DNA from: Bradymonadia bacterium
Lineage (GTDB): Bacteria; Myxococcota_A; Bradymonadia; UBA7976; UBA1532
Assembly: GCA_049318805.1 (NCBI GenBank)
Contig: JBMOFP010000002.1
Span: forward strand, 9,273 to 73,272
DNA: 64,000 nt
Direction: 5' to 3'
Notes under the pieces: generated by a model
The model's database searches: none
Told to the model about the DNA's origin: nothing
The model's input: the letters and a program-made list of their open reading frames with translations, nothing else
Position numbers and translations under genes: made by a program
In this document: positions 1-64,000 of the stretch, piece after piece
Layout of the letters: each line of letters begins with the position of its first letter
Position numbering within the stretch: the first letter of the stretch is position 1

Positions 1-2006
1 TCGACTTCTCGGGCTTCCCGGCGCTGCTCCTGGTCACGACGTTGTTCCGCCTGACGCTGAACATCGCGACGACCCGGGTCATTCTGCTCCACGGCGGCGA
101 TGGGCCCGACGCCGCCGGTCACATCATCCAGACCTTCGGTAACTTCGTCGTCGGCGGCAACTACGTGGTCGGCGTGATCGTCTTCATCATCCTGGTCATC
201 ATCAACTTCATCGTCATCACCAAGGGTTCAGGCCGTATCGCCGAGGTCGGCGCCCGTTTCACCCTGGACGCGATGCCCGGTAAGCAGATGGCCATCGACG
301 CCGACCTGAACGCGGGCCTGATCACCGAGGACGAAGCCCGGAAGCGGCGCTCGACCGTCGAGCGCGAAGCCGACTTCTACGGTGCGATGGACGGTGCCTC
401 GAAGTTCGTTCGCGGTGATGCCATCGCCGGCATCATGATCACGGCCATCAACATCATCGGCGGCTTCATCATCGGCATGACCCAGCACGGCATGACGGCC
501 TCCGACGCAGCGACGACCTACACCATCCTCACGGTCGGTGACGGTCTCGTCAGCCAGATCCCCGCGCTCATCACCTCGACCGCCGCCGGTATCATCGTAT
601 CCCGCGCGGCGGGCAGCTCCGACATGGGCACCGAGCTCGCGCGGCAGCTCTTCAGCAACGGCAAGGTCATGAAGATCGCGGGCGTGATGATCGGCCTGTT
701 CAGCTTTGTGCCGGGCATGCCGCTCATCGTCTTCGGCAGCATCGGCGGCCTGATGTACTGGGTCGGCGCGCGCTCCGAGAACGCCCTGGAAGCGGAGCAG
801 GCCGGCGCTGAAGGGGGCGCTGCGGCCGCGGGCCGACCCGGCGGCAAGCCCGGTGCGCCCGGCGCCCCGGGTGAGCTCACCGCGCCGCCGCTCTCGGAGC
901 AGCAGAAAATCGAAGCGCTCCTGCCCATCGACTTGCTCGAACTCGAGGTCGGCTACGCGCTCATCCCTATGGTCGACCGGAACCAGAACGGCGAGCTGCT
1001 CGACCGTATCCAGAGCATTCGTCGCCAGTTCGCGAGCCAGATGGGCCTCATCGTGCCGCCCATCCACATTCGCGACAATCTGCAGCTCCCGCCCGGCGGG
1101 TACTCGATGCTCGTCAAGGGGGTCGAAGTGGCCCGCGGCGAGCTCGTGCCCGAACGCTTCATGGCCATGAATCCCGGCGAGGTCATCGGGACCGTGCCCG
1201 GCGTCGAGACGACCGAGCCCGCTTTCGGCCTGCCGGCGCTGTGGATCACCGCGGAGCACAAGGATCGCGCCGAGGCCATGGGCTACACCGTCGTCGACTG
1301 CTCGACCGTCATTGCGACCCACCTGAGCGAGGTGCTCAAGGAGAACGCGCACGAGCTCCTCGGGCGTCAAGAGATGCAGGAGCTCCTCGACCTCTTCGCC
1401 AAGCAGGCGCCGAAGGTGGTCGAGGACCTGATTCCGGAGAAGCTGCCGCTCGGCGAGGTGCTGCGGGTGATGAAGAACCTGCTCAAGGAGCAGATCAGCA
1501 TCCGCGACCTGCGCACCATCCTCGAGGGCATCGCCGACCACGTCCATCTCACGCGGAACCCCGAGATCCTCACGGAGTTCGTGCGTCAGCGGCTCGCCAA
1601 GTACCTGACGAGCAAGATGAAGGGCATGGATGGCCAGGTCCACGTGCTCACGCTGCACGGCGAGCTCGAAGAGAACTTCCGGCAGCACATCCAGCAGATC
1701 GACGGCGACTTCCACCTGACCGTCGAACCGCGGATCGCGGAGCAGTTCCTCCGCCAGCTCGAGGAGCGCATGCAGATGCAGACGACCATGGGGCACCAAC
1801 CGGTCCTGCTGGTGCCGCCGGAGCTGCGACGCCCGGTGCGCAACCTCATCGACCGATTCGTGCCCGGCCTCGTCATCGTCTCTCACAAGGAGATCGCCCA
1901 GGGGGCTCAGGTGGCGTCGGATGGCGAGGTTGGCGCCGGGATTGCAAAGGCTTCCCCTCGAACGCCGCGCGCCGCGGCCGGGCAGTTCCAGCCCGCCATG
2001 GCTTGA
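1..2006 (+). CDS. flhA: flagellar export apparatus protein FlhA (5' end lies outside window; reading frame continues from nt 3)
   Basis: ORF 42..2006 plus in-frame upstream codons with no start. Conserved FlhA/SctV membrane core (FRLTLNIATTRVIL, GNYVVG, ITKGSGRIAEVGARFTLDAMPGKQMAID) and large cytoplasmic C-domain. Called flagellar because flhF, flhG and fliA follow. Confidence 0.85.
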   Translation, partial: DFSGFPALLLVTTLFRLTLNIATTRVILLHGGDGPDAAGHIIQTFGNFVVGGNYVVGVIVFIILVIINFIVITKGSGRIAEVGARFTLDAMPGKQMAIDADLNAGLITEDEARKRRSTVEREADFYGAMDGASKFVRGDAIAGIMITAINIIGGFIIGMTQHGMTASDAATTYTILTVGDGLVSQIPALITSTAAGIIVSRAAGSSDMGTELARQLFSNGKVMKIAGVMIGLFSFVPGMPLIVFGSIGGLMYWVGARSENALEAEQAGAEGGAAAAGRPGGKPGAPGAPGELTAPPLSEQQKIEALLPIDLLELEVGYALIPMVDRNQNGELLDRIQSIRRQFASQMGLIVPPIHIRDNLQLPPGGYSMLVKGVEVARGELVPERFMAMNPGEVIGTVPGVETTEPAFGLPALWITAEHKDRAEAMGYTVVDCSTVIATHLSEVLKENAHELLGRQEMQELLDLFAKQAPKVVEDLIPEKLPLGEVLRVMKNLLKEQISIRDLRTILEGIADHVHLTRNPEILTEFVRQRLAKYLTSKMKGMDGQVHVLTLHGELEENFRQHIQQIDGDFHLTVEPRIAEQFLRQLEERMQMQTTMGHQPVLLVPPELRRPVRNLIDRFVPGLVIVSHKEIAQGAQVASDGEVGAGIAKASPRTPRAAAGQFQPAMA

Positions 2007-2089
2007 GCGGATTCGGGGCGCCTGAAGTCTGACAGTTGACCGACGCGAGATTGACGGTTCGCCGTCCCAGTCAGAGAAGGATCGAGACG

Positions 2090-3508
2090 ATGCATACTTT
2101 CCGCGGACGAACGATGCAGGAGTGCGTGGCGCGACTGAAAGCGACGCTCGGTCCCGATGCGGTGATCGTCAAGACGGACCGCGGGGAGGATCCCCGCGGG
2201 CGATACGTCGAGATCGTGGCTCTCGGCCCGGGCGAGGACCCCATGGCCGAAGAAGAGACCGTGCCCGCCCTCGGGGGACGCGTCGGCGCGGCGGCGGCCT
2301 ATGGTCGCGTCGCTCGAACGGCGGCACCGAGCGCGGGCGTCGATGCGCGTCACGCCGCGGCTGCGGCCGCGATTCAGGCCGTGGCGCAGAAGCTCGCCGC
2401 CCCGCAGCGTCGAGCGAGCCCATCGTCCTCGGAGACCCCGACGGGCCCCTTCGCGGAGCGCGCCGCGCTCCTGGCTCGACAGGTCGCGGCCCCGGCCGTG
2501 GCCGTGGACGCTCAGGAGAAGCTGCGCGCCGAGGTCGGTGCGTTGCGAGAGGCCATCGCCGGCCTCGAGCAGCCCAGCGGCGTCGGTCACGAGGAGTTCC
2601 ATCGGGCGCTCGGGACACTCGCCACACAGCTTCGCGAGCTGCGCGGGCTGGTCGCGGCCGGCGTCGAGGACCGCGACACCCAGCGTATCTCGCCGGACGT
2701 TCGTGTCGTGCGGGAGCGCCTGGCCGCGGTCGGCGTGAGCGGGCTGCATGCCGCCGAGGTCGCGCGCCGTGTGGCCCCGCACCTGACGGCGGGGACACCC
2801 GATGACGCCCACGTGCTCGGCATCATCGGACGGGAGCTGACACGCGACCTGCATTGTGCGGGCGACCTACTCCCGCAGGCCGGAGAGCGACGTGTGCTCG
2901 CGTTCGTCGGACCGACGGGGGTCGGCAAGACGACGACCATCGCCAAGATTGCCGCCCAGGCGCAGCTGATGCGCGGCCTGAAGGTCGGGCTCGTCACCGT
3001 CGACACGTTCCGCATGGCCGCCATCGACCAGCTCGCCCGATACGCCGAGATCCTCGAGTGCCCGCTCGAGGTCGTGAAGAGCGAGAGTGAGCTGGCCGAG
3101 GTCCTCGAGCGACTCGCGCACTGTGACCTGGTCCTGGTGGACACGACCGGTCGAAGCCCGCGGGCCGAAGACCAGGTGGAAGCCCTCGCCCGATTCTTCC
3201 CTGAAGGGTGGGGGGGCGAGGTCGTCCTGACCGTGGCTCTGAGCACGCGCGACCGTGACCTGCACCACACCGTCGAGACCTTCGGTCGGCTCGGTTACGC
3301 CCAGCTCTGTGTGACGAAGCTCGACGAGACCGATGCGCTTGGTGGCCTCTACTCCCTTGCCCGGCGCGCCGGACGTCCGCTCGCGTGGCTCACCTCCGGT
3401 CAGTGCGTGCCTGAAGACCTCGAGGTCGCCGACGGCGCGGTCATCGCAGCGCGGATCGTCGCGCGCTCGTGCGAGATGCGTGGGTGGAGCGAGGCGCTCG
3501 CCGGTTGA
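2090..3508 (+). CDS. flhF: flagellar biosynthesis SRP-type GTPase FlhF
   Basis: Start at ATG 2090 preceded by GAAGGA. C-terminal SRP54-type GTPase motifs (GPTGVGKTTTIAKIAA, DTTGRS, TKLDET). Lies in ORF 2036..3508. Confidence 0.8.
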   Translation: MHTFRGRTMQECVARLKATLGPDAVIVKTDRGEDPRGRYVEIVALGPGEDPMAEEETVPALGGRVGAAAAYGRVARTAAPSAGVDARHAAAAAAIQAVAQKLAAPQRRASPSSSETPTGPFAERAALLARQVAAPAVAVDAQEKLRAEVGALREAIAGLEQPSGVGHEEFHRALGTLATQLRELRGLVAAGVEDRDTQRISPDVRVVRERLAAVGVSGLHAAEVARRVAPHLTAGTPDDAHVLGIIGRELTRDLHCAGDLLPQAGERRVLAFVGPTGVGKTTTIAKIAAQAQLMRGLKVGLVTVDTFRMAAIDQLARYAEILECPLEVVKSESELAEVLERLAHCDLVLVDTTGRSPRAEDQVEALARFFPEGWGGEVVLTVALSTRDRDLHHTVETFGRLGYAQLCVTKLDETDALGGLYSLARRAGRPLAWLTSGQCVPEDLEVADGAVIAARIVARSCEMRGWSEALAG

Positions 3509-3642
3509 GCGGCCCTCGGCGCGTCTCCCCTGCGGAGCGTGCCGGGTCCCGGGGCGTGCGTGGAGGTTGGCACTGGGTAGGAACGCGGGGTACATTCGTG
3601 CAACTGGTCGTGAAACCTCACGAAAGTCGACGTGCTGCGGGC

Positions 3643-4515
3643 TTGGAAGACCAGGCGAGCACACTTCGACGAATGGCGAGCATGGCTTCGAACGGCGGCT
3701 TACCGATGCAGATTCTGTCCATCACGAGCGGCAAAGGGGGCGTGGGTAAGACCAGCCTTCTGTGCAACATCGCCGCGCGTTTCGGCCAGCTCGGCAAGCA
3801 GGTCCTGCTGATCGACGCGGACCTCGGGCTCGCGAACGTGGACATCATGATGGGGATCACGCCGCGGGCGACCCTGGAGCAGCTCTTCACGGGCGAGAAA
3901 ACCCTGGAGGAGATTCTACTGCCGGGACCGCCGGGGGTGACGGTCCTGCCGTCGGGGAGCGGGGTGAAGGAGCTCACCCACCTCTCCGACGAGCAGGTGC
4001 TTCAGCTCATGAATGCCCTCGAGGCCCTGGACCGGCACTTCGACGTGCTGTTGATCGACACCGGGGCCGGCATCGGCAAGAACGTGTTGGAGTTCAACGC
4101 CGCCGCGCAGGACGTGCTGGTGGTCGCGAACCCCGAGCCGACCTCGATCACGGACGCCTACGCGATCATCAAGATCTTGTACCGCGACCACGGCGTGAAG
4201 CGTTTCCAGCTCATCGTGAACTCGGTGCGCACCCCGAAGGCCGCCGTGGACGTGTACCGGAATATCACCACGGTGGCGGACCGGTACCTGCCCGGCGTGA
4301 ACATCGAGTTCCTCGGGCACGTGCTCTACGACGAGCTCGTCAGCCGCGCGATCATCGAGCGCAAGCTGCTCGTGGAAGGGCACCCCGAGAGCCCCGCGGC
4401 GTTGTGTGTGAAGAGCCTCGTCGACCGACTCGTGGAAGAGGCGGGGACCCGAACGCTCACGGGGAACATGCAGTTCTTTTGGAAGCGTCTGCTTCAACCG
4501 GAAGCGGCCGTTTGA
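3643..4515 (+). CDS. flhG: flagellar number regulator FlhG/FleN (MinD-family ATPase)
   Basis: Deviant Walker A SGKGGVGKTS and MinD/ParA-like fold. N-terminal DQASTLR matches the FlhG DQAxxLR activator motif. Start assigned to TTG 3643; GTG 3610 or ATG 3673 are alternatives. Confidence 0.7.
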   Translation: MEDQASTLRRMASMASNGGLPMQILSITSGKGGVGKTSLLCNIAARFGQLGKQVLLIDADLGLANVDIMMGITPRATLEQLFTGEKTLEEILLPGPPGVTVLPSGSGVKELTHLSDEQVLQLMNALEALDRHFDVLLIDTGAGIGKNVLEFNAAAQDVLVVANPEPTSITDAYAIIKILYRDHGVKRFQLIVNSVRTPKAAVDVYRNITTVADRYLPGVNIEFLGHVLYDELVSRAIIERKLLVEGHPESPAALCVKSLVDRLVEEAGTRTLTGNMQFFWKRLLQPEAAV

Positions 4516-4520
4516 GTGGA

Positions 4521-5264
4521 ATGAACCCGGGGATACAGACCTACGCCCGCAACCAGAAGCAGAAGCGCACTGAGGAGCTCGTCCGCCAGTATGCGCCGCT
4601 GGTCAAACGCGTCGCGTTTCGCCTGATCAACCGGGTGCCGCCGTCCGTGGAGCTCGAGGACCTCGTGTCCGTGGGCACGATCGGGCTCATCCACGCGATC
4701 GAGAACTTCGACGCGAGCAAAGGCACACGCTTCGAAGCCTACGCGGAGTTTCGCATCAAGGGCGCGATGCTCGACGAGCTGCGCTCCTATGACTTCATGT
4801 CTCGGGCCGCCCGCGGCAAGGTGAACAAGGTCGAGAAGGCGCGACAGCGCCTCGAGGCGCAGTTGGGTCGTATGCCCACGACCAAGGAGCTCGCCGACGA
4901 GACCGGGCTGATCATCGAAGAGGTCGAGGAGTGCCTCGCGCAGAACGCGCAGATGGCGTTCCTCACGATGGATGACCTCGGGGCCATCGCGGCGGACCAG
5001 ACCGAGGTGCCGTGGGAGCTCCTCACTCAGGCCGCCCCCGAGGACCCCTTCGGCCACGCTTTTTTCCGAGAGCTGCGCGAGCAGGTCGTGCTCGCGCTCG
5101 AGGCCATGCCCGAGCGGCTCAAGCTGGTCATGTCGCTCTACTACTACAACGAGCTCAACTTCAAAGAGATCGGGCGCGTGCTCGACCTCACGGAGTCACG
5201 GATCAGCCAGCTCCACACCGAGGCGATCCAGTTCCTGAAAAAGAGGCTGGCGAAGGCGATTTGA
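4521..5264 (+). CDS. fliA: RNA polymerase sigma-28 factor FliA
   Basis: ATG 4521, 5 nt after the flhG stop. Regions 2 to 4 of FliA/WhiG sigma factors (GTIGLIHAIENFD, RIKGAMLDELR, LSLYYYNELNFKEIGRVLDLTESRISQLH). Confidence 0.85.
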   Translation: MNPGIQTYARNQKQKRTEELVRQYAPLVKRVAFRLINRVPPSVELEDLVSVGTIGLIHAIENFDASKGTRFEAYAEFRIKGAMLDELRSYDFMSRAARGKVNKVEKARQRLEAQLGRMPTTKELADETGLIIEEVEECLAQNAQMAFLTMDDLGAIAADQTEVPWELLTQAAPEDPFGHAFFRELREQVVLALEAMPERLKLVMSLYYYNELNFKEIGRVLDLTESRISQLHTEAIQFLKKRLAKAI

Positions 5265-5283
5265 CGCTCGCGTCGGCCTTCTG

Positions 5284-5721
5284 TCAGTGACGACCATGGC
5301 GTGACGAGTTGTGCTCGTCGGTCGTTCGCTCCTCGGCGCGCTTCAGCGCATGCCGCCACTCGGCCTCGTCGGCTTCGCGCAGCACCTCGATGGCGCGCAT
5401 CGCCTGATGGGCCTCCGTGACCACGACACGGGCCTTCTCGACCTCTTGCTCGATGAGGGCGAGCTGCTGCTCGCGGCGCCGAATCTCCTGGCGGAGTGAC
5501 AAGATGTAGCGCTGGCGGATGAGCTCGGTCGACGCGTCGAACGCGGTGTGGACCCGCGGTCCCGCCTGCAGCTGAGAGAGCAGCGCCGCGCGCCGCTCCT
5601 CGAGCAAGGACTCGGCGAGGCTGCGCTTGCGCTGGGCTTCCGCGAGCACCCCGCGCTTCTCGTCGAGGACGATCTCCCTCTGGTGCAGGACGGCCTCGAA
5701 TCGAAAGCGGAACTTCTTCAT
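5284..5721 (-). CDS. FliJ-family coiled-coil protein (putative flagellar export chaperone)
   Basis: About 146 aa all-helical charged protein starting MKKFRFRFEAVLHQRE. Heptad-like E/R/Q/L content typical of FliJ. Orientation opposite to the fli genes. Confidence 0.45.
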   Translation of the reverse strand: MKKFRFRFEAVLHQREIVLDEKRGVLAEAQRKRSLAESLLEERRAALLSQLQAGPRVHTAFDASTELIRQRYILSLRQEIRRREQQLALIEQEVEKARVVVTEAHQAMRAIEVLREADEAEWRHALKRAEERTTDEHNSSRHGRH

Positions 5722-5831
5722 GTCGGACCTTCGTCCCAGCAAGCGGGATGCCGAGGTCGGGCGTGAAACAATGTGCGCCCCGGGTCGATTCCTGCTATGA
5801 CACGCCGCTTTCGAATCGACCGGAGGAAATC

Positions 5832-6119
5832 ATGGCTCGAGTCACCGTCGAAGATTGTCTCAACTTCTGCACAGACCAGTTCGCGCTCGTGCACCTCTCG
5901 GCGCTGCGGTACCGCCAGCTCCACAAGGGCGCGAAGCCCCTGGTGCCGCAAGGCGACAACAAGCTCGTGGTCCACTCGCTGCGCGAGATCGCGTCGGGCC
6001 GCATCCGCTTCCGCGAGAACGTCGGCGACATGCTCCTCCGTCATCGGCAGAAGCTCGTTTCGCAGCGACTGCGCACGCTCTCCATCGGCGACGACTACTC
6101 CGCCGATGAGCTGACCTGA
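5832..6119 (+). CDS. rpoZ: DNA-directed RNA polymerase subunit omega
   Basis: Starts MARVTVEDCL, then conserved DQFALVHLSALRYRQL and LVVHSLREIASG, about 95 aa. Internal start within ORF 5748..6119. Confidence 0.8.
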   Translation: MARVTVEDCLNFCTDQFALVHLSALRYRQLHKGAKPLVPQGDNKLVVHSLREIASGRIRFRENVGDMLLRHRQKLVSQRLRTLSIGDDYSADELT

Positions 6120-6120
6120 G

Positions 6121-6170
6121 AAGCGACTGAGCCCAAGCGGGCGCCCGGACTGGGCGCTCGGGCTCACTTC
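6121..6170. terminator. GC-rich hairpin between convergent rpoZ and the minus-strand gene 6164..6532
   Basis: gagcccaagcgggcgcccggactgggcgctcgggctc forms an imperfect inverted repeat, followed by acttcttct. Confidence 0.3.
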
Positions 6171-6532
6171 TTCTGCGGACGCCCGCCCCCGTCCTTACGA
6201 CGGTGGTCCTCGGCCGGTGTTTCGGCTGAGGCGGCCTCCGGGACCGGTGCAGCTTCCGCGACCGGGGCCTCGACGGCCGGCTCCGGCGCGCGGGCCACGA
6301 CCTTCGCGGGCACCGCGGCCCGCAGTCGATGGGCGACGGTCTCCTCGCCAGCCCGCGCCAACGCGTCGGCGAGCGACTGCACCTGGCCGGCATCGAACGG
6401 TCCGTCCGCACCGACCCCCGCCGCGTTCGCAGCCTCCTTCAGCTTCACCCGGGCCGAGTACCAGTCGTAACGGGTCTCGAGAATACGAGCGACGGCTTCG
6501 GCGGTGACGGTCACGGCGGGCACTCCTGTCAA
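6164..6532 (-). CDS. hypothetical protein (Ala/Pro-rich C-terminal half)
   Basis: 122-aa ORF with GC3-rich codon usage, convergent with rpoZ. No recognisable motif. Confidence 0.35.
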   Translation of the reverse strand: MTGVPAVTVTAEAVARILETRYDWYSARVKLKEAANAAGVGADGPFDAGQVQSLADALARAGEETVAHRLRAAVPAKVVARAPEPAVEAPVAEAAPVPEAASAETPAEDHRRKDGGGRPQKK

Positions 6533-6654
6533 GGTCGTTTCCAGTTGCGCGGCATCGTGGCACAGGGCCCCGAGGGGGACAAGGGGACGTCGGGGAGCGT
6601 TGACGTCCGACGGGAGGGCGGGCGAAGTAGTGCTCGATTGGAGCGGAGAGCGGC

Positions 6655-8931
<2,277 letters not shown>

Positions 8932-8941
8932 GGAGCAGAGC

Positions 8942-9781
8942 ATGAACGATTGGCTGGCGAGTCACGGCAAACGCCCGTTCGCCGAATACCCTGCGCGCCA
9001 CTTCCAGTGGCAGGTGGACGCGGGCGTCGCGACGCTCACGTTGAGCCGCCCCGAGCGCAAGAACCCATTGACCTTCGACGCCTACGCGGAGCTCCGGGAC
9101 TTGTTCGTCGCGCTCGAGTTCGCGAGCGACGTCCACGTGGTCGTGCTCGCCGGGGCCGGGGGCAACTTCTGCTCGGGTGGAGACGTGCACGAGATCATCG
9201 GTCCGTTGACGCGGATGGCGATGCCCGAGTTGCTCACGTTCACGCGCATGACCGGCGCGCTCGTGCGCTCGATACGCAAGTGTCCGCAGCCGATCGTGGC
9301 CTCGGTGGACGGCATCTGCGTCGGCGCCGGCGCGATTCTGGCGATGGCCTCGGACCTGCGCTTGTGCACGCCCCGAACGAAGACGGCTTTCCTCTTCAAC
9401 AAGGTCGGGCTGGCCGGGTGTGACATGGGCGCGTGCGCGATCCTCCCGCGCATCATCGGCCAGGGCCGGGCGAGCGAGCTGCTGTACACCGGTCGTGTGA
9501 TGACCGCGGCCGAGGGCCTCGCGTGGGGCTTCTACAACAGCGAACACGCCCCGGAAGGGGTGCTCGAGGCCGCTCAGGCGCTGGCCCGCAGCCTCGCGAG
9601 CGGCCCGACCTTCGCCCACGCCATGACCAAACGGCAGCTCCACGCGGAGTGGAACGTCTCGGTCGACGAGGCCATCGAGGCGGAGGCCGAGGCGCAGGCG
9701 ATCTGCATGCAGACCCAGGACTTCCGGCGCGCGTACGAGGCCTTCGTCCGCAAAGAGACCCCCGTCTTCGAGGGCAACTGA
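8942..9781 (+). CDS. enoyl-CoA hydratase/isomerase (crotonase family)
   Basis: Crotonase fold motifs ([42 protein letters not shown]). GAGGAG RBS before ATG 8942. Confidence 0.8.
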
Positions 9782-9782
9782 G

Positions 9783-10976
9783 GTGCGTCTTCGCCCGGCG
9801 CTCGACCTGCCCTTTTTCGAGGACCACCACCGCGCGCTCTTCGAGTCGGCCGACCGTGCCGCGGAGCGACTCGTGGCCGAGGCGGGGCCTCACGACGGCG
9901 AAGACGTGGACGCTGCGTGTAGAGGCTACGTGCGCGCACTCGGGGACGCCGGGCTGCTCCGCCACGTGGTCGAGGCGGAGGACGGCGGGGCGTCGACGCG
10001 CCTCGAGTCTCGCGCGCTGTGCCTCCTGCGCGCGTGTCTCGCGCGGCACGACGCCTTGCTGGACTTCGCGTTCGCGATGCAGGGCCTCGGTACGGGCGCG
10101 CTCACGCTGGGGGGCACGGCCGAGCAGCGCGCGCGGTGGCTGCCGAAGGTCGCCGAGGGGCGCGCCATTGCCGCCTTTGCGCTCTCGGAGCCGCACGCGG
10201 GCTCGGATGTGTCGGCGATGACCACCTCGGCCCGGCCCGATGCCCACGGCTGGGTCCTCGACGGCCGCAAGACGTGGATCTCGAACGGCGGCATCGCGGA
10301 CTTCTACACGGTCTTCGCACGGACCTCCGAGGCTACGGGGTCACGGGGCATCGGCGCCTTCATCGTGCCGGCCGACGCGCCCGGGCTCGTCGTCGAGGAG
10401 CGGATCGAGGTCGTCGCCCCGCACCCGCTCGCGACCCTACGATTCGACGCGTGCAGGGTGCCCGCCGACGCGCTGATTGGAGCGCCGGACGGCGGCTTCA
10501 AGCTCGCCATGCGGACCCTGGACATCTTTCGCCCTTCCGTGGGCGCCGCCGCGTTGGGCATGGCGCGTCGCGCGCTCGAGGAGGCCCTCGCGCACACCGA
10601 GACACGCACGCTCTTCGGCCAGCGGCTGGGGGACTTTCAGCTCACGCAGGCGCGCCTCGCCGACATGGCCGCGGCGCTCGAGGCCGGGGAGCTCCTCACG
10701 TGGCGCGCCGCCTGGCTGCGGGATGTCCGCGGCGTGCGAACGACACGCGAGGCGGCGATCTCGAAGATGGTGGCCACGGAGTCGGCCCAGACCATCGTCG
10801 ATTCGGCCGTGCAGTTGTTGGGCGGGCTCGGCGTGCGCCGCGGGCAGGTGGTCGAGCGCCTCTATCGGGAGGTACGCGCGCTGCGCATCTACGAGGGCGC
10901 GACCGAGGTCCAGAAGCTGATCATCGCACGGGCGCTGCGCGCCGAGGCCGCGCTGCCCGAAGGAGACGCACCGTGA
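9783..10976 (+). CDS. acyl-CoA dehydrogenase
   Basis: ACAD N-terminal, middle and C-terminal domain motifs ([33 protein letters not shown]). Confidence 0.8.
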
Positions 10977-12580
10977 GCACGACAGGTCACGTCGACACCT
11001 TCGCGGCCGACAACTTGCCGGACCGCGCCCTTTGGCCGGTCCTCGAGCTGACCGGATTCGAGTACCCCGAGCGCTTGAACTGCGCGGAGGTGCTGCTCTC
11101 CGAGGCCCTGGCGCGGGGCGACGCCGACCGAACCGCCGTGGAGTCCGCGACGGAGCGTTGGACCTACGGAGAGCTGGCGGAGCGCGTGAATCGGTGGGCC
11201 CACGTGCTCGTCCACGACCTCGGTCTGGTCCCAGGGAACCGGGTCTTGCTCCGGGGCCCGAACACGCCGATGATGGCCGCGGCCTGGCTCGCCGTGGTCA
11301 AGGCGGGTGGCATCGCCGTGGCCACCATGCCGCTGCTCCGTGCGAAGGAGCTCGGCGAGATCGTGGAGAAAGCGCAGGTCTCTCATGCGCTGTGCGATGC
11401 ACGCTTGCTCGACGAGCTCGCGGCCACGCAGGCGGCGTTTCCGGTCCTTCGGGTCGTGGCCACCTTCGGCGACGCCGGCCATCCCGACGCGGTGGAGCCT
11501 CGGATGGCGGCGGCGCCGACCGACTTCGTCGCGTGTCCCACGGCCGCCGAGGACACCTGCCTCATCGCGTTCACCTCGGGCACGACCGGACAGCCGAAGG
11601 GCACCATGCACTTCCATCGGGACGTCCTCGCGATTTGCGACGCCTTCCCAGTTTCGTGCCTGCGCGCGACCCGCGACGACCGATTCATCGGCAGCCCGCC
11701 GTTGGCGTTCACCTTCGGCCTGGGGGGTCTGCTGCTCTTCCCGATGCGGATCGGCGCGGCGGCCGTGCTCATCGAGCGTCCCGCGCCCGACCTGCTGCTG
11801 GACGCCATCGAGCGACATGGCGCGACCGTGTGTGTGACCTCACCCACGGCCTATCGCGCCATGGCGGCGCGGGTCTCGGGGCGCGCCCTCGGGCACCTGC
11901 GGAAGTGTGTCAGCGCGGGCGAAGCGCTGCCGGCCCCGACGCGCGACCTCTGGCGCGCGGCGACCGGCCTCGAGATCATCGACGGCATCGGGTCCACGGA
12001 GCTGCTCCACATCTTCATCTCGCACACCGAGGACACCGTGCGTCTCGGTGCGACCGGGCGCGCGATCCCCGGTTACTCCGCGTGCATCCTCGATGAGAAC
12101 GGCGCGAGGTTGCCGCCGGGGCAGGTCGGTCGGCTCGCGGTGCGCGGACCCACGGGGTGTCGTTACCTGGCCGACGAGCGCCAGCGGGCCTACGTCGTCG
12201 ACGGCTGGAACCTCACGGGCGACGCGTACGTCGAGGACGAAGACGGCTACTTCCACTACCAGGCCCGTACGGACGACCTGATCATCTCCGCGGGCTACAA
12301 CATCGCCGGTCCCGAGGTCGAGGTCGCGCTCCTTGCGCATCCGGCCGTGGCGGAGTGCGGCGTCGTCGGTGTCCCGGACGAAGAGCGCGGGCACCTCGTC
12401 AAGGCCTTCGTCGTGCTGCGCGAAGGCCACGAGGCCGGCTCCGAGACCGCCGCGGCGCTCCAGGACTTCGTCAAGGGCGCCATCGCGCCGTACAAGTATC
12501 CGCGGGCGATCGAGTTCGTCTCGCAGCTCCCGCGGACCGAGACGGGTAAGCTTCAGCGGTTCCGACTTCGAGGAGGGTGA
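10973..12580 (+). CDS. aromatic acid-CoA ligase (benzoate/2-aminobenzoate-CoA ligase family, AMP-forming)
   Basis: GTG 10973 overlaps the upstream stop (GTGA). AMP-binding motif [11 protein letters not shown] and the [26 protein letters not shown] motif. The first 318 residues of ORF 10019..12580 are an alternate-frame artefact. Confidence 0.75.
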
Positions 12581-12583
12581 GGC

Positions 12584-13000
12584 GTGTTCCTGTGTCACAA
12601 ACGGGTGCGATTCGCGCACTGCGATCCCGCCGGGATCATCTTCTACCCGCAGTACCTGATGCTCGCCCACGAGGTGAAAGAAGACTGGCTGCGGGAGGGC
12701 CTCGGCTATCCGCTCGAGCAGTCCCTCTTGACCGACCGCAAGGGCCTCCCGGTCGTTCGTCTCGAGGTGGACTTCAGCGCGCCGAGTCGCTTTGGAGAGG
12801 AGCTGCTCTTTCAGCTCGAGGTGGTGAAGGTCGGGCGCACCTCCGTCGACACCCTCTACTCGGTCTTCTGTGGCGAGGAGCTGCGCTGTCGTATCCGGTC
12901 CGTCGACGTCCGCACGGACCTGGAGACGGGTCAATCGGTCGAGTGGGAGCCCGAGCTCAGGGAGAAGCTCCTGACCTTCTACGTCGAGCCCGACGCATGA
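12584..13000 (+). CDS. acyl-CoA thioesterase, 4HBT/YbgC hotdog family
   Basis: VRFAHCDPAGIIFYPQY motif with the catalytic Asp of 4-hydroxybenzoyl-CoA thioesterase-like proteins. GTG start 4 nt after the ligase stop. Confidence 0.7.
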   Translation: MFLCHKRVRFAHCDPAGIIFYPQYLMLAHEVKEDWLREGLGYPLEQSLLTDRKGLPVVRLEVDFSAPSRFGEELLFQLEVVKVGRTSVDTLYSVFCGEELRCRIRSVDVRTDLETGQSVEWEPELREKLLTFYVEPDA

Positions 13001-13389
13001 GCCGTGTGTTGCAGCCCCCCACCTGGGCCCGTCCGCGGGGCTACGCCAATGGGGTCGAGGCCTCTGGGCGCCTCGTTTTTGTCGCCGGTCAGATCGGCTG
13101 GAACGGGCAGGGGGTCTTCGAGTCGGACGACCTCGTCGCGCAGACACGACAGGCCCTCGAGAACGTCGTCGCGGTCCTCGCCGAGGCCAACGCCGGGCCG
13201 GAGCACCTCGTGCGCATGACCTGGTACCTGGTCGACAAACAGGCCTACAAGGCGCGGTCGGCGGAGCTCGGGCAGGTCTATCGCGCGGTGCTCGGGCGAA
13301 ACTTTCCCACGATGACCGCCGTCCAGGTGGTGGCGCTGATCGAGGACCGGGCGCTGGTCGAGATCGAATGCACGGCCGTCGTGCCGTGA
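12997..13389 (+). CDS. RidA/YjgF-family enamine/imine deaminase
   Basis: ATGA overlap with the thioesterase stop. YjgF motifs (RPRGYANGVEASGRLVFVAGQIG, AVQVVALIEDRALVEIE). Confidence 0.7.
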   Translation: MSRVLQPPTWARPRGYANGVEASGRLVFVAGQIGWNGQGVFESDDLVAQTRQALENVVAVLAEANAGPEHLVRMTWYLVDKQAYKARSAELGQVYRAVLGRNFPTMTAVQVVALIEDRALVEIECTAVVP

Positions 13390-13416
13390 CCTGAACGCAA
13401 CGGAACGAGAGGCGCG

Positions 13417-14601
13417 ATGGAATCCCCCCGTAAGTCCCCCAAATTCGACTGGCAGGACCCGCTCGACCTCGAGGGTCAGTTGACCGAGGACGAGCGCATG
13501 GTGCGCGACTCCGCGCGTGCCTACGCCCGTGACCGGCTCATGACGCGGGTCCAGCGCTCCTTCCGGACGGAGACCACCGACCCCGAGATCTTTCGCGAGA
13601 TGGGGGCCCTCGGCCTGCTCGGTCTCACGATCGAAGGCTACGGCTGTGCGGGCCTGGGCTACGTGGCCTACGGTCTCGTCGCCCGGGAGATCGAGCGGGT
13701 CGACTCCGGCTATCGCTCGATGATGAGCGTGCAGTCGTCCCTCGTCATGCATCCGATTCACGCCTTCGGCACCGAGGCCCAGCGCGCGCGGTGGCTCCCG
13801 GGCCTCGCCACGGGCGCGCTCATCGGGTGTTTCGGTCTCACCGAGCCGAACCACGGCTCTGACCCCGGCGGCATGGAGACGCGCGCGCTCGCGGTCGACG
13901 GCGGCTATCGCCTCAGCGGCACGAAGCGGTGGATCACGAACTCACCGATCGCGGACGTCTTCGTGGTCTGGGCGAAGACCGCGGACGACGTCATTCGGGG
14001 CTTCGTGCTCGAGAAGGGCATGGCGGGTCTGTCGGCGCCGAAGATCGAGGGCAAGTTCAGCCTGCGCACCTCGATTACGGGCGACATCGTGCTCGACGAC
14101 GTCTTTGTGCCGGCGGAGAACCTCCTGCCGGGCGTGCAGGGTCTGAAGGGCCCCTTCTCGTGCCTGAACAGCGCCCGCTACGGCATCGCCTGGGGCGCGC
14201 TCGGGGCCGCGGAGTTCTGCTGGCACGCGGCGCGGGACTACGCGCTCGAGCGCAAGCAGTTCGGGCGGCCGCTCGCCGCCAACCAGCTCGTGCAGAAGAA
14301 GCTCGCCGACATGCAGACGGAGATCGTGCTCGGGCTTCTGGGATGTCTGCGCCTCGGTCGCATGAAAGAGGCAGGCACCGCGGCGCCGGAGATCACCTCG
14401 ATTCTCAAGCGCAACTCCTGCGGCAAGGCGCTCGACGTGGCGCGAGCCGCCCGCGACATCCACGGCGGCAACGGGATCGTCGACGACTACCACGTCATCC
14501 GACACGTGATGAACCTCGAGACCGTGAACACCTACGAGGGCACTCACGACATCCACGCGCTCATCCTCGGTCGCGCCCAGACCGGCATCAGCGCCTTCTG
14601 A
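13417..14601 (+). CDS. gcdH: glutaryl-CoA dehydrogenase
   Basis: ACAD family with a GcdH-like N-terminus ([17 protein letters not shown]) and [19 protein letters not shown] motifs. Confidence 0.75.
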
Positions 14602-14620
14602 TCGACCCACACCCCTAAGG

Positions 14621-15457
14621 TCAGAGTCGGGTGCGCAGGTCCCAAAGCTCCGGGAAAAGTCGTACCTCGAGCATGCCGCGCAGGTACGAGACGCCCGAGG
14701 TGCCCCCGGTGCCCCGCTTGAAGCCGATGACCCGTTCCACCGTCGTGACGTGGCGAAATCGCCATTGGCGAATCGTGTCCTCGACGTCGACGAGCTTCTC
14801 GGCCAGCTCGTAGAGGTCGAAGTACCGTTCGGTGTTGCGGTAGACCTCGGACCAGGCCGCCTCGACGGAGGGGTGCGCGACGTAGGGTTGCCTGAAGTCG
14901 CGATTCACGACCTCGGCGTCCACGGGAAGCCCGCGTCGCGCGAGCACCCGGATCGCCTCATCGTAGAAGCTCGGCGCCTCGAGGAGCGCGTCGAGCCAAG
15001 CGGCGAGGTCGGGCCGATGTCGGTGCGGCTCGATCATCGCCGCGCTCTTGTTGCCCAGCAGGAACTCCAACCCCCGGTACTGGTAGGACTGGAAGCCCGA
15101 GGAGTGCCCGAGCGACGCGCGGAACTGCGTGTACTCGCTGGGCGTCAGCGTCGACAGCACGTTCCACGCCTGTATCAACTGCTCCATGATCGCGCCGACC
15201 CGGGCGAGCATCTTGAACGCCGGGCCGAGCTCATCGGCCTGGAGCTTCGCGCGGGCCGCGAAGAGCTCGTGGAGCACGAGCTTCATCCAGAGCTCGGTCG
15301 TCTGGTGCTGCACGATGAAGAGCATCTCGTCGTGGCAGGTCGAGCGGGGATGCTGCGCGTCGAGCAGCCCATCGAGCGACAGGTAGTCGCCGTAGCTCAT
15401 CTTCCCGGTGAAATCGACGTGGGCTCCACTCGGCCCTGAGGGTGCGTCGGATGCCAT
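14621..15457 (-). CDS. kynA: tryptophan 2,3-dioxygenase
   Basis: 278 aa with bacterial TDO signature ([41 protein letters not shown]). Confidence 0.85.
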
Positions 15458-15476
15458 CGACCTCTCCCGGATTTGG

Positions 15477-17393
15477 TTACGTCACACGCGCGCGACGCTG
15501 GAAGGCGGGGTCTCGCCAGGTCTCGCGCTCGAGGACGTCGCGCAGAGCCTCGACGGCGTCCCACACGTCTCGAAACGAGAGGTACAGCGGCGCGAAGCCG
15601 AAACGAAGGATGTCGGGCGCGCGAAAGTCGCCGATCACGCCACGGGCGATCAGCGCCTGCATGACGGGCCACGCGTTCGGGTGGCGCAGGCAGACCTGAC
15701 TCCCGCGCTCGTTCGGCGCACGGGGTGTGACCACCTCGAGACCGTGGCCCGCGCACCGCTGCTCGACCCAGTCGATGAAGTGGCCCGTCAGTGCCACAGA
15801 CTTCGCCCGCAGGGCCTCCATGGGGGCCGCCAGCACCGTCTCGACGCCCACCTGGAGCGCGGCGAGAGAGAGCACCGGCGGGGTCCCGCAAAGCAGCCGC
15901 TCGATGCCGGGGGCGGGCGCATACTCGGGTGTGAAGTCGAAGGGCGCTGCGTGCCCCATCCAGCCCGCCAGCGGCGAGCTGAAGGCCGCCTGGTGACGCG
16001 CGGCGACGAAGGCGAACGCGGGCGCGCCCGGGCCGCCGTTGAGGTACTTGTAGCCGCACCCGACGGCGAAGTCGGCCCCGGCGGCGTTCAAGTCGACGGG
16101 CACGGCGCCTGCGCTGTGGGCCAGGTCCCAGACGACCAGGGCGCCGTGGGCGTGGGCCGCCGCCGTGAGCCGGGCCAGGTCGTGCATCGCCCCGGTCCGA
16201 TAGTTCACGTGCGTCAGCATCAGGACGGCCACGTCCGAGTCCAGCGCCGCCTCGGGGTCGTCCACCGCGTCGACGACATGGCTCCGGGCGAGCAAGTCGC
16301 GCAGCCCCTGGGCGACGTAGAGGTCCGTGGGGAAGTTGCTGCGCTCGCTCACGATGCGTCGACGGTCGCCGCGCATCGCCAACGCCGCGGAGAGGACCTT
16401 GAAGAGGTTCACCGAGGTGCTGTCCGCGACGATGACCTCGCCGGGCGCTGCGCCGACCAGCCGCGCGATCTGGTCGCCGACGCGCCGCGGCAGGTCGATC
16501 CACCCGGCTGTGTTCCAGCTTCGAATGAGGTCCTGGCCCCATTCGCGCTCGATGACCGCGCGCAAGCGCGCCGGCGTGGCGCGCGGCAAGGGGCCCAGCG
16601 AGTTGCCGTCCAGGTACACGACGCCGGGGGGCAGGTCGAAGGCGTCTCGGTGGACCGCGAGCGGGTCCGCGCGGTCCAGGTCCGCGGGTGTCCTTCGCGA
16701 GGGCTTCTCGACCTGGTCGGCGCGGGACAACGGCCCACGGAGGACCGCCCGCACGGGGGCGGCGTCGCAGTCTTCGACCTTGAGCGGCAAGGCGATCAGC
16801 TCGTAGTCGCCTTCAGGCACCGCGTCGAGCACGAGGTTCTCGAGGATGCCCATGCCGTGGCGCGCGATGGCGGCATGGGCGTCCATGGTCTTTGAACTCT
16901 CGGGATCGAGCGAGGGGGTGTCGATGCCGATGAGCTCGACCCCATGCGCCGCCAGGAGGTCGATGACCTCGGGGTGGACCGCCGTGAAGTCGCTCGCCCA
17001 GCGCTCTACGGCCGCCTTCGCCTGCGTTCTCAGCAGGACCCGGGGCGGACACCCTTCGAGGTGCGCGGCGAGCGCCGAGGCGTCGACCCGCCCGACGGCG
17101 TCGAGAACGTGCACGACCCGACACGGGCCGAGGTAGCGCTCCAGCGCGAGGCCGCCGACCGTCGCGCCGTCGCGCCGATAGTGGGCCGGCGCGTCCGCGT
17201 GGGTGCCCGCGTGGGAGGAGAGCACGAGGCGCGATACGTTGACCGGGCAGTCCTCGGACAGGACCCAGATCCGTCGTTCGTCGAAGTCGGTGTCGCCGGG
17301 CCAGGTGGGCATACCCACACGGAGCGGCGCCGAGATGTCCCAGAGGCGCATGTGGTCGAGCATCGCGCACGCGATGCGCCACCGCAAACTCAA
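15477..17393 (-). CDS. kynBU: fused kynurenine formamidase (cyclase family, N-terminal) and kynureninase (PLP-dependent, C-terminal)
   Basis: N-terminal 210 aa has [39 protein letters not shown] as in KynB. Residues from about 250 onward have [17 protein letters not shown] and the PLP-lysine region [11 protein letters not shown] as in KynU. One 638-aa frame with no internal stop. Confidence 0.75.
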
Positions 17394-17728
17394 CCGGTGA
17401 GGGTCGCCTCGAGGCTGTTCGGCGTCAGCGTGGGGTCGAGCCGGCGCACACTCGTGGCGTCCGATCGACTCTCGGGGTGCACGTCGTAGATACGACAGGC
17501 CGACCCTCGAAGGCGCGCCGACATCACGAAGTCGTCGACGCTCATCTCGTCGACCGTCTCACAGAAGACGACGGCGTCGATGGGGGCGCCGTCGAGCGCT
17601 TCAAGACAGTGCAGGGGAGTCCCTGCGTCGACCGGGCTGACGCAGCGCATCATGCCGAGCCGGTGCACCCACTCGGCGCGCTCACTCGCACTCGAACCCG
17701 TCACGAGCAGTCGTATCGCGGTCTTCAT
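17390..17728 (-). CDS. hypothetical protein (possible degenerate receiver-like fold)
   Basis: 112-aa ORF whose stop overlaps the kynBU start. No clear motif. Confidence 0.3.
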
Positions 17729-17781
17729 GCCCTCGCTATCGGCAGGCCGCGCGAAGAAAAGAGGAGGAAATCGCCCGGGTG

Positions 17782-18843
17782 TCAGCGGCTACCCACCCAG
17801 GGGATCGTGAACGCGCCGCGCTCAGGCCCTGCGCCGACGACCGAGAAGCAGACCCGGTCACCCGCCCGGACAGTCTCAGACGCGACGTCGTCGGAGAGCA
17901 GGCAGAGCGTGCTGGCCGTGACGACGTTCCCGATGCGCTGTGCGTGGGTGGGCGCGAACTCGGGCCCCAGCCCCATCGTCTGGAGCGTCTTCGCGACCAG
18001 GCCGGGGCTCGCCTGGTGGGTGTACAGACGTCGGAACGTGCGCGTCAGCTCGGGCTCGGTCTCGAGCAGCGCTTGATGGTTCAGGCGCATGCCCTCGGTG
18101 TAGTACTTCAGCACCGCGTCGCCATCCATGGAGAACGCCGCCAGAGTCGTCGCGCTCGGTGTGCCCGGCGGGTGCTCGGCGCCGCCCCCGCGGAACTCGA
18201 CGAGCGGGTTGTCGAAGCCCGGTTCGTCGCCAAAGCTGTGGGTGTCTCGGGCGTAGAGCCAGTGGCCGGTCGTGTCGTCGGTTCGCTCGAGCACGACCGC
18301 GGCGGCGGCGTCCGAGAACAGCGCGGGCGAGTACCACAGCGTCTTGCCGCGCGGGTGCATGGGGTTGTCCCGGTAGATCTCGTTCGGTCCGCCGAGGTGG
18401 TCCAACATGTACCGGCTGGTGGCGTTGAAGGCCACGACCAGGGTCCGACGTGCGTTCGAACGCGCCGCGGTGGCGAACGTCCGCGCAAGGCCCCCGCATC
18501 CCGCCTGCAGCAGCGTGCTCGGCACGTCGTCGGGCAGACCGAGCCCGCGCGCGACCTCGAAGGCGTCTTGATTGAGGTGCAGCTGGAACGGCGTGCACGT
18601 GACCACGACGCAGGCGTCGACGTCGTCCGGGCCGAGACCGGCCGCCTCGAGCGCGCGCCGACCCACGTCGATGGCGGGTTCGAGTGAGCTGAAGCGGGTG
18701 GGGGACCACGCCTTCGATTGAATGCCGAGTCGCGTCGCGACCGCGTTGCCATCCAGGTACATGCCGGGCTTGCCGCGGTCCGGGATACACGCCCACTCCG
18801 CCCACGTACCGATGGGGATGATCTGACCGAGCTCGCTCGCCAC
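17782..18843 (-). CDS. 3-oxoacyl-ACP synthase III family (FabH/PqsD/OleA-like) condensing enzyme
   Basis: GTG start (VASELGQII). Cys-His-Asn triad context LLQAGCGGL, LYTHQAS, IGNVVTAST. Has an insertion relative to housekeeping FabH (HPRGKTLWYSP). Confidence 0.7.
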   Translation of the reverse strand: MASELGQIIPIGTWAEWACIPDRGKPGMYLDGNAVATRLGIQSKAWSPTRFSSLEPAIDVGRRALEAAGLGPDDVDACVVVTCTPFQLHLNQDAFEVARGLGLPDDVPSTLLQAGCGGLARTFATAARSNARRTLVVAFNATSRYMLDHLGGPNEIYRDNPMHPRGKTLWYSPALFSDAAAAVVLERTDDTTGHWLYARDTHSFGDEPGFDNPLVEFRGGGAEHPPGTPSATTLAAFSMDGDAVLKYYTEGMRLNHQALLETEPELTRTFRRLYTHQASPGLVAKTLQTMGLGPEFAPTHAQRIGNVVTASTLCLLSDDVASETVRAGDRVCFSVVGAGPERGAFTIPWVGSR

Positions 18844-18969
18844 TGCGCGAAGAACGAGTGAATGAGGCTTCAGACTTGGACCCCTCGGCCGTGCGCTCCC
18901 CCGAGCACCCGCGGCGAAGTCATCATCCGCCGACCCCTCAGGCAACGCGCAGCGGTCGGAAGAGTCCCT

Positions 18970-19812
18970 ATGAATTCAGGTTCTTCCCGTGATTGCCGGT
19001 GTCCTGACCCGATGGGTGAAGCCGTTCAGCACAACCCGGCGTGGATCGTCGGGGACGAGCCGGTCGGTCGAGTCGCGCTGTGCTCGATGTTGGCGGCGTC
19101 CGGCTTTGGACCGGTGAAGGTCGTGGAGTCCTCCGCGACCCTCGATCCAGCACAGCTTGGGCCGGGCGTGATCGTCGTCGTGGACCTGGAGTCGACGTTC
19201 CTTTTGGACCCCGTCGAGATGACCGCGATCTGGGGGACTCTTCGGGGGGCGCGCGCACGAAACTGCCTGGTCGTGGGCGTCGGCTTGGAACCGGCGTCGC
19301 TCCCCAGTGAGTTCATGTTCCTGCCGAAGCCGACTCGAGTGACGGCCTTCACGGCGCTCCGTGCCCGCCTCGTGGAGCGGCTCGGACCGGCGGTCGTCAC
19401 GCCGGCCGGAGGCCGCGCGTCCGCAGAGCCCGACGTGCTCGAGCTCGCCAAGCTCGTCGAGATGTACGGGAGCGACCCGGAAGACCTGCGATGCATGCTC
19501 GAGGAGTACCGAGACCACGGGCACCGCCTGCACCAGGACTATCGCGCCGCGCTCCGCGCGTGGGCCGCCAGCGACGAGCCCGAAAGTCGGCAGACGCTCC
19601 AGCGCTGCGCGCATCGACTCTGCGGGAGCGCGGGGGCCGTGGGGGCGACCCGCGTCTGCCACGCCACCCAGACTCTGATGCACCTCTCGGCGACGACACC
19701 GGGGGGCACCTTCGGCGACGCGGCCCGTGTCGTCGAAGCCCTGCTCGGGCGACTCGAGGTGGAGATCGACACACGCTTGCGTGCTGGGTCCGCCTCGTCG
19801 GTGGCGTCGTGA
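18970..19812 (+). CDS. receiver-like plus Hpt phosphotransfer domain protein
   Basis: N-terminal CheY-like segment (WIVGDEPV, VIVVVDLES). C-terminal Hpt helix with AHRLCGSAGAVGA matching the HxxKG-type motif. Start could also be 19012. Confidence 0.5.
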   Translation: MNSGSSRDCRCPDPMGEAVQHNPAWIVGDEPVGRVALCSMLAASGFGPVKVVESSATLDPAQLGPGVIVVVDLESTFLLDPVEMTAIWGTLRGARARNCLVVGVGLEPASLPSEFMFLPKPTRVTAFTALRARLVERLGPAVVTPAGGRASAEPDVLELAKLVEMYGSDPEDLRCMLEEYRDHGHRLHQDYRAALRAWAASDEPESRQTLQRCAHRLCGSAGAVGATRVCHATQTLMHLSATTPGGTFGDAARVVEALLGRLEVEIDTRLRAGSASSVAS

Positions 19813-22190
19813 CCGAAGGGCCGTCCGCCGGCTTTCTGTTCGGGGTCGGGCGCGTTCTCCTCGTCACCGGTGTGGTGTTCAGCTTCTTCTACGCGTGGGT
19901 GAACGCGGCGCCCGCGGCCGCGGCCTGCGCGGCCGCGACGACGGTGTGTGGCTGGATCCTTTGGCGCTTACGCCGCGGAGACTCCGCCCAGACGACCGCG
20001 CAGCGCTACCTCGGGACCTTCTACTTCGCGTTGACCACCGTGGCCTTTGCGACGGGCGGTCACCGCGCCCCGGTCGGCGTCTGGCTGAGCCTCGTCCCGT
20101 TGGTCGCGGTGTCGGTGTCCGGCCTGCGCTCGGCGCAGCGTTGGGGCTGGATCGTCGCCGCGACGATGACGGTGCTCTTTGTCCTCGACCGCGTGGGGAT
20201 CGACGGCTCTCACCCCGGCACGATCATCTTGCCTCGACTCGAGCAGTCCGTCGAGGCCTGGGTCCTGTGGGTGGGCAACGTCGGGCTCGTGCTGGTCGCG
20301 GTGGTCGTCGTGGGTCGGTATGAGCGGGCGATGCGGGACTTGCTCGCGCGCCTGGAGCAAAGCCGCGAGGCGTTGTCCATCGCCCGCGACCAGGCCGAGG
20401 CGGCGAGCCGCGCCAAGAGCACATTTCTCGCGAACGTCAGTCACGAGGTTCGAACGCCGCTCAACGGCATCATCGGGCTGTCCGAGGTCCTCCGGGAGAG
20501 CGAGGCGGAGCCCGACCGGCGTCAGCAGCTGGACGTCGTTCGAAACTCCGCGCGGTCGCTCCTCGCGGTGCTGAACGATGTTTTGGACTTCTCGAAGATC
20601 GAGTCCGGTGCACTGGCGCTCGAGAGCCTGCCCTTTGTGCCCGGCGACGTCGTCGACGAGGTCGTCGAGCTCTTCGGGCCACCGGCCGAGAGCCGCGGTC
20701 TCCTTCTGGCGGCCCACATCGAGGACCGGACGCTGGTCCAGGGCGATCCCGTTCGCTTCCGCCAGATCGTCTCGAACCTGGTCGGCAACGCGGTGAAGTT
20801 CACGACGGCCGGGTGGGTTCACGTCCGTTTGCGGTCCTCGGAGACGGCCCAGGGGCGGTGCATCGTGCTCGAGGTCGAGGACTCGGGGATCGGCATCTCC
20901 GAGGACCAACTCGCGCGGGTCTTCAGCCCCTTCGCCCAGGCGGACGTCGCCACGACCCGACGGTTCGGAGGGACCGGCCTCGGGCTCTCGATCGTGCAGC
21001 AACTGTGCGGTGCGATGGGGGGGCGAATCGACGTCCAGAGCGCCATCGGCCACGGGACGAGCTTCCGACTGGTGTTCCCGTGGAGGGTCCCGTCGACGTC
21101 GCCGCGTCCCATCGAGACCGGGCTGGAGGGACGCGCGTTCGCGGTCGTGCTCCCCGAGTCCCCGGTGCGCGACACGCTGTGTGAGAACCTGTGGCGCGCC
21201 GGGGCCGCTTCGGTCTCCATCTGGCCCGACCTCGAGTCCTTTGCGACCGCGCGAGAGGACTTCATCGCCACCGGAGCGCCCCCGATCGAGGAGATCGTGC
21301 TCACCTCGAGCCGACGCGCGTTGGCCCTGGAGCAACCGATGGCCGCCCGGTGGATCTCGGTGTGTGGCGCCCATCCCGCCGCCGGACGCGGTGCGCCCGT
21401 CGCCCACGTATCGTCGTGGGTCCGGGGCGCGCGCTTCGTGCGCCGCATCGTCGGCGCGCTCGAACCGGACGCCCTGATCACCCCGACGCTCTCCGAGCCG
21501 ATTCTGGCGAACGCCACCCCAGACAACGACGTCGGCGAGGGCCTGTCGGTGCTGGTGGCTGAGGACAATCCCGTCAACCAGCAGGTCATCGCGCGCATGC
21601 TTCGACGACTCGGCGCGACGGCGGACTTCGTGGAGAACGGACGCCTCGCCGTCGAGGCCGTGCAACGACGCACCTACGACGTCGTCCTCATGGACGGTCA
21701 GATGCCCGTGCTCGATGGTGAGGACGCCACCCGAGAGATTCGCAACCTGCCCGGGCCAGCGGGTCGGGTCACGGTGGTCGCCGTCACGGCCCACACGCTG
21801 CAAGGGGACCAGAGTCGCTGCTTCGCCGCCGGCATGGACGACCACGTGCCCAAGCCCCTCACGCTGGACGCGCTGCGCGTGACGCTGGAGCGCGTTCGGG
21901 CGCGCCGTGACCTTGCCGAAGACGCCCGGGCCGAGTTCGCCGGCGTGCTCGCCGCCGTTCTGCCGACGATGCGGCAGGGGTCCAGCGAGCTGGTGCGCGC
22001 GACGGACCTGAGCCTCGAGGCCCGCGAGTCCAGGTTGCGGCTGGCGGTCCGCCGGCTCGCCGCGGGCGCGGCGTGGTCCGGCGACGCCGAGCTGGAGCGG
22101 GCCTGCAGACGCGCGCTCGCCGAGCCCCGGATTCGGGTCGCCGACCTCGCCACCCTGGGCTTGTTGCCCGTGCGCGAACGCGCAGCCTGA
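19809..22190 (+). CDS. hybrid sensor histidine kinase (TM sensor, HisKA, HATPase_c, receiver)
   Basis: GTG 19809 overlaps the Hpt protein stop. About 6 predicted TM helices. H-box SHEVRTPLNGIIG, G-boxes GTGLGLSIVQ, receiver VLVAEDNPVNQ..VLMDGQMPVLDG. Confidence 0.8.
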   Translation: MTEGPSAGFLFGVGRVLLVTGVVFSFFYAWVNAAPAAAACAAATTVCGWILWRLRRGDSAQTTAQRYLGTFYFALTTVAFATGGHRAPVGVWLSLVPLVAVSVSGLRSAQRWGWIVAATMTVLFVLDRVGIDGSHPGTIILPRLEQSVEAWVLWVGNVGLVLVAVVVVGRYERAMRDLLARLEQSREALSIARDQAEAASRAKSTFLANVSHEVRTPLNGIIGLSEVLRESEAEPDRRQQLDVVRNSARSLLAVLNDVLDFSKIESGALALESLPFVPGDVVDEVVELFGPPAESRGLLLAAHIEDRTLVQGDPVRFRQIVSNLVGNAVKFTTAGWVHVRLRSSETAQGRCIVLEVEDSGIGISEDQLARVFSPFAQADVATTRRFGGTGLGLSIVQQLCGAMGGRIDVQSAIGHGTSFRLVFPWRVPSTSPRPIETGLEGRAFAVVLPESPVRDTLCENLWRAGAASVSIWPDLESFATAREDFIATGAPPIEEIVLTSSRRALALEQPMAARWISVCGAHPAAGRGAPVAHVSSWVRGARFVRRIVGALEPDALITPTLSEPILANATPDNDVGEGLSVLVAEDNPVNQQVIARMLRRLGATADFVENGRLAVEAVQRRTYDVVLMDGQMPVLDGEDATREIRNLPGPAGRVTVVAVTAHTLQGDQSRCFAAGMDDHVPKPLTLDALRVTLERVRARRDLAEDARAEFAGVLAAVLPTMRQGSSELVRATDLSLEARESRLRLAVRRLAAGAAWSGDAELERACRRALAEPRIRVADLATLGLLPVRERAA

Positions 22191-22193
22191 AGC

Positions 22194-24158
22194 TCAGAGG
22201 CTACGGCCGAGCCGTTCCGCGTCCGCGACCGCCTCGAGGATCGTCGCCGGGTGCCGCGCGTCGCCCAGGAGCACGACGTGGCCGTCGGCGGCCAGCGCCG
22301 CCCAGTCGGTCGGCGCCCGAACGCCGACCGCCACCACCACATGGTCGACCGCGGGCAACGTCTCGGCGGGCCGCCCGCGCCGGTCGACGAGCTGGACGCC
22401 GTCCGGTCCGATTGAACCGAGCGTCCGGCTCGTGTGCACTGAGATGCCGGCCGCTTCGAGACGCGCCTGGAGCAGGGTGCGCACGCTGCTCGGCAATCCG
22501 AGACCCATCTTCGGTCGCTGCTCGACCAGGCTGACCCGGGTGATCGCGGCGCGTGCGCCGAGGGCATCGGCGACCTCGCAGCCCTCCGGCCCGCCCCCGA
22601 GCACGAGCACATGCCCCGAGAGGGCGTCGTTCCCCAGGGCGGCCTCCGGATGCGACACCGCGCCCGCGTGGTCCAGCCCGGGCACGTGCGGCGTCGGTGC
22701 GGGCACGGCGCCGATCGCGACGATGACCTGGTCGTAGCCGGCGGACCAGGCGGCGAAGTCCGCCGGGTGAAGCGGGCGCGAGGTCTCGAGCACTACGCCG
22801 GCGGATTCGGCGTCTCGCACGAGCCACGCCGCATACTCCGCGAAGGTCTCCTTCATCGGCGGCGCCGCGCTCGCCCAGACCTTGCCCCCCGCTCGCACGG
22901 AGGCTTCGGCCACCGTGACGTCATGGCCTCGCCGCGCCAGCCGAGTTGCGCAGGTCAGGCCCGCCGGGCCCCCGCCCACGACGAGCACACGCAGGCGCTT
23001 CGACACCGGCGCGTCCAGCTCGGCGACACGACCGACCTGCGGGTTGACGAGGCAGCGCACGCCGCCGACGGTCACGGACTCCGCGCATCGGTTGCACGCC
23101 ACGCAAGGCCGCACGGCCTCAGGCTGGCCCTCCAGAAGGTGACGCGGCAGATCGGGGTCGGCGATCAGCGCCCGGCCGAACGCGACCAGGTCCGCGTTGC
23201 CCTCGGCCAGCGCACGCTCCGCGACCTCGGGACGTCGAAACCGCCCGACGGCCACCACGGGCACACGCACGCCCCGCGCATGCAGGCCGTGTCGGACCTG
23301 CGCGGCCAGGTCGGCGTAGGTTGCCTCGGCCAGGTAGTACGAGGGCATGTTGTACCGGTAGCTCTCGTAGTTGCACGCGCTCACCGAGAGCGCGTCCGCG
23401 CCCGCGAGCACGAGGCGGTGCGCATACTCGAGGGCCAGGGGCACGGTGATGCCGCCTTCGACGCGTTCGTCGGCGCTGAGCCTGCACTGGAGCGGGAACG
23501 CCGGTCCCACGAGCGCACGGGCGCGGCGGACCACCTCCGTCGCGAAACGCACCCGCCCGTCCAGGTCTCCGCCCCAGCGATCGTCCCGGAAGTTCGAGTA
23601 GGGGCTCAAAAACTGGCACACGAGGTAACCGTGGGCCATGTGGAACTCGACCCCGTCGGCCCCGCTGTCTCGCGCACGCAAAGCGGCGGCGGCGAACGCC
23701 TCCAGCGCCTCCTCGACGTCGGCCTCGTCCATCGCACGGGGCGGGTCGCGCATCACGGGGCAAGGCACGGCGCTCGCCGACACCGGCTGCCCTCCGGCGA
23801 ACTGCGAGACCGTTTGGCGACCTGCGTGGGAGAGCTGCACGAACAGGCGTCCGCCCACCGCATGGACGGCGCTGGCCAGGCCGGCGAACGCCTCGGTGTG
23901 GCGGTCCGAGGTCAACGTCGCCATCCACGGGCTCAGCCGACCCCGCGGATGCACGGCGACGTTGCCCGTGATGACGAGACCCGCGCCCCCGGCCGCGCGG
24001 AGCGCATAGTGCGAGACCATCGCCGGTGTCGGGAGGCCCTCGGCGTCCGCGAGGGACGGATCCATGGCGGGCATGACGATGCGGTTCGGCAGGGTCAGTG
24101 GACCGACCTGGAGCGGCGAGAACAGGTGCGGCCATCGAACGCGGCCGAGCTCCGTCAA
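22194..24158 (-). CDS. 2,4-dienoyl-CoA reductase (FadH)-type flavoenzyme: OYE TIM barrel plus FAD/NAD(P) Rossmann domain; candidate enoyl/dienoyl reductase of the FAS-like operon
   Basis: N-terminus [24 protein letters not shown] aligns to the FadH N-terminus. [25 protein letters not shown] (OYE). CVACNRC 4Fe-4S-like Cys cluster. [14 protein letters not shown] site and second [12 protein letters not shown](P) site. TTG 24158 overlaps the fabG stop; ATG at MPAMD is an alternative start. The 921-aa track ORF upstream of this point is an artefact. Confidence 0.65.
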
Positions 24159-24886
24159 AGCGAGACTCCGCCGTCGACCGCGAGCACCTGCCCTGTGACG
24201 TAGGTGGCGTCGGGTCCGAGCAAAAACGCGACGACCCCGGCGACCTCGTCGGCCCGCCCGTAGCGCCGCATCGGGATCCCCGCGAGGATCTCCTTGCCCG
24301 CCGCCTCTCGCACTCGGGCGCTCATTTCGGTCTCGATGAGGCCGGGCGCGACGGCGTTGACGGTGATCTTCTTCGGTGCGAGCTCGACGGCGAGCGCGCG
24401 GGTCAGAGCCTCGAGACCGCCCTTGCTCGCGGCGTAGTTCGCCTGGCCCCGATTGGGCCGGCGCGCCGCGGTGCTGCTGACGTTCACGATCCGCCCCGAC
24501 CGTCGCATCAGCATGTGCCGCGCGGCCGCCCGACTCAGCCAGAAGGCGGCGTCGAGGTTCGTGCGCAGCGTCTGGTGCCACTCCTCGTCCGTCATGGTGA
24601 GGGCCAGGTTGTCGGCCGTGACCCCCGCGTTGTTCACCAGCGCGTCGATGCCGCCAAAGTGTGTCACACACGCCTCGACACAGGCCGCGGCTGCGGACGC
24701 GTCCGCGACGTCCGCGGCGTGGAGGGCCACGACCGCCCCGAGGGCCTCGCACGCTGCGCGGACCTCCTGGGCCTCGGCCTCGCGACTGCGGTAGACCAGC
24801 AGGAGCCGGGCGTCGGGCGTGCGCGCGAGGCGCTCGGCGATGGCGCGTCCGATGCCACGACTGGCGCCGGTGACGAGGGTGATCAT
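24155..24886 (-). CDS. fabG: 3-oxoacyl-ACP reductase
   Basis: SDR with [16 protein letters not shown], catalytic YAASKGG. 243 aa. Confidence 0.85.
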
Positions 24887-26139
24887 CGTTCAATCTCCAG
24901 GGCGAGCATCGCGGTTTGCCCTCCGAGGCCGGCGGCATGAACGATGCCCCGGCGGCCACTCACCTCTCGAGGGGTGCCTTTGACCAGGTCGAGGCCACGG
25001 CAAGGGGCATCGACTTCGTCCAGACCACCGACGGGCGGAATCCGCCCGGCGCGCATCCCGACCAGGAGCGCCGCGGTCGACAGCGCGCCGGCCGCGGCGA
25101 GGGCGTGTCCGAGCTGCCCCTTGTCGGCGGCGATCACGGGTGAGCGGCCCCCAAAGACACGGCCGAAGACCTCGGACTCCACCCGGTCGAAGAGCGGGTT
25201 CGCGTTCCCGTGGGCTTGCACCACGTCGACCGACTCCGGCGCCCAGTCGGCGACCTCGAGCGCGCGCCTCAGCGCGGCCTCGACCGCGGTCGGATCGGCG
25301 CCGCTCAAGCCCCTGAGACCGGTCGCGGTGCCATACCCGCAGACCCGCGCCAGCACACGGGCGCCGCGGCTCCGCGCGACCTCCTCGCGCTCGAGGACAA
25401 AAAAGGCGGCGCCCTCCCCGGGCACGAAGCCGTCGTGGCGCGCGTCGAAGGGGCGTGTGTGGCCGGCGTTGGACAGCACCCCGAGGCGTCCGAAGCCGGT
25501 GAAGTGCTCCGGATTGACGGCGCTGTCGGCGCCCCCGGCGATGAGCACGTCCGCGCGACCCTCGGCGAGGGCCCATGCGGCCTCGCCCAGCGCCTGAAGC
25601 GCGCCCACCCCCGTGTTGCAGTAGTTCTGGTTGATGCCGCGGGCGTCGTGCTGGGCGCTGGCGTACCCCAGCACGTTGTTGGACAAGCCCTTGAGGAGCC
25701 AAAGAGGGTTGACGATGGGCATGCCCTCCTGCGCGAAGCGGACGGGGTCCCAGCCGCCGTCCGCCCCGCGGCCCCGCTCGACGGCGGGCACCAGGTCGCC
25801 CAGCTCGCCGAAGGCGGTCCCCGCGCCGACAAAGAGGCCGAGTCGTTCCGGATCGACGCTCCCCGGGGGCAGCGCGGCGTCCTGGAGGGCGAGCTTGACC
25901 GCCGCGAGCCCGTAGAGCACGGCGGGGGTCATCAAACGCAGGTTCTTTCGGTTCTCCACCCACGCCTTCGGGTCGAAGTCGGGGACGGTGGCCGCCGCGG
26001 TGCACGGGAACGGCGAGGCCTCGAAACGCGTGACGGGACGTGCCGCGACCCGGCCCTCGAGGAGACCCGCGAGGAGCGTGTCGGCCGACTGGCCGAGTGG
26101 GCTCACGACTCCGAGACCCGTCAGCACGACGCCCTTCAT
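24883..26139 (-). CDS. beta-ketoacyl synthase family protein lacking the canonical active-site Cys (chain-length-factor/KS-beta-like)
   Basis: Starts [16 protein letters not shown] after GAGGAAAAACC. Segment [14 protein letters not shown] has Gly where FabF has Cys, with a Cys 3 residues upstream. His motifs retained ([20 protein letters not shown]). ATGA overlap with fabD. Confidence 0.7.
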
Positions 26140-27101
26140 GGTTTTTCCTCTGCCTGCGAAGGTGAATCGGAAGCGTCGAGCGCCCGGAGGAGTCCGTCGA
26201 GGTCGCTGGCCTCGTCGAAGCTCGCGACCTGCGCCCGGCGGGCGAGGCGCTTGACGTGGGTCAGGTTGCTTCGGCCCGGACCCAGGTGCCAGAAGCGGTC
26301 GATGCCGCGCTCGAGCATCTGCTCGAGGCTCTGGCGCCATCGCACCGCACCGACGACCTGGGCGACGAGTCGCGCGCGCACTGTGTCCGGTGCCGCGGCC
26401 ACGAGCCAGGCCGCGTCCACGTTGGCGACATAGTCCAGGGTGGCGGTGCGCATCTGGACCGCGCTCAGGGCGGCTTCCAGCTCGACGGCGGCCGGCGCGA
26501 GCATCCTCGAGTGGAACGGGGCCGACACCGCGAGCGGGGTGACGAGCGCGCCCTCGGCCTCCAGGCGCGCGCTCACGGTGTGGACCGTCGTCGCCTCTCC
26601 GCTGAGGACGACGAGACCCGGCGCGTTGTACGCGGCCACGTCGCAAACGCCGTCCGCAGCCGCGCACGCTGCTTCCACGACGGCCTCGTCGACGCGCTGA
26701 ACGGCGGCCATCGCGCCCACACCCTCCGCGACCGCCCGCTGCATCGCCTGCCCGCGCAAGCGGGTGAGTCGAACCGCGTCCGCCAGGTCGAGGACCTCGG
26801 CGGCCACCAACGCGCCGTACTCCCCCAGGGAGTGTCCGGCCACGACCGTGGGCCGGAAGCCGCGCGCCCGAAGGACCGCCCAGGCGGCGCAGGCCACGGT
26901 GAGCACGGCCGGCTGCGTGTTCTCCGTCTGCGTGAGCGTGCTCTCGGGGCCCTCGAAGATGAGCCGCGTCAGGTCGAAGCCCAGGGCGGCGTCGGCCGCT
27001 TCGAAGACGGCCCGGGCCTCGGGGAATCGGGCGTGGAGGACGCGGCCCATGCCCACGTACTGCGTTCCCTGGCCGGCGAAGAGCAGGGCCGTCGGCGTCA
27101 C
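26136..27101 (-). CDS. fabD: malonyl-CoA:ACP transacylase
   Basis: LLFAGQGTQYVGMG, GHSLGEY active-site Ser. GTG start overlapping the upstream stop. The first 69 residues of the track ORF are an artefact. Confidence 0.85.
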   Translation of the reverse strand: MTPTALLFAGQGTQYVGMGRVLHARFPEARAVFEAADAALGFDLTRLIFEGPESTLTQTENTQPAVLTVACAAWAVLRARGFRPTVVAGHSLGEYGALVAAEVLDLADAVRLTRLRGQAMQRAVAEGVGAMAAVQRVDEAVVEAACAAADGVCDVAAYNAPGLVVLSGEATTVHTVSARLEAEGALVTPLAVSAPFHSRMLAPAAVELEAALSAVQMRTATLDYVANVDAAWLVAAAPDTVRARLVAQVVGAVRWRQSLEQMLERGIDRFWHLGPGRSNLTHVKRLARRAQVASFDEASDLDGLLRALDASDSPSQAEEKP

Positions 27102-29350
27102 GCGAGCGCTCCGCGCGGATCGAGGCGTTCGGCCGAGGCGAGCAGCAGCACGGCGTTCTGCCCCCCGAATCCGAAAGAATTGCTCATGATCACATGAGGT
27201 TGCGACACGCGGCCCTCGGCCGGCACGAGGTCGACCTCGATGCGCGGGTCTGGATTCTCGAGCCCGACACCGGGGGGCAGACGCCCGCCACGCAGGGCCG
27301 CGACACACGCCAAGAGCTCGACCGCCCCGGCGGCGGCGATGGTGTGACCGACCTGGCCCTTCGTGCTGCTCACGGCGGGCCCGTGGGCCCCGAAGACCGC
27401 GCGAATCGCCGCGGCCTCGGTCACATCGTTCAAGGGGGTGCCCGTGCCGTGGGCGTTCACGTAGTCCACGTGTTCCGGTCGGACGTCGGCGTCCGTGAGC
27501 GCGCGATTCATGGCGAGCCGAGCGCCCAGGCCCTCGGGGTGGGGCGCCGTCACGTTGTGGGCATCGCCACTCGTGCCGTGACCCAGCAGGACGGCGAGCG
27601 GGGTGCGCCCTTCGGCCAGGACCCGGTCGAGGGGCTCGAGCACGTAGAAGGCGGCGCCCTCACCCATGACAAAGCCCGCGCGGGCGCGGTCGAAGGGGCG
27701 CGCGGCCCGAAAGGGATCGGTCTCGGCCGAGGTTGCGCCCAGGAGCATGAACGGCAGCAAGCCGAAGGGGTGGATCATGCTGTCGGCGCCGCCGGCGAGG
27801 GCGACGTCGACCTCGCCGCTGCGCACCCGGTCGACGGCGTGCCCGATCGCCGCGGCCGCAGCCGCGCACGCGCTGAAGTGGACGTCGAAGGGGCCCGTGA
27901 CGTCGAGGTGTCGACGCAGGGCGCGCAGGGGGGCGGTCACGGCGTGGCGCCTCGGGGCCTGGGCCGAAGCACGCAGACCGGCCCTCGCGAACGCGGCGTA
28001 GTCGAAGCGACCGTCGTCTCCGAGAAACGGCAGGCAGTCCTCGGAGAGCTCGCGCAGGCTCACGCTCGAGAGGCCGGTGCCGTAGGCGATCGCGGTGTCG
28101 GTCGGGAGCGGGCGCCCGCGGGACACCACCGCGTCCAGCGCAGCCGCCAGGGCCAGCGCGCCCTTCCGGTCGTCCAGGCCCACGACGCTCTCGTGGAGCG
28201 CCTCGGGCAGTGCCGCGAGCAGCGCAGCGGTGGAGGTCTCGATTTCACAGGCGAGGCGGGTGGGGAACGGCGTCGCGTCGAAGGCCCGGATCGGGGCGAC
28301 GGCCGAAGAGCCCCCAAGGACGCGGGTCGAGAACGCCTCGAGTGTATGCCCGAGGGGCGTCCGCAGACCGATGCCCGTGATGGCGACGACGCGGCGTGGC
28401 GTGCCGCGGACGTGGGCCACGGGCGCGGCGACGCGCGCGGAGGACGAGGCGCCTTCGTCCAACCAGCGCACCCCGAGCCGGTCGGGCTGGGGCCCTGCGA
28501 GAAGCACCAGCAGCGCGTCGGGCGTGCCACACGAGATCCCCTGGAGCGGCTTCGCGGTGTTCGTCGCCTTGGCCGGTCGCTCATCATCAAGGGTCACGTG
28601 GCCGCGCACCCGCGCGCCCCGCGCCGCGGCCAGTTCAGCCGTCTCGAGCACAAAAAAAACGGCGGCCTCGGAGATCGGTCCGGGGCACCCCTCGCGCAGC
28701 GCGGTGACCCTTCCGGCGAAGTCGAGGTGGGCATCCGCGGCCCCCACGAGGCACATCGTCGCGCGACCCGTTTCCAGGGTGCGAACGGCCTCGGCCAGGG
28801 CCCCCAGGCCCGCGGCGGCGTCGTCCGTCAGGGTCATGCCGGGACCGCGTAACCCCAGCGTGATGCCGACGTGCGCGAAGGTCATGTTCGGCAGCGTCTT
28901 GATCGACGCCAGCGGATTCATCCGGTGCATGCCCACGCCGGCGAGGTGGCTGAGCGAGACATGGGTCGGGTCGTCCTCGGACCGCGCGTGGGCCAACGCG
29001 TCGCGCACGTCGTCGAGGTTGCCGGGCTCGCGGCCGGCCGCGACGAAGAGCCCGGCACCCTCGAGGCGCGGGTCGTCCTCGGTGAGGCCCGCGTCGGCCA
29101 CGGCGCGGCGCGCGGCCGCGACCGCGAGCACGTTCGCCCGCGCCATCAAGCGGACGTCCTTGCGGCGCCGAACCGACGCTTCCGGATCGGGCCCGGGCGC
29201 AAGGGGTACGGCCGGGAACGGCGCGCCCGGCCAGTCCGCGACGTCCAGCGCGCGCGCGGCGGGGGGCGCGAGGGCGAGCGCCGCTCGGAAGGTCTCGAGG
29301 TCGTGCCCCCAGGGGGAGACGAGCCCGACCCCTGTGACGACGATGCTCAC
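27098..29350 (-). CDS. two-domain condensing enzyme: N-terminal degenerate KS-like domain (no Cys, no His motifs) fused to C-terminal complete beta-ketoacyl synthase (KAS I/II type)
   Basis: GTG start VSIVVTGVGLVSP overlapping the KAS II stop. Domain 1 has GLRGPGMTLTDDAAAG where FabF has GLRGPSISIATACTSG (Cys to Ala), and lacks HGTGT/GH. Domain 2 (from VVAITGIGLRTPLG) has FSACAAAAAAIGHA, NAHGTGTPLND, GQVGHTIAAAG, NSFGFGGQN. No stop between domains. Confidence 0.65.
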   Translation of the reverse strand: MSIVVTGVGLVSPWGHDLETFRAALALAPPAARALDVADWPGAPFPAVPLAPGPDPEASVRRRKDVRLMARANVLAVAAARRAVADAGLTEDDPRLEGAGLFVAAGREPGNLDDVRDALAHARSEDDPTHVSLSHLAGVGMHRMNPLASIKTLPNMTFAHVGITLGLRGPGMTLTDDAAAGLGALAEAVRTLETGRATMCLVGAADAHLDFAGRVTALREGCPGPISEAAVFFVLETAELAAARGARVRGHVTLDDERPAKATNTAKPLQGISCGTPDALLVLLAGPQPDRLGVRWLDEGASSSARVAAPVAHVRGTPRRVVAITGIGLRTPLGHTLEAFSTRVLGGSSAVAPIRAFDATPFPTRLACEIETSTAALLAALPEALHESVVGLDDRKGALALAAALDAVVSRGRPLPTDTAIAYGTGLSSVSLRELSEDCLPFLGDDGRFDYAAFARAGLRASAQAPRRHAVTAPLRALRRHLDVTGPFDVHFSACAAAAAAIGHAVDRVRSGEVDVALAGGADSMIHPFGLLPFMLLGATSAETDPFRAARPFDRARAGFVMGEGAAFYVLEPLDRVLAEGRTPLAVLLGHGTSGDAHNVTAPHPEGLGARLAMNRALTDADVRPEHVDYVNAHGTGTPLNDVTEAAAIRAVFGAHGPAVSSTKGQVGHTIAAAGAVELLACVAALRGGRLPPGVGLENPDPRIEVDLVPAEGRVSQPHVIMSNSFGFGGQNAVLLLASAERLDPRGALA

Positions 29351-30627
29351 GCTTCCCAGCGACCGACGGCCAACGTCCCGTTGCTGCCGCCGAAGCCGAA
29401 CGCGTTGGTCAGCGCCAGACGTACGTCCACGGCGCGGGCCTCTCCGGGCACGTAGTCCAGGTCGCAGAGCGGGTCCGCATGTCGCAGATTCAGGGTCGGG
29501 GGCACGACGCCGTGCCGGATGGCCTGAATGCACGCGATGAGCTCGACCGCGCCGCACGCCGCGACGAGGTGACCCATCATGGACTTCGTCGACGAGACGG
29601 CGACCCGGTAGGCATGGTCGCCCAAGGCCCCCTTGATGCCCGCGGTCTCCGAGATGTCGTTCTGCTGGGTGCTGGTGCCGTGGGCGTTGATGTAGCTCAC
29701 GTCCTCCGGGCGCGCCCCGGCGTCCCACAGCGCCATCTGCATGGACTGGCGGGCTCCACGGCCGTCCGGGGGGCTGTCGGTGATGCGCCACGCGTTCGCG
29801 GAGCAGCCGTAACCCAGCAACTCCGCGTGGATGCGGGCGCCGCGGGCCAGGGCGTGCTCGAGGCGCTCGAGGACCACGAAGCCGGCCCCTTCACCCAAAA
29901 CGAAGCCATCGCGTGTCCGGTCGAACGGCCTCGAGGCGCCCGCGGGGTCGTCGTTGCGGGTCGAGAGCGCGCCGAGCAGGCCGAAGCCCGTCAGCATGAG
30001 CTCCTCGACGAGTCGGTCCGTGCCCCCGGCGAGCATGACGTCCGCATCCCCGCGTCGCAGCACGCGGAGCGCGTCGCCGATGGACTGCGCGCTGCTGGTG
30101 CACGCGGTGCTCGTCGTGAGGTTCGGGCCCGAGGCGCCGTGCAGGTGGGCGACCAGCGTCGCGGGGAAAAACGGCCCCATGACCAGGAAGTCCTTGGGGT
30201 CGACGGCGGAGTAAGCCTCGGCCGGGGTGCCGCGGGCGAAGTCGGCGAGGCGCTCGGACACGGTCTGGAGGTCGGGTCGAGAGGCCTCCGCACCTACGGA
30301 GACGCCGAAGCGGAGCGGGTTGAGGTCCCCGCGCGCAAGCCCGGCGTCCGCCATGGCTTCCGCGGCGGAGACCGCGGCGAGGGTCGACTTCGGATCGGAC
30401 CACCGCGCGTAGCGCCCCGGCAGCTCCAGGGTCGGCAGCGCGGCGACCTCGGCGGCGAAACGCGTGGGGAAACCCGAGGCGTCGAAACGTGTCACCGGAC
30501 CCACGGCGGACCGCCCCGCGACCAGGCCGGCCCAGGTGCTCTCGACCGTGCCCCCGAGCGGGGTGACGCAGCCCAGCCCGGTCACGACCACCCGTGCGCG
30601 ACCGTGTGCGTCGACCTGCCGACTCAT
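29347..30627 (-). CDS. fabF: beta-ketoacyl-ACP synthase II
   Basis: RVVVTGLGCVTPLG, active site TSTACTSS, NAHGTSTQQND, SMMGHLVAACG, NAFGFGGSN. ATG 30627 overlaps the fabZ-like stop. Confidence 0.8.
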   Translation of the reverse strand: MSRQVDAHGRARVVVTGLGCVTPLGGTVESTWAGLVAGRSAVGPVTRFDASGFPTRFAAEVAALPTLELPGRYARWSDPKSTLAAVSAAEAMADAGLARGDLNPLRFGVSVGAEASRPDLQTVSERLADFARGTPAEAYSAVDPKDFLVMGPFFPATLVAHLHGASGPNLTTSTACTSSAQSIGDALRVLRRGDADVMLAGGTDRLVEELMLTGFGLLGALSTRNDDPAGASRPFDRTRDGFVLGEGAGFVVLERLEHALARGARIHAELLGYGCSANAWRITDSPPDGRGARQSMQMALWDAGARPEDVSYINAHGTSTQQNDISETAGIKGALGDHAYRVAVSSTKSMMGHLVAACGAVELIACIQAIRHGVVPPTLNLRHADPLCDLDYVPGEARAVDVRLALTNAFGFGGSNGTLAVGRWEA

Positions 30628-31166
30628 GGTGCGGGGCCTCCTCGGGTGGCGGCATCCCAGGCCGCGTAGCCTGGCCACAGCAGGCGAAGATTCTCGCGCT
30701 CGAGGCGCTCCAGTCGTTCCTGAGCCTCGCGTGTGTCCAGATCACCCGGGTTGAAAACGAAGACGAGCTCCGCCTCCGTGGTGATCTTGCCCTCGAGTCT
30801 CGCCTCGGCTTTGCAAATGGCGGATTCGTCGCGCAGCTCGACCAGCCGGGTCTCCAAGGAAAGGAGGTGCCCGGGCGCCACGAAGCGCCGGAACTTCGCC
30901 TTCTTCACGATGCTGATGATCGGCCAGACCCAGCGCCCCTGGCGCTCGAAGACCGTCACCTCGATCAGCTTGCCCGAGGTCTGCGCCAGCGCCTCGATTT
31001 GCAAGACGCCCGGCAAAACCGGGAAGCCCGGGAAGTGGTCCGCGAAGAAGTCCTCGCTCGACGCGACGGCTTTGTGCCCGACGGCCCGTTCGCCCGGCTG
31101 GAGTTCAGAGATACGGTCGAGGAAGGCCCAGCGCATGACGGCGGAACTTAGAACTTCATCGGGCAC
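30624..31166 (-). CDS. fabZ: 3-hydroxyacyl-ACP dehydratase, FabZ-type hotdog
   Basis: FLDRISEL..GERAVGHKAV..EDFFADHFPGFPVLPGVLQIEALAQ matches the FabZ His/Glu active-site motif. First gene of the minus-strand operon. GTG start. Confidence 0.75.
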   Translation of the reverse strand: MPDEVLSSAVMRWAFLDRISELQPGERAVGHKAVASSEDFFADHFPGFPVLPGVLQIEALAQTSGKLIEVTVFERQGRWVWPIISIVKKAKFRRFVAPGHLLSLETRLVELRDESAICKAEARLEGKITTEAELVFVFNPGDLDTREAQERLERLERENLRLLWPGYAAWDAATRGGPAP

Positions 31167-31272
31167 CGTTCAACGTTGGTGTGCCCGCGCCCCACGATCT
31201 TCCGTTGACCCTGGGCGCTCGACGCGGGCAGGGTAACGACACGTCGACCGGGTGGCGTGCGAGGAGTCGAAG

Positions 31273-32076
31273 ATGCCTGAGATGCTCGTCAAGCAAGACG
31301 CCGTGCGTGGCCAGAACACCCTGAAGAAGGTCGAGGAGGAGCTCCAGTCCGACCAGAAGCAGGCGGGCGCCGCCCAGCGGCAGCAGAGCTACGTGCGCGA
31401 CGAGCAGGCGAAGGCCGCCGCCCGCAAGGAGGCCGAGGCGGCCGGCGTGCGGAAGAAGCTTCAGCAGAACGACAAGACCGTCGCTGGCCTCGAGAAAACG
31501 AAGGCCGACCTCGAGAAGCGCCAGAAGGCCGACGCGAAGCTGGCGTCTTCCAAGCTGGCGGAGGCGGACAAGGCGCGGCCCGCGCGTGACAAAGAGGACG
31601 CGCGCAAGAGCGAAGCGGCCCAGAAAAAAGAGGCGGCGGCCAACGCCGAGGCCAAGAAGCAGGCCGAGGTCGAGCAGGCGCGCGCGCCGGACCGGGAGAA
31701 GGTCAAGGACGCCGTCGAGAAGCGCGAGTCGGCGGAAGAGGAAGAGGGGGCGGCCGAGGAGGCCGAGCACGAGGCCGCCGCGGAGGAGTCCGGGGGCAGC
31801 AAGGCCAAGGCGCAGGCCGAGGCGAAGGCCGGCGCGCCGAAGGCCGTCTCCCCGAAGAAGGACGGCCACGCCGAAGCGCTCAAGACCGTGCGGGCGTCCC
31901 TGCGGAAGGCCTACTCGGAGCGTCGGGCGCTCACGCTTCAGCTCTCGTCCATCCTCAACGGCCTCGCCGGGCTCGAGACCAACGCCGAGAAACGCAAGAA
32001 GATCTCGGCGGAAGCCCGCCAGAAGCTTCCGCTTCAGGTCATCGCGCTCGAGCGAAAAGAGCGCGCGCTGCGCTGA
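31273..32076 (+). CDS. Lys/Ala/Glu-rich low-complexity coiled-coil protein (histone H1/AlgP-like composition)
   Basis: ATG 31273 with GAGGAG 6 nt upstream. Highly charged KAEA repeats throughout. Confidence 0.5.
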   Translation: MPEMLVKQDAVRGQNTLKKVEEELQSDQKQAGAAQRQQSYVRDEQAKAAARKEAEAAGVRKKLQQNDKTVAGLEKTKADLEKRQKADAKLASSKLAEADKARPARDKEDARKSEAAQKKEAAANAEAKKQAEVEQARAPDREKVKDAVEKRESAEEEEGAAEEAEHEAAAEESGGSKAKAQAEAKAGAPKAVSPKKDGHAEALKTVRASLRKAYSERRALTLQLSSILNGLAGLETNAEKRKKISAEARQKLPLQVIALERKERALR

Positions 32077-32082
32077 ACTCGG

Positions 32083-33285
32083 TCAGGCCCGACGTCGACC
32101 GGCTTCGACGATTCGCCCCTTCCACACGGCGCCGCGCCCAGACCCGATGCGCCACGCGCTGTTCCAAAAGAGCGCCAGGACGACGGCCATGCCGAGGGGG
32201 AACGTCCAGAAGAGCCCCCAACGGTACCCGTGTCGGGCGTGACCGAAGGCGTCCGTGGCGAAAATCAGGAGCACGGCGAGGGCCTCGAGTCCCAGAAAGA
32301 GCGGCTCGAAGGGCGCCCCGACGGCCCAGCGGGTCGCGTTGCGCGCCAGTAGCAAGAAGGGCAGCAAGCTCGAGGCGAAGAGCAGCGCCGTGACGACGAG
32401 CGTGGCGACGAAGCTGTAGGAGAGCGCCGGAAAGAGGTTCTTCGTCCAGCCGTTCCAGATCTCCTTGAAACCCGTGTACATCCGGCACTCGAAGACCGAC
32501 GGGCCGAAGTAGAGACGGTAGGGGACGCGCTGAGCTTTCGCGCGCTTCGCGAAGTCCACGTCGTCGAGCACGCTCCCCCGGATCGCTTCGTGTCCCCCGA
32601 GGCGATCGTAGGCCTCTCGGCGAAAGAGCAGACACTGGCCGTTCGCCAGGGCGCGTTCGTGGTCGGGGTCGTTCACCTCGTGCAACGGATTGCCACCGGC
32701 GATCACGGCCCCGATGCGTGTCTGAACGACCCGCTCCCAGAAGGACGCCACCACCAGCCGACCCAGCGCGCTGGCCATCTCGGCGCCCTGTGCCTGGGTG
32801 CGCGCGATGAGCGCTCGGGCGCCGTCGGGTGCGAGCCGCACGTCCGCATCGATGAAGAGCAACCAAGCGCCACGCGCGTGGGATTGAGCAAGGTGGAGGG
32901 CGTGCGGCTTGCCGAGCCAGCCCTCCGGCGGGTCGACCCCGTCGATGACGCGGACGCGTGCATCCGCGGCGGCGAGTGTCGCGAGCACCGCCCCGGTGCC
33001 ATCCGTGGAGCGGTCGTCCACGACCACGACCTCGAGCGCCCCGGGCCACCGGGTCGCCAGGGCGGCCTCGACACACCCCCGGATGTTCGCCGCTTCGTTG
33101 CGGGCGGGGATGATGATCGACAACACGCCGGGATCGTCGGGGAGGGGGTCGAGCGGGACCCCGCGGTTGAGGGTGTACTCGGGCGGGTTGTCCTGGCCAC
33201 GGAGGAGTCCGACCAGGCTGCGCGCCCAGGCGAGGTCCAGCAAAATGAGGCCCGCGGCCCCACCCCAGAAGGCGTAGTCCGTCAT
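32083..33285 (-). CDS. family 2 glycosyltransferase with C-terminal transmembrane region
   Basis: GT-A motifs SIIIPARNEA, VVVVDDRSTDGT, DADV. Four C-terminal hydrophobic helices. Confidence 0.75.
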   Translation of the reverse strand: MTDYAFWGGAAGLILLDLAWARSLVGLLRGQDNPPEYTLNRGVPLDPLPDDPGVLSIIIPARNEAANIRGCVEAALATRWPGALEVVVVDDRSTDGTGAVLATLAAADARVRVIDGVDPPEGWLGKPHALHLAQSHARGAWLLFIDADVRLAPDGARALIARTQAQGAEMASALGRLVVASFWERVVQTRIGAVIAGGNPLHEVNDPDHERALANGQCLLFRREAYDRLGGHEAIRGSVLDDVDFAKRAKAQRVPYRLYFGPSVFECRMYTGFKEIWNGWTKNLFPALSYSFVATLVVTALLFASSLLPFLLLARNATRWAVGAPFEPLFLGLEALAVLLIFATDAFGHARHGYRWGLFWTFPLGMAVVLALFWNSAWRIGSGRGAVWKGRIVEAGRRRA

Positions 33286-33437
33286 GAGGACCGCAGCCTA
33301 ACAGCATCCCGCACGCGCGTTCTCTCTGAACGCGCGCGGGGCTGGTTTACTGGGATTTCGCTCCTATCGTAAGGTCCGCGGATTACCGCCCGGTGACGGG
33401 CGGGTCACGGGTTGAGTTCCGGGGAGACGAGGTCACG

Positions 33438-36400
33438 ATGTTTTCGATTCGTTGGGGATTGCAGGCGGCTCTGACCGCCGCGCTGCTGAGCGCGTGCGGT
33501 GGAGACGAAGGTGGTGACGGCACGGGGACGGGCGGCACCGGCGGAGGCGGCGGCAACGTCGGCGGCACGCCGGGTGGCACGATCCCCGATTCAGGCATCG
33601 AGCCCGATGTCGGGGAGATCCCCGACGCCGCGCCGCTCCTCCCGCCGTGCAGCGACACACGCGACAATGACGGCGACGGCCTCATCGACGACGCGGACCC
33701 GGGATGCGAAAACCCCGCGGACCGGGACGAGACCGACCCCGCGGCACCTGCGGCGTGTTCGAACTCGAACGACGACGACCAGGACGGCTACACCGACTTC
33801 CCCGCGGACCCGGGCTGCGGCTCCGAGTTCGACGACAACGAGGCGAACCCGGCCATCGACCCGCTCTGCAACGACGGCATCGACAACGATCGCGACGGCC
33901 TGGTCGACGAGCAGGATCCGGGCTGCACGAGCGTCGCCGACCCGCAGGAGCAGGACCCGGCGGAGCGACCCGCGTGCGCCAATGGCCTCGACGACGACAA
34001 CGACGGCGTCGTGGACTTCCCCGCCGAGCCCGGCTGCCGCACGGCCGGCGACACCGAAGAGGACGACCCGCCGCAGCCGCCGGATTGCGCCAACGGCAAC
34101 GACGACGACGAGGACGGCCTGGTCGACTACCCGGACGATCCGGGGTGCGCCGGCGGCGGCGACACGGATGAGACGGACAAGCCGGTCCGGCCCGCGTGCG
34201 CCGACGGCGTCGACAACGACCGCGACGGCAAGACCGACTACCCCGACGACGACGGCTGCGTCGCCGCGGCGGACTACAGCGAGCGCGGGAGCTGCGGCAA
34301 TACCTACGACCCGGCGTCCATCCTGCGCGACGTGCCATTCCTGACGGACATCAGCGGCGGGCTCTTCGAGAGCGAGGGTTCGTGCGGCGGCCGCGGAAGC
34401 CCCGAGGTCGTGCTCCAGTACCGCCTCGAACGGCGCGTGGAGCGGCTCGTGATCTCGACGGTCGGCGAGGCCACGCAGATCCCCACGACGCTCTACGTGC
34501 GCCGCGGTGCCTGCCTGGACGAGGACACCGAGGTCGGCTGCCAGCGGGAGAACGAGAACGCCGAGACCTTCGGCAACACACTCGAGATCGCGGAGCCGGA
34601 GCCGGGCGACTACTACATCTTCGTCGACGGTGTGGCGGGTGCCGGTGGTCCCGTTCAGGTCACCGTGTCCGAGCTGGACCTCGCGCAGTGTCTGAACGGC
34701 ATCGACGACGACGGCAACGGCCGCGTCGATTTCCCTTCCGATCCGGGATGTTCGGAGCCTCAGGACCGCGATGAGACCCCGCCGGACGTCATCCCCGCGT
34801 GCGCCAACGACGAGGACGACGACGGCGACGGCGCCGTGGACTACCCGCTGGACTTCGGGTGCATCTCCGCGGCCGGCAACGACGAGACCGATCGCTGTGG
34901 CCAGGGGGTGCGCTACCAGGAGTTCCCCAACGACCGCGAGTTCGTGCTCGGAGACACCTCGGACGGCACGAACAGCCTACGGGGAAGCTGCGGCGGGGCG
35001 AACACGCCCGAGGTCATCTACCGCTACATCAACCCCTTCGCGTCGCGCTTGACCTTCAGCACCAACCACCCCGAGACGGAGGTCTCGACGGTGCTCCACG
35101 TGCGCCGCGCGTGCGATGGGGCGAATACCGAGCTGGCCGCGCCCGCGGGGTGCAGCACCGGTGATGGCGTCGCGATGCGCGGGCGCCTGACGATCGACCG
35201 AGCGGCCGTAGGGGAGTACTGGGTCGTCGTCGATACCCGCCAGGGCGAGGGCGGGCCGTTCAAGCTCTCCGTCGAGGTCCGCCGCCTCGACCCGGGCTGT
35301 GTGAACGGCCGGGACGACGACGAGGACGGCGCGATCGACGGCGACGACCCCGGCTGTGAAGGTCCGGCCGACGAGGACGAGGCGGATCCGCCCCGTGGCG
35401 CGCCACTCGCCGCGTGCAACAACGGCGACGACGACGATGAAGATGGCCTGCCCGACTTCCCCTACGACCCGGGCTGCGCCGCCCGCGGGGACGCCGACGA
35501 GGCCGACGGTGAGGTGCTCGGGGCCTGCGCCAACGGGCTCGACGACGACGACGACAACCGCATCGACTTCCCGGTCGACCCGGGGTGCCAGTCGCGGGGC
35601 GACGACAACGAACGCAACCCGGTTCCGCCGCCGCAGTGTGGCGACTCCATCGACAACGACAACGACGGCGTCACCGATTACCCGAATGATCCCGGGTGCT
35701 TCGCCGCTGGAGACCCGAGTGAGGACGACCCCGCGATCGACCCCGTTTGCGCGAACGGCGTCGACGACGACCGCGACGGCGTCGCCGACTTCCCCTTCGA
35801 TCCCGGGTGCATCGCGTCCTCGTGGATCGACGAGTCCGACCCCGACGTGCCTCCGGTCTGCTCGAATGGCATGGACGACGACGAGGACGGCTTCCCCGAC
35901 TTCCCGCGGGACTACGGCTGCACCTACGCCGCCGATCCGAGCGAGGTCGGCGCCGCGTTCGCGCCGCAGTGCGGCAACCGCCGGGACGACGACAACGACG
36001 CGCGCATCGACTTCCCGGACGACCCGGGCTGCCGCTTCGCGGCCGACAACGACGAGGTGAACCCGGGCCAGCTCCCGCCGCGCTGCAACGACGGCGTGGA
36101 CAACGACTTCGACGGGTCCCTCGACTTCCGGGACCTCGGGTGCCTCGACGCCGAGGACGACGACGAGACCGACCCCGCCGAGGTGCCGTTGTGCGGGAAC
36201 GAAATCGACGACGACGCAGACGGCTTCCTCGACTGGCCGCTCGATCCGGGCTGCCAGGCGCGGGGCGACCTCACCGAGGACCAGGGTTGCCGACCGGACG
36301 TGGACACGCCGCTCATCGTGGCCGGCGAGACAGTCCTCGGCGCGACCGTGGCCGACGGTGCCGACAACTACTTCAACCGCTGTGGCGGTCGGCGGGCGCC

Positions 36401-37295
36401 GGACGCCGCCTATCGCTACGTCGTCGAAGAGGCGGGGGATGTGACCTTCAGCGTCGCGAACCCGGGCACCGACTTCCCGGCCGTCCTCTCGGTCCGCTCG
36501 GACTGTGAGGAGCCCAGCACGCTCATCGATTGCGCGGGCAACTTCGCCCGGCCGGAGCCGACCGTGACCCTGCGGAACGCCGAGCCCGGCGAGTACTTCG
36601 TCTTCGTCGACGGCGGCGGCCCCGAGCGCATCGTCTCGCGCCAGGCGCCGGTGCCGATGCCCATCGACCCGCGCGGCTTCGTGCCCGACCAGGGCATCCA
36701 GGACGGCTGCGGTTGGGGCGACGCCGGCAACGACGCCTTCGACTGCTTCGGCGGCTCCATCACGATGAACTTCGGCGGTGCGGCGGCCATGATCAGCCCG
36801 GCGCTCGGCACCCGCGCGGTCAACGCCGGGGCCTACCGTGCGAACTTCACCAGCGAGTTCGGCGGCCAGGTCTGGCGCCTGCGCTTCGACCCGGCCGAGG
36901 AGTTCGACGAGCGTCCGGTCACCATCACCCTCGGGGGCAACCTCGGGAGCGACGGCGGCACCCAGGGCGCCGTCTCGCCCATCGACTTCGAGGGCTACGG
37001 GCTCAACTACATGCGCACGACCGACGGCGGCCAGTTCGATCCTCCGGTCGTGCACCTGGTGGTGCCGTCCGATCCGCAGGAGCAGGGCGCGGTGAACTAC
37101 GGCCGTGTCGGTGACCAGGTCACCATCACGGTCACGAACGTGAAGCTGCCGGTCGTGATGTACTTCGCGCCGAGCTACGCGGACGAAGCCGGCGTGGTGA
37201 ACGCGCTGCTGCGCGACCTCGAGCTCCAGGCCGGCCCGGCGGGCCCCGACGCCCCCCGCTTCGGCAACTACGAACTGACCGTCCAGGCGAATTGA
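33438..37295 (+). CDS. giant lipoprotein with about 24 Cys-bounded thrombospondin-type-3-like acidic Ca-binding repeats and three inserted beta domains
   Basis: ATG 33438 after GGAGACGAGG. Lipobox LLSAC. Repeating unit CxNGxDDDxDGxxD[FY]PxDPGC. Three about 140-aa insertions, each with GSCGG..PEV..YR..E[PA]G.Y. Confidence 0.7.
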   Translation: MFSIRWGLQAALTAALLSACGGDEGGDGTGTGGTGGGGGNVGGTPGGTIPDSGIEPDVGEIPDAAPLLPPCSDTRDNDGDGLIDDADPGCENPADRDETDPAAPAACSNSNDDDQDGYTDFPADPGCGSEFDDNEANPAIDPLCNDGIDNDRDGLVDEQDPGCTSVADPQEQDPAERPACANGLDDDNDGVVDFPAEPGCRTAGDTEEDDPPQPPDCANGNDDDEDGLVDYPDDPGCAGGGDTDETDKPVRPACADGVDNDRDGKTDYPDDDGCVAAADYSERGSCGNTYDPASILRDVPFLTDISGGLFESEGSCGGRGSPEVVLQYRLERRVERLVISTVGEATQIPTTLYVRRGACLDEDTEVGCQRENENAETFGNTLEIAEPEPGDYYIFVDGVAGAGGPVQVTVSELDLAQCLNGIDDDGNGRVDFPSDPGCSEPQDRDETPPDVIPACANDEDDDGDGAVDYPLDFGCISAAGNDETDRCGQGVRYQEFPNDREFVLGDTSDGTNSLRGSCGGANTPEVIYRYINPFASRLTFSTNHPETEVSTVLHVRRACDGANTELAAPAGCSTGDGVAMRGRLTIDRAAVGEYWVVVDTRQGEGGPFKLSVEVRRLDPGCVNGRDDDEDGAIDGDDPGCEGPADEDEADPPRGAPLAACNNGDDDDEDGLPDFPYDPGCAARGDADEADGEVLGACANGLDDDDDNRIDFPVDPGCQSRGDDNERNPVPPPQCGDSIDNDNDGVTDYPNDPGCFAAGDPSEDDPAIDPVCANGVDDDRDGVADFPFDPGCIASSWIDESDPDVPPVCSNGMDDDEDGFPDFPRDYGCTYAADPSEVGAAFAPQCGNRRDDDNDARIDFPDDPGCRFAADNDEVNPGQLPPRCNDGVDNDFDGSLDFRDLGCLDAEDDDETDPAEVPLCGNEIDDDADGFLDWPLDPGCQARGDLTEDQGCRPDVDTPLIVAGETVLGATVADGADNYFNRCGGRRAPDAAYRYVVEEAGDVTFSVANPGTDFPAVLSVRSDCEEPSTLIDCAGNFARPEPTVTLRNAEPGEYFVFVDGGGPERIVSRQAPVPMPIDPRGFVPDQGIQDGCGWGDAGNDAFDCFGGSITMNFGGAAAMISPALGTRAVNAGAYRANFTSEFGGQVWRLRFDPAEEFDERPVTITLGGNLGSDGGTQGAVSPIDFEGYGLNYMRTTDGGQFDPPVVHLVVPSDPQEQGAVNYGRVGDQVTITVTNVKLPVVMYFAPSYADEAGVVNALLRDLELQAGPAGPDAPRFGNYELTVQAN

Positions 37296-38485
37296 ACGTT
37301 TTCGTTCAGCCGACGGGTCGGCGCATCGAGCCCTTCGGGGATCCGGTCGTCGAGACGCCCATCCTCAACCGGCCGCTCTCCACGTGGCAGGCGGAGGCCT
37401 TCCGCGCCGCGGGCCTCCAGGTCGTGGAGAGGCTCGCGCCGCCCTGCCTCGAGGTGCCCGACACACTCTTCACCACGGGCGGTGCGCTGCGCGCCTTCGT
37501 CGACGCCGCCGCCGGACGCAACGCCGTGCTGGTGCTCAAGGCCGGGGTCCACGGTCGCTCCACGACCCCGGTCCAGCCCGGCGTGGTGCAGACCGAGGCC
37601 GGGTGGCGCTTCGAGGCGATTCGTTTCCACGGCAACGGCGACGCACCCTTCGTGGACGTCGTCGTCGACCCCGACGAGAACGTGATGAAGCTGCCGATGC
37701 CGTCCCAGTTCACGGGGCGGACCGAGGTCGACGTCTCGTTCCCGCGCCACCCGCTGATGACCTTGCATCACTGGGTCCACATCCTCTGGGCGAACCAGGT
37801 CGCGGGGTCCATCGAGCTGCGGGCCACGCCGACCTGGAAGTTCGTGCTCAAGGGGCTCTGGGCGGCGCTCAGGGCGCTCTCCCTGAACCGTTGGCGCGTG
37901 CTCGGCAAGCTCAACCAGATCGGGAAGGGGTGCGACATCCACCCCACCGCCACCGTGGAGGGCAGCACCCTCGGTGCCGGTGTGAGCGTCGGACCCTACG
38001 CGCGTGTGCTCTTCAGCCGACTGGACGACGGCGCGGTGGTCATGTCGGGGGCGCACGTGGAGGCGAGTTGCATCGGCGCCCGCGCGCTCGTGAGTCAGTG
38101 CACGACGCTCCGCTTCTGCGTCCTCATGGCCGAGTCCATCGCGAGCCAGTACCTCATGCAGCAGTGTGTGCTGGGCCGTCGGGCGGTGACCACGGGGGGC
38201 GCGTTCAGCATCGACCTGAACTTCGACGGCAACATCCGCGTGCCCCTCGACGGCGCGCTGCACGACACCGGCACGAACTTCCTGGGCTCGGCCTTCGGCC
38301 ACGGGGCGCGCATCGGCACCGGGCACTGGCTCGCGAGCGGCCGCATGGTGCCCAACGGGGCGTTCCTCATTCGTGACCCGGAGGAGGTCATCCAGCGAAT
38401 TCCCCCGGGTCTACCGACGGACCGGCCGCTCTACCTCCAGGGCGGTCGACTCGTCCCCGTTGGGGAGCCGCGCGGGTCGAAATGA
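37292..38485 (+). CDS. left-handed beta-helix (hexapeptide-repeat) protein, putative acyl/nucleotidyl-transferase-like
   Basis: TTG start overlapping the upstream stop. Central and C-terminal hexapeptide repeats (GKGCDIHPTATVEGSTLGAGVSVGPYARV..). Confidence 0.55.
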   Translation: MNVFVQPTGRRIEPFGDPVVETPILNRPLSTWQAEAFRAAGLQVVERLAPPCLEVPDTLFTTGGALRAFVDAAAGRNAVLVLKAGVHGRSTTPVQPGVVQTEAGWRFEAIRFHGNGDAPFVDVVVDPDENVMKLPMPSQFTGRTEVDVSFPRHPLMTLHHWVHILWANQVAGSIELRATPTWKFVLKGLWAALRALSLNRWRVLGKLNQIGKGCDIHPTATVEGSTLGAGVSVGPYARVLFSRLDDGAVVMSGAHVEASCIGARALVSQCTTLRFCVLMAESIASQYLMQQCVLGRRAVTTGGAFSIDLNFDGNIRVPLDGALHDTGTNFLGSAFGHGARIGTGHWLASGRMVPNGAFLIRDPEEVIQRIPPGLPTDRPLYLQGGRLVPVGEPRGSK

Positions 38486-40098
38486 CGATCCTCGGCTGGG
38501 CGTTGGCCCTCGCGGCCTTCGCCGTCCTCCTCTCGCGCGCTCGCCTCGGGCTGCGTCCGCTGCCGGCGCCGGTGCCCGCCTCGCACGTGCCCCCCTACAC
38601 ACTGTGGCTCGGCGAAGGGGCTGCGCAGCCCGTCCTCGACCCGCCGCCGCGCGCTGTGGTCCGCGGTCGGACGCTCGAGACACTGCCCGGCACGGCGCGC
38701 GTGCTGCGCCTCGCGGCGGGCGTGGACGTCGCGCCGTCGTTGCCCCGGGCCCTCGCGGCCTGTGGGCCGGTCTTCATCTCCGTGTTTCCGCTGCCCCGCG
38801 GAGACCTCTCGGCGCTGACTCGAGAGCGCTGGCTGCGTGACTTCGCCGGCCCCGGCCGTGTCGCCGATCCCCGCGATCCCGCGGGCTTCGCAGACGAACG
38901 GTGTGCGTGGTTCGAGGCCTCGGACCTGGCGCTCCAAGGCGAGGACGCCCCTCCGGTCCTGCGGATGGCGCGTGCGCGGAAGGCCCACCTGCTCCCGGTC
39001 GAGGTGCGCCACGGCGGCGGCCAGGTCCCGCTCGTGACCGGACCCGGGATGAGCTCCGCCGCCTTTCGCGACGGCCTGCCCGCGTGGACCCTGCGCGACC
39101 CCGTCGTCGTCTGGCTCGCGGGGCTCCTCCCGCTGCTCTTCACCGCTGCCTTGGTCGTCGGCCTCGCGCATCCGGACGCGCGCGAGGGCGCCTTGCTGGC
39201 GCTCTTCCTGGGCGCGGTCGCTCGGCTGTGGGCGGCGCGCGTGGAGGGCTTTGGCCTCTCGCTGAGTCTGGCGGGGGTGTTTCTCGAGCCGCTCGTCGGC
39301 GCGCGTGTTTTCTCGGTGCGCGCCGCCGCGCCCACCGGTGTGCCGGCCGCCACGACGGGTCCTTCCCCGCGGTTGACGGGGGCGCGTGGCGAGCTCACGC
39401 AGCGGCAGTGGCTCGATGAGGCGGCCGTGCCCTTCCTCGCGCGGCGCCTCGGTGGGGCTGCGCGTGTCATGGAGCAGCTCTACGGAAACCGGCCCAGCGG
39501 GCGGACCGCGCGTGGACTCCTCATCGACCGTTGGGTCCATGCGTCTCCGGCCGCCCGCGCGGTCCGCTGGCGGCGCCTCGCGGTGGCGCGCCTGGGGCGA
39601 GCGCTCGCCCCGGACAGCCTGCTCTCCGTGCCGTGCGGGGGCGCGACGGACGCCGCCGAGATCGGCGCGGCGCACACCGTGCTCGTGGACCCCGATCCTG
39701 CTGCGCGCGCCCTTGCGCGAGACACCCTTCCAGGCGCCGAGATCGTCGGCGCCACGCTCGAAGGTTCACCCACCGGCCCCTTTGCGCTGTGCCTCTTTGT
39801 CGGGCTCTCCGAGTACCTCGACGACACCGAGGTCGTTCGCGCCCTCGTCTGCCTGCGCGCGCGGCTGACGCCGGAGGGCGCGCTGATCACGACGATGACG
39901 GCGCAGAACGAGAGCCAGGCCCGCATGCGCGAGCTGCTCGGCTGGCACACACGGGGGCGGCGCGCCGAGGCCTTCGTGACGCTGCTCGACGCCGCGGGCT
40001 TTCGAATCGACCATCGTGAGTCCGATCCGCTCGGCCTACAGTGGGTCTTTGTCGCGCGCCCCCTCGGGGCCCCGTTGAGTCCTGCGCCATCCCACTGA
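38482..40098 (+). CDS. membrane protein with C-terminal class I SAM-dependent methyltransferase domain
   Basis: ATGA overlap with the upstream gene. TM helices near residues 1 to 20 and 200 to 260. C-terminal motif I-like LLSVPCGGATDAAEIG and ALITTM. Confidence 0.55.
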   Translation: MTILGWALALAAFAVLLSRARLGLRPLPAPVPASHVPPYTLWLGEGAAQPVLDPPPRAVVRGRTLETLPGTARVLRLAAGVDVAPSLPRALAACGPVFISVFPLPRGDLSALTRERWLRDFAGPGRVADPRDPAGFADERCAWFEASDLALQGEDAPPVLRMARARKAHLLPVEVRHGGGQVPLVTGPGMSSAAFRDGLPAWTLRDPVVVWLAGLLPLLFTAALVVGLAHPDAREGALLALFLGAVARLWAARVEGFGLSLSLAGVFLEPLVGARVFSVRAAAPTGVPAATTGPSPRLTGARGELTQRQWLDEAAVPFLARRLGGAARVMEQLYGNRPSGRTARGLLIDRWVHASPAARAVRWRRLAVARLGRALAPDSLLSVPCGGATDAAEIGAAHTVLVDPDPAARALARDTLPGAEIVGATLEGSPTGPFALCLFVGLSEYLDDTEVVRALVCLRARLTPEGALITTMTAQNESQARMRELLGWHTRGRRAEAFVTLLDAAGFRIDHRESDPLGLQWVFVARPLGAPLSPAPSH

Positions 40099-40190
40099 CG
40101 CCGCCGTCGCCCGCCTGACGCTGACACGGTCCTCCGGCCCGCGCCGAGCCTCGCCGCGCGACTGGCCCGGGCCTTGCTCAACGGGTCGGC

Positions 40191-41312
40191 ATGCAGATTC
40201 AAGCCCCCCAGCGGAACCCTCTCGCCACGCCGACCGAGCTCGCCCTCCAGCTCTCCGATGCACTCGTACAGCAAGGGGACAGACGGCGCGCCACGGCGCT
40301 CCTGGAGCTCGTCGCAGCCTCCGGTGAGACCGACGAACGCCTCGCCCTCCGTCGGGCGGACAGCGCCCTCGAACAGGGCAACGCCCCCGAGGCGCTGAAG
40401 CTCCTCGCGCGGGTCTGGGAGACGGGCTCTCTCGACCCACGCGTCGAGGCGATGCTCGCCCTGTGCGCGCTTGCGGTCGGCATGACCGACGTGACCGAGT
40501 CCCTCACCGCCGATCCGGAGCGCTCGCTCGACCACGCGGCGGTGCGTCTGCTCCTCGCCGCGGCCCGCGGCGAGCGAGTCCGCCTCGAGGGTGTGGGCGG
40601 GTCCACCGAGACGATGTTCCTGCTGCGGACCCACCTGCGGACGCTGGCCCACTGTGGGCGGGCCGACCTCGTCGACGCCTTCTCGCGCGCGGACCTCGGG
40701 CTGCCGTCGGTGCACTCGCTGATCCACGGGCTCGCGATGGAGTCGACCCCGTCCCGCGAGGTCGCGTCGCCGAGTCTAGAGGCGACCCGCGCCGACTTCG
40801 TGGCGGCCTGGCGGGGTCCCGCGCCCCACGCGTCTGCGAACTGGGCCTGGACCATCGGCCGCGAGATTGCGGGCGGGGAGCGCACCCTCTTGCTCTCGCC
40901 CTGGCCCGACGCCTTCGCGACGGCCCTGGCCCACGCGCGTGTCACCCGCCTCTCGCCCGTGCGGGGTCCCGGCGTGGAGATCGTCGCCGATCCGGAACAC
41001 CTGCCGGTCGCCCCCGGGCGCTTCCAGCACATCGTCGCCGCCGGTTGGCTCGGGCACGCGCTGAATCCCGAGGCGGCCCTGCGAGAGCTCACCCGCGCAT
41101 GCGGACACGAGGCGCAGGTCCATCTCCTCTCCGCGGGCCCCGCGGCCGCGGGCGACGCCGACGTGACCCTGTCGGTCGCGGCCCTCGAGCGGTTGGCCGC
41201 CCGGGTCGGGCTCAGCGAGTGCGCAGGTGTGGCGCGGATGGACGACGGCCTGCCGGCGACGCCTGCCCGGGCCGAGGTCATCTTCGTTCGGGGCGTTCGC
41301 CGCTGCGTCTGA
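40191..41312 (+). CDS. hypothetical protein, helical-repeat N-terminus and methyltransferase-like C-terminus
   Basis: 373-aa ORF with sensible codon usage. Weak Rossmann-like LLLSPWPDAF..VEIVADPEHLP. Confidence 0.4.
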   Translation: MQIQAPQRNPLATPTELALQLSDALVQQGDRRRATALLELVAASGETDERLALRRADSALEQGNAPEALKLLARVWETGSLDPRVEAMLALCALAVGMTDVTESLTADPERSLDHAAVRLLLAAARGERVRLEGVGGSTETMFLLRTHLRTLAHCGRADLVDAFSRADLGLPSVHSLIHGLAMESTPSREVASPSLEATRADFVAAWRGPAPHASANWAWTIGREIAGGERTLLLSPWPDAFATALAHARVTRLSPVRGPGVEIVADPEHLPVAPGRFQHIVAAGWLGHALNPEAALRELTRACGHEAQVHLLSAGPAAAGDADVTLSVAALERLAARVGLSECAGVARMDDGLPATPARAEVIFVRGVRRCV

Positions 41313-41337
41313 CCCGAGGGCACCGACGCGTGAAACG

Positions 41338-41372
41338 AAAAGCCCCGCTCCAGCAGTGCTGAGGCGGGGCTT
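41338..41372. terminator. bidirectional intrinsic terminator hairpin
   Basis: aaaagccccgctccagcagtgctgaggcggggctt: 9-bp GC stem. On the minus strand it is followed by TTTTCGTTTC immediately after tRNA-Arg. It also ends the plus-strand gene 40191..41312. Confidence 0.5.
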
Positions 41373-41377
41373 GGCGG

Positions 41378-41454
41378 TGGCGCACCCGGCAGGATTCGAA
41401 CCTGCGACCTACGGCTTCGGAGGCCGTCGCTCTATCCAGCTGAGCTACGGATGC
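41378..41454 (-). tRNA. tRNA-Arg (anticodon CCG)
   Basis: Reverse complement GCATCCGTAGCTCAGCTGGATAGAGCGACGGCCTCCGAAGCCGTAGGTCGCAGGTTCGAATCCTGCCGGGTGCGCCA folds as a cloverleaf with anticodon loop CTCCGAA and an encoded CCA. Confidence 0.85.
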
Positions 41455-41596
41455 AAAATCGCCTCGGCCTTATGCGGGACGCGACTTTCCTGTGTCAAGG
41501 GAATCCGAGCGCTTGCGTCGTCCCGCATCGCGTGTTAGAAGCCGCGACCGATTTCTGAGGCGTGCGCCCCCGGGCGCGTTGAGCAAGGAGAGTCTC

Positions 41597-41803
41597 GTGG
41601 CTCGTCGTTGTGAAGTTTGCGGCAAGGGACGTCAGGTGGGCCACAAGGTGAGCCACTCCAACATCAAGACCAAGAAGGTCTGGCTGCCGAACATTCAGAA
41701 GGTGCGCGCCGTCGTCGAGGGCCGCCCCGTTCTGCTGTCGGTCTGCACGCGGTGCATCCGGAGCGAGAAGGTCGTCAAGCGGACGGACGTCAAGGCCGCC
41801 TGA
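41597..41803 (+). CDS. rpmB: 50S ribosomal protein L28
   Basis: AAGGAGAG RBS then GTG. ARRCEVCGKGRQVGHKVSHSNIKTKKVWLPNIQKV matches the L28 family. Confidence 0.85.
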   Translation: MARRCEVCGKGRQVGHKVSHSNIKTKKVWLPNIQKVRAVVEGRPVLLSVCTRCIRSEKVVKRTDVKAA

Positions 41804-42200
41804 GGCCGAGGCGCGCGACCGCTTCGATTTCGACCTTCACGTCGCGCGGCAATCGCGCCACCTGAATCGTCGATCGGGCGGGATACGGCTGCGGCATGTG
41901 GCGGGCGTAGACCTCGTTGACCGACGCGAAGTCCGTGAGGTCGACGAGAAAGATCGTCACCTTCACGACGTCGGCCAGGTCGCTGTCCGCGGCGGCGAGC
42001 ACGGCGCGAAGATTGGCGAAGACCTGCTCGGCCTGCTCGGCGGCGCTCTCGCCGACGACGGTCATCGTGACAGGGTCGAGTGGGATTTGACCGCTGCACC
42101 ACACCTCGTTGCCCACGCGAATGGCCTGTGAGTAGGGTCCGATCGCGGCCGGGGCCTGTGTCGAGGTGACGACGACCTTTTCGAGAGAGGCGCTCTGCAT
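41790..42200 (-). CDS. ridA: RidA/YjgF/TdcF-family reactive intermediate deaminase
   Basis: QAPAAIGPYSQAIRVGN..SGQIPLDP..KVTIFLVDLTDFASVNEVYA signature. Confidence 0.75.
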   Translation of the reverse strand: MQSASLEKVVVTSTQAPAAIGPYSQAIRVGNEVWCSGQIPLDPVTMTVVGESAAEQAEQVFANLRAVLAAADSDLADVVKVTIFLVDLTDFASVNEVYARHMPQPYPARSTIQVARLPRDVKVEIEAVARLGLRRP

Positions 42201-42202
42201 GT

Positions 42203-42553
42203 TCAGGCCTGCAGATCCGCCGGCGGGCCGGAGATCGTCGCGCGGCGGATCGAGGCGTCGGGCTTTCGGTTCGCCTCGGCCTTGTGCATGGCCTTGGTCA
42301 CCTGGCGCTCTACACGGGCGAGCGCCTCGTCGGCCGCCTTCACGGCTTCGTCGGCGTCGGCCGTCGCATTGAACTCGTGCTTCGCGGCGTGGAAACGGAC
42401 GTTGACGTGGAACTGACCCGCGTCCTGGGTGACCGACACGCGGACCTGCAACTTCTGACCGAGTCGACCCTCCAGCTTCAGCAGTTTCTGCTCGATGCGC
42501 TCCCGCAAGAGCTCCGTGGGCGTCACGTCCTTACCAACGAGTTCCAGGTTCAT
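42203..42553 (-). CDS. hpf: ribosome hibernation promoting factor (sigma-54 modulation/RaiA family)
   Basis: MNLELVGKDVTPTELLRERIEQKL..HVNVRFH beta-alpha-beta-beta-beta-alpha fold signature. 116 aa. Confidence 0.8.
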   Translation of the reverse strand: MNLELVGKDVTPTELLRERIEQKLLKLEGRLGQKLQVRVSVTQDAGQFHVNVRFHAAKHEFNATADADEAVKAADEALARVERQVTKAMHKAEANRKPDASIRRATISGPPADLQA

Positions 42554-42616
42554 CCAGTCCTCCCACGTGGCACCGGGTGCTCCGGCCGGTCCACGGATTC
42601 CGAGTGTGAACGCGGT

Positions 42617-43129
42617 TCAGAAGAGCACACGAACCCCCGCGCTCACGTTGAATACGAGCAATGATTCATCCTTCGGCAGATCACCGCCGGCAAAGAACCA
42701 GTCCACTGCGCCTTGACCCACCAGCCCGACGCCGTCCAGCACGTCGAAGACCAGACCGGTGCCAAATTCGAGCCCCAGGAGCGTGTCCGGCATCACATAG
42801 ACAGGAACACCGGCCCCCAGGAAAAAATGCCACGGGGTCCTCCCGCGGACGAGGCGGACCTGGGGGGTGAGGGCGAAGGCGGCCTGGTCCTCGAGCTGCA
42901 AGGTCATTCCCAGACCCCACTCGCTCGTGAAGTCGTGGTCGAAGGCGAAGCCGACGTCCACGTCCAGGTAGGTGGGCGCACGTTGGCTGATGGCCTCGCC
43001 GTCTCCGACGGCTCGACGGACACCCGTGCCCACGCTCGCGTCGACGATGAGGTCGAGGGCCTGGGCGCCGGCCACGGCCGGCAACAGTGGCACGACGAGT
43101 GCACAGAGGAACGAGGCGACGGGGGGCAT
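42617..43129 (-). CDS. putative outer-membrane beta-barrel protein
   Basis: Signal peptide MPPVASFLCALVVPLLPAVAGAQA. Alternating hydrophobic beta-strands. C-terminal VRVLF aromatic terminus. Confidence 0.5.
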   Translation of the reverse strand: MPPVASFLCALVVPLLPAVAGAQALDLIVDASVGTGVRRAVGDGEAISQRAPTYLDVDVGFAFDHDFTSEWGLGMTLQLEDQAAFALTPQVRLVRGRTPWHFFLGAGVPVYVMPDTLLGLEFGTGLVFDVLDGVGLVGQGAVDWFFAGGDLPKDESLLVFNVSAGVRVLF

Positions 43130-43230
43130 TCCGAAGGGGCGGCTTCCCAAGATTGACCCTCGCAGGGACGTTGGGGGGATCGCGATGATGCGCTGTTTCG
43201 GAATGACCTCTTCGACGGTAGCGTGACGAT

Positions 43231-44298
43231 ATGGCAACGGCAAGGAAATCAGGTTTCGTCGGGCTGCTGCTCTTCGCGCTCGCTCTGGTCGGCTGCGGCG
43301 ACCGCGACGACTGCGTCTTGCACAGCGACTGCGCGCGCGATCAGCGCTGCGTCACAGGTGTGTGCGAGCGCGCGTGTGACGACGCGTTCGACTGCCCCCT
43401 GGGTCGAGAGTGTATCGGCGGGGCGTGTGTCGTGGACGTGGACGCGGCGCGCGAACGGCCTTGCGACCCCGACAGCCAGTCCTGTGGCGATGCGGACCTC
43501 GTCGACGCACAGGTCGCCAACGCGGCTGTCCCTGATGCGGCCGTGCCCGACGCCGCCGTACCCGACGCGGCCGTGCCCGACGCTGCCGTGCCCGACGCAG
43601 CGCCCGTCGACGCAGGTCCCCCCGCGGGCGACACCGGTCTGACACCCCTCGCCATCGACCTGACGGGGGCCTGGGCCGTCACCAAGACCGTGGAGCTGTC
43701 CAGCGATCCGGCCTTCGCCGAGGACGACGTGACCTACCTGATCGTGACGCTCGCGCGCGGCGCGGAGCCGGACCGGTACGCGCTCGTTTTCATCGACCCC
43801 GCCGGTCAGCGGCTCGAGAGCGTCGTCTCCATCGACTTCCGCGCCCCGAATGGGCCGCTGAACTACCAGTTCGAGTACGAGACCGTACCGCCGAACGCAC
43901 CCGAGGGCTGCTCGCAAGCGATTCGTACCTTCCAGCGCGGTGAGGTTCAGGACCCCGAGGGCCCGGACCTCTTCCTCGTGGGCACCGAGGAGCGCCGGCT
44001 GGTCTTTGCGGGGGAGGCCTGCGAGGCCGAGCCGACGACCGTCGTTTCCGGTGTGCGTTGGGTGCTCATCCCGGTGCCGGTCCCGGCCGACGGCGGGGTG
44101 GGCGACGGCGGGGTGGGCGACGGCGGGGTGGGCGACGGCGGGGTCGGCGACGGCGGGGTGGGCGACGGCGGTCTGGGCGACGGCGGGGCAGGGGACGCGG
44201 CCGTGGGCGACGGCGGCCTCGACGCCGCGGCGGCCGACGCTGGCCCGGGGCTCGCCCCGGACGCCGCGCCCTCTATGCCAGGTTCAGCTGCACGTTGA
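43231..44298 (+). CDS. Cys-rich lipoprotein with tandem AAVPD and GGVGD pentapeptide repeats
   Basis: Lipobox LVGCG. Eight Cys in the first 90 aa. Low-complexity repeat tracts. Confidence 0.6.
   Translation: MATARKSGFVGLLLFALALVGCGDRDDCVLHSDCARDQRCVTGVCERACDDAFDCPLGRECIGGACVVDVDAARERPCDPDSQSCGDADLVDAQVANAAVPDAAVPDAAVPDAAVPDAAVPDAAPVDAGPPAGDTGLTPLAIDLTGAWAVTKTVELSSDPAFAEDDVTYLIVTLARGAEPDRYALVFIDPAGQRLESVVSIDFRAPNGPLNYQFEYETVPPNAPEGCSQAIRTFQRGEVQDPEGPDLFLVGTEERRLVFAGEACEAEPTTVVSGVRWVLIPVPVPADGGVGDGGVGDGGVGDGGVGDGGVGDGGLGDGGAGDAAVGDGGLDAAAADAGPGLAPDAAPSMPGSAAR
43522..43611 (+). repeat. in-frame 15-nt tandem repeat (5 to 6 copies) encoding (A-A-V-P-D)n
   Basis: gcggctgtccctgat / gcggccgtgcccgac / gccgccgtacccgac / gcggccgtgcccgac / gctgccgtgcccgac, then a degenerate copy. 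Confidence 0.8.
44087..44235 (+). repeat. in-frame 15-nt tandem repeat (about 9 copies) encoding (G-G-V/L/A-G-D)n
   Basis: gacggcggggtgggc repeated perfectly 4 times, then variants (gtcggc, ctgggc, gcaggg). Confidence 0.8.
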
Positions 44299-45157
44299 AG
44301 TAGATGCACGCCACCGACACCGCCAGGTACAGGGCGATGACGGTCTGCAGGCTGCGGTCTTTGAGCACGAGCTCCGTGGGTGAGCCGCCCTTGCCGCGCT
44401 GGTGCACCAGGAACAGGTAGCGGAAGATGCCGAAGAGCACGAGCGGCACGGTGAGCACCAGGGCGTTCGTGCCGACCTTGGCGACGGTCCGCGGGTCGAT
44501 CGTGTAGAGCGCGTAGCTCATGACGGTCATCGACGCGAGCGCGGCGACCATCTTGTCGATGAACTGGAGCGAGTAGTCCGCGAGGTTGCCGCGGTGCTGG
44601 GCGGCGTCGTCCCCCAGGCTCTCGAGCTCGTTGCGGCGTTTGCAGAAGCCCAGGAACAGCGCGATGAAAAACGTGCAGATCAACAGCCACGGGCTCACGG
44701 CCACGGCGATGGCGAAGGCCCCTGCGGTCACGCGGAACAGGAAGCCCAGGGCGATGGTGAAGACGTCCAGCAGGACGATGTGCTTCAGCCACAGGGAGTA
44801 CGCGAGGTTCATCACGCCGTAGGTCGTGAGCACCACGCCGGCCGAGGTGTCCAGGGCGAAGCCGACGGCGAGCCCGGTCGGGCCCAGCAGCGCCGCGACG
44901 ACCAGGGCCAGGCGCCGGCTGACCAGCCCCGCGGCGATGGGGCGGAGGCGCTTCTTCGGGTGCACGCGGTCGCGCTCGTAGTCCGCGACGTCGTTCACCA
45001 GGTAGATCGAGCTCGCCACGAGGCTGAAGGCCCCGAAGATCACCAGCGCGCGGAGGCCCAGCGTCGGGTTCGTCAGGTTCCGGGAGAAGACGAGCGCCGC
45101 GAAGACGAACGCGTTCTTGATCCACTGGTGGGGTCGCAGCGCACGAAGCAGGTCCAT
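44273..45157 (-). CDS. UbiA-family prenyltransferase (decaprenyl-phosphate phosphoribosyltransferase-like)
   Basis: MDLLRALRPHQWIKNAFVF start, NDVADYERD Asp-rich motif, about 8 TM helices. Confidence 0.75.
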   Translation of the reverse strand: MDLLRALRPHQWIKNAFVFAALVFSRNLTNPTLGLRALVIFGAFSLVASSIYLVNDVADYERDRVHPKKRLRPIAAGLVSRRLALVVAALLGPTGLAVGFALDTSAGVVLTTYGVMNLAYSLWLKHIVLLDVFTIALGFLFRVTAGAFAIAVAVSPWLLICTFFIALFLGFCKRRNELESLGDDAAQHRGNLADYSLQFIDKMVAALASMTVMSYALYTIDPRTVAKVGTNALVLTVPLVLFGIFRYLFLVHQRGKGGSPTELVLKDRSLQTVIALYLAVSVACIYFNVQLNLA

Positions 45158-45233
45158 GGAGGCCGTTTACCACGGTCGCGCCGAATTGTCTTGCGCGCCG
45201 ACGGGCCTCCTGATAAACGGCGCAACCCACCGC

Positions 45234-45307
45234 GGGCGATTAACTCAGCGGTAGAGTGCTTCCTTCACACGGAAGAAGTCGCAGGTTCAAATCCTGCATC
45301 GCCCACC
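45234..45307 (+). tRNA. tRNA-Val (anticodon CAC)
   Basis: GGGCGATTAACTCAGCGGTAGAGTGCTTCCTTCACACGGAAGAAGTCGCAGGTTCAAATCCTGCATCGCCCACC. Cloverleaf with anticodon loop TTCACAC. CCA not fully encoded. Confidence 0.85.
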
Positions 45308-45310
45308 CCG

Positions 45311-45340
45311 AAAGCCCCGTCGATGCCTCGGCGGGGCTTT
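45311..45340 (+). terminator. intrinsic terminator after tRNA-Val
   Basis: agccccgtcgatgcctcggcggggc hairpin followed by TTTTGTGT. Confidence 0.55.
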
Positions 45341-45490
45341 TGTGTATCTGGCGGCGCGGCCCGCGCTGGCATCGAAACCCTCGAAGGCCAACAGAGTGGC
45401 GCCTGACTTCGGAAGACAGGCGAAACATCGGCCGCGATTCGGAAGCTCGGCGTCGCGGCCCGGACCCGCGCGCCAGCGATTCCGGTCCGC

Positions 45491-45844
45491 TCATTCCGCC
45501 GCCTCGAGGCGCGCCTGGAGCCGCTCCAACCGGGTGTTGATCTGGTCGAGCATCACCGTGACATCCGCAGAATTCTTGGCGTTCTCTGCCGCGTGGAGGT
45601 TGATTGATTCGAGCACTGAACACGTGTTCGACGTGTTGTCGATCACTCTCTGCGCCTGCCGATCCGGTTTGTTGGACCTCATCGAAACCACCACGATCAG
45701 GCCCAGGACGCTGTACAAGAAAGCAAGGGTCAGACCGAGAGGGCCCCGGTCCTTCTCCGCGCCGAGTAGGTACCCAATGCCGCAAGTGATGGCATGGAAC
45801 ACGACCCCGCATATGAGCCAGGTCGACGTGCTGTGCGTTTCCAT
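45491..45844 (-). CDS. hypothetical small membrane protein with C-terminal coiled coil (in lower-GC islet)
   Basis: 117 aa with two N-terminal TM helices and a helical C-terminus. The local GC is visibly lower than the flanks. The competing plus-strand ORF 45342..45947 looks like compositional noise. Confidence 0.35.
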   Translation of the reverse strand: METHSTSTWLICGVVFHAITCGIGYLLGAEKDRGPLGLTLAFLYSVLGLIVVVSMRSNKPDRQAQRVIDNTSNTCSVLESINLHAAENAKNSADVTVMLDQINTRLERLQARLEAAE

Positions 45845-45987
45845 CGGCGTCGCCTATATGACCGCGACCCGTCGCGTCAATCACCGCGGCTCCACTGCGA
45901 TTTTCGCGGCGCGCGCACTTGCATCGGCCCGTCTCCTCGGGCGATGAAAGCCCGGCACACCCCGTGTCCCCTGAGGAGATCCGCATC

Positions 45988-46551
45988 ATGAAGAAATCCG
46001 CGCTCGCGCTCATCCCTTTGCTCGCTGCCGCCCCGCTCTGCAGCGCCCACGCGCTCGGCAGCTTCGGCGCCCGCGTCGGCTACGGTCTGCACATGTCGGA
46101 CCCCGAGCCGGCCAAGGGGGTCGACGAGCCGACGATGATCGCGGTCGGCGCCGCGTGGCAGCTCGACCTGGTGGTCGCCAAGCTCGAAGCCGACCTGTTG
46201 TGGCGCCGTTCGTCGACGTCAGGTCCCGACGCCTCGATCGACCGCCTGGGCCTGGCCGCCTTGGGCCGCTTCGGCATCCCGCTCGTGCCGATGGTCTTCA
46301 GCCTCGACCTGATCGGCGGCCTCGAGCCGCGTTTCCTGATCGGCACGGACCCGTCCGCGCTCGAGGACTTCCAGGAGTCGATGGTGCTCTTCCTGCCCGT
46401 GGGCGTGGGCGGCACCCTGAACCTGCAGGCCGTCGAGCTGAACCTCGACATCCGTTACGAGCACCAGCTCACGGCGTCGGGCAAGGGCTCGAAGGCGCTC
46501 GAGGACTACCGCTCGAACAACCTGACGTTCCTCGCGGGCGTCTTTTTCTGA
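45988..46551 (+). CDS. outer-membrane beta-barrel protein (OmpW/OmpA-like small barrel)
   Basis: Signal peptide MKKSALALIPLLAAAPLCSAHA. Beta-strand periodicity. C-terminal FLAGVFF. Confidence 0.6.
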   Translation: MKKSALALIPLLAAAPLCSAHALGSFGARVGYGLHMSDPEPAKGVDEPTMIAVGAAWQLDLVVAKLEADLLWRRSSTSGPDASIDRLGLAALGRFGIPLVPMVFSLDLIGGLEPRFLIGTDPSALEDFQESMVLFLPVGVGGTLNLQAVELNLDIRYEHQLTASGKGSKALEDYRSNNLTFLAGVFF

Positions 46552-46555
46552 GCAC

Positions 46556-46587
46556 GCCGCGCGGGGCCCGTGGGCCCCGCGGCTGAA
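46556..46587. terminator. GC hairpin between convergent genes
   Basis: gccgcgcggggcccgtgggccccgcggc is a near-perfect 12-bp stem with loop gtg. No U-tract. Confidence 0.35.
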
Positions 46588-46588
46588 C

Positions 46589-46912
46589 TCAGCCGGCGAG
46601 CACCGAGCCGAGCTTCATGGCGAGACCCATGTTGCCGCTCACCTTCAGCTTGCCCATCATGAAGAGCTGCGGGCCGGCGACCTTGCCCTGGTACAGGTTG
46701 ACGAAGTCCTGGGCGGCCACGTCGATGGTACAGTCGGCCGCGGCCTCACCCGCGTAGGCCTTGCCGTTCTTCAGGTCGACGACCCACTTGCCACCGTTGT
46801 CGCCGCTCACGTTGAACTGGTAGATGGCGTCGATTTCCTTCGCCTTGGCGCCCGCGACCGGGTCGGCGAGGCGGTTGGCGATGTTGGTCTCGAAGATCTC
46901 GGCAGGCGTCAT
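46589..46912 (-). CDS. SCP2 sterol-carrier domain protein
   Basis: 107 aa, IDAIYQFNVSG..GGKWVVDLKNGK..FMMGKLKVSGNMGLAMKL as in SCP-2. Confidence 0.7.
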   Translation of the reverse strand: MTPAEIFETNIANRLADPVAGAKAKEIDAIYQFNVSGDNGGKWVVDLKNGKAYAGEAAADCTIDVAAQDFVNLYQGKVAGPQLFMMGKLKVSGNMGLAMKLGSVLAG

Positions 46913-46950
46913 TTTCGCGGTCTCCCGTCACGGATTGAATGGGCGTTCAT

Positions 46951-47709
46951 TCAGTCACGGCGGCCGCGAGGTGTCAACCCGCGCTTGACGCCGAGAATGA
47001 ACGCGGCGAGGTCGCGCACCGCCGCTTCGGGCGCGTCGCCCAGCCGCTCCAGGACCTCGTCTCGGCGTCCGGGGGCGTCGAGGGCGCGCAACGCGCGTTT
47101 GAGCGCGAGGCGGGTCGGCGCGTCGAGGCCGTGGCGCCGCAGCCCGACGACGTTCAGACCGAGCACCCGGGCCCGGTCCCCCGCGACGAGCGTGTAGGGC
47201 GGCACGTCCAGCGTGACCATGCAGTTCGCGGCGATGAGCGCGAGGGCGCCGATGCGGACGAACTGGTGCACGGCGGCGTGCCCCCCGAAGGTGACCCGGT
47301 CGCCGACCTCGACGTGCCCGGCGAGGCTGACGCCGTTGGCGAGCACGTTCTCGGCGCCGAGCTGCGCGTCGTGGGCCACGTGGGCGCCCGCCATCAGCAG
47401 GTTCTCGGCGCCGAGGCGTGTCACACCGCCGCCGTGGGGGGTGCCTCTGGAGACCGTGGCGTTTTCGCGAAAGACGTTGCCCGGGCCACACTCGAGGCGC
47501 GTGGGAGTGTCCTCGGGGGTGCGGCGGTCCTGGGGGGCACCGCCGACGACGGCGAAGGGGTGCACGACACACCGCGCGTCGAGGCGCGTGTAGGGTCCGA
47601 CCATCGCGTAAGGGTGCAGCACACAGGCCGCGCCGACCTCGCTGTACGCGCCGACAACGGCGCCGGGCGCCACGTGGGCCGAGGGGTGCACGGTGGCCGT
47701 CGGATGCAC
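46951..47709 (-). CDS. lpxA: acyl-ACP:UDP-N-acetylglucosamine O-acyltransferase
   Basis: GTG start VHPTATVHPSAHV, hexapeptide repeats, GPGNVFRENATVSRGT..GGGVTRLG, C-terminal helical domain. The track ORF upstream of 47709 is an artefact. Confidence 0.85.
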   Translation of the reverse strand: MHPTATVHPSAHVAPGAVVGAYSEVGAACVLHPYAMVGPYTRLDARCVVHPFAVVGGAPQDRRTPEDTPTRLECGPGNVFRENATVSRGTPHGGGVTRLGAENLLMAGAHVAHDAQLGAENVLANGVSLAGHVEVGDRVTFGGHAAVHQFVRIGALALIAANCMVTLDVPPYTLVAGDRARVLGLNVVGLRRHGLDAPTRLALKRALRALDAPGRRDEVLERLGDAPEAAVRDLAAFILGVKRGLTPRGRRD

Positions 47710-47735
47710 CCCGGATGACCACAGGAGCGCCCCGC

Positions 47736-48707
47736 TCACGGCTGGGCGTCCGCGAGGCGTTTGAGTCGAGCGAGCCGGACGAGCCGTGGCCGATTGGGCT
47801 CGGCGGGGTGCCCGCTGAAGACGCCCCCGGCCTCCAGCGCGCGTGTCACGCCGGCCTGCGCGGCGACCCGGGCGCCGGCGCCTACACGCCCCGTTCCGGC
47901 CACGCCGACCTGACCGCCCAGCACGGCGCCCGCCTCGACGACGGCGCCCCCGGCGAGCCCCACCTGACCGCACAGGACCGCGCCCGCGCCGACCTGGGCG
48001 TTGTGTCCCACCTGCACGAGGTTGTCCACGCGTGCCCCGTCGCCGATGCGCGTCGGGCCGAGGGTGCCGCGGTCGACGCAGGTCGAGGCGCCCAGGTGCA
48101 CGTCGTCGCCGATGATGAGGCCGCCCAGGTGGGGGAGGTGACCCTCGGCATCGAAGCCGAAGCCCGGGCCACCGAGGACGGCGTGCGCGCCGACGACACA
48201 CCGCGCACCCAGATGCACCCCGGCGTGCACGACGACGCGCGGCCCCAGGGCCGTGTTTTCGCCCACGTGAGCACCCGCGCCGACGTAGACCCCGACGCCG
48301 AGCCAGACCCCCGCCTCGACCACGGCGTCGGCCTCGACGACGACGTAGGGGTCGAGCCGCGCCTCGGGGTGAACCCGCGCCGACGCGTGGACCAGGGCCG
48401 TGGGATGCACACCGGGTGCGACCTTCGGCGGCGGTGCCGCCAGGAGCCGCAGGACCCGCCCCAGCGCTCGCTCCGGATGCGCCGCGACCAGCACACACGC
48501 GGCGGCCGGGGCGTCGGCCGAGAGGGCCAGTGAGACCACCAGGATGCCGGCGCGGGTGGCGCGGAGGGCGTCCCGATACCGGGGGCCGAGGGCGAGCGCG
48601 AGGTCGGTCGGTCCCGCATCCTCGAGCCGCGCGAGGGTCGTGACCTCGAGGTCGGACGGACCGCGCAGCGTGGCCGGCAGCGCGGCGGCGAGCGCGCCGG
48701 TCAACAC
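47736..48707 (-). CDS. lpxD: UDP-3-O-(3-hydroxyacyl)glucosamine N-acyltransferase
   Basis: LbH repeats, GPGFGFD and HLGG motifs. Start assigned to GTG 48707 to avoid a 112-nt overlap with skp. Confidence 0.75.
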
Positions 48708-48712
48708 GACCG

Positions 48713-49243
48713 CTACTTCTTGCCTTCGCCGGCGTTGTATCGGCGGATGAGCTCGTTCGTGAGGTCGAGCGAGGCCTCGGAGTACAGCACCGAGGACTCG
48801 TTCTTCTCGAGGATCAGCGTCCACTTCTGGTCGCGGCCCATGGTCTGCAGGATGCGGCTCATGCGCTCCAGGATGGGCTTCGTCGCCTTGGCCTCGTCCA
48901 CGGCGAGGGTCTGCTGGTCCTGGACGTACCGCATCTTCAGCGCGTTGAGTTTCTCGGCGAGCTCCATCTCACGCTGTTGCCGGACGTCGTCCTTGAGCAT
49001 CGCGCGCTGCGTATCGAACTGCTCCTTGAGCTTGCGCAGCTCGGTCTGCTGGGCGTCGATGTCCTTCTGCTTCGCGTCCTTCAGCTTCTCGAGCTGGGCC
49101 TTGGCGGTCTTGCCGTCCTCGGTCTCGGTGAGCGCGCGCTGCATGTCGACGATGGCGACCTTCGCCTGGGCGCGGGCCGGGGCGGGTCCGAGCACACACA
49201 GCACGGTCACGAAGAGCGTGGCGATTCGAAGGGACTGCATGTC
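48713..49243 (-). CDS. skp: periplasmic chaperone Skp/OmpH
   Basis: Signal peptide [26 protein letters not shown] then [11 protein letters not shown] and a long coiled-coil tentacle. Confidence 0.8.
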
Positions 49244-49254
49244 GAGAGCTCCTC

Positions 49255-51567
49255 TCAGAAGAAGTTGCCGATCGAGAACTCGAAGACCGACGACGACTCG
49301 TCTTCGTTCGGGGCGAAGGGGAAGCCCCACTCGAAGCGCAAGGGACCGATGGGCGAGAACCACCGGATGCCGAAGCCCCACGCGAACCGGAGCGCGTCGA
49401 TCTTGTCGGCGAAGGGGTCGGCGCGGTTGAAGGCGTTACCGCCGTCGGCAAAGACCACGCCGCGGATGCCGACGGTCTGGAAGATGGGGAACTCGTACTC
49501 GGCGTTCATCAGCATCTGCTGCGTGCCGCCGATGTTCTGGTCGATGGTGCCGCTGTCGGGTCGGATGGAGTCGAAGACCGAGATGGTGGGCCCGAGGCTG
49601 TTGCGGATGAAGCCGCGGACGGTCAGCGGTCCGCCGACGAAGTAGCGCTCGAAGATCGGCACGCCCGTGCGCGAAGGGCTCGTGATCATGCCGAGCTCCA
49701 GGTTCAGCTTCAGGACCATGTCGAGGGTGAGGTCCTGGTAGAAGCGGATGCGCCCCGTGTAACGCGTGAACTCGTTGTCGGAGCCGAGCACCTCGTTCGC
49801 CTCCTCGACACTCACGAGGCCGAAGAGGCCGTCGCTGGGGAAGAGGCGGTTGTTGCGGGTGTCGTAGATCAGGCTGCCGCGCAAGCTGCTCGTGAGGCCG
49901 TCCGAGTAGAGGTTCGCGATGGGCGGGGCCGAGCTCGCGCCGAAGCCCCCGGCGCTCACGCTCACGTCCTCCAGGGTGTAGGTCATCGCGACGCTCCAGT
50001 CGTCGTCGAGCGGGTAGCCGAAGGTGAGGCTGCCGCCGAGCGAGTTGCGCGTGAAGTCCTCGAAGTTCGTCTCGTAGCGGTAGACGTCGGCCGCGAACCG
50101 GATCTTCGTGTCGAAGAAGTAATTGTCCGCGAACTGCACGTTCGCGATGGTCCGGATCTTCGACAGCGTGGCCTGCAACGACAGGGTCTGGCCGCGTCCG
50201 AAGAGGTTGTTCTGAGCGACCTGGGCCTGGGCCACGAAGCTCTCGACGGAGCTGAAACCGGCGCCGACCTGGAAGGTGCCGGTCGCCTTTTCCTTGATCT
50301 CGACCACGACGTCCATGAGGTCGTCGGCCGCGCCGCGGCTCGTGTTCAGCTCGACGGTCTCGAAGTAGCCGAGCCGCTGGACGAGCTGCTTCGAACGCTT
50401 GAGGCCCGTGGAGCTGTAGTACTCGCCCTCGTAGATGCGCAGCTCTCGCCGGATGACCTTGTCGCGGGTGCGCGAGTTGCCCACGACCGTGATGCGCCCG
50501 AAGCGGACCTTCTTGCCCTTCTCGATCTCGAGGATGAGCGAGACGGTCTTCTTCTCGGGGTCCACGTTCGTATTGGGCACGACGTTGACGTAGGCGTAGC
50601 CCTCGTCCTTGTAGAGCTCGCCGATGGCGTTGATCGTGTCGCGGAGCTGGGTGCTCGAGAACCATTCCCCGCTCTCGAGCTCCACGAGCTTGCGCAGCTC
50701 CTCCTTCGGCCGGAGGAAGTCGCCCGTGAGGTCGATCTCGGCGGTGCGGTAGCGCTCGCCTTCCTCGACCGTGACCATGAGGTAGATCTCGGTCTTGTCG
50801 GGGCTCAGCTCGACCTTGGGTGTGCCGACGCGCGCGGTGACGTAGCCCTTGTCGTAGTAGAACTGGCTGATGCGCATGGTGTCGCGCTCGAAGGCCTCGG
50901 CCTTGTAGCTGCCGGCCTGCGAAAGGAACTCGAGGAAGCCGCCTTCGCGGGTCTCGAGGTTCTCCTTGATCTCGGCATCCGAGAGGGCCTCGTTCCCCAC
51001 GATGGTGATGCGCGCGACCTTGACCTCTTGCTTCTCGACGACCCGGAAGACGACGTCCACCTCGTTGTCGGGGAGCGTCACCGTCGACCAGGTGACCTCG
51101 GCGAGGAAGAAGCCCTTCTCCGTGTAGAGGTCTCGCAGCTTCTCGGCGTTCCGATTGACCCGGGCCAGGTCGAGCACGCCGAACTCCTTGAGGTCGACGA
51201 CCTCCTTGAGCTCGTCTTCGTCCAGCTCTTCGTTGCCCTCGAACTTCACGGCGCGGATGGAGGCCTTCTCCGTGAGGAGGAAGGTGAGCACGTTGCGCCC
51301 CTCGACCTCGCTCAGATCCGCCTGCACGTCGGTGTAGAGGCCGAGCTGGAAGATGGCGCGGAGGTCGGACTGCAAGCGGCCGCGCTCGAGGGTCGCCCCC
51401 GCCCGGGTTGCGACCACCGAGAGCACGGCCTCGGCCTCACTCCGCCGGTTGCCCTTGACCTCGACCCGATCGACGGCGCTCCCGTAGCCCACCTCGGCCT
51501 GGGCCGCCGGAGCCGCCACGACGACGAGCGACAGGCTCGCGAGCAGCATGAAGGCGAGGCGAATCAT
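49255..51567 (-). CDS. bamA: outer membrane protein assembly factor BamA
   Basis: Signal peptide, five POTRA-like segments, C-terminal Omp85 barrel ending FSIGNFF. Confidence 0.85.
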   Translation of the reverse strand: MIRLAFMLLASLSLVVVAAPAAQAEVGYGSAVDRVEVKGNRRSEAEAVLSVVATRAGATLERGRLQSDLRAIFQLGLYTDVQADLSEVEGRNVLTFLLTEKASIRAVKFEGNEELDEDELKEVVDLKEFGVLDLARVNRNAEKLRDLYTEKGFFLAEVTWSTVTLPDNEVDVVFRVVEKQEVKVARITIVGNEALSDAEIKENLETREGGFLEFLSQAGSYKAEAFERDTMRISQFYYDKGYVTARVGTPKVELSPDKTEIYLMVTVEEGERYRTAEIDLTGDFLRPKEELRKLVELESGEWFSSTQLRDTINAIGELYKDEGYAYVNVVPNTNVDPEKKTVSLILEIEKGKKVRFGRITVVGNSRTRDKVIRRELRIYEGEYYSSTGLKRSKQLVQRLGYFETVELNTSRGAADDLMDVVVEIKEKATGTFQVGAGFSSVESFVAQAQVAQNNLFGRGQTLSLQATLSKIRTIANVQFADNYFFDTKIRFAADVYRYETNFEDFTRNSLGGSLTFGYPLDDDWSVAMTYTLEDVSVSAGGFGASSAPPIANLYSDGLTSSLRGSLIYDTRNNRLFPSDGLFGLVSVEEANEVLGSDNEFTRYTGRIRFYQDLTLDMVLKLNLELGMITSPSRTGVPIFERYFVGGPLTVRGFIRNSLGPTISVFDSIRPDSGTIDQNIGGTQQMLMNAEYEFPIFQTVGIRGVVFADGGNAFNRADPFADKIDALRFAWGFGIRWFSPIGPLRFEWGFPFAPNEDESSSVFEFSIGNFF

Positions 51568-52268
51568 GCCTGCACCCCGCTGCGCGCGTCGAAGTGCTCC
51601 AGTCGCCCCTCGACCATGCGCAGGCAACGCGGCGCACGCGCGGCCAGGTCGCGGTTGTGCGTGACGATGAGCATCGAGGTGTTCTGCTCCGTGACCAACT
51701 CGGCGAACAGGCCGTGTATGCCTTCACTCGTGGCGCTGTCCAGGTTCCCGGTCGGTTCGTCGGCCAGGAGCAAGGCGGGGCGACCCACGAGCGCTCGGGC
51801 GAGCGCGACCCGCTGCTGTTCGCCGCCCGACAGCTCGCCGGGGCGGTGGTTCAGGCGCGACCCGAGGCCGACCCGCACGAGGAGTCGCTCGGCCTCTTCG
51901 GCCGCCTCACGGCGAGGGCGACGCGCGATGAGCAAGGGCATCATCGCGTTCTCGAGCGCACTGAACTCCGGCAGGAGATGGTGGAACTGGAACATGAAAC
52001 CCAGGGTCTTGTTCCGCACCGCCGCCACCTGGGACTCGGACATCTTCGCGACGGACTGACCGGCGATGCGCACATCCCCGCTGCTCGGCGCCTCGAGCGC
52101 GCCGAGCACGTGCAGGAGCGTGCTCTTGCCCGCGCCGGACAGCCCCACGACGGCGACCTGCTCGCCCGGGACGATGGTGATGTCCACGCCGCGGAGCACG
52201 TCGATGCGGTGGCCTTCGTGCATGAAGTGCTTGTGCACGTCGAGGGCCTCGAGGACGGGCGCGCTCAT
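51564..52268 (-). CDS. lolD: lipoprotein-releasing system ATP-binding protein LolD
   Basis: Walker A GLSGAGKST, LSGGEQQRVALARAL, LLADEPTG. ATGA overlaps with bamA and lolC/E. The first 246 residues of the track ORF are an artefact. Confidence 0.85.
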   Translation of the reverse strand: MSAPVLEALDVHKHFMHEGHRIDVLRGVDITIVPGEQVAVVGLSGAGKSTLLHVLGALEAPSSGDVRIAGQSVAKMSESQVAAVRNKTLGFMFQFHHLLPEFSALENAMMPLLIARRPRREAAEEAERLLVRVGLGSRLNHRPGELSGGEQQRVALARALVGRPALLLADEPTGNLDSATSEGIHGLFAELVTEQNTSMLIVTHNRDLAARAPRCLRMVEGRLEHFDARSGVQA

Positions 52269-53887
52269 TCCATCACCAGTCCCTGGACGGGCTTCAGCCG
52301 CGCGGCATAGCGCGCGGGGTGGAGCGTGGACAGAACGCTGATGAGCTGCGCCACCACCATGATCGTCAGGACGTCTCGCAGACGGACGTCCACGGGAATG
52401 CTGGGCAGGTAGTAGACGGAGCCGTCCATGGGCAGCTCGAGGGCGGACAGGCCAAGCCCGAGGCTGACACCGCACGCGGCGCCGAGCACCGCGCCGATGG
52501 CGCCCGTGAACGCCCCCTGAGCCATGAAGATGCGGAGGATGGACCCGGGCGGCGCGCCGATGGCGTTGAGGATGGCGATCTGGCGACGCCGGCCGCGAAT
52601 GGCGATGAGGAGCGTGAGGGTGATGGCGAAGGCCGCGAGCAGGATGTTCATCGACAAGACGAGGAACATCGCGATCTTCTCCAGCTCCAGGGCCGAGAAC
52701 AGGTTGCGGTTGAGCTGCTGCCAGTCGCTGACACGCACCCGGTCGCCGAGCGCGGCTTGCAGTCGGTCGCGCACCTCCCGCGCCTGGTCGAGGTCGCGAA
52801 CGCGGATCTGGACCGCCCCGGCCACGTCCCCCAGACCCAGGTAACGCTGTGTCGCGTCGAGGCTCGCGTAGGCGAAGCGTGTGTCGAACTCGAGCATGCC
52901 GCTCTCGAACCACCCCGCCAGTCGGAACGGACGGCTGCGCGGCACGGGTCCGTTCGGCCCCAGGTCGCCCTGCGGCGAGATCACGTTCAGCGACTCGCCG
53001 GGCCACAGGCCCAGGTTTCGACGGAGCTCGGTGCCGAGCAGCACCGTGGGCGCGACCTCGACCTTACGGAGCACCGGAGACGGCAGCGCCATGCCGGCGG
53101 CCTCGAGCTCCGGATCGGCGGGGGGCTCGGGGGCCGGCGCGTCCCGGAGCTGCGCCTCGAGGTCGGCGATGCGCTGCTCGAGGTCACGTTGTCGGACGTC
53201 CGGGTCGTTGCGGAGCGCCGGGTGCTTGCGCAGGTCGAAGGGCTGCACACGGCCGGGCTCGTCCAGGCTCTCGAGCTCGCCCTCCTGGACGATGAAGGGG
53301 AGGCGATTCGCCTGACCGACGGTCGAGACCTCGATGCCCTTGAGCAGCGCGGGTTGCAGGTTCGTGCGTGAGGTCAACATGACCTCGGTCTGGAGGTAGG
53401 GGGTCGCCCCCACGACGTCTCGGTCCTCGCGCGCGCGCTCTGCCAGGGCGCGGTAGTCCTCGAGGTAGTCCCCCATGCGGCCGGCCTCGATGACCACGTG
53501 GGCCTGCGTGTCGATGATCTTGGTGCGCAGGTCGGCCTGGAAGCCGTTCATCACACCCAGGACCAGGATCACGACCATGACGCCGATGGCCACCATGAAG
53601 GCGCTGAACGCGCTGAACGCGGTGAGGAAGGTGTTCAGGAGACCGAAGAGCGCGACGCTCGCGCCGAGGGCGACAAAGCCGCCTCCGACGCCCAGGAAGA
53701 TGCGCCCGGCATCGGAGCCTCCGCCGAACACGGCGGACGCCACGTCGCCCCCCTGGAGGTGGCTCGCGGCCCACACGACGGCCGCGCCGAAGAGGGCGAG
53801 CGCGAGACCCACGGCGAGCACACCCGGCCGGCGCCGCGCGCGCAGCAGGTAGCGCCAGCCTACGAAGCGCTCGAACGCTGCCGTCAC
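52265..53887 (-). CDS. lolC: lipoprotein-releasing system permease LolC/E (FtsX family)
   Basis: MacB-like periplasmic domain plus C-terminal FtsX 4-TM. N-terminal ERFVGWRYLLRARR. Confidence 0.8.
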   Translation of the reverse strand: MTAAFERFVGWRYLLRARRRPGVLAVGLALALFGAAVVWAASHLQGGDVASAVFGGGSDAGRIFLGVGGGFVALGASVALFGLLNTFLTAFSAFSAFMVAIGVMVVILVLGVMNGFQADLRTKIIDTQAHVVIEAGRMGDYLEDYRALAERAREDRDVVGATPYLQTEVMLTSRTNLQPALLKGIEVSTVGQANRLPFIVQEGELESLDEPGRVQPFDLRKHPALRNDPDVRQRDLEQRIADLEAQLRDAPAPEPPADPELEAAGMALPSPVLRKVEVAPTVLLGTELRRNLGLWPGESLNVISPQGDLGPNGPVPRSRPFRLAGWFESGMLEFDTRFAYASLDATQRYLGLGDVAGAVQIRVRDLDQAREVRDRLQAALGDRVRVSDWQQLNRNLFSALELEKIAMFLVLSMNILLAAFAITLTLLIAIRGRRRQIAILNAIGAPPGSILRIFMAQGAFTGAIGAVLGAACGVSLGLGLSALELPMDGSVYYLPSIPVDVRLRDVLTIMVVAQLISVLSTLHPARYAARLKPVQGLVME

Positions 53888-53892
53888 TGGGT

Positions 53893-55395
53893 TCAGACCT
53901 CGGGACGCAGCAGCGGGAAGAAGATGACCTCGCGAATCGAGGGCTGATTCGTCAGCAGCATGACGAGACGATCGATGCCGATGCCCTCGCCGGCCGTCGG
54001 CGGCATGCCGTACTCGAGGGCACGGATGAAGTCGTCGTCCATGGGGTGCGCCTCTTCATCGCCTTTGTCACGCTGGCCACCCTGCGCGACGAAGCGCTCG
54101 TGCTGGTCGACGGGGTCGTTGAGCTCGGAGAAGGCGTTGGCGATCTCGCGACCCGCACAGTAGAGCTCGAACCGATCCACGAGGCGCGGGTTCGAGTCCT
54201 TCTTCCGAGACAGGGGCGATACGTCGAGCGGGAAGTCGGTCACGAAGGTGGGCTGAATCAGAAGGTGCTCGGCCGCGGCCTCGAAGACCGCCATCTGCAG
54301 GTAGCCGAGCGGCATGTCGGCGGCCTTCCCGATGTGGAACCGCGCCGCCGCCTCGAGCAGAGTCGCCCGGTCGTCGACCAGCTCGGCCGGCACGCCGGCG
54401 TGCTGAATCAGGCCCTCGTAAACGCTCAGTCGGCGGAAGGGCCGCGCGAAGTCGAGCGTGTGGTCGCCGTAGGCGATCTGCTCCTTGCCGTGCAGGTGGA
54501 CACACAGGCCGTTCAGGAGCGTCTCGGTGAGCTCCATCAGGTCTTCGTAGTTCGCGAAGGCCTCGTAGAACTCGAGGGCCGTGAACTCCGGGTTGTGCTG
54601 TGTGGAGATGCCCTCGTTGCGGAAGTTCCGGTTCAGCTCGAAGACCCGGTGCAGCCCGCCGACCACGAGGCGCTTCAGGTTGAGCTCGGGGGCGATGCGC
54701 ATGAAGAGCCGCATGTCGAGCGCGTTGTGGTGCGTCACGAAGGGCTTCGCCGCGGCCCCGCCGTAGATGCTCTGAAGCATCGGCGTCTCGACCTCGAGAT
54801 AGTCGCGGTCCTCGAAGAAGCGCCGGATGTACGAGACGATGCGGCTGCGCGCCTGGAACGTGCGCCGCACCTCTTCGTTGACGATCAGGTCGACGTAGCG
54901 CTGCCGGTACCGCGTGGAGACGTCCGTCAAGCCGTGCCACTTCTCGGGCAACGGCCGCAGGCTCTTCGTGAGGACGCGGAGCGCGGTGGACTTCACCGAG
55001 AGCTCGCCGCGCCGAGTGCGCATCATCGTGCCCTCGATGCCCACGATGTCGCCCACGTCCACGAGCTCGATGCGCTCGAGGTCGGCGGCCGTGAGGCCAT
55101 CCTGGAAGAGGTTGGCCTGAATCTGCCCCGAGCGGTCCGCGACCACGAAGAAGACGAGCTTGCCCATCCGGCGGATCGCCATGACGCGGCCCGCGATGGC
55201 GACCTGGACCGCGAGGCGGTCGAGGGTCTCCAGGTCCTGCTCGCCGTGCGCCGCGTGCAGCGCTCCCGCGAGGTGCGTCACACGAAAGTCGTTCGCGTAG
55301 GGGTCGTCTCCGCGGGCGCGGAGCGCGTCGGCCTTGGCGCGACGCTGCGTGATGATGGTGTCTTCCACGGCGGTTTCTCCGGGCGTCGGACCCAC
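53893..55395 (-). CDS. lysS: lysine--tRNA ligase (class II)
   Basis: N-terminal OB anticodon-binding domain. Class II motifs (FRNEG, GGLDRV-like GGAAAKPF, GIGIDRL). Confidence 0.85.
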   Translation of the reverse strand: MGPTPGETAVEDTIITQRRAKADALRARGDDPYANDFRVTHLAGALHAAHGEQDLETLDRLAVQVAIAGRVMAIRRMGKLVFFVVADRSGQIQANLFQDGLTAADLERIELVDVGDIVGIEGTMMRTRRGELSVKSTALRVLTKSLRPLPEKWHGLTDVSTRYRQRYVDLIVNEEVRRTFQARSRIVSYIRRFFEDRDYLEVETPMLQSIYGGAAAKPFVTHHNALDMRLFMRIAPELNLKRLVVGGLHRVFELNRNFRNEGISTQHNPEFTALEFYEAFANYEDLMELTETLLNGLCVHLHGKEQIAYGDHTLDFARPFRRLSVYEGLIQHAGVPAELVDDRATLLEAAARFHIGKAADMPLGYLQMAVFEAAAEHLLIQPTFVTDFPLDVSPLSRKKDSNPRLVDRFELYCAGREIANAFSELNDPVDQHERFVAQGGQRDKGDEEAHPMDDDFIRALEYGMPPTAGEGIGIDRLVMLLTNQPSIREVIFFPLLRPEV

Positions 55396-55689
55396 GAGGG
55401 CGGCGCACCCTAGCCGCCGATGGGCGCAGGATCAAGCGCGTCGGCTTCCACAGGTTCGCCCGAGTTATCCACAGGGCCCGGATGCAACGGCGTCGTGGCG
55501 CGTCGTGTCATCGGTTGTGTGAGTTGTGGGGGTCTCGAGTCGCGTGCTGCGCCAAAAACGCAGTCGATTCAAGGACTTCGACCACGGAATGCGGTCTTGC
55601 GGCGCCCGGGGATTCCGTGACGCATTCGAGGCGGCCGCGAAGCTGTGGGGGCTTCTGTGGAAAGCCTGTGGATAAGATTGTGGAAAGAA

Positions 55690-56833
55690 TCAGTCGACGT
55701 CGGTGACGTCGTTGGCCTGCGCGGCTTCGCCCGCGTGCATCAACAGGAAGGCGTGGAGCGCCGACTCCAGGTCGCCATCGAGGAAGCCGCGTGTGTCGCT
55801 CGTAGACCACCCGGTACGGAGGTCCTTCACCATCTGGTAAGGGTGCAGGACATAGCTGCGAATCTGACTTCCGAAGTCGATTTTCGCTTTGCCCGCGTAG
55901 AGGGCGTCGCGCTCCTCGGCCCGCTTCTGCAGCTCGGCCTCGTACAGCTTCGCCTTCAGCAGCTTCATCGCCTTGTCGCGGTTCTTGTGCTGGCTGCGCT
56001 CGGCCTGGCACGCGACGACGATGCCCGACGGAAGGTGGGTGAGGCGCACCGCGCTGTCCGTCTTGTTGACGTGCTGACCGCCCGCGCCGCTGGACCGGTA
56101 GGTGTCGACCCGGAGGTCGCCGTCCTTGATTTCGATGTCGATGCTGTCGTCGAGCTCGGGCAGCACACCCACGCTCGCGAAGCTCGTTTGGCGGCGTTTG
56201 TTCGAGTCGAAGGGCGAGATGCGCACGAGTCGATGCACGCCGTTTTCGGCCTTCAGGTAGCCGAACGCGTTCTCGCCCTCGACGCGGAGCGTGCAGCTCT
56301 TGATGCCGGCCTCGTCACCGACGTGTTCGTCGGTCAGCTCGACCTTCCAGCCCTCTCGCTCGCAGAAGCGCTGGTACATGCGCATCAGCATCTGCGCCCA
56401 GTCCTGGCTCTCGGTGCCGCCGGCCCCGGCGTTGATCGCGACGAAGGCGGCCGCATGGTCGTGCTTGCCGCTGAGCATCCGCTCGAGCTCCATGTGGCGG
56501 AGCAGCCCGTCGGCCTTCACCAGCGAACCGTTCGCCTCCTCGAGAAGCTCGGCGTCGTCGGTCTCGCAATACATCTCGAGCGCGACGAGGGTGTCCTCGA
56601 CGCAGCCTTCGATCTTCGCCAGCCCGTCCAGCTGGGACTTGAAGGTGTTGCGCTCGCGCAGGAGCTCCTGGGCCTTCTCGTTGTCGTTCCAGAAGTCCGG
56701 CTGCGCGCTCAGGTGGTCGAGCTCTCCGACGCGCTCGACCTTACGCTCGGCGTCAAAGAAACCTCCGCAGGTCGAGGAGCCGGCGGCGGCAGGTCTCGAT
56801 GCGTTCGTCGAACTGATTCGGGCGCGTCGCCAT
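55690..56833 (-). CDS. prfB: peptide chain release factor 2, requiring programmed +1 ribosomal frameshift
   Basis: ORF0 is ATG 56833 through MATRPNQFDERIETCRRRLLDLRRFL to TGA at 56755..56753. The +1 frame continues DAERKVERV..YCETDD.. and includes SPF, GGQHVN. Confidence 0.85.
56745..56770 (-). promoter_or_regulatory. prfB autoregulatory +1 frameshift site (internal SD GGAGG, then CUU UGA C)
   Basis: Minus-strand sequence ctgcggaggtttctttgacgcc. The canonical RF2 recoding signal is seen directly. Confidence 0.8.
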
Positions 56834-56892
56834 GGGGCACCTCCGAGAAGCGGCGGCCCGTATAGGGCAACCGCTTTCGGGGGTCAAGACGC

Positions 56893-57423
56893 TCAATACA
56901 TCGTGATCGTGACGCCGAAGTTGAACGTGTTGAAGTCGAAGTCGTCGTAGAAGTGGCGCTGCGCGTCGGCGCCGACGCCGATGGCCAGGTCACTGTTCGC
57001 GAAGAACTCGTAGCCCGCGCCGAAGCCCGCGCCGAGTCCGGTCTGACCGTCGCCTTTCTTCGGCGAGATGTGGGCCATGCCGCCCATGGCGCGCAGGTAG
57101 AGGCCGTCGACGACGAAGACGTTCGCCCCGAGAAAGCCGGTGAAGAGGGTCGTCTCGACGTCGATCTGATTGGCGAGGCCGAGCTCGGCGTCGAGGGTGA
57201 GCATGTCGTTCACGCCGCCGCCGAGCCGAAACCGACCGTTGATGCCGACCTCGTTCTCGGCGCCCTGCACATCGGCCTTGCCGACGCCGAAGCCCACGGC
57301 ACCGCCGTAGAAGAGGCCCTTGCGGTCCCGCCACGCATCGAGCGCGTGGGCCGAGGTGGCCGCGAAGGTGAGCACGAGCGCGACGGCGGGGGCGAGGAGA
57401 CGGGGGCGGTTCGAGGGGTTCAT
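56893..57423 (-). CDS. small outer-membrane beta-barrel protein
   Basis: Signal peptide with AHA cleavage site, Gly/aromatic-rich amphipathic strands, C-terminal ITMY. Confidence 0.55.
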   Translation of the reverse strand: MNPSNRPRLLAPAVALVLTFAATSAHALDAWRDRKGLFYGGAVGFGVGKADVQGAENEVGINGRFRLGGGVNDMLTLDAELGLANQIDVETTLFTGFLGANVFVVDGLYLRAMGGMAHISPKKGDGQTGLGAGFGAGYEFFANSDLAIGVGADAQRHFYDDFDFNTFNFGVTITMY

Positions 57424-57463
57424 GTCAGACCTCCAAAGGAAGAGCGTTTCGTCCGATTGGACG

Positions 57464-58834
57464 TCAGCGCACGGCAGAGAAATTCAAAACGGCCCAACCC
57501 CCGGGTGCGAGATTCACCTCGGCGTCCCGCGAGTAGCCGGCGATCTGCACGCGCACCCGCTGCTTACCGGCCGGCAGCCGCACGCGGTGCACGTCGAAAC
57601 GCGCCGGAAGCGTGACCCACGAGCGGGTGTCGGGGGTGTCGAGGGCGGTCATCGTGCCCTCGGCGACCAGGCCGAGGAGCAGGCCGACGGTCCCGTCCCC
57701 GGCCGCGCGGCTGGCTGCGGCCTGGGTGAGCTCACCGGCCACCGCACGGGCGAGCAGACGGACGATCGCGGCGGCGATGAGACCCCCCTCGATCTTCTGG
57801 AACGACGCGATGACTCGGGCCTCGACGTTCAGGGCCTCCCCCATGGTCTCGACGGGGCCGTCGTTCACCTGAATCATCGTGCGTGGCGGCCCCTGCCGCG
57901 TGGTCCGTTGGAGGCGGGGGTAGTTGACCCACTTCATCAGGCCCTTGGCCGCGAAGGTGTTGGCCTGCCGTTGCTGAGACGCGCTGAGCCGCGCCCCGGG
58001 GCCCGGGTGGCTGGCCGCCACGACCGCTGCGCCGATGGGCAAACGCTCGGGCTGGCGATAGGGCGCCATGCCGACCTGAACGACCACGAGCAGCTCGGCC
58101 TGCTGAGGGTCGTCCGGCGCCACCTCGGTGGGTGATTCCAGGACCGCCTTCAAGCGCTGGTCCGTTGCGCCCGACCGCGCCGCGAGGCGCCGTGCGACAC
58201 CGTCGAGGCCGGGCACGCCACCGTCCTCGGCCGCATCGCCGTAGTGTCGCATCGCGGCCTGGGCGTCCCCGTCCATCTCGAAGGAGAAGCCCGCGAGGTA
58301 GCTGCCGAAGGCCAACATCGAGCGGTCTTCGGCGTCCCCATTCTCGAAGTACTTACGATTGACCAGATAGCGCCTGGCCTCGACCTTGGCCCCGCCCAGT
58401 TCGCCGCGAACGAGGTAGTTGAGGCCGTTCATCGTGTTGACGAGCAGCTTCTCGTAGGGCGGGGCGCGGTAGTTCTGGGCGTCGTCGGAGTACAGGTACT
58501 TGCCGATGTCTCCGGCGGTGTCGTTGGTGAAGTCGAGGACCTCGAGCTGCTTGTCGGCGGTCTCGAAGTCGCGGGCGGAGAGGTCGTGACGCCCCATGGC
58601 CTGCAGAATCGTCGCCCGCTCGAGCAGCAAGAGCGGCGTGTCGGCCTTGGGCTTCGGGAGGTCCTCCGGGCGGGTGACCTCCATCGCCTTGTTCACCGCG
58701 ACGAGGGCCTGCTCCGGCTTGCCCTGATTCAGGGAGCGACGGAACGCCTCACTGGTCGAGGCGTATCCGCCGCAGCCCGTGACGAGCAGCGCGAGGATGG
58801 CCCAGGCGACGACGAAGGTGAGGCTGCGAGCCAT
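57464..58834 (-). CDS. lipoprotein of unknown function (helical-repeat N-terminus)
   Basis: Lipobox LVTGCGG. 456 aa. No catalytic motif. Adjacent to the LpoB-like gene. Confidence 0.45.
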   Translation of the reverse strand: MARSLTFVVAWAILALLVTGCGGYASTSEAFRRSLNQGKPEQALVAVNKAMEVTRPEDLPKPKADTPLLLLERATILQAMGRHDLSARDFETADKQLEVLDFTNDTAGDIGKYLYSDDAQNYRAPPYEKLLVNTMNGLNYLVRGELGGAKVEARRYLVNRKYFENGDAEDRSMLAFGSYLAGFSFEMDGDAQAAMRHYGDAAEDGGVPGLDGVARRLAARSGATDQRLKAVLESPTEVAPDDPQQAELLVVVQVGMAPYRQPERLPIGAAVVAASHPGPGARLSASQQRQANTFAAKGLMKWVNYPRLQRTTRQGPPRTMIQVNDGPVETMGEALNVEARVIASFQKIEGGLIAAAIVRLLARAVAGELTQAAASRAAGDGTVGLLLGLVAEGTMTALDTPDTRSWVTLPARFDVHRVRLPAGKQRVRVQIAGYSRDAEVNLAPGGWAVLNFSAVR

Positions 58835-58856
58835 GGCGGTGGTCCGCGTCCGCGCC

Positions 58857-59471
58857 TTACTTGATCAGGCCCTTGGTGAGCTCCGCCTTGTTCTGCCAGC
58901 GGATGGCCCCGGTCTCGACGTCGACGACCTGCATGTAGAGGAAGTACTGAATCCGGCGCTCGCCGTCGGTCTTCTCGTCGGCCGCCGACATCTTGCCGGT
59001 GACGAAGTAGCCGGCGCCGAGCTGCTTGCCGAGCTGTGAAGCCTTGTCCTGGTCGAAGGCCGCGGACTGCTGGAGCTTGAGCTCCTCGATGAGCTGAATC
59101 TGCCGCTCACGGCTGATGACCGTGACCGAGCCGCTGTTCACGAGCTCCGTCTCGAAGTCCGCGAGCAGCGCGTTGAGCTGGTCGTCCACGTGCTCCGTGG
59201 TGTCGTTCTTCACGGGGAAGATGGCGACCGTGGCCTCTTTGCCGTCTCGCGCCGCGTCCTTCCAGCGGGTCATCGCCGCGCTGTTGAGCAGGCTCTGGAT
59301 GTTGTCCTTGAAGAGCTTCTGGAGGTCGACCTTGTCGAGCCCGGTCGACATGACGGCCTTGTCCAGCTCGGGCACGTCCGAGCCCCGGACGTAGCTCGGG
59401 CCTCCGCAGGCGGAGACGAGCGCGGTGAGGACGGCGAGAGGGAGCAGAGAGCGGATCTTCATGCGGTTCAT
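58857..59471 (-). CDS. LpoB-like lipoprotein (COG3417, penicillin-binding protein activator family)
   Basis: Lipobox LVSACGG. VAIFPVKNDTTEHVDD..SGSVTVISRE..QQSAAFD..GAGYFVTGKM resembles the LpoB core. Confidence 0.45.
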   Translation of the reverse strand: MNRMKIRSLLPLAVLTALVSACGGPSYVRGSDVPELDKAVMSTGLDKVDLQKLFKDNIQSLLNSAAMTRWKDAARDGKEATVAIFPVKNDTTEHVDDQLNALLADFETELVNSGSVTVISRERQIQLIEELKLQQSAAFDQDKASQLGKQLGAGYFVTGKMSAADEKTDGERRIQYFLYMQVVDVETGAIRWQNKAELTKGLIK

Positions 59472-59591
59472 CCTGGGTGACGTTGCGGTCGGGTCCGACA
59501 GCGGCGGAGCATAGGAAGGGCGCGGGCCTCGAGCAAGGGACGCCCGAGAATCGCTCGATATTCAACCCGCGTCGGTGCGCGGATTGGACCG

Positions 59592-60773
59592 TCAGTCTTC
59601 GGCTTCCTGGTCGACGCCGATCTTCTCGTAGACGAGGTCCTCGATGGTCTTCTTGCCGATGGCCCAGAGAGCGTCCCGGTCCCGGCACCGGCCGAAGAGC
59701 CCCAGGGGAATCCGGAAGCCGCCCTTGTTCCGGCGTCCACCGCCGAAGTGCCGACCGCTGGCGTCCGTGCCGAAGAGCTGCTTGAGCCAGGCGTCGGGAT
59801 CGACGGTGTGGCTCACGGTGCGCAGAGAGCCGTCGACGGCATCGCCGTTGACGATCCCGAAGACGACCGCGGTCTCCACGCCCTCGTGGCGCAGCAGGAA
59901 GTCCGCTGCCTGGCCGATGCCGTCCCGGTCTTCTTCGCGCACGAAGCCGACACCCGCCAGCAGGAACGTGCCGCGGATCTGCTTGTTGTTCAGGCCGCGC
60001 TGGATGATCTCCATGGTGCGCGCCGTGACCGACTGCTTGCTGATCGTGCGCAGCAGGTCGGCGTCCAGGAACTGCCGCAGATAGGCCGCGGCCCGGAAGT
60101 CGATGGACCACGCGAGCAGGAAGTTGTCGGTGTCGGACCGAATGCCGTGCATGAGCGCCGTCGCGAGGCGCGCATCCTCGGCGTTGTTCGACCGGAGCCC
60201 GAACGGCGACTGCTCCAGATACTCCGCGTAGAGGCTGCTGGTGGCCCCGGCGTCCTCACGGATGTCGAGGAAGCGGGCCTCGAACCCGCCGACGGTCTTG
60301 TGGTGGTCGACGAAGGTCAGCACGGGCAAGGCCGAGGGCAAGCGCACAGGGAGATGGGGTGTCTGGGTGTCGACGAAGGAGACGAAGTCGTAAGCGCCCA
60401 GGTCCATGCCCTCGCGGTACTGCGCGAGCCCGGCGTCCAATGACTTCACGAGCGCGCGATTCTCGGGGTGGCTGATCTCGTCGAAGAAGATGATCGACGC
60501 CTCGATGTCGAAAGCCCGCGCGAGGTGTCTCTGCGCGATCGCGCTGGCGATGCTGTCGGGGTCCGGGTGGCCCTTGATGACGATCAGCAGTCGGCTCCCC
60601 CGCGCGCCCTCCAACGCCTCCATCATGCGCTCGACGCGCGTGCCGCCCTCGGTCGCCTGAAGGGGCGGTGGAGGGGGCGTGACCTCGGCGCCGCGTTCGA
60701 GGGGCGACAGGGCGACATGCTCTCCCGTGACGGAGGATCTGCGCTGGGCCAGGGGTGTCATTGGGTGCCTCAA
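59592..60773 (-). CDS. DHH-family phosphoesterase (NrnA-like, DHH plus DHHA1)
   Basis: VIKGHPDPDSIAS, DHH motif VDHHKT, C-terminal GGGRRNKGG (DHHA1 GGH-like). Start may be ATG 60623 (MMEALEG). The 60773 start overlaps the SDR stop as ATGA. Confidence 0.6.
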   Translation of the reverse strand: MRHPMTPLAQRRSSVTGEHVALSPLERGAEVTPPPPPLQATEGGTRVERMMEALEGARGSRLLIVIKGHPDPDSIASAIAQRHLARAFDIEASIIFFDEISHPENRALVKSLDAGLAQYREGMDLGAYDFVSFVDTQTPHLPVRLPSALPVLTFVDHHKTVGGFEARFLDIREDAGATSSLYAEYLEQSPFGLRSNNAEDARLATALMHGIRSDTDNFLLAWSIDFRAAAYLRQFLDADLLRTISKQSVTARTMEIIQRGLNNKQIRGTFLLAGVGFVREEDRDGIGQAADFLLRHEGVETAVVFGIVNGDAVDGSLRTVSHTVDPDAWLKQLFGTDASGRHFGGGRRNKGGFRIPLGLFGRCRDRDALWAIGKKTIEDLVYEKIGVDQEAED

Positions 60774-61444
60774 CCAAACATTTCAAGGGCGCAACCGGCG
60801 ATCGCGGGCGGCGCTCGAACCAGGAACTCGACGACCTCGGCGACCTGCTCGGCGGTCATGTCGGGCGCGTACCCGCTCCCGCGCAGCATCTCGGTGTCGA
60901 CGCTGCCGGGACACAGCGCGGTCACGACGACGCCGTCTCGTTTGACCTCCTCGGACAATGCACGGGTGAAGCCGATGAGGCCCCACTTGCTCGCACAGTA
61001 CGCGGAGAGCCCGGGTGTGCCGAGCGTGCCCGAGATGCTGCTCACGTTCACGATGCGCCCGTCGCGGCGGGCGCGCATCCCGGGCAGGCAGGCGCGCGCC
61101 CACTGGAACGGGGCGCGCAGGTTCACGGCCTGGACCCGGTCCCAGTCTTCGACCGGGTGGCCTTCGACCGGGTGACGCACGACGATCCCGGCGTTGTTCA
61201 CGAGCACGTCGACGCGGCCGAAACGTTCGAGCACCGCGGCCGTCGTTTCTTCGACAGCGGCGGCGTCCGCCAGGTCGCACACGAAGGGCACGGCCCCCGT
61301 CCGGTCGGCGACGGTCTCGAGCTGTGACCGGGTCCGAGCGACCGCGACGACCGTGTAGCCCAGCTGTGCTAGGCGGTGCGTCACCGCGGCCCCGATACCC
61401 CGACCCGCGCCGGTGACGACCGCGACCTGTCCTATGGGGCTCAC
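60770..61444 (-). CDS. short-chain dehydrogenase/reductase
   Basis: GTG start overlaps the folE stop. VTGAGRGIGAA, NNAG, YCASKWG catalytic motif. Confidence 0.75.
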   Translation of the reverse strand: MSPIGQVAVVTGAGRGIGAAVTHRLAQLGYTVVAVARTRSQLETVADRTGAVPFVCDLADAAAVEETTAAVLERFGRVDVLVNNAGIVVRHPVEGHPVEDWDRVQAVNLRAPFQWARACLPGMRARRDGRIVNVSSISGTLGTPGLSAYCASKWGLIGFTRALSEEVKRDGVVVTALCPGSVDTEMLRGSGYAPDMTAEQVAEVVEFLVRAPPAIAGCALEMFG

Positions 61445-61983
61445 GGGCTCACGCCGCCTCGTGTGACCGGGGGGAGCACGTCGGGGCGGTGCTCGAGCGT
61501 GCCGAGCTGAACGCGTGTGTGCAGACGGGCGCCTCGCGGTTCTCGACCCTGGAGGACCAGACAGAGGTGCTCCGCCTCGACCGCGCAGGCGGCCCCGGCG
61601 GCGTCGAGTGTGGTCATGAGCGCCACGGCGAGCTGGTGCGTCAGCGTCTCCTGGAGGATGAGGCGCCGGGAGAGACACGCGACCAGCCGCTCGAGGCGGC
61701 CGAGCCCGACGATCCGGCCCCTGGGCGCGTAGGCGAGGTGCACGACGCCGTGAAACGGGAGCAGGTGGTGCGGGCAGACGCCGTGAAACGGAATGCCCGA
61801 GAGCGTCACGAGCGCACCGCCGTCATCGTGCAACGGGGTGCCGAGGGCCTCGCTCGGCGTGGTGCCGTAACCGGAGACCAGGTTGTCCAGCCAGAGGTCG
61901 CGGACGCGCTCGGGTGTGCCGGCGAGCTCGGCGTTCGGGCCGATGCCCCGTGCGGCCTCGAGGGCCTCGAGGAGTTTCGCCAC
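61441..61983 (-). CDS. folE: GTP cyclohydrolase I
   Basis: IPFHGVCPHHLLPFHGVVHLAYAP and QETLTHQLA match the FolE Zn-binding and active-site regions. Confidence 0.8.
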   Translation of the reverse strand: MAKLLEALEAARGIGPNAELAGTPERVRDLWLDNLVSGYGTTPSEALGTPLHDDGGALVTLSGIPFHGVCPHHLLPFHGVVHLAYAPRGRIVGLGRLERLVACLSRRLILQETLTHQLAVALMTTLDAAGAACAVEAEHLCLVLQGREPRGARLHTRVQLGTLEHRPDVLPPVTRGGVSP

Positions 61984-62018
61984 GGCCGCGGTGACCGCGG
62001 ACGACTCGGAGGCGCCGT

Positions 62019-62438
62019 TCAGGGCAGGGGCTCCCCGTCTCCGACCGCCAACTGCTGGCGCCGGGAGAGCGGCTTGGGTTTCTCGGGCACGGTCGGGATG
62101 ACCTCGAGCGGCACGCCGGCCTCATCGAGCATCACGCTGCCCTTCGGCAACGTGTGGACCTCGAGCCCGGCGACGACCCTCTGGCAGCACGCGCGCCCCC
62201 AGTCGGCCGCATCGGCCTCGGGCACGCGGAACTCGAAGTGACAGCAGCCGATCGTGTCGTTGAAGCAGAACCGGCTCCAGTCGCAGGTCATTCGACCGAG
62301 CTCGAACTGGATGTACTGGAACGCGCGGATGAGCGGGATGCCGTCGGGCACGTCGAACGTGAGGCCCCCCACGTGGAGGGGCACGTATCGTTCGACGTCG
62401 CCGTAGATGGCCTTGTTCGGACCACTCACGAACCGGAC
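62019..62438 (-). CDS. hypothetical Cys-rich protein
   Basis: ORF 62019..62591 trimmed to avoid overlap with the PHP gene. CDWSRFCFNDTIGCCHFEF cluster. Function unknown. Confidence 0.3.
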   Translation of the reverse strand, partial: VRFVSGPNKAIYGDVERYVPLHVGGLTFDVPDGIPLIRAFQYIQFELGRMTCDWSRFCFNDTIGCCHFEFRVPEADAADWGRACCQRVVAGLEVHTLPKGSVMLDEAGVPLEVIPTVPEKPKPLSRRQQLAVGDGEPLP

Positions 62439-63286
62439 TCTACCACCGTCGAGACGGCCCGGCCACTCGGGCGCAAGTTCCGAAGCGACTCGAACCCCGG
62501 AACCGAGATCCCGAACGCGCCGGGCGGCGCGGCGCCCGGATGGCCGTGGAAGTCCGCGCCCCCCGTCGCCTTCAGGCCGTAGAGCTGGCAAACGCCCAGG
62601 TAGCGTGCGGTGTCGGCGAAGCCGTGGGCGGGGTGGTGGGCCTCGAGCCCGTCGAGCCCCAAGCCGGCCAGCTCCGGGAGCGACTCGTCGATCTTCTCGA
62701 CCCCCGGATGCGCCAAGACCGCGACCCCGCCCGCCCGATGCACGGCGTCCATCGCCTCGGCGATCGGCAGGTGGCTCGCGGGCACGTAGGCGCGACCCTC
62801 ACGGCCCAGAAAACGATCGAAGGCTTCGTGCGCGTCGTGGCAGTGCCCCGCGGCGATGAGGGCACGTGCCAGGTGCGGCCGACCCACGTTGCCGTCCTTG
62901 CACGCGGCCAGCACCGCGTCGGCGTCGATCGGCGCGCCGAGTGTCTCGAGCCGCGCGGCGATCTCCCGGATGCGGTCTCGCCGCGACGCGCTGCGGACCT
63001 CGAGCAGTCGTGTGAACGCCGCGTCCTCCGGATCGATGAAGTAGGCGAGGAGGTGCACCTCGTGGCGATGCCACACGGTCATCTCCACGCCGGGGACGAG
63101 CTCGATGCCCTGGGCGACGGCGGCCTCACGGGCGCTGGCCACGCCGGCCATGGTGTCGTGGTCCGTAAGCGCGAGGACCCGAACACCGCGGCGCGCGGCG
63201 AGGTGCACCAGCGCGACCGGATCGAGCTCACCATCCGAGAACGTGCTGTGCGCGTGCAGGTCGACCGGCCAGCTCACTTCCGTCAT
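62426..63286 (-). CDS. PHP-domain metal-dependent phosphoesterase (TrpH/YciV-like)
   Basis: DLHAHSTFSDG, LTDHDT, HPAHGF. Conserved His/Asp metal ligands of the PHP family. Confidence 0.75.
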   Translation of the reverse strand: MTEVSWPVDLHAHSTFSDGELDPVALVHLAARRGVRVLALTDHDTMAGVASAREAAVAQGIELVPGVEMTVWHRHEVHLLAYFIDPEDAAFTRLLEVRSASRRDRIREIAARLETLGAPIDADAVLAACKDGNVGRPHLARALIAAGHCHDAHEAFDRFLGREGRAYVPASHLPIAEAMDAVHRAGGVAVLAHPGVEKIDESLPELAGLGLDGLEAHHPAHGFADTARYLGVCQLYGLKATGGADFHGHPGAAPPGAFGISVPGFESLRNLRPSGRAVSTVVESGS

Positions 63287-63381
63287 GTTCCCGACTCGTA
63301 CAGACCGCTGTCAACCCGGGCCGGCGCGACGCCCCTCCGGGTCGTGGCGTCTTCGTTGGCCAAAACCAGGAGGAATCGACG

Positions 63382-63888
63382 ATGGCGGAGAACGATCCCC
63401 AGGCGCTCGCCGCGCCCTTGCCCAGCATCGGTGCGGCCGCGCCGGACTTCACCCTGGCCGTGGAGCCGGGGGGGACCCTGACGCTGGCCTCGCTTCGGGG
63501 GCGCGCCGTGGTGCTCTATTTCTACCCGAAGGACTCCACGCCGGGCTGCACGACCGAGTCCTGTGACTTCCGCGACCGCACCGCCGCGTTGACCGCGGCC
63601 GGCGCCGTGGTCTTCGGCATCAGCCGGGATTCGTTGAAGTCTCACGCGACGTTTCGCGCGAAGCAGTCGCTCGACTTCCCGCTGCTGAGCGATCCGGACG
63701 GCGCGGTGCACCGGGCCTACGGCGCCTGGGGAGAGAAGTCGATGTACGGCCGGAAGAGCATCGGCGCCGTCCGCACGACCGTCCTCATCGACGCCCAAGG
63801 GAACGTCGCGCGGGTGTGGTCGCCCGTGAAGGTTCCGGGCCACGCCGAGGCCGTGCTTCAGGCCGTGCGCGCGCTCTCCGCGCCCTGA
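63382..63888 (+). CDS. bcp: thiol peroxidase Bcp (1-Cys/2-Cys peroxiredoxin)
   Basis: APDFTL..GRAVVLYFYPKDSTPGCTTE peroxidatic Cys motif. Confidence 0.85.
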   Translation: MAENDPQALAAPLPSIGAAAPDFTLAVEPGGTLTLASLRGRAVVLYFYPKDSTPGCTTESCDFRDRTAALTAAGAVVFGISRDSLKSHATFRAKQSLDFPLLSDPDGAVHRAYGAWGEKSMYGRKSIGAVRTTVLIDAQGNVARVWSPVKVPGHAEAVLQAVRALSAP

Positions 63889-63912
63889 ACACCGGCGCGC
63901 GTCCACGAGCGG

Positions 63913-64000
63913 TCAGGCCTCGGGGCGCCAGGGCCCTTCGCCCGTCCACAGGTGGGTGATGCGCGGTCCCGTCGCGGTCTCCGACACGTCGAAGACCACC
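63913..64000 (-). CDS. 3' end of an unidentified minus-strand gene (partial)
   Basis: Reading frame ..VVFDVSETATGPRITHLWTGEGPWRPEA then stop at 63915..63913. Upstream part is outside the window. Confidence 0.3.
   Translation of the reverse strand, partial: VVFDVSETATGPRITHLWTGEGPWRPEA

Follow-up and report, generated by a model that had tools for sequence, protein, structure and literature searches.

KynB and KynU, a formamidase and a kynureninase, are textbook enzymes of the tryptophan-to-anthranilate pathway, and this locus raises the question of whether one polypeptide carries both. The window, that is, the whole 64,000-nt stretch of Bradymonadia DNA that we analyzed, contains a single open frame on the minus strand at 15477-17393, which ORF analysis shows to be free of stops and frameshifts across 638 aa. 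This maximal frame runs from a TTG at 17393 to the stop codon at 15477-15479. On the ORF listing and ortholog starts, we place the fused kynB-kynU coding sequence at 15477..17363 (minus strand), giving 628 aa from the ATG at 17363, while an alternative ATG at 17351 gives 624 aa. The N terminus of the ortholog P0001 (MLDPMRLWD) matches ATG 17363, and that of P0002 (MRIWD) is equivalent to ATG 17351. Judged by these starts, residues 1 to 10-14 of the 638-aa frame, whose numbering is used below, are probably not translated. An exact-sequence look-up of the 638-aa product in the protein collection returned nothing, because public gene callers pick other start sites. It is very probable that the frame encodes a genuine bifunctional enzyme, KynB joined through a flexible linker to KynU, and we confirm the fusion as real, conserved, and rare, a new architecture made from two well-known enzymes.

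The N-terminal half (residues 16-219, 16737..17348, minus strand) is a KynB domain, an arylformamidase of the cyclase fold. It scores 289 bits against the NCBIfam KynB equivalog TIGR03035 (cutoff 223) over profile positions 1-204 of 206, and residues 19-164 match Pfam PF04199 Cyclase with 69.8 bits (cutoff 23.1). Comparison with solved structures returns E-values of 5.6e-76 for 4COG and 1.2e-67 for 4COB. The whole enzymes of Burkholderia cenocepacia (4COG), P. aeruginosa (4COB), and B. anthracis (4CO9) align to residues 16-221 (Diaz-Saez et al. 2014, PMC4243253). The 13-residue histidine motif ascribed to KynB in the initial annotation lies at residues 60-72. When aligned to these three structures, the metal-site residues H61, H65, D67, and H71 (nt 17181-17213), together with H173 and E185, are all kept, as is the tryptophan of the TWPGD motif. 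The binuclear zinc site of BaKynB is formed by His50, His54, Asp56, His161, and Glu173, with His60 holding the bridging hydroxide (PMC4243253). The window domain thus shares with free KynB the HxGTHxDxPxH motif and the equivalents of His161 and Glu173. Free KynB is dimeric, has 206-221 aa, and ends at a stop codon of its own, whereas the window KynB has no stop and is followed at its C terminus by kynureninase. Both free KynB and free KynU are homodimers, and the partner subunit completes the KynB active site (PMC4243253).

The C-terminal half (residues 238-638, 15480..16682, minus strand) is a PLP-dependent kynureninase. Residues 238-622 match the NCBIfam KynU model TIGR01814 over profile positions 3-400 of 400 (309 bits, cutoff 246), and Pfam identifies Aminotran_5 and a complete KYNU_C (1-90 of 90, 134 bits). 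The last 401 residues align end to end with the Pseudomonas fluorescens kynureninase 1QZ9 (E 8e-148). The PLP lysine, whose absence would have spoken against a kynureninase, is present as K449 (nt 16047-16049), equivalent to K227 of 1QZ9. Column by column, D423, Y448, R597, F354, and D357 preserve Asp201, Tyr226, Arg375, Phe129, and Asp132 of 1QZ9, residues that, with Lys227, we take to serve as Schiff-base, cofactor, and substrate contacts. The equivalents of Trp64, Gly281, and Thr282 are likewise kept as W293, G503, and T504, and presumably mark the type that prefers L-kynurenine over 3-hydroxykynurenine. The P. fluorescens enzyme and other bacterial KynU proteins stand alone at about 413-416 aa, whereas the N terminus of the window KynU is covalently continuous with KynB and its ancestral start codon is gone. 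Both halves exceed their equivalog cutoffs and match characterized structures, in keeping with the initial reading of KynB and KynU in one polypeptide. The order of the domains, KynB N-terminal and KynU C-terminal, also stands, but the domain-boundary HMM scan (KynB 16-219, KynU 238-622) moves the beginning of the kynureninase from about residue 250 to about 238. From these alignments, we infer both enzymatic activities of the fused protein.

Between the two domains lies a linker of 18 residues (220-237, 16683..16736, minus strand; about 18-20 residues). By comparison with unfused junctions, it appears to derive from the former KynB C-terminal tail and the KynU N-terminal leader. An AlphaFold monomer model contains two folded domains with a mean pLDDT of 85.7, falling to 64 at the linker. 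The relative orientation of the domains is undefined because the pTM is 0.68. GC3 is uniform across the linker (0.89) and resembles that of the flanking domains. Relative to the related locus L001, the linker has a dN/dS of 0.99 with the frame retained, and in L004 it carries a one-codon indel that is also in frame.

Orthologs with the same fusion occur elsewhere. P0001 (91% identity) and P0002 (75%) were recovered from different assemblies (ENA and JGI) in which synteny is conserved, and the frame is continuous in these independent assemblies as it is in the window, which upholds the earlier description of it as uninterrupted. Distinct fused variants on record number at least six of 628 aa and at least five of 625 aa. 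Against L001 (dS about 0.5), dN/dS is 0.10 for KynB and 0.086 for KynU; against L004 (dS 0.75-1.0), the values are 0.28 and 0.18. These values (dN/dS 0.09-0.28) indicate purifying selection on each half.

The ancestral arrangement is preserved outside this clade. In all 67 GTDB reference-genome loci fetched in which kynB and kynU are adjacent, the two are unfused with a stop between them, as determined by frame-aware analysis, in agreement with the earlier statement that they are normally separate genes. Initial "FUSED" flags for seven GTDB loci were off-frame stop-free runs arising from high GC, and re-analysis left 0/67 fused. The unfused kynB-kynU-kynA operons of Burkholderiales, Rhodocyclales, Rhodospirillales, and others (for example L029, L040, and L054) have the gene order of the window, with 46-63% identity in KynB and 56-68% in KynU, but end kynB with a stop codon where the window does not. 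At their junctions, the two genes overlap in ATGA, abut as TGAATG, or lie a few nucleotides apart, and the pairs are translationally coupled. As the relatives retain coupled but unfused junctions, the loss of one stop codon accounts for the origin of the fusion; either a point substitution or an indel of 1 nt would have removed the kynB stop of a coupled kynB-kynU pair.

The neighboring genes place the fusion in a tryptophan catabolic setting. The tryptophan 2,3-dioxygenase gene kynA (14621..15457, minus strand; TIGR03036 427 bits, cutoff 391; Pfam Trp_dioxygenase) begins 19 nt downstream on the same strand, so that kynB, kynU, and kynA are adjacent and co-oriented; about 60 related loci also have kynA after kynU. 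The fused gene is predicted to serve catabolism of tryptophan to anthranilate. KynA would convert L-tryptophan to N-formylkynurenine and feed the fused enzyme, whose KynB domain, with its binuclear zinc, would release L-kynurenine and formate, and whose KynU domain would then yield anthranilate and L-alanine. Upstream lie a 112-aa ORF with no family match (17390-17728, minus strand) and a KASIII/FabH-like gene (17782-18945, minus strand), separated by gaps of 53 and 26 nt in this block. Both are probably co-transcribed with the fused gene and are conserved before it in L001 and L002. The KASIII-like gene was considered as a PqsD-type anthraniloyl-CoA condensing enzyme of a quinolone route and rejected, as its similarity is that of a generic FabH (PqsD E 1.6e-4).

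A divergent cluster on the plus strand (6655..14601) most likely turns anthranilate into 2-aminobenzoyl-CoA and degrades the latter, as judged from its gene families. It encodes a salicylyl-CoA 5-hydroxylase/oxidoreductase-family flavoenzyme (6655-8931; NF006101 1319 bits, cutoff 1078), an enoyl-CoA hydratase (8942-9781), an acyl-CoA dehydrogenase (9783-10976), an aryl-CoA ligase (10973-12580) whose best solved relative is the anthranilate-CoA ligase 4WV3 (E 1e-82), a thioesterase (12584-13000), RidA (12997-13389), and a second acyl-CoA dehydrogenase (13417-14601). We take the cluster to resemble the aerobic 2-aminobenzoyl-CoA pathway of Azoarcus evansii, with its 2-aminobenzoate-CoA ligase and 2-aminobenzoyl-CoA monooxygenase/reductase. 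The correspondence is at the level of family and comprises a ligase nearest to anthranilate-CoA ligase, a bifunctional FAD-monooxygenase/OYE-reductase (NF006101), and beta-oxidation-type enzymes. In L029, L054, L057, L033, and L080, the same divergent cluster neighbors kynB-kynU-kynA genes that are not fused.

Further long kynureninases bear on how often such fusions have arisen. A Pseudomonas-like Logan contig (SRR22388215_308018; locus L003, protein P0003) encodes complete KynB and KynU domains in one frame and in the same order as the window. The closest matches of its halves are the unfused KynB (76%) and KynU (84%) of Pseudomonas, and identity to the window is just 57-59%; its context, an AsnC/Lrp regulator and an OprD porin, is unlike that of the window, and its linker retains the ancestral kynU ATG that the window has lost. 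These features point to a fusion event independent of that in the window, albeit one seen on a single contig, where an artefact is possible. On this count, cyclase-type KynB has been fused to KynU at least twice, in the Bradymonadia-like clade and in the Pseudomonas-like strain. Long kynureninases with an N-terminal alpha/beta-hydrolase occur in the actinomycete Lentzea aerocolonigenes (WP_156094202.1, 687 aa) and in Kordiimonadaceae (MBO6505820.1, 702 aa). Like the window protein, these place a hydrolase ahead of a full kynureninase that passes TIGR01814, but the hydrolase is of the Abhydrolase_3/BD-FAE type (HSL family), with an unrelated fold and no homology to the N-terminal half of the window protein. 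The N-terminal domain of this type of fusion carries an HGGYW motif, which we take to be typical of alpha/beta-hydrolase-type kynurenine formamidases and which suggests a formamidase function.

This census is incomplete, since the 50%-identity library places the window clade within clusters of stand-alone kynureninases. Run against 1.84 billion cluster representatives, an exhaustive HMMER search missed the clade as a fusion, the clade being represented there by a stand-alone kynureninase; the search surfaced other long kynureninases (P0124, P0128, P0184, and P0253). P0184, with KynU before Cyclase in reverse order, is a probable frameshift artefact, having a truncated KYNU_C and an Arg-rich garbled stretch ahead of kynB's own Met. 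P0253 (Cyclase and KynU, 39% identity) falls below the arylformamidase model with an altered motif (HGTGTHIEGLAH) and is not counted as KynB-KynU. A junction-centered profile search and a KynB-only search did not return the known fused proteins P0001-P0003 and are unusable for counts; the junction-spanning matches of the former were frameshift-garbled or chimeric gene calls.

Such gene calls lend some substance to the concern that the window frame is itself a sequencing or assembly artefact, in which a lost stop or an indel error in the contig merged separate kynB and kynU genes. Many junction-spanning metagenome calls are artefacts of this kind (P0271-P0278 and P0184), and unfused junctions are just 0-12 nt wide, so that one error could merge the genes. 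However, the fusion recurs across samples and pipelines (ENA ERZ28593897, JGI 3300045443, ENA ERZ19525913, and Logan), the fused assemblies diverge to a dS of 0.5-1.0 and carry the in-frame linker codon indel, and garbled sequence is absent on both sides of the window junction. We regard an artefact as scarcely credible and the explanation as effectively refuted. It is also highly improbable that one domain has been repurposed or inactivated, for instance with KynB acting on another amide or persisting in a structural or regulatory role only. The cyclase fold family does take in isatin hydrolases and other hydrolases (PMC4243253). Yet the KynB half lies above the arylformamidase equivalog cutoff, retains the TWPGD tryptophan along with all of the metal ligands, and evolves with a dN/dS of 0.10; the locus context is the standard kynB-kynU-kynA, and the window holds no second kynB. 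A real frame might nonetheless give rise to two proteins, with kynureninase initiated at an internal TTG (Leu222) or released by post-translational cleavage of the linker. The NCBI annotation of the identical sequence begins at this TTG, a linker of such predicted flexibility could be open to proteases, and the independent Pseudomonas-like fusion keeps the ancestral kynU ATG inside its ORF. But the TTG is not conserved, being CTG in L001 and CTC in L004. The linker has no further in-frame start codon and no SD-like motif upstream of the TTG, and JGI and ENA gene callers call the full 625-628 aa product. Even with internal initiation, KynB could be obtained only attached to KynU, because it has no stop codon of its own. 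We therefore consider two separate products improbable and favor the single bifunctional chain.

For that bifunctional chain, the remaining issue is whether fusion brought an advantage. Obligatory 1:1 co-synthesis and co-localization of the two activities are a certain consequence of fusing the genes. A kinetic benefit of proximity, or direct kynurenine channeling of the sort that the initial annotation envisaged, is possible and at present a prediction; tryptophan synthase and DHFR-TS are familiar bifunctional enzymes that channel their substrates. There is close to an even chance that the fusion is neutral, a stop loss in a coupled pair that was fixed by drift and kept since both activities are needed, with no kinetic gain. 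Stoichiometric coupling was already provided by the ATGA or TGAATG junctions of the ancestral pair, the linker evolves near-neutrally, and the AlphaFold model (pTM 0.68) suggests no fixed domain interface. The rarity of fusions, known from three or four lineages as compared with thousands of stand-alone genes, speaks against any strong general advantage. Set against neutrality are the persistence of the fusion throughout a clade in which dS reaches about 1, the origin of cyclase-type KynB fusions at least twice, and the kynureninases with a different N-terminal hydrolase, whose existence hints that coupling has been selected repeatedly; these points are not decisive. It seems unlikely, though worth stating, that the two cyclase-type fusions and the hydrolase fusions of Lentzea and Kordiimonadaceae together reflect recurrent selection for formamidase-kynureninase coupling, combined with higher-order assembly and proximity channeling. 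If so, two homodimer domains per chain could build a D2-like tetramer or a polymer, which would hold free kynurenine low through proximity channeling.

Public records do not reflect this architecture. The NCBI record of the identical sequence, from the Bradymonadia MAG that contains MFZ4734432.1, lists a 417-aa kynureninase only, starting at the internal TTG. This is a concrete annotation error, through which a pathway reconstruction of the Bradymonadia lineage would wrongly list kynB as missing. Our literature searches returned no description of a KynB-KynU fusion, as what matched "fusion" was either a reporter fusion or the legend of a STRING figure, and the profile matches included no dedicated NCBIfam model for it. 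Both results are consistent with the fusion being previously undescribed, as had been suggested at the outset. A compact enzyme leading from N-formylkynurenine to anthranilate may find use in kynurenine depletion or kynurenine biosensors, with an advantage that is hypothetical. Naturally linked obligate homodimers also offer a handy system for asking whether fusing consecutive enzymes helps kinetics. The biology of the pathway itself is unchanged; what is new is a natural, evolutionarily maintained single-chain KynB-KynU, which shows how the loss of one stop codon turns a translationally coupled pair into a single bifunctional gene while the unfused ancestral state survives in relatives.

The open reading frame at 15477-17393 on the reverse strand is real and uninterrupted, with 638 residues counted from its first TTG (numbering used here unless stated). 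It joins KynB (kynurenine formamidase, or arylformamidase) and KynU (PLP-dependent kynureninase) on one chain, as the initial annotation proposed: in an NCBIfam scan, two adjacent equivalog models, TIGR03035 arylformamidase (residues 16-219, 289 bits, cutoff 223) and TIGR01814 kynureninase (residues 238-622, 309 bits, cutoff 246), each exceed their curated cutoffs. Pfam places Cyclase at residues 19-164, Aminotran_5 at 305-543 and a complete KYNU_C at 528-617. The gene probably starts at ATG 17363 (628 aa, as in P0001, a fused ortholog) or ATG 17351 (624 aa, as in a second, P0002).

An alignment with Pseudomonas fluorescens kynureninase 1QZ9 covers the whole C-terminal half (E 8e-148). Column-by-column mapping reveals that the PLP lysine is retained (K449, equivalent to K227 of 1QZ9), along with D423, Y448, R597, F354, D357, W293 and G503/T504, the last two at positions that presumably separate kynurenine-preferring from 3-hydroxykynurenine-preferring enzymes. 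The N-terminal half aligns to KynB of B. cenocepacia (4COG, E 5.6e-76), P. aeruginosa (4COB) and B. anthracis (4CO9). Its metal site is likewise conserved in the column-by-column mapping (H61, H65, D67, H71, H173 and E185), and the equivalent residues are the zinc ligands and hydroxide-positioning histidine described by Diaz-Saez et al. (PMC4243253). An AlphaFold2 model of the fused protein, built from an alignment of 44 sequences, contains two well-folded domains (mean pLDDT 85.7) with a dip in confidence at the linker (64 at residues 211-220 in 628-aa numbering); the pTM of 0.68 thus indicates no defined packing between the KynB and KynU domains. Kynureninase is a dimeric enzyme. Free KynB is also a dimer, obligately so, and the partner subunit completes its active site (PMC4243253).

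A full-length query against 5.8 billion proteins matched three further two-domain proteins, P0001 (628 aa, 91% identity to the window protein), P0002 (625 aa, 75%) and P0003 (56%); all remaining matches are stand-alone kynureninases of ~413 aa with at most 72% identity. The search for relatives suggested by the initial annotation therefore recovers the same fusion, with the P0001 and P0002 contigs coming from separate samples and pipelines and carrying the same neighbours as the window. Within 90%-identity clusters, P0001 is represented by at least six distinct full-length variants and P0002 by at least five. In codon-level comparisons, dN/dS is 0.10 (KynB) and 0.086 (KynU) against L001, the locus of a window-type fusion relative (dS about 0.5), and 0.28 and 0.18, respectively, against another, L004 (dS 0.75-1.0). 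Across linker residues 220-240, dN/dS is about 1 against L001 with the reading frame retained, and the L004 linker carries a one-codon indel that preserves frame. GC3 is 0.89 in the linker and 0.90 and 0.92 in the domains. A fusion that is translated and kept in place, with a linker that tolerates change, is expected to show this pattern, which a single chance assembly error could not produce; elsewhere in metagenomes, gene calls that span the junction are visibly garbled or chimeric, unlike the window fusion.

The NCBI entry MFZ4734432.1 ('MAG: kynureninase [Bradymonadia bacterium]', 417 aa) is identical to window residues 222-638 and starts at an internal TTG, Leu222 (16728-16730). Because this codon is CTG or CTC in orthologs, and no SD-like motif lies upstream of it, the entry's start is an annotation artefact, and it conceals the KynB half. 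With the in-frame KynB left unannotated, kynB would be listed as missing in a reconstruction of the pathway.

Scanning GTDB species-representative genomes gave 80 loci. kynU directly follows kynB at 67 of these, mostly in Burkholderiales, with some in Rhodocyclales, Rhodospirillales and others. The two genes are normally separate, as originally stated: frame-aware analysis finds a stop codon ending kynB in 67/67 cases; kynU shares the kynB frame at 36 of these loci and is read in a different one at the other 31. The two genes overlap at ATGA, abut at TGAATG or lie 3-12 nt apart (at most 44 nt among the junctions listed), an arrangement classic for translational coupling. Junctions this narrow mean that one stop-codon substitution or 1-nt indel would fuse kynB and kynU, and loss of the kynB stop in such a coupled pair would yield the single fused gene. 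In the fused protein about 20 residues separate VRAVLR from LDxADPLA, and this linker corresponds to the old KynB tail plus the old KynU leader. Bradymonadia is a class of Myxococcota, and the nearest relatives of both halves (about 70% identity) belong to Proteobacteria and some Chloroflexota, a distribution compatible with lateral acquisition of the kyn locus.

P0003 is encoded by a single Pseudomonas-like contig (SRR22388215_308018, locus L003), where extending the ORF to its real start reveals a complete fusion. Neighbouring genes encode an OprD porin and a divergent AsnC/Lrp regulator, and the ancestral kynU ATG persists inside the fused ORF. Unfused Pseudomonas enzymes are the closest relatives of its halves (KynB 76%, KynU 84%), which share just 57-59% identity with those of the window; the halves of the window clade are nearest to other unfused enzymes (68-71%), and we therefore assign the two to separate fusion events. 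An exhaustive search of cluster representatives revealed an unrelated alpha/beta-hydrolase N-terminal to kynureninase in Lentzea aerocolonigenes WP_156094202.1 (P0124, 687 aa) and the Kordiimonadaceae MAG protein MBO6505820.1 (P0128/P0400, 702 aa). These hydrolases belong to the HSL family (an HGGYW motif is seen in P0124) and are not homologous to the window's KynB half; the proteins may be analogous formamidase-kynureninase fusions, with a putative formamidase function. Two other candidates were rejected: P0184, with reverse domain order, looks like a frameshift artefact, and the cyclase domain of P0253 falls short of the arylformamidase model. Partial queries (the junction segment or the KynB half) did not return P0001-P0003 despite 75-91% identity to the query region. 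Short queries seem to lose long targets, and fusion counts from such searches are therefore unreliable.

kynA (tryptophan 2,3-dioxygenase; TIGR03036, 427 bits) lies 19 nt downstream of the fused gene. Divergent from it is a complete-looking cluster for aerobic anthranilate-CoA degradation (6655-14601, forward strand). This encodes a bifunctional salicylyl-CoA 5-hydroxylase/oxidoreductase-family flavoenzyme (NF006101, 1319 bits), of what we take to be the family of 2-aminobenzoyl-CoA monooxygenase/reductase, together with an enoyl-CoA hydratase, two acyl-CoA dehydrogenases, a thioesterase, RidA and an aryl-CoA ligase that, among solved structures, best matches anthranilate-CoA ligase 4WV3 (E 1e-82). 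The same cluster adjoins unfused kynB-kynU-kynA in several Proteobacteria (loci L029, L054, L057, L033 and L080). The kynA neighbour and this cluster thus point to tryptophan-to-anthranilate catabolism, in which the fused enzyme most likely performs the middle two steps and feeds CoA-dependent anthranilate degradation: the KynA product would pass to the KynB domain and then the KynU domain, and the resulting anthranilate would enter the CoA-dependent route. Chloroflexota MAGs (L042-L044, L048, L051 and L058) tie kynureninase to anthranilate degradation in a different way, with kynU inside the cluster and without adjacent kynB (flavoenzyme, ECH, ACAD, ligase, kynU, RidA).

Directly upstream of the fused gene, on the same strand, lie a KASIII/FabH-like gene (17782-18945) and then a 112-aa ORF without a family match (17390-17728); the gaps separating the three measure 53 and 26 nt. 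Both keep this position in L001/L002 (83% and 93% identity) and, together with kynBU-kynA, probably make up a single operon. Similarity of the KASIII-like protein to FabH is only generic (PqsD, E 1.6e-4). Beyond the kyn operon come genes for an Hpt-domain protein and a receiver-containing hybrid histidine kinase (18862-22190, forward strand), and past these a cluster of fatty-acid or polyketide-like type that encodes three discrete ketosynthases and an acyltransferase (24883-30678, reverse strand), a layout kept in L001/L002. An OYE/FadH-type Fe-S flavoenzyme adjoins the ketosynthase cluster (within 22194-24959; ORF over-extended at its 5′ end).

The KynB-KynU fusion is genuine, conserved and rare, and has so far gone without annotation. 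We found no description of it across a searchable literature of 8 million papers and no dedicated bifunctional model among NCBIfam matches to the fused ORF, in agreement with the initial view that the architecture had not been described. What is new is the architecture; both enzymes and the standard pathway are already known. The fusion guarantees 1:1 co-synthesis and co-localisation of KynB and KynU; the direct channelling of kynurenine proposed in the initial annotation would be a hypothetical further effect. Expression was already near-stoichiometric through the translational coupling of the ancestral gene pair. A largely neutral origin agrees with how rare the fusion is and with the neutral drift of its linker, and the fact that it has persisted and recurred would still allow a modest benefit.

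Follow-up and report, generated by a model that had tools for sequence, protein, structure and literature searches.

The operon and its neighbours

The window, by which we mean the whole 64,000-nucleotide stretch of Bradymonadia DNA that was analysed, harbours an operon of seven translationally coupled genes, the fifth of which encodes a 418-residue ketosynthase (KS) homologue lacking the catalytic Cys and named KS* in this report. The operon runs in the order dehydratase, KS1, half-KS~KS2 fusion, acyltransferase, KS*, ketoreductase and FadH/OYE reductase. It contains three KS genes, which between them encode four KS-type domains. The genes and their conserved neighbours are as follows.

30624..31136, minus strand: FabZ/ApeI-like dehydratase, first gene (Pfam, PDB and family searches)
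29347..30627, minus strand: KS1, canonical FabF-like ketosynthase with TACTSS, HGTST, GH and GFGG motifs (PRK07314, 447 bits, cut-off 387)
27098..29350, minus strand: 750-residue fusion of a half-size KS-like N-domain with canonical KS2 (Cys, His, His; domain and BLASTP comparisons)
26136..27101, minus strand: FabD-type malonyl-CoA:ACP transacylase (AT; TIGR00128, 263.8 bits, cut-off 260.9), its stop overlapping the KS* start (ATGA)
24883..26139, minus strand: KS* (PF00109 and PF02801; translation; AF2 model with FabF-like fold, pLDDT 95.9)
24155..24886, minus strand: FabG-type ketoreductase (KR; FabG/FlxB-like in NCBIfam), its start overlapping the KS* stop (ATGA)
22194..24158, minus strand: FadH/OYE-type flavin reductase (2,4-dienoyl-CoA reductase architecture), last gene, found in some related loci only
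32083..33285, minus strand: membrane GT2 glycosyltransferase (HpnB/CruG-like), conserved upstream neighbour
33393..37295, plus strand: 1300-residue lipoprotein, conserved divergent neighbour with no Pfam domain

This order is kept in about 20 Myxococcota/Bradymonadia metagenome-assembled genomes (MAGs), with variants in more distant relatives. The operon is known from metagenomic sequences only, those with a taxonomic label belonging to uncultured Myxococcota/Bradymonadia, and our literature searches returned no description of it or of the KS* lineage. In the window, as in most loci, KS2 and KS* are separated by the AT gene, and the order AT-KS*-KR recurs in the distant relatives L026, L028, L030 and L031. 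Five related loci lack the AT and have KS* immediately after KS2. Two others lack it too: L027, in which KS* again comes directly after KS2, and the minimal cluster L029, in which a KS1-like gene overlaps by 1 nt with a downstream KS*-like gene whose second catalytic His is missing as well. The half-KS domain of the fusion lacks a C-terminal half and carries Asp at the position of the Cys; in L030 and L031 it forms a separate gene.

No FabH is conserved across the operon loci, and the operon contains neither an HMGS nor an ECH gene; an ECH at 8870-9781 of the window is part of an unrelated acyl-CoA gene group. Searches for an ACP gene in the window and 20 loci (tblastn with E. coli AcpP; Pfam scan of the window ORFs) were negative; an ACP was found only in the outgroup locus L031, 0.6 kb downstream of the KR. 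The first-pass annotation, made from the sequence of the window, had taken the gene to point away from ordinary fatty acid synthesis, and the setting agrees: this is a dedicated multi-KS operon and not a standard fab operon.

Overall architecture of KS*

KS* starts at an ATG at 26139, with GAGGA in front, and stops at a TGA at 24885-24883. A longer ORF with a GTG start, reaching 26667, was rejected as a high-GC artefact because the orthologues begin at the same Met. The protein is full size, with both thiolase halves of the KS fold present. In HMMER comparisons with solved structures it scores highest with FabF (190.5 bits), followed by the actinorhodin KS-alpha (144.9) and the actinorhodin chain-length factor (CLF; 1tqy_B, 133.8). 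Against the FabF/KAS II model TIGR03150 it reaches 250.5 bits, well under the curated equivalog cut-off of 493.75, and no NCBIfam model reaches its own cut-off with KS*. A housekeeping FabF was rejected on this score and on the lack of a Cys in the nucleophile column. The residues and loops that bear on its chemistry are listed from the N-terminal side.

25600..25632, minus strand: remodelled nucleophilic elbow, Asn170 to residue 180, family consensus NQNYCNSGVGG (family alignment and AF2)
25618..25620, minus strand: TGC codon of Cys174, the displaced Cys, three residues upstream of Gly177 and kept almost throughout the family
25609..25611, minus strand: GGG codon of Gly177, in the catalytic-Cys column (HMMER, BLASTP and MAFFT alignments; family column)
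25285..25329, minus strand: equivalent of gating loop 2 (DAYHxTxPxPxG in canonical KSs), which is degenerate, unconserved and two residues shorter (alignment; loop definition from PMC9006962)
25210..25212, minus strand: His310, first catalytic His (AHGN), in 66/66 of the family
25105..25122, minus strand: Lys340 to His345 (KGQLGH), catalytic Lys and second His, both in 66/66
24919..24930, minus strand: gating loop 1, Gly404-Leu405-Gly406-Gly407, with Leu in place of the gate/oxyanion-hole Phe of the canonical GFGG (family alignment)

Loss of the nucleophile and conservation of the decarboxylation site

Four independent alignments (by HMMER to solved FabF structures, by BLASTP to the two canonical KSs of the operon, and by MAFFT) place Gly177 under the catalytic Cys, with no gap needed between the flanking RG and AGGA anchors. 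The substitution was already proposed in the first-pass annotation, together with a Cys three residues to the N-terminal side and two retained catalytic His residues; all three observations stand, the Cys being Cys174 and the His residues His310 and His345, to which Lys340 can be added. Across the KS* family (66 aligned members, 42-100% identity) the nucleophile column holds Gly in 49 sequences, Ala in 11, Pro in five and Ser in one, and never Cys or Gln. Since a GGG codon is two substitutions from a Cys codon and the column is never Cys, the missing nucleophile is real; sequencing error, chance and a pseudogene were rejected on this conservation. All 66 members share His310, His345, Lys340, Asp318 and Glu321, which count among 38 invariant columns; this favours retained chemistry over decay. 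Taken together, the alignments indicate that KS* derives from FabF and is a full-size ketosynthase paralogue in which the canonical acyl-enzyme is no longer possible and the malonyl-decarboxylation site is intact.

The strand leading into the active site is nearly as well conserved: Asn170 and Asn172 occur in 66/66 members, Tyr173 and Cys174 in 65, Gln171 in 64 and Asn175 in 60, and by alignment the NQNYCNSGVGG elbow is specific to the KS* family. In the AF2 model of KS* the strand spans residues 170-174 and is followed by a loop (175-178) and a helix from 179, whereas in the model of KS1 from the same operon the strand spans 169-172 and the helix begins at 175, with the catalytic Cys176 one residue into it. 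The active-site helix of KS* thus begins three residues later, its first turn being replaced, in the predicted structure, by a glycine-rich loop. It had been considered that a gapped alignment might instead bring the Cys of the NYC motif into the elbow; AF2 secondary structure speaks against this, Cys174 being the last residue of the strand.

A profile search of 1.84 billion representatives gave a top list dominated by multi-KS megasynthases, and only a few single-domain relatives could be used. Of six more distant lineages, four have Cys at position 174 (NICNSG, NYCHSG, NICSGG); Ala (P0155) or Ser (P0072, P0129) stands there in sister lineages that share the Gly elbow and keep His-His intact, and canonical KSs have Thr, Val or Ala. 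In a neighbour-joining tree the KS* clade is separate from the other Cys-less KS homologues (E/D-type CLF-like sequences), and the family appears to be a conserved, independent and FabF-derived lineage.

The gates of acyl transfer have changed as well. Residue 405 is Leu in 58 members, Ile in seven and Val in one, and never Phe, which occupies the gate position in 30 of the 45 remaining KS homologues in the alignment (canonical KSs together with CLF-like sequences of the E/D type). Pro has no backbone NH, and its presence in the nucleophile column of 5/66 members therefore implies that the canonical oxyanion hole is not required family-wide. [quoted passage not shown] Judged from the alignments, both acyl-transfer gates are changed or lost in KS*.

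Comparison with known Cys-less ketosynthase homologues

Cys-less KS homologues (CLFs, KSQ and KS0 domains, and the decarboxylases of HMGS cassettes) govern the start and length of polyketide and fatty-acid chains. KS* represents a further such lineage, distinguished by a Gly/Ala/Pro/Ser replacement, a Gly-rich elbow, the loss of both gates and a nearly invariant neighbouring Cys. FabF (KAS II) is its closest relative among the systems compared here, from which it differs in the nucleophile column, in GLGG for GFGG, in the degenerate loop 2 and in its own elbow; the Cys-His-His triad is left incomplete, with His310 and His345 present and Gly177 in the Cys column.

The pattern of a lost Cys with retained His-His fits KSQ-type decarboxylases better than CLFs. 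KSQ loading domains (e.g., the KSQ of GfsA) likewise keep the His-His and Lys residues of decarboxylation, but they have Gln in the Cys column, Thr rather than the Asn of KS* after the first His, and an attached ACP, whereas KS* is free-standing. As to the KSQ-AT-ACP linkage, a FabD-type AT stands immediately upstream of KS* and is coupled to it in the window and most loci but is absent in five, and an ACP was found in L031 only. By analogy, KS* may resemble KSQ domains or chain-initiation factors in function; the "chain initiation factor" concept is said to go back to Bisang in 1999. The KS-like decarboxylases of HMGS beta-branching cassettes (PksF/CurC/MupG type), which make acetyl-ACP from malonyl-ACP, are also free-standing, full-size and Cys-less with His-His kept. 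They have Ser in place of the Cys and are encoded beside HMGS and ECH genes, unlike KS*, which has Gly (Ser in 1/66 of the family) and no such genes in its operon.

The first-pass annotation had described KS* as chain-length-factor-like. The part of that description concerning a lost nucleophile and a His-His(-Lys) decarboxylation site, which is kept by strong selection, holds; its placement with the CLFs of type II polyketide or aryl-polyene systems does not. Type II PKS CLFs (KS-beta) have Gln in the column, which is never found in the KS* family, and KS* is less similar to the actinorhodin CLF than to FabF or KS-alpha and forms its own clade; membership was rejected on these grounds. A CLF gene lies directly behind that of KS-alpha, whereas in the window the AT gene separates KS* from the other KS genes; a KS gene does stand directly upstream of KS* in the five AT-less loci, L027 and L029. 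The aryl-polyene CLF ApeC is half-size, keeping mostly the first thiolase half (PMC8358021), and such CLFs consequently have no His-His site. Systems with ApeC (and ApeO and ApeR) share with the KS* operon the ApeI-like dehydratase Pfam signature, several KSs and a GT2 neighbour. The ApeC-like element in this operon is the N-domain of the 750-residue fusion, half-size, Cys-less and beside a KS, and not full-size KS*. Membership in an aryl-polyene cluster was rejected because the half-KS, KS2 and the dehydratase retrieve FabF and FabZ, not ApeC, ApeO or ApeI, among solved structures; the operon KSs, half-KS and dehydratase are all FabF/FabZ-like in the PDB searches, and the comparison of the KR was confined to NCBIfam.

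Possible roles of KS*

Our best guess, for which we consider the chances about even, is that KS* is a putative malonyl-ACP decarboxylase and/or a non-condensing partner subunit. KS* would bind malonyl-ACP made by the neighbouring transacylase, on a carrier protein encoded elsewhere, and decarboxylate it to acetyl-ACP. It would initiate chains in the manner of KSQ domains, or of the decarboxylase function at one time suggested for CLF, and supply KS1 and KS2 with their starter, the operon having no conserved FabH. Additionally or instead, it could form the non-condensing half of a heterodimer with a canonical KS. A priming role is supported by the adjoining AT with its ATGA overlap, and by the combination of a lost nucleophile, invariant decarboxylation residues and two changed acyl-transfer gates. 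There is precedent in that Cys-to-Gln KSs and KSQ domains turn malonyl-ACP into acetyl starters (PMC9006962, among other sources) and in that bacterial fatty acid synthesis can start by KS-catalysed malonyl-ACP decarboxylation (PMC10869286).

Several observations weigh against decarboxylation. The near-invariant Cys174 has no explanation in a pure decarboxylase model, the AT is absent in five loci, L027 and L029, and no ACP gene was found in the window or the 20 loci. In the KS-derived decarboxylases known so far the Cys is replaced by Gln, or by Ser in the HMGS-cassette enzymes. In animal FAS, work attributed to Witkowski in 1999 reportedly saw a strong gain of decarboxylase activity with Gln replacement only and not with Gly, for which reason a bare Gly may not activate decarboxylation. 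A nearby conserved carboxamide (Asn175, Gln171 or Asn172) may substitute for Gln. KS* bears on whether KS-type malonyl decarboxylation really needs the Gln mimic.

A purely structural, CLF-like subunit, pairing with KS1 or KS2 to shape the acyl or polyene tunnel with no catalysis of its own, seems unlikely to us, although the position of KS* directly behind KS2 in the AT-less loci and L027 does look more like a KS-alpha/KS-beta pair, and the KS*-like member of the overlapping L029 pair lacks the second His. That role would leave the invariance of His310, His345, Lys340, Asp318 and Glu321 without explanation and would duplicate the half-size Cys-less domain already attached to KS2; moreover, Gln is never found in the nucleophile column and KS* is no nearer to CLFs than to FabF.

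It is decidedly improbable that the loss is only apparent and that KS* still condenses with Cys174 as nucleophile in a re-engineered site. The Cys is kept in 65/66 members and, outside the family, in four of the six distant lineages, its C-N-S-G context resembles the canonical C-[TSA]-[ST]-[GS], a three-residue deletion before it and a Gly-rich three-residue insertion after it would leave the length unchanged, and space above it could be freed if the first helical turn is unwound as predicted. However, Cys174 ends the strand in the AF2 model, five residues ahead of the helix, and so is without the helix-dipole position of a KS nucleophile. The entire NQNYCNS strand is just as invariant, and the conservation is therefore not Cys-specific; Ala or Ser replaces Cys174 in the sister lineages, the Thr, Val or Ala of canonical KSs fits a buried core position, and both acyl-transfer gates are gone. 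We give an equally low rating to the idea that Cys174, beneath the Gly-rich loop, takes over covalent catalysis or carries a second, deeper acyl site; if true, it would represent condensing or transfer chemistry unseen in characterised thiolase-fold enzymes.

There is a slim chance that KS* performs other thiolase-scaffold chemistry (acyl transfer, cyclisation or non-malonyl decarboxylation), as do the type II-PKS-like AmcF-AmcG enzymes. The unusually polar strand into the active site (N-Q-N-Y-C-N-S) and Gly-rich elbow would suit such a role, as would a weak, sub-threshold match to the cispentacin AmcF model (178.5 bits, cut-off 325), but KS1 and KS2 score higher on that model (217 and 208 bits), which makes the match generic, and the other genes of the operon make up an ordinary elongation cycle (AT, KR, DH, KSs). 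A decaying, non-functional paralogue, as the missing nucleophile and unconserved gating loop 2 might suggest, is very hard to credit given an ORF intact in every locus examined (42-76% identity), the 38 invariant columns with their His-His-Lys-Asp-Glu network, and translational coupling within a conserved operon.

The product of this uncharacterised operon would be a lipid or polyene, and the membrane GT2 neighbour suggests a glycolipid. The half-KS domain matches PRK06519, a sequence match that may hint at a link to the rhizobial VLCFA enzymes FabF2XL/FabF1XL.

A Cys-less ketosynthase in a seven-gene operon

KS*, a 418-aa ketosynthase (KS) homologue without the canonical Cys, is encoded on the minus strand from an ATG at 26139, with GAGGA ahead of it, to a TGA stop at 24885-24883; a longer GTG-initiated ORF is a high-GC artefact, since the orthologues begin at the same Met. 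Both ketosynthase domains are present (Pfam PF00109, 4.4e-33; PF02801, 1.7e-19), no NCBIfam model matches at its curated cut-off, and the best match, FabF TIGR03150, reaches 250.5 bits against a cut-off of 493.75. The gene is the fifth of seven on the minus strand, with a 4-nt overlap at every junction.

The KS* operon and its upstream neighbours
30624-31136 (-), gene 1, FabZ/ApeI-like dehydratase (DH)
29347-30627 (-), gene 2, canonical FabF-like ketosynthase (KS1)
27098-29350 (-), gene 3, 750-aa fusion (half~KS2)
26136-27101 (-), FabD-type transacylase (AT), slightly over the TIGR00128 cut-off
24883-26139 (-), KS*
24155-24886 (-), gene 6, FabG-type reductase (KR)
22194-24158 (-), gene 7 (terminal), FadH/OYE-type flavoenzyme, 2,4-dienoyl-CoA-reductase-like (OYE)
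32083-33285 (-), upstream, membrane GT2 glycosyltransferase, 4-TM, HpnB/CruG-related (lipid or carotenoid glycosylation)
33393-37295 (+), divergent upstream, 1300-aa lipoprotein with signal peptide and LSAC lipobox, no Pfam domain

The first ~250-310 residues of the fusion form a KS-like N-terminal thiolase half that carries Asp at the Cys position and lacks the His-bearing C-terminal half, and the rest is a canonical KS (KS2). The operon holds three KS genes with four KS-type domains, plus AT, KR and DH.

Among 185,579 species genomes scanned, 20 loci carry a related operon. All are in MAGs, whose labels are Myxococcota, Myxococcales, Nannocystaceae, Bradymonadia or only ‘bacterium’. By tblastn with the window proteins, all 20 have a common order: lipoprotein, GT2, DH, KS1, half~KS2, (AT), KS*, (KR), (OYE). 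AT is missing from five (L009, L012, L013, L017 and L025), KR from three (L006-L008), and OYE is found in only about half; a modular accessory set thus surrounds the core, DH-KS1-half~KS2-KS*. The glycosyltransferase and the lipoprotein, both conserved beside the operon, suggest a glycosylated envelope lipid as product. Searches for an ACP gene came up empty both in the window and, for the 20 related loci, within 10 kb of the operon.

Loss of the nucleophile and of the acyl-transfer gates

The first-pass annotation had read KS* as carrying Gly at the nucleophile position, a Cys three residues N-terminal to it and both catalytic His, and the alignments bear this out. HMMER alignment to solved FabF structures, gap-free between the RG and AGGA anchors, sets Gly177, whose GGG codon would need two substitutions to encode Cys, under the catalytic Cys; BLASTP against KS1 and KS2 gives the same placement (NYCNTG against TSTAC and HFSAC), as does MAFFT on 40-111 homologues. 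The adjoining Cys is Cys174, the catalytic His are His310 and His345, and Lys340, Asp318 and Glu321 are also in place.

A protein search returned about 65 close family members (42-100% identity), labelled, where their sources name a group, Myxococcota, Bradymonadia or plain ‘bacterium’. Across 66 sequences the Cys column holds Gly in 49, Ala in 11, Pro in five and Ser in one, never Cys or Gln. Cys174 is kept in 65 of the 66, within a conserved elbow strand (N170 and N172 in all 66, Q171 in 64, Y173 in 65, N175 in 60), and His310, His345, Lys340, Asp318 and Glu321 are invariant (66/66). These column counts argue that the nucleophile loss is an old, selected state and that strong constraint acts on the decarboxylation network.

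Ketosynthases are gated by loop 1 (GFGG) and loop 2 (DAYHMTSPPEN); the backbone amides of Cys163 and Phe400 form the oxyanion hole for transacylation; Phe400 bars malonyl entry before Cys acylation, an F-to-A change in the gate almost abolishes condensation, and Cys-to-Gln converts a KS into a malonyl decarboxylase (PMC9006962). At the gate Phe position the 66 family sequences have Leu (58), Ile (7) or Val (1), never Phe; the loop-2 counterpart is two residues shorter and shows no conservation; and the Pro in the Cys column of five members removes a backbone NH. The apparatus of the acyl-transfer half-reaction is thus dismantled, with the His-His-Lys set for the decarboxylation half-reaction retained.

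The puzzling feature of the lineage is Cys174, near-invariant yet displaced under a remodelled elbow, where it might act as nucleophile in a shifted register. We compared an AlphaFold model of KS* (111-sequence alignment, pLDDT 95.9) with one of the operon's canonical KS1 (pLDDT 94.8) as a like-for-like control. Taking the invariant Gly167 as reference, the KS1 model has a strand at 169-172 and a helix from 175, so that Cys176 is predicted in the first helical turn, as in a classical nucleophilic elbow. With Gly168 as reference, the KS* strand (170-174) ends on Cys174, residues 175-178 (N-T-G-V) form a loop and the helix starts at 179; in both models the active-site helix ends nine residues ahead of the AGG motif. 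With Cys174 predicted at a strand end, the assignment of Gly177 to the nucleophile column withstands the shifted-register reading at the level of secondary structure.

A wider clade of Gly-elbow relatives

More distant relatives with a single domain came from a profile search of 1.84 billion representatives; they have the Gly elbow and, with one exception, GLGG in common with KS*. In an NJ tree they form one clade, separate from canonical KSs and from an E/D-type CLF-like group (CLF, chain-length factor).

Elbows of the distant relatives
P0157, P0176: NICNSG, Cys at the Cys174 position
P0191: NYCHSG, Cys at the Cys174 position
P0263: NICSGG, Cys at the Cys174 position; second His lost; NFGG replaces GLGG
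P0155: NYANSG, Ala at the Cys174 position
P0072, P0129: NLSGSG, Ser at the Cys174 position

With Cys in most of these distant lineages and Ala or Ser in the others, the displaced Cys appears ancestral to the clade, yet it is dispensable in lineages that still have His-His.

Gene content of the distant loci
L031: DH, KS1, half-KS (separate 283-aa gene), KS2, AT, KS*, KR
L030: KS1, half-KS (394 aa), KS2, AT, KS*, KR
L026: AT, KS*, KR
L028: KS2, AT, KS*
L027: KS2, KS*
L029 (2158-6063): minimal, DH, KS1-like, KS*-like (P0263), KR

The half-KS of L030 and L031 is a gene of its own (283-394 aa) just upstream of a KS, and L031 is the only locus with an ACP, a PP-binding gene at 10687-11130, 0.6 kb downstream of KR. 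The KS*-like gene of L029 directly follows a KS with a 1-nt overlap, and its loss of the second His (GN for GH) is a more CLF-like state than that of the window KS*.

P0091 and the C-terminal half of P0128 represent a different Cys-less type (motif GPN(A/G)C(I/F)TNH(S/G)), which keeps His-His, has Ser/Gly in the Cys column and carries His at -1; in P0128 (878 aa) a canonical KS precedes it within the fused protein. FabF-like proteins thus include several independent lineages without the Cys.

Comparison with known systems and proposed role

KS* differs from FabF in lacking the Cys and scoring below the TIGR03150 cut-off, and from the decarboxylases of HMGS cassettes in having no Ser and no HMGS in its operon. 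An earlier CLF-like reading stands in that the nucleophile is lost with His-His kept and the gene belongs to a dedicated multi-KS operon, unlike a standard fab operon; it fails in that KS* lacks the Gln of type II PKS CLFs, does not group with them and is not half-size like ApeC, the aryl-polyene CLF. Aryl-polyene CLFs are half-size (PMC8358021), which suits the N-domain of the fusion rather than KS*; that half-KS recalls ApeC, although sequence searches match it to FabF and not to ApeC. Decarboxylating loading-type KSs (KSQ) have a Gln that KS* lacks and are domains, which KS* is not. By analogy, KS* would nevertheless function most like a KSQ or chain-initiation type, and is therefore classed among Cys-less KS homologues. 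Our literature search found no paper describing the lineage, and the operon is uncharacterised: KS* represents a clean, conserved, undescribed lineage, but a variation on the familiar Cys-less KS theme.

Given the observed nucleophile and gate loss, His-His-Lys retention, operon coupling and conservation, KS* is most likely a non-condensing, decarboxylation-competent KS paralogue. The neighbouring FabD-type enzyme would make malonyl-ACP and KS* would decarboxylate it to acetyl-ACP, the putative primer for KS1 and KS2 in an operon where no FabH is conserved. The substrate and partner of KS*, its activity as a decarboxylase and the product are all putative. To our knowledge, characterised KS-derived decarboxylases carry Gln or Ser, not Gly, and a Gly mutant of animal FAS was reportedly not activated as a decarboxylase, both of which count against this role, and it leaves the near-invariant Cys174 unexplained. 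We nonetheless prefer a KSQ-like or ‘chain-initiation-factor’-like role; a KS that decarboxylates malonyl-ACP is known to start bacterial FAS (PMC10869286). Such priming is compatible with KS* also serving as an inactive heterodimer subunit, as hinted by KS-KS* adjacency in AT-less loci.

Genomic surroundings

A FabH-like protein (17782-18945, -), whose sole Pfam match is to the C-terminal domain of KAS III, lies 3 kb past the operon, beyond a hybrid histidine kinase, and was not found beside the operon in other species. The operon adjoins a flagellar gene cluster across the MAGs L004 and L005, the P0063 contig and the window. The genes at the window start (flhA, flhF, a MinD/FleN-type ATPase and fliJ, at 3-4515 (+) and 5284-5829 (-)) directly flank the operon in the other three, and in the window an insert of about 17 kb, made up of other genes, separates cluster from operon. 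The inserted block at 6631-17558 encodes an enoyl-CoA hydratase, two acyl-CoA dehydrogenases, a 4HBT thioesterase, an FAD-monooxygenase~OYE fusion (6631-8931) with the domain pair of bifunctional salicylyl-CoA 5-hydroxylase/oxidoreductase, a tryptophan 2,3-dioxygenase (14621-15481) and a kynurenine-formamidase(cyclase)~kynureninase fusion (15477-17558).
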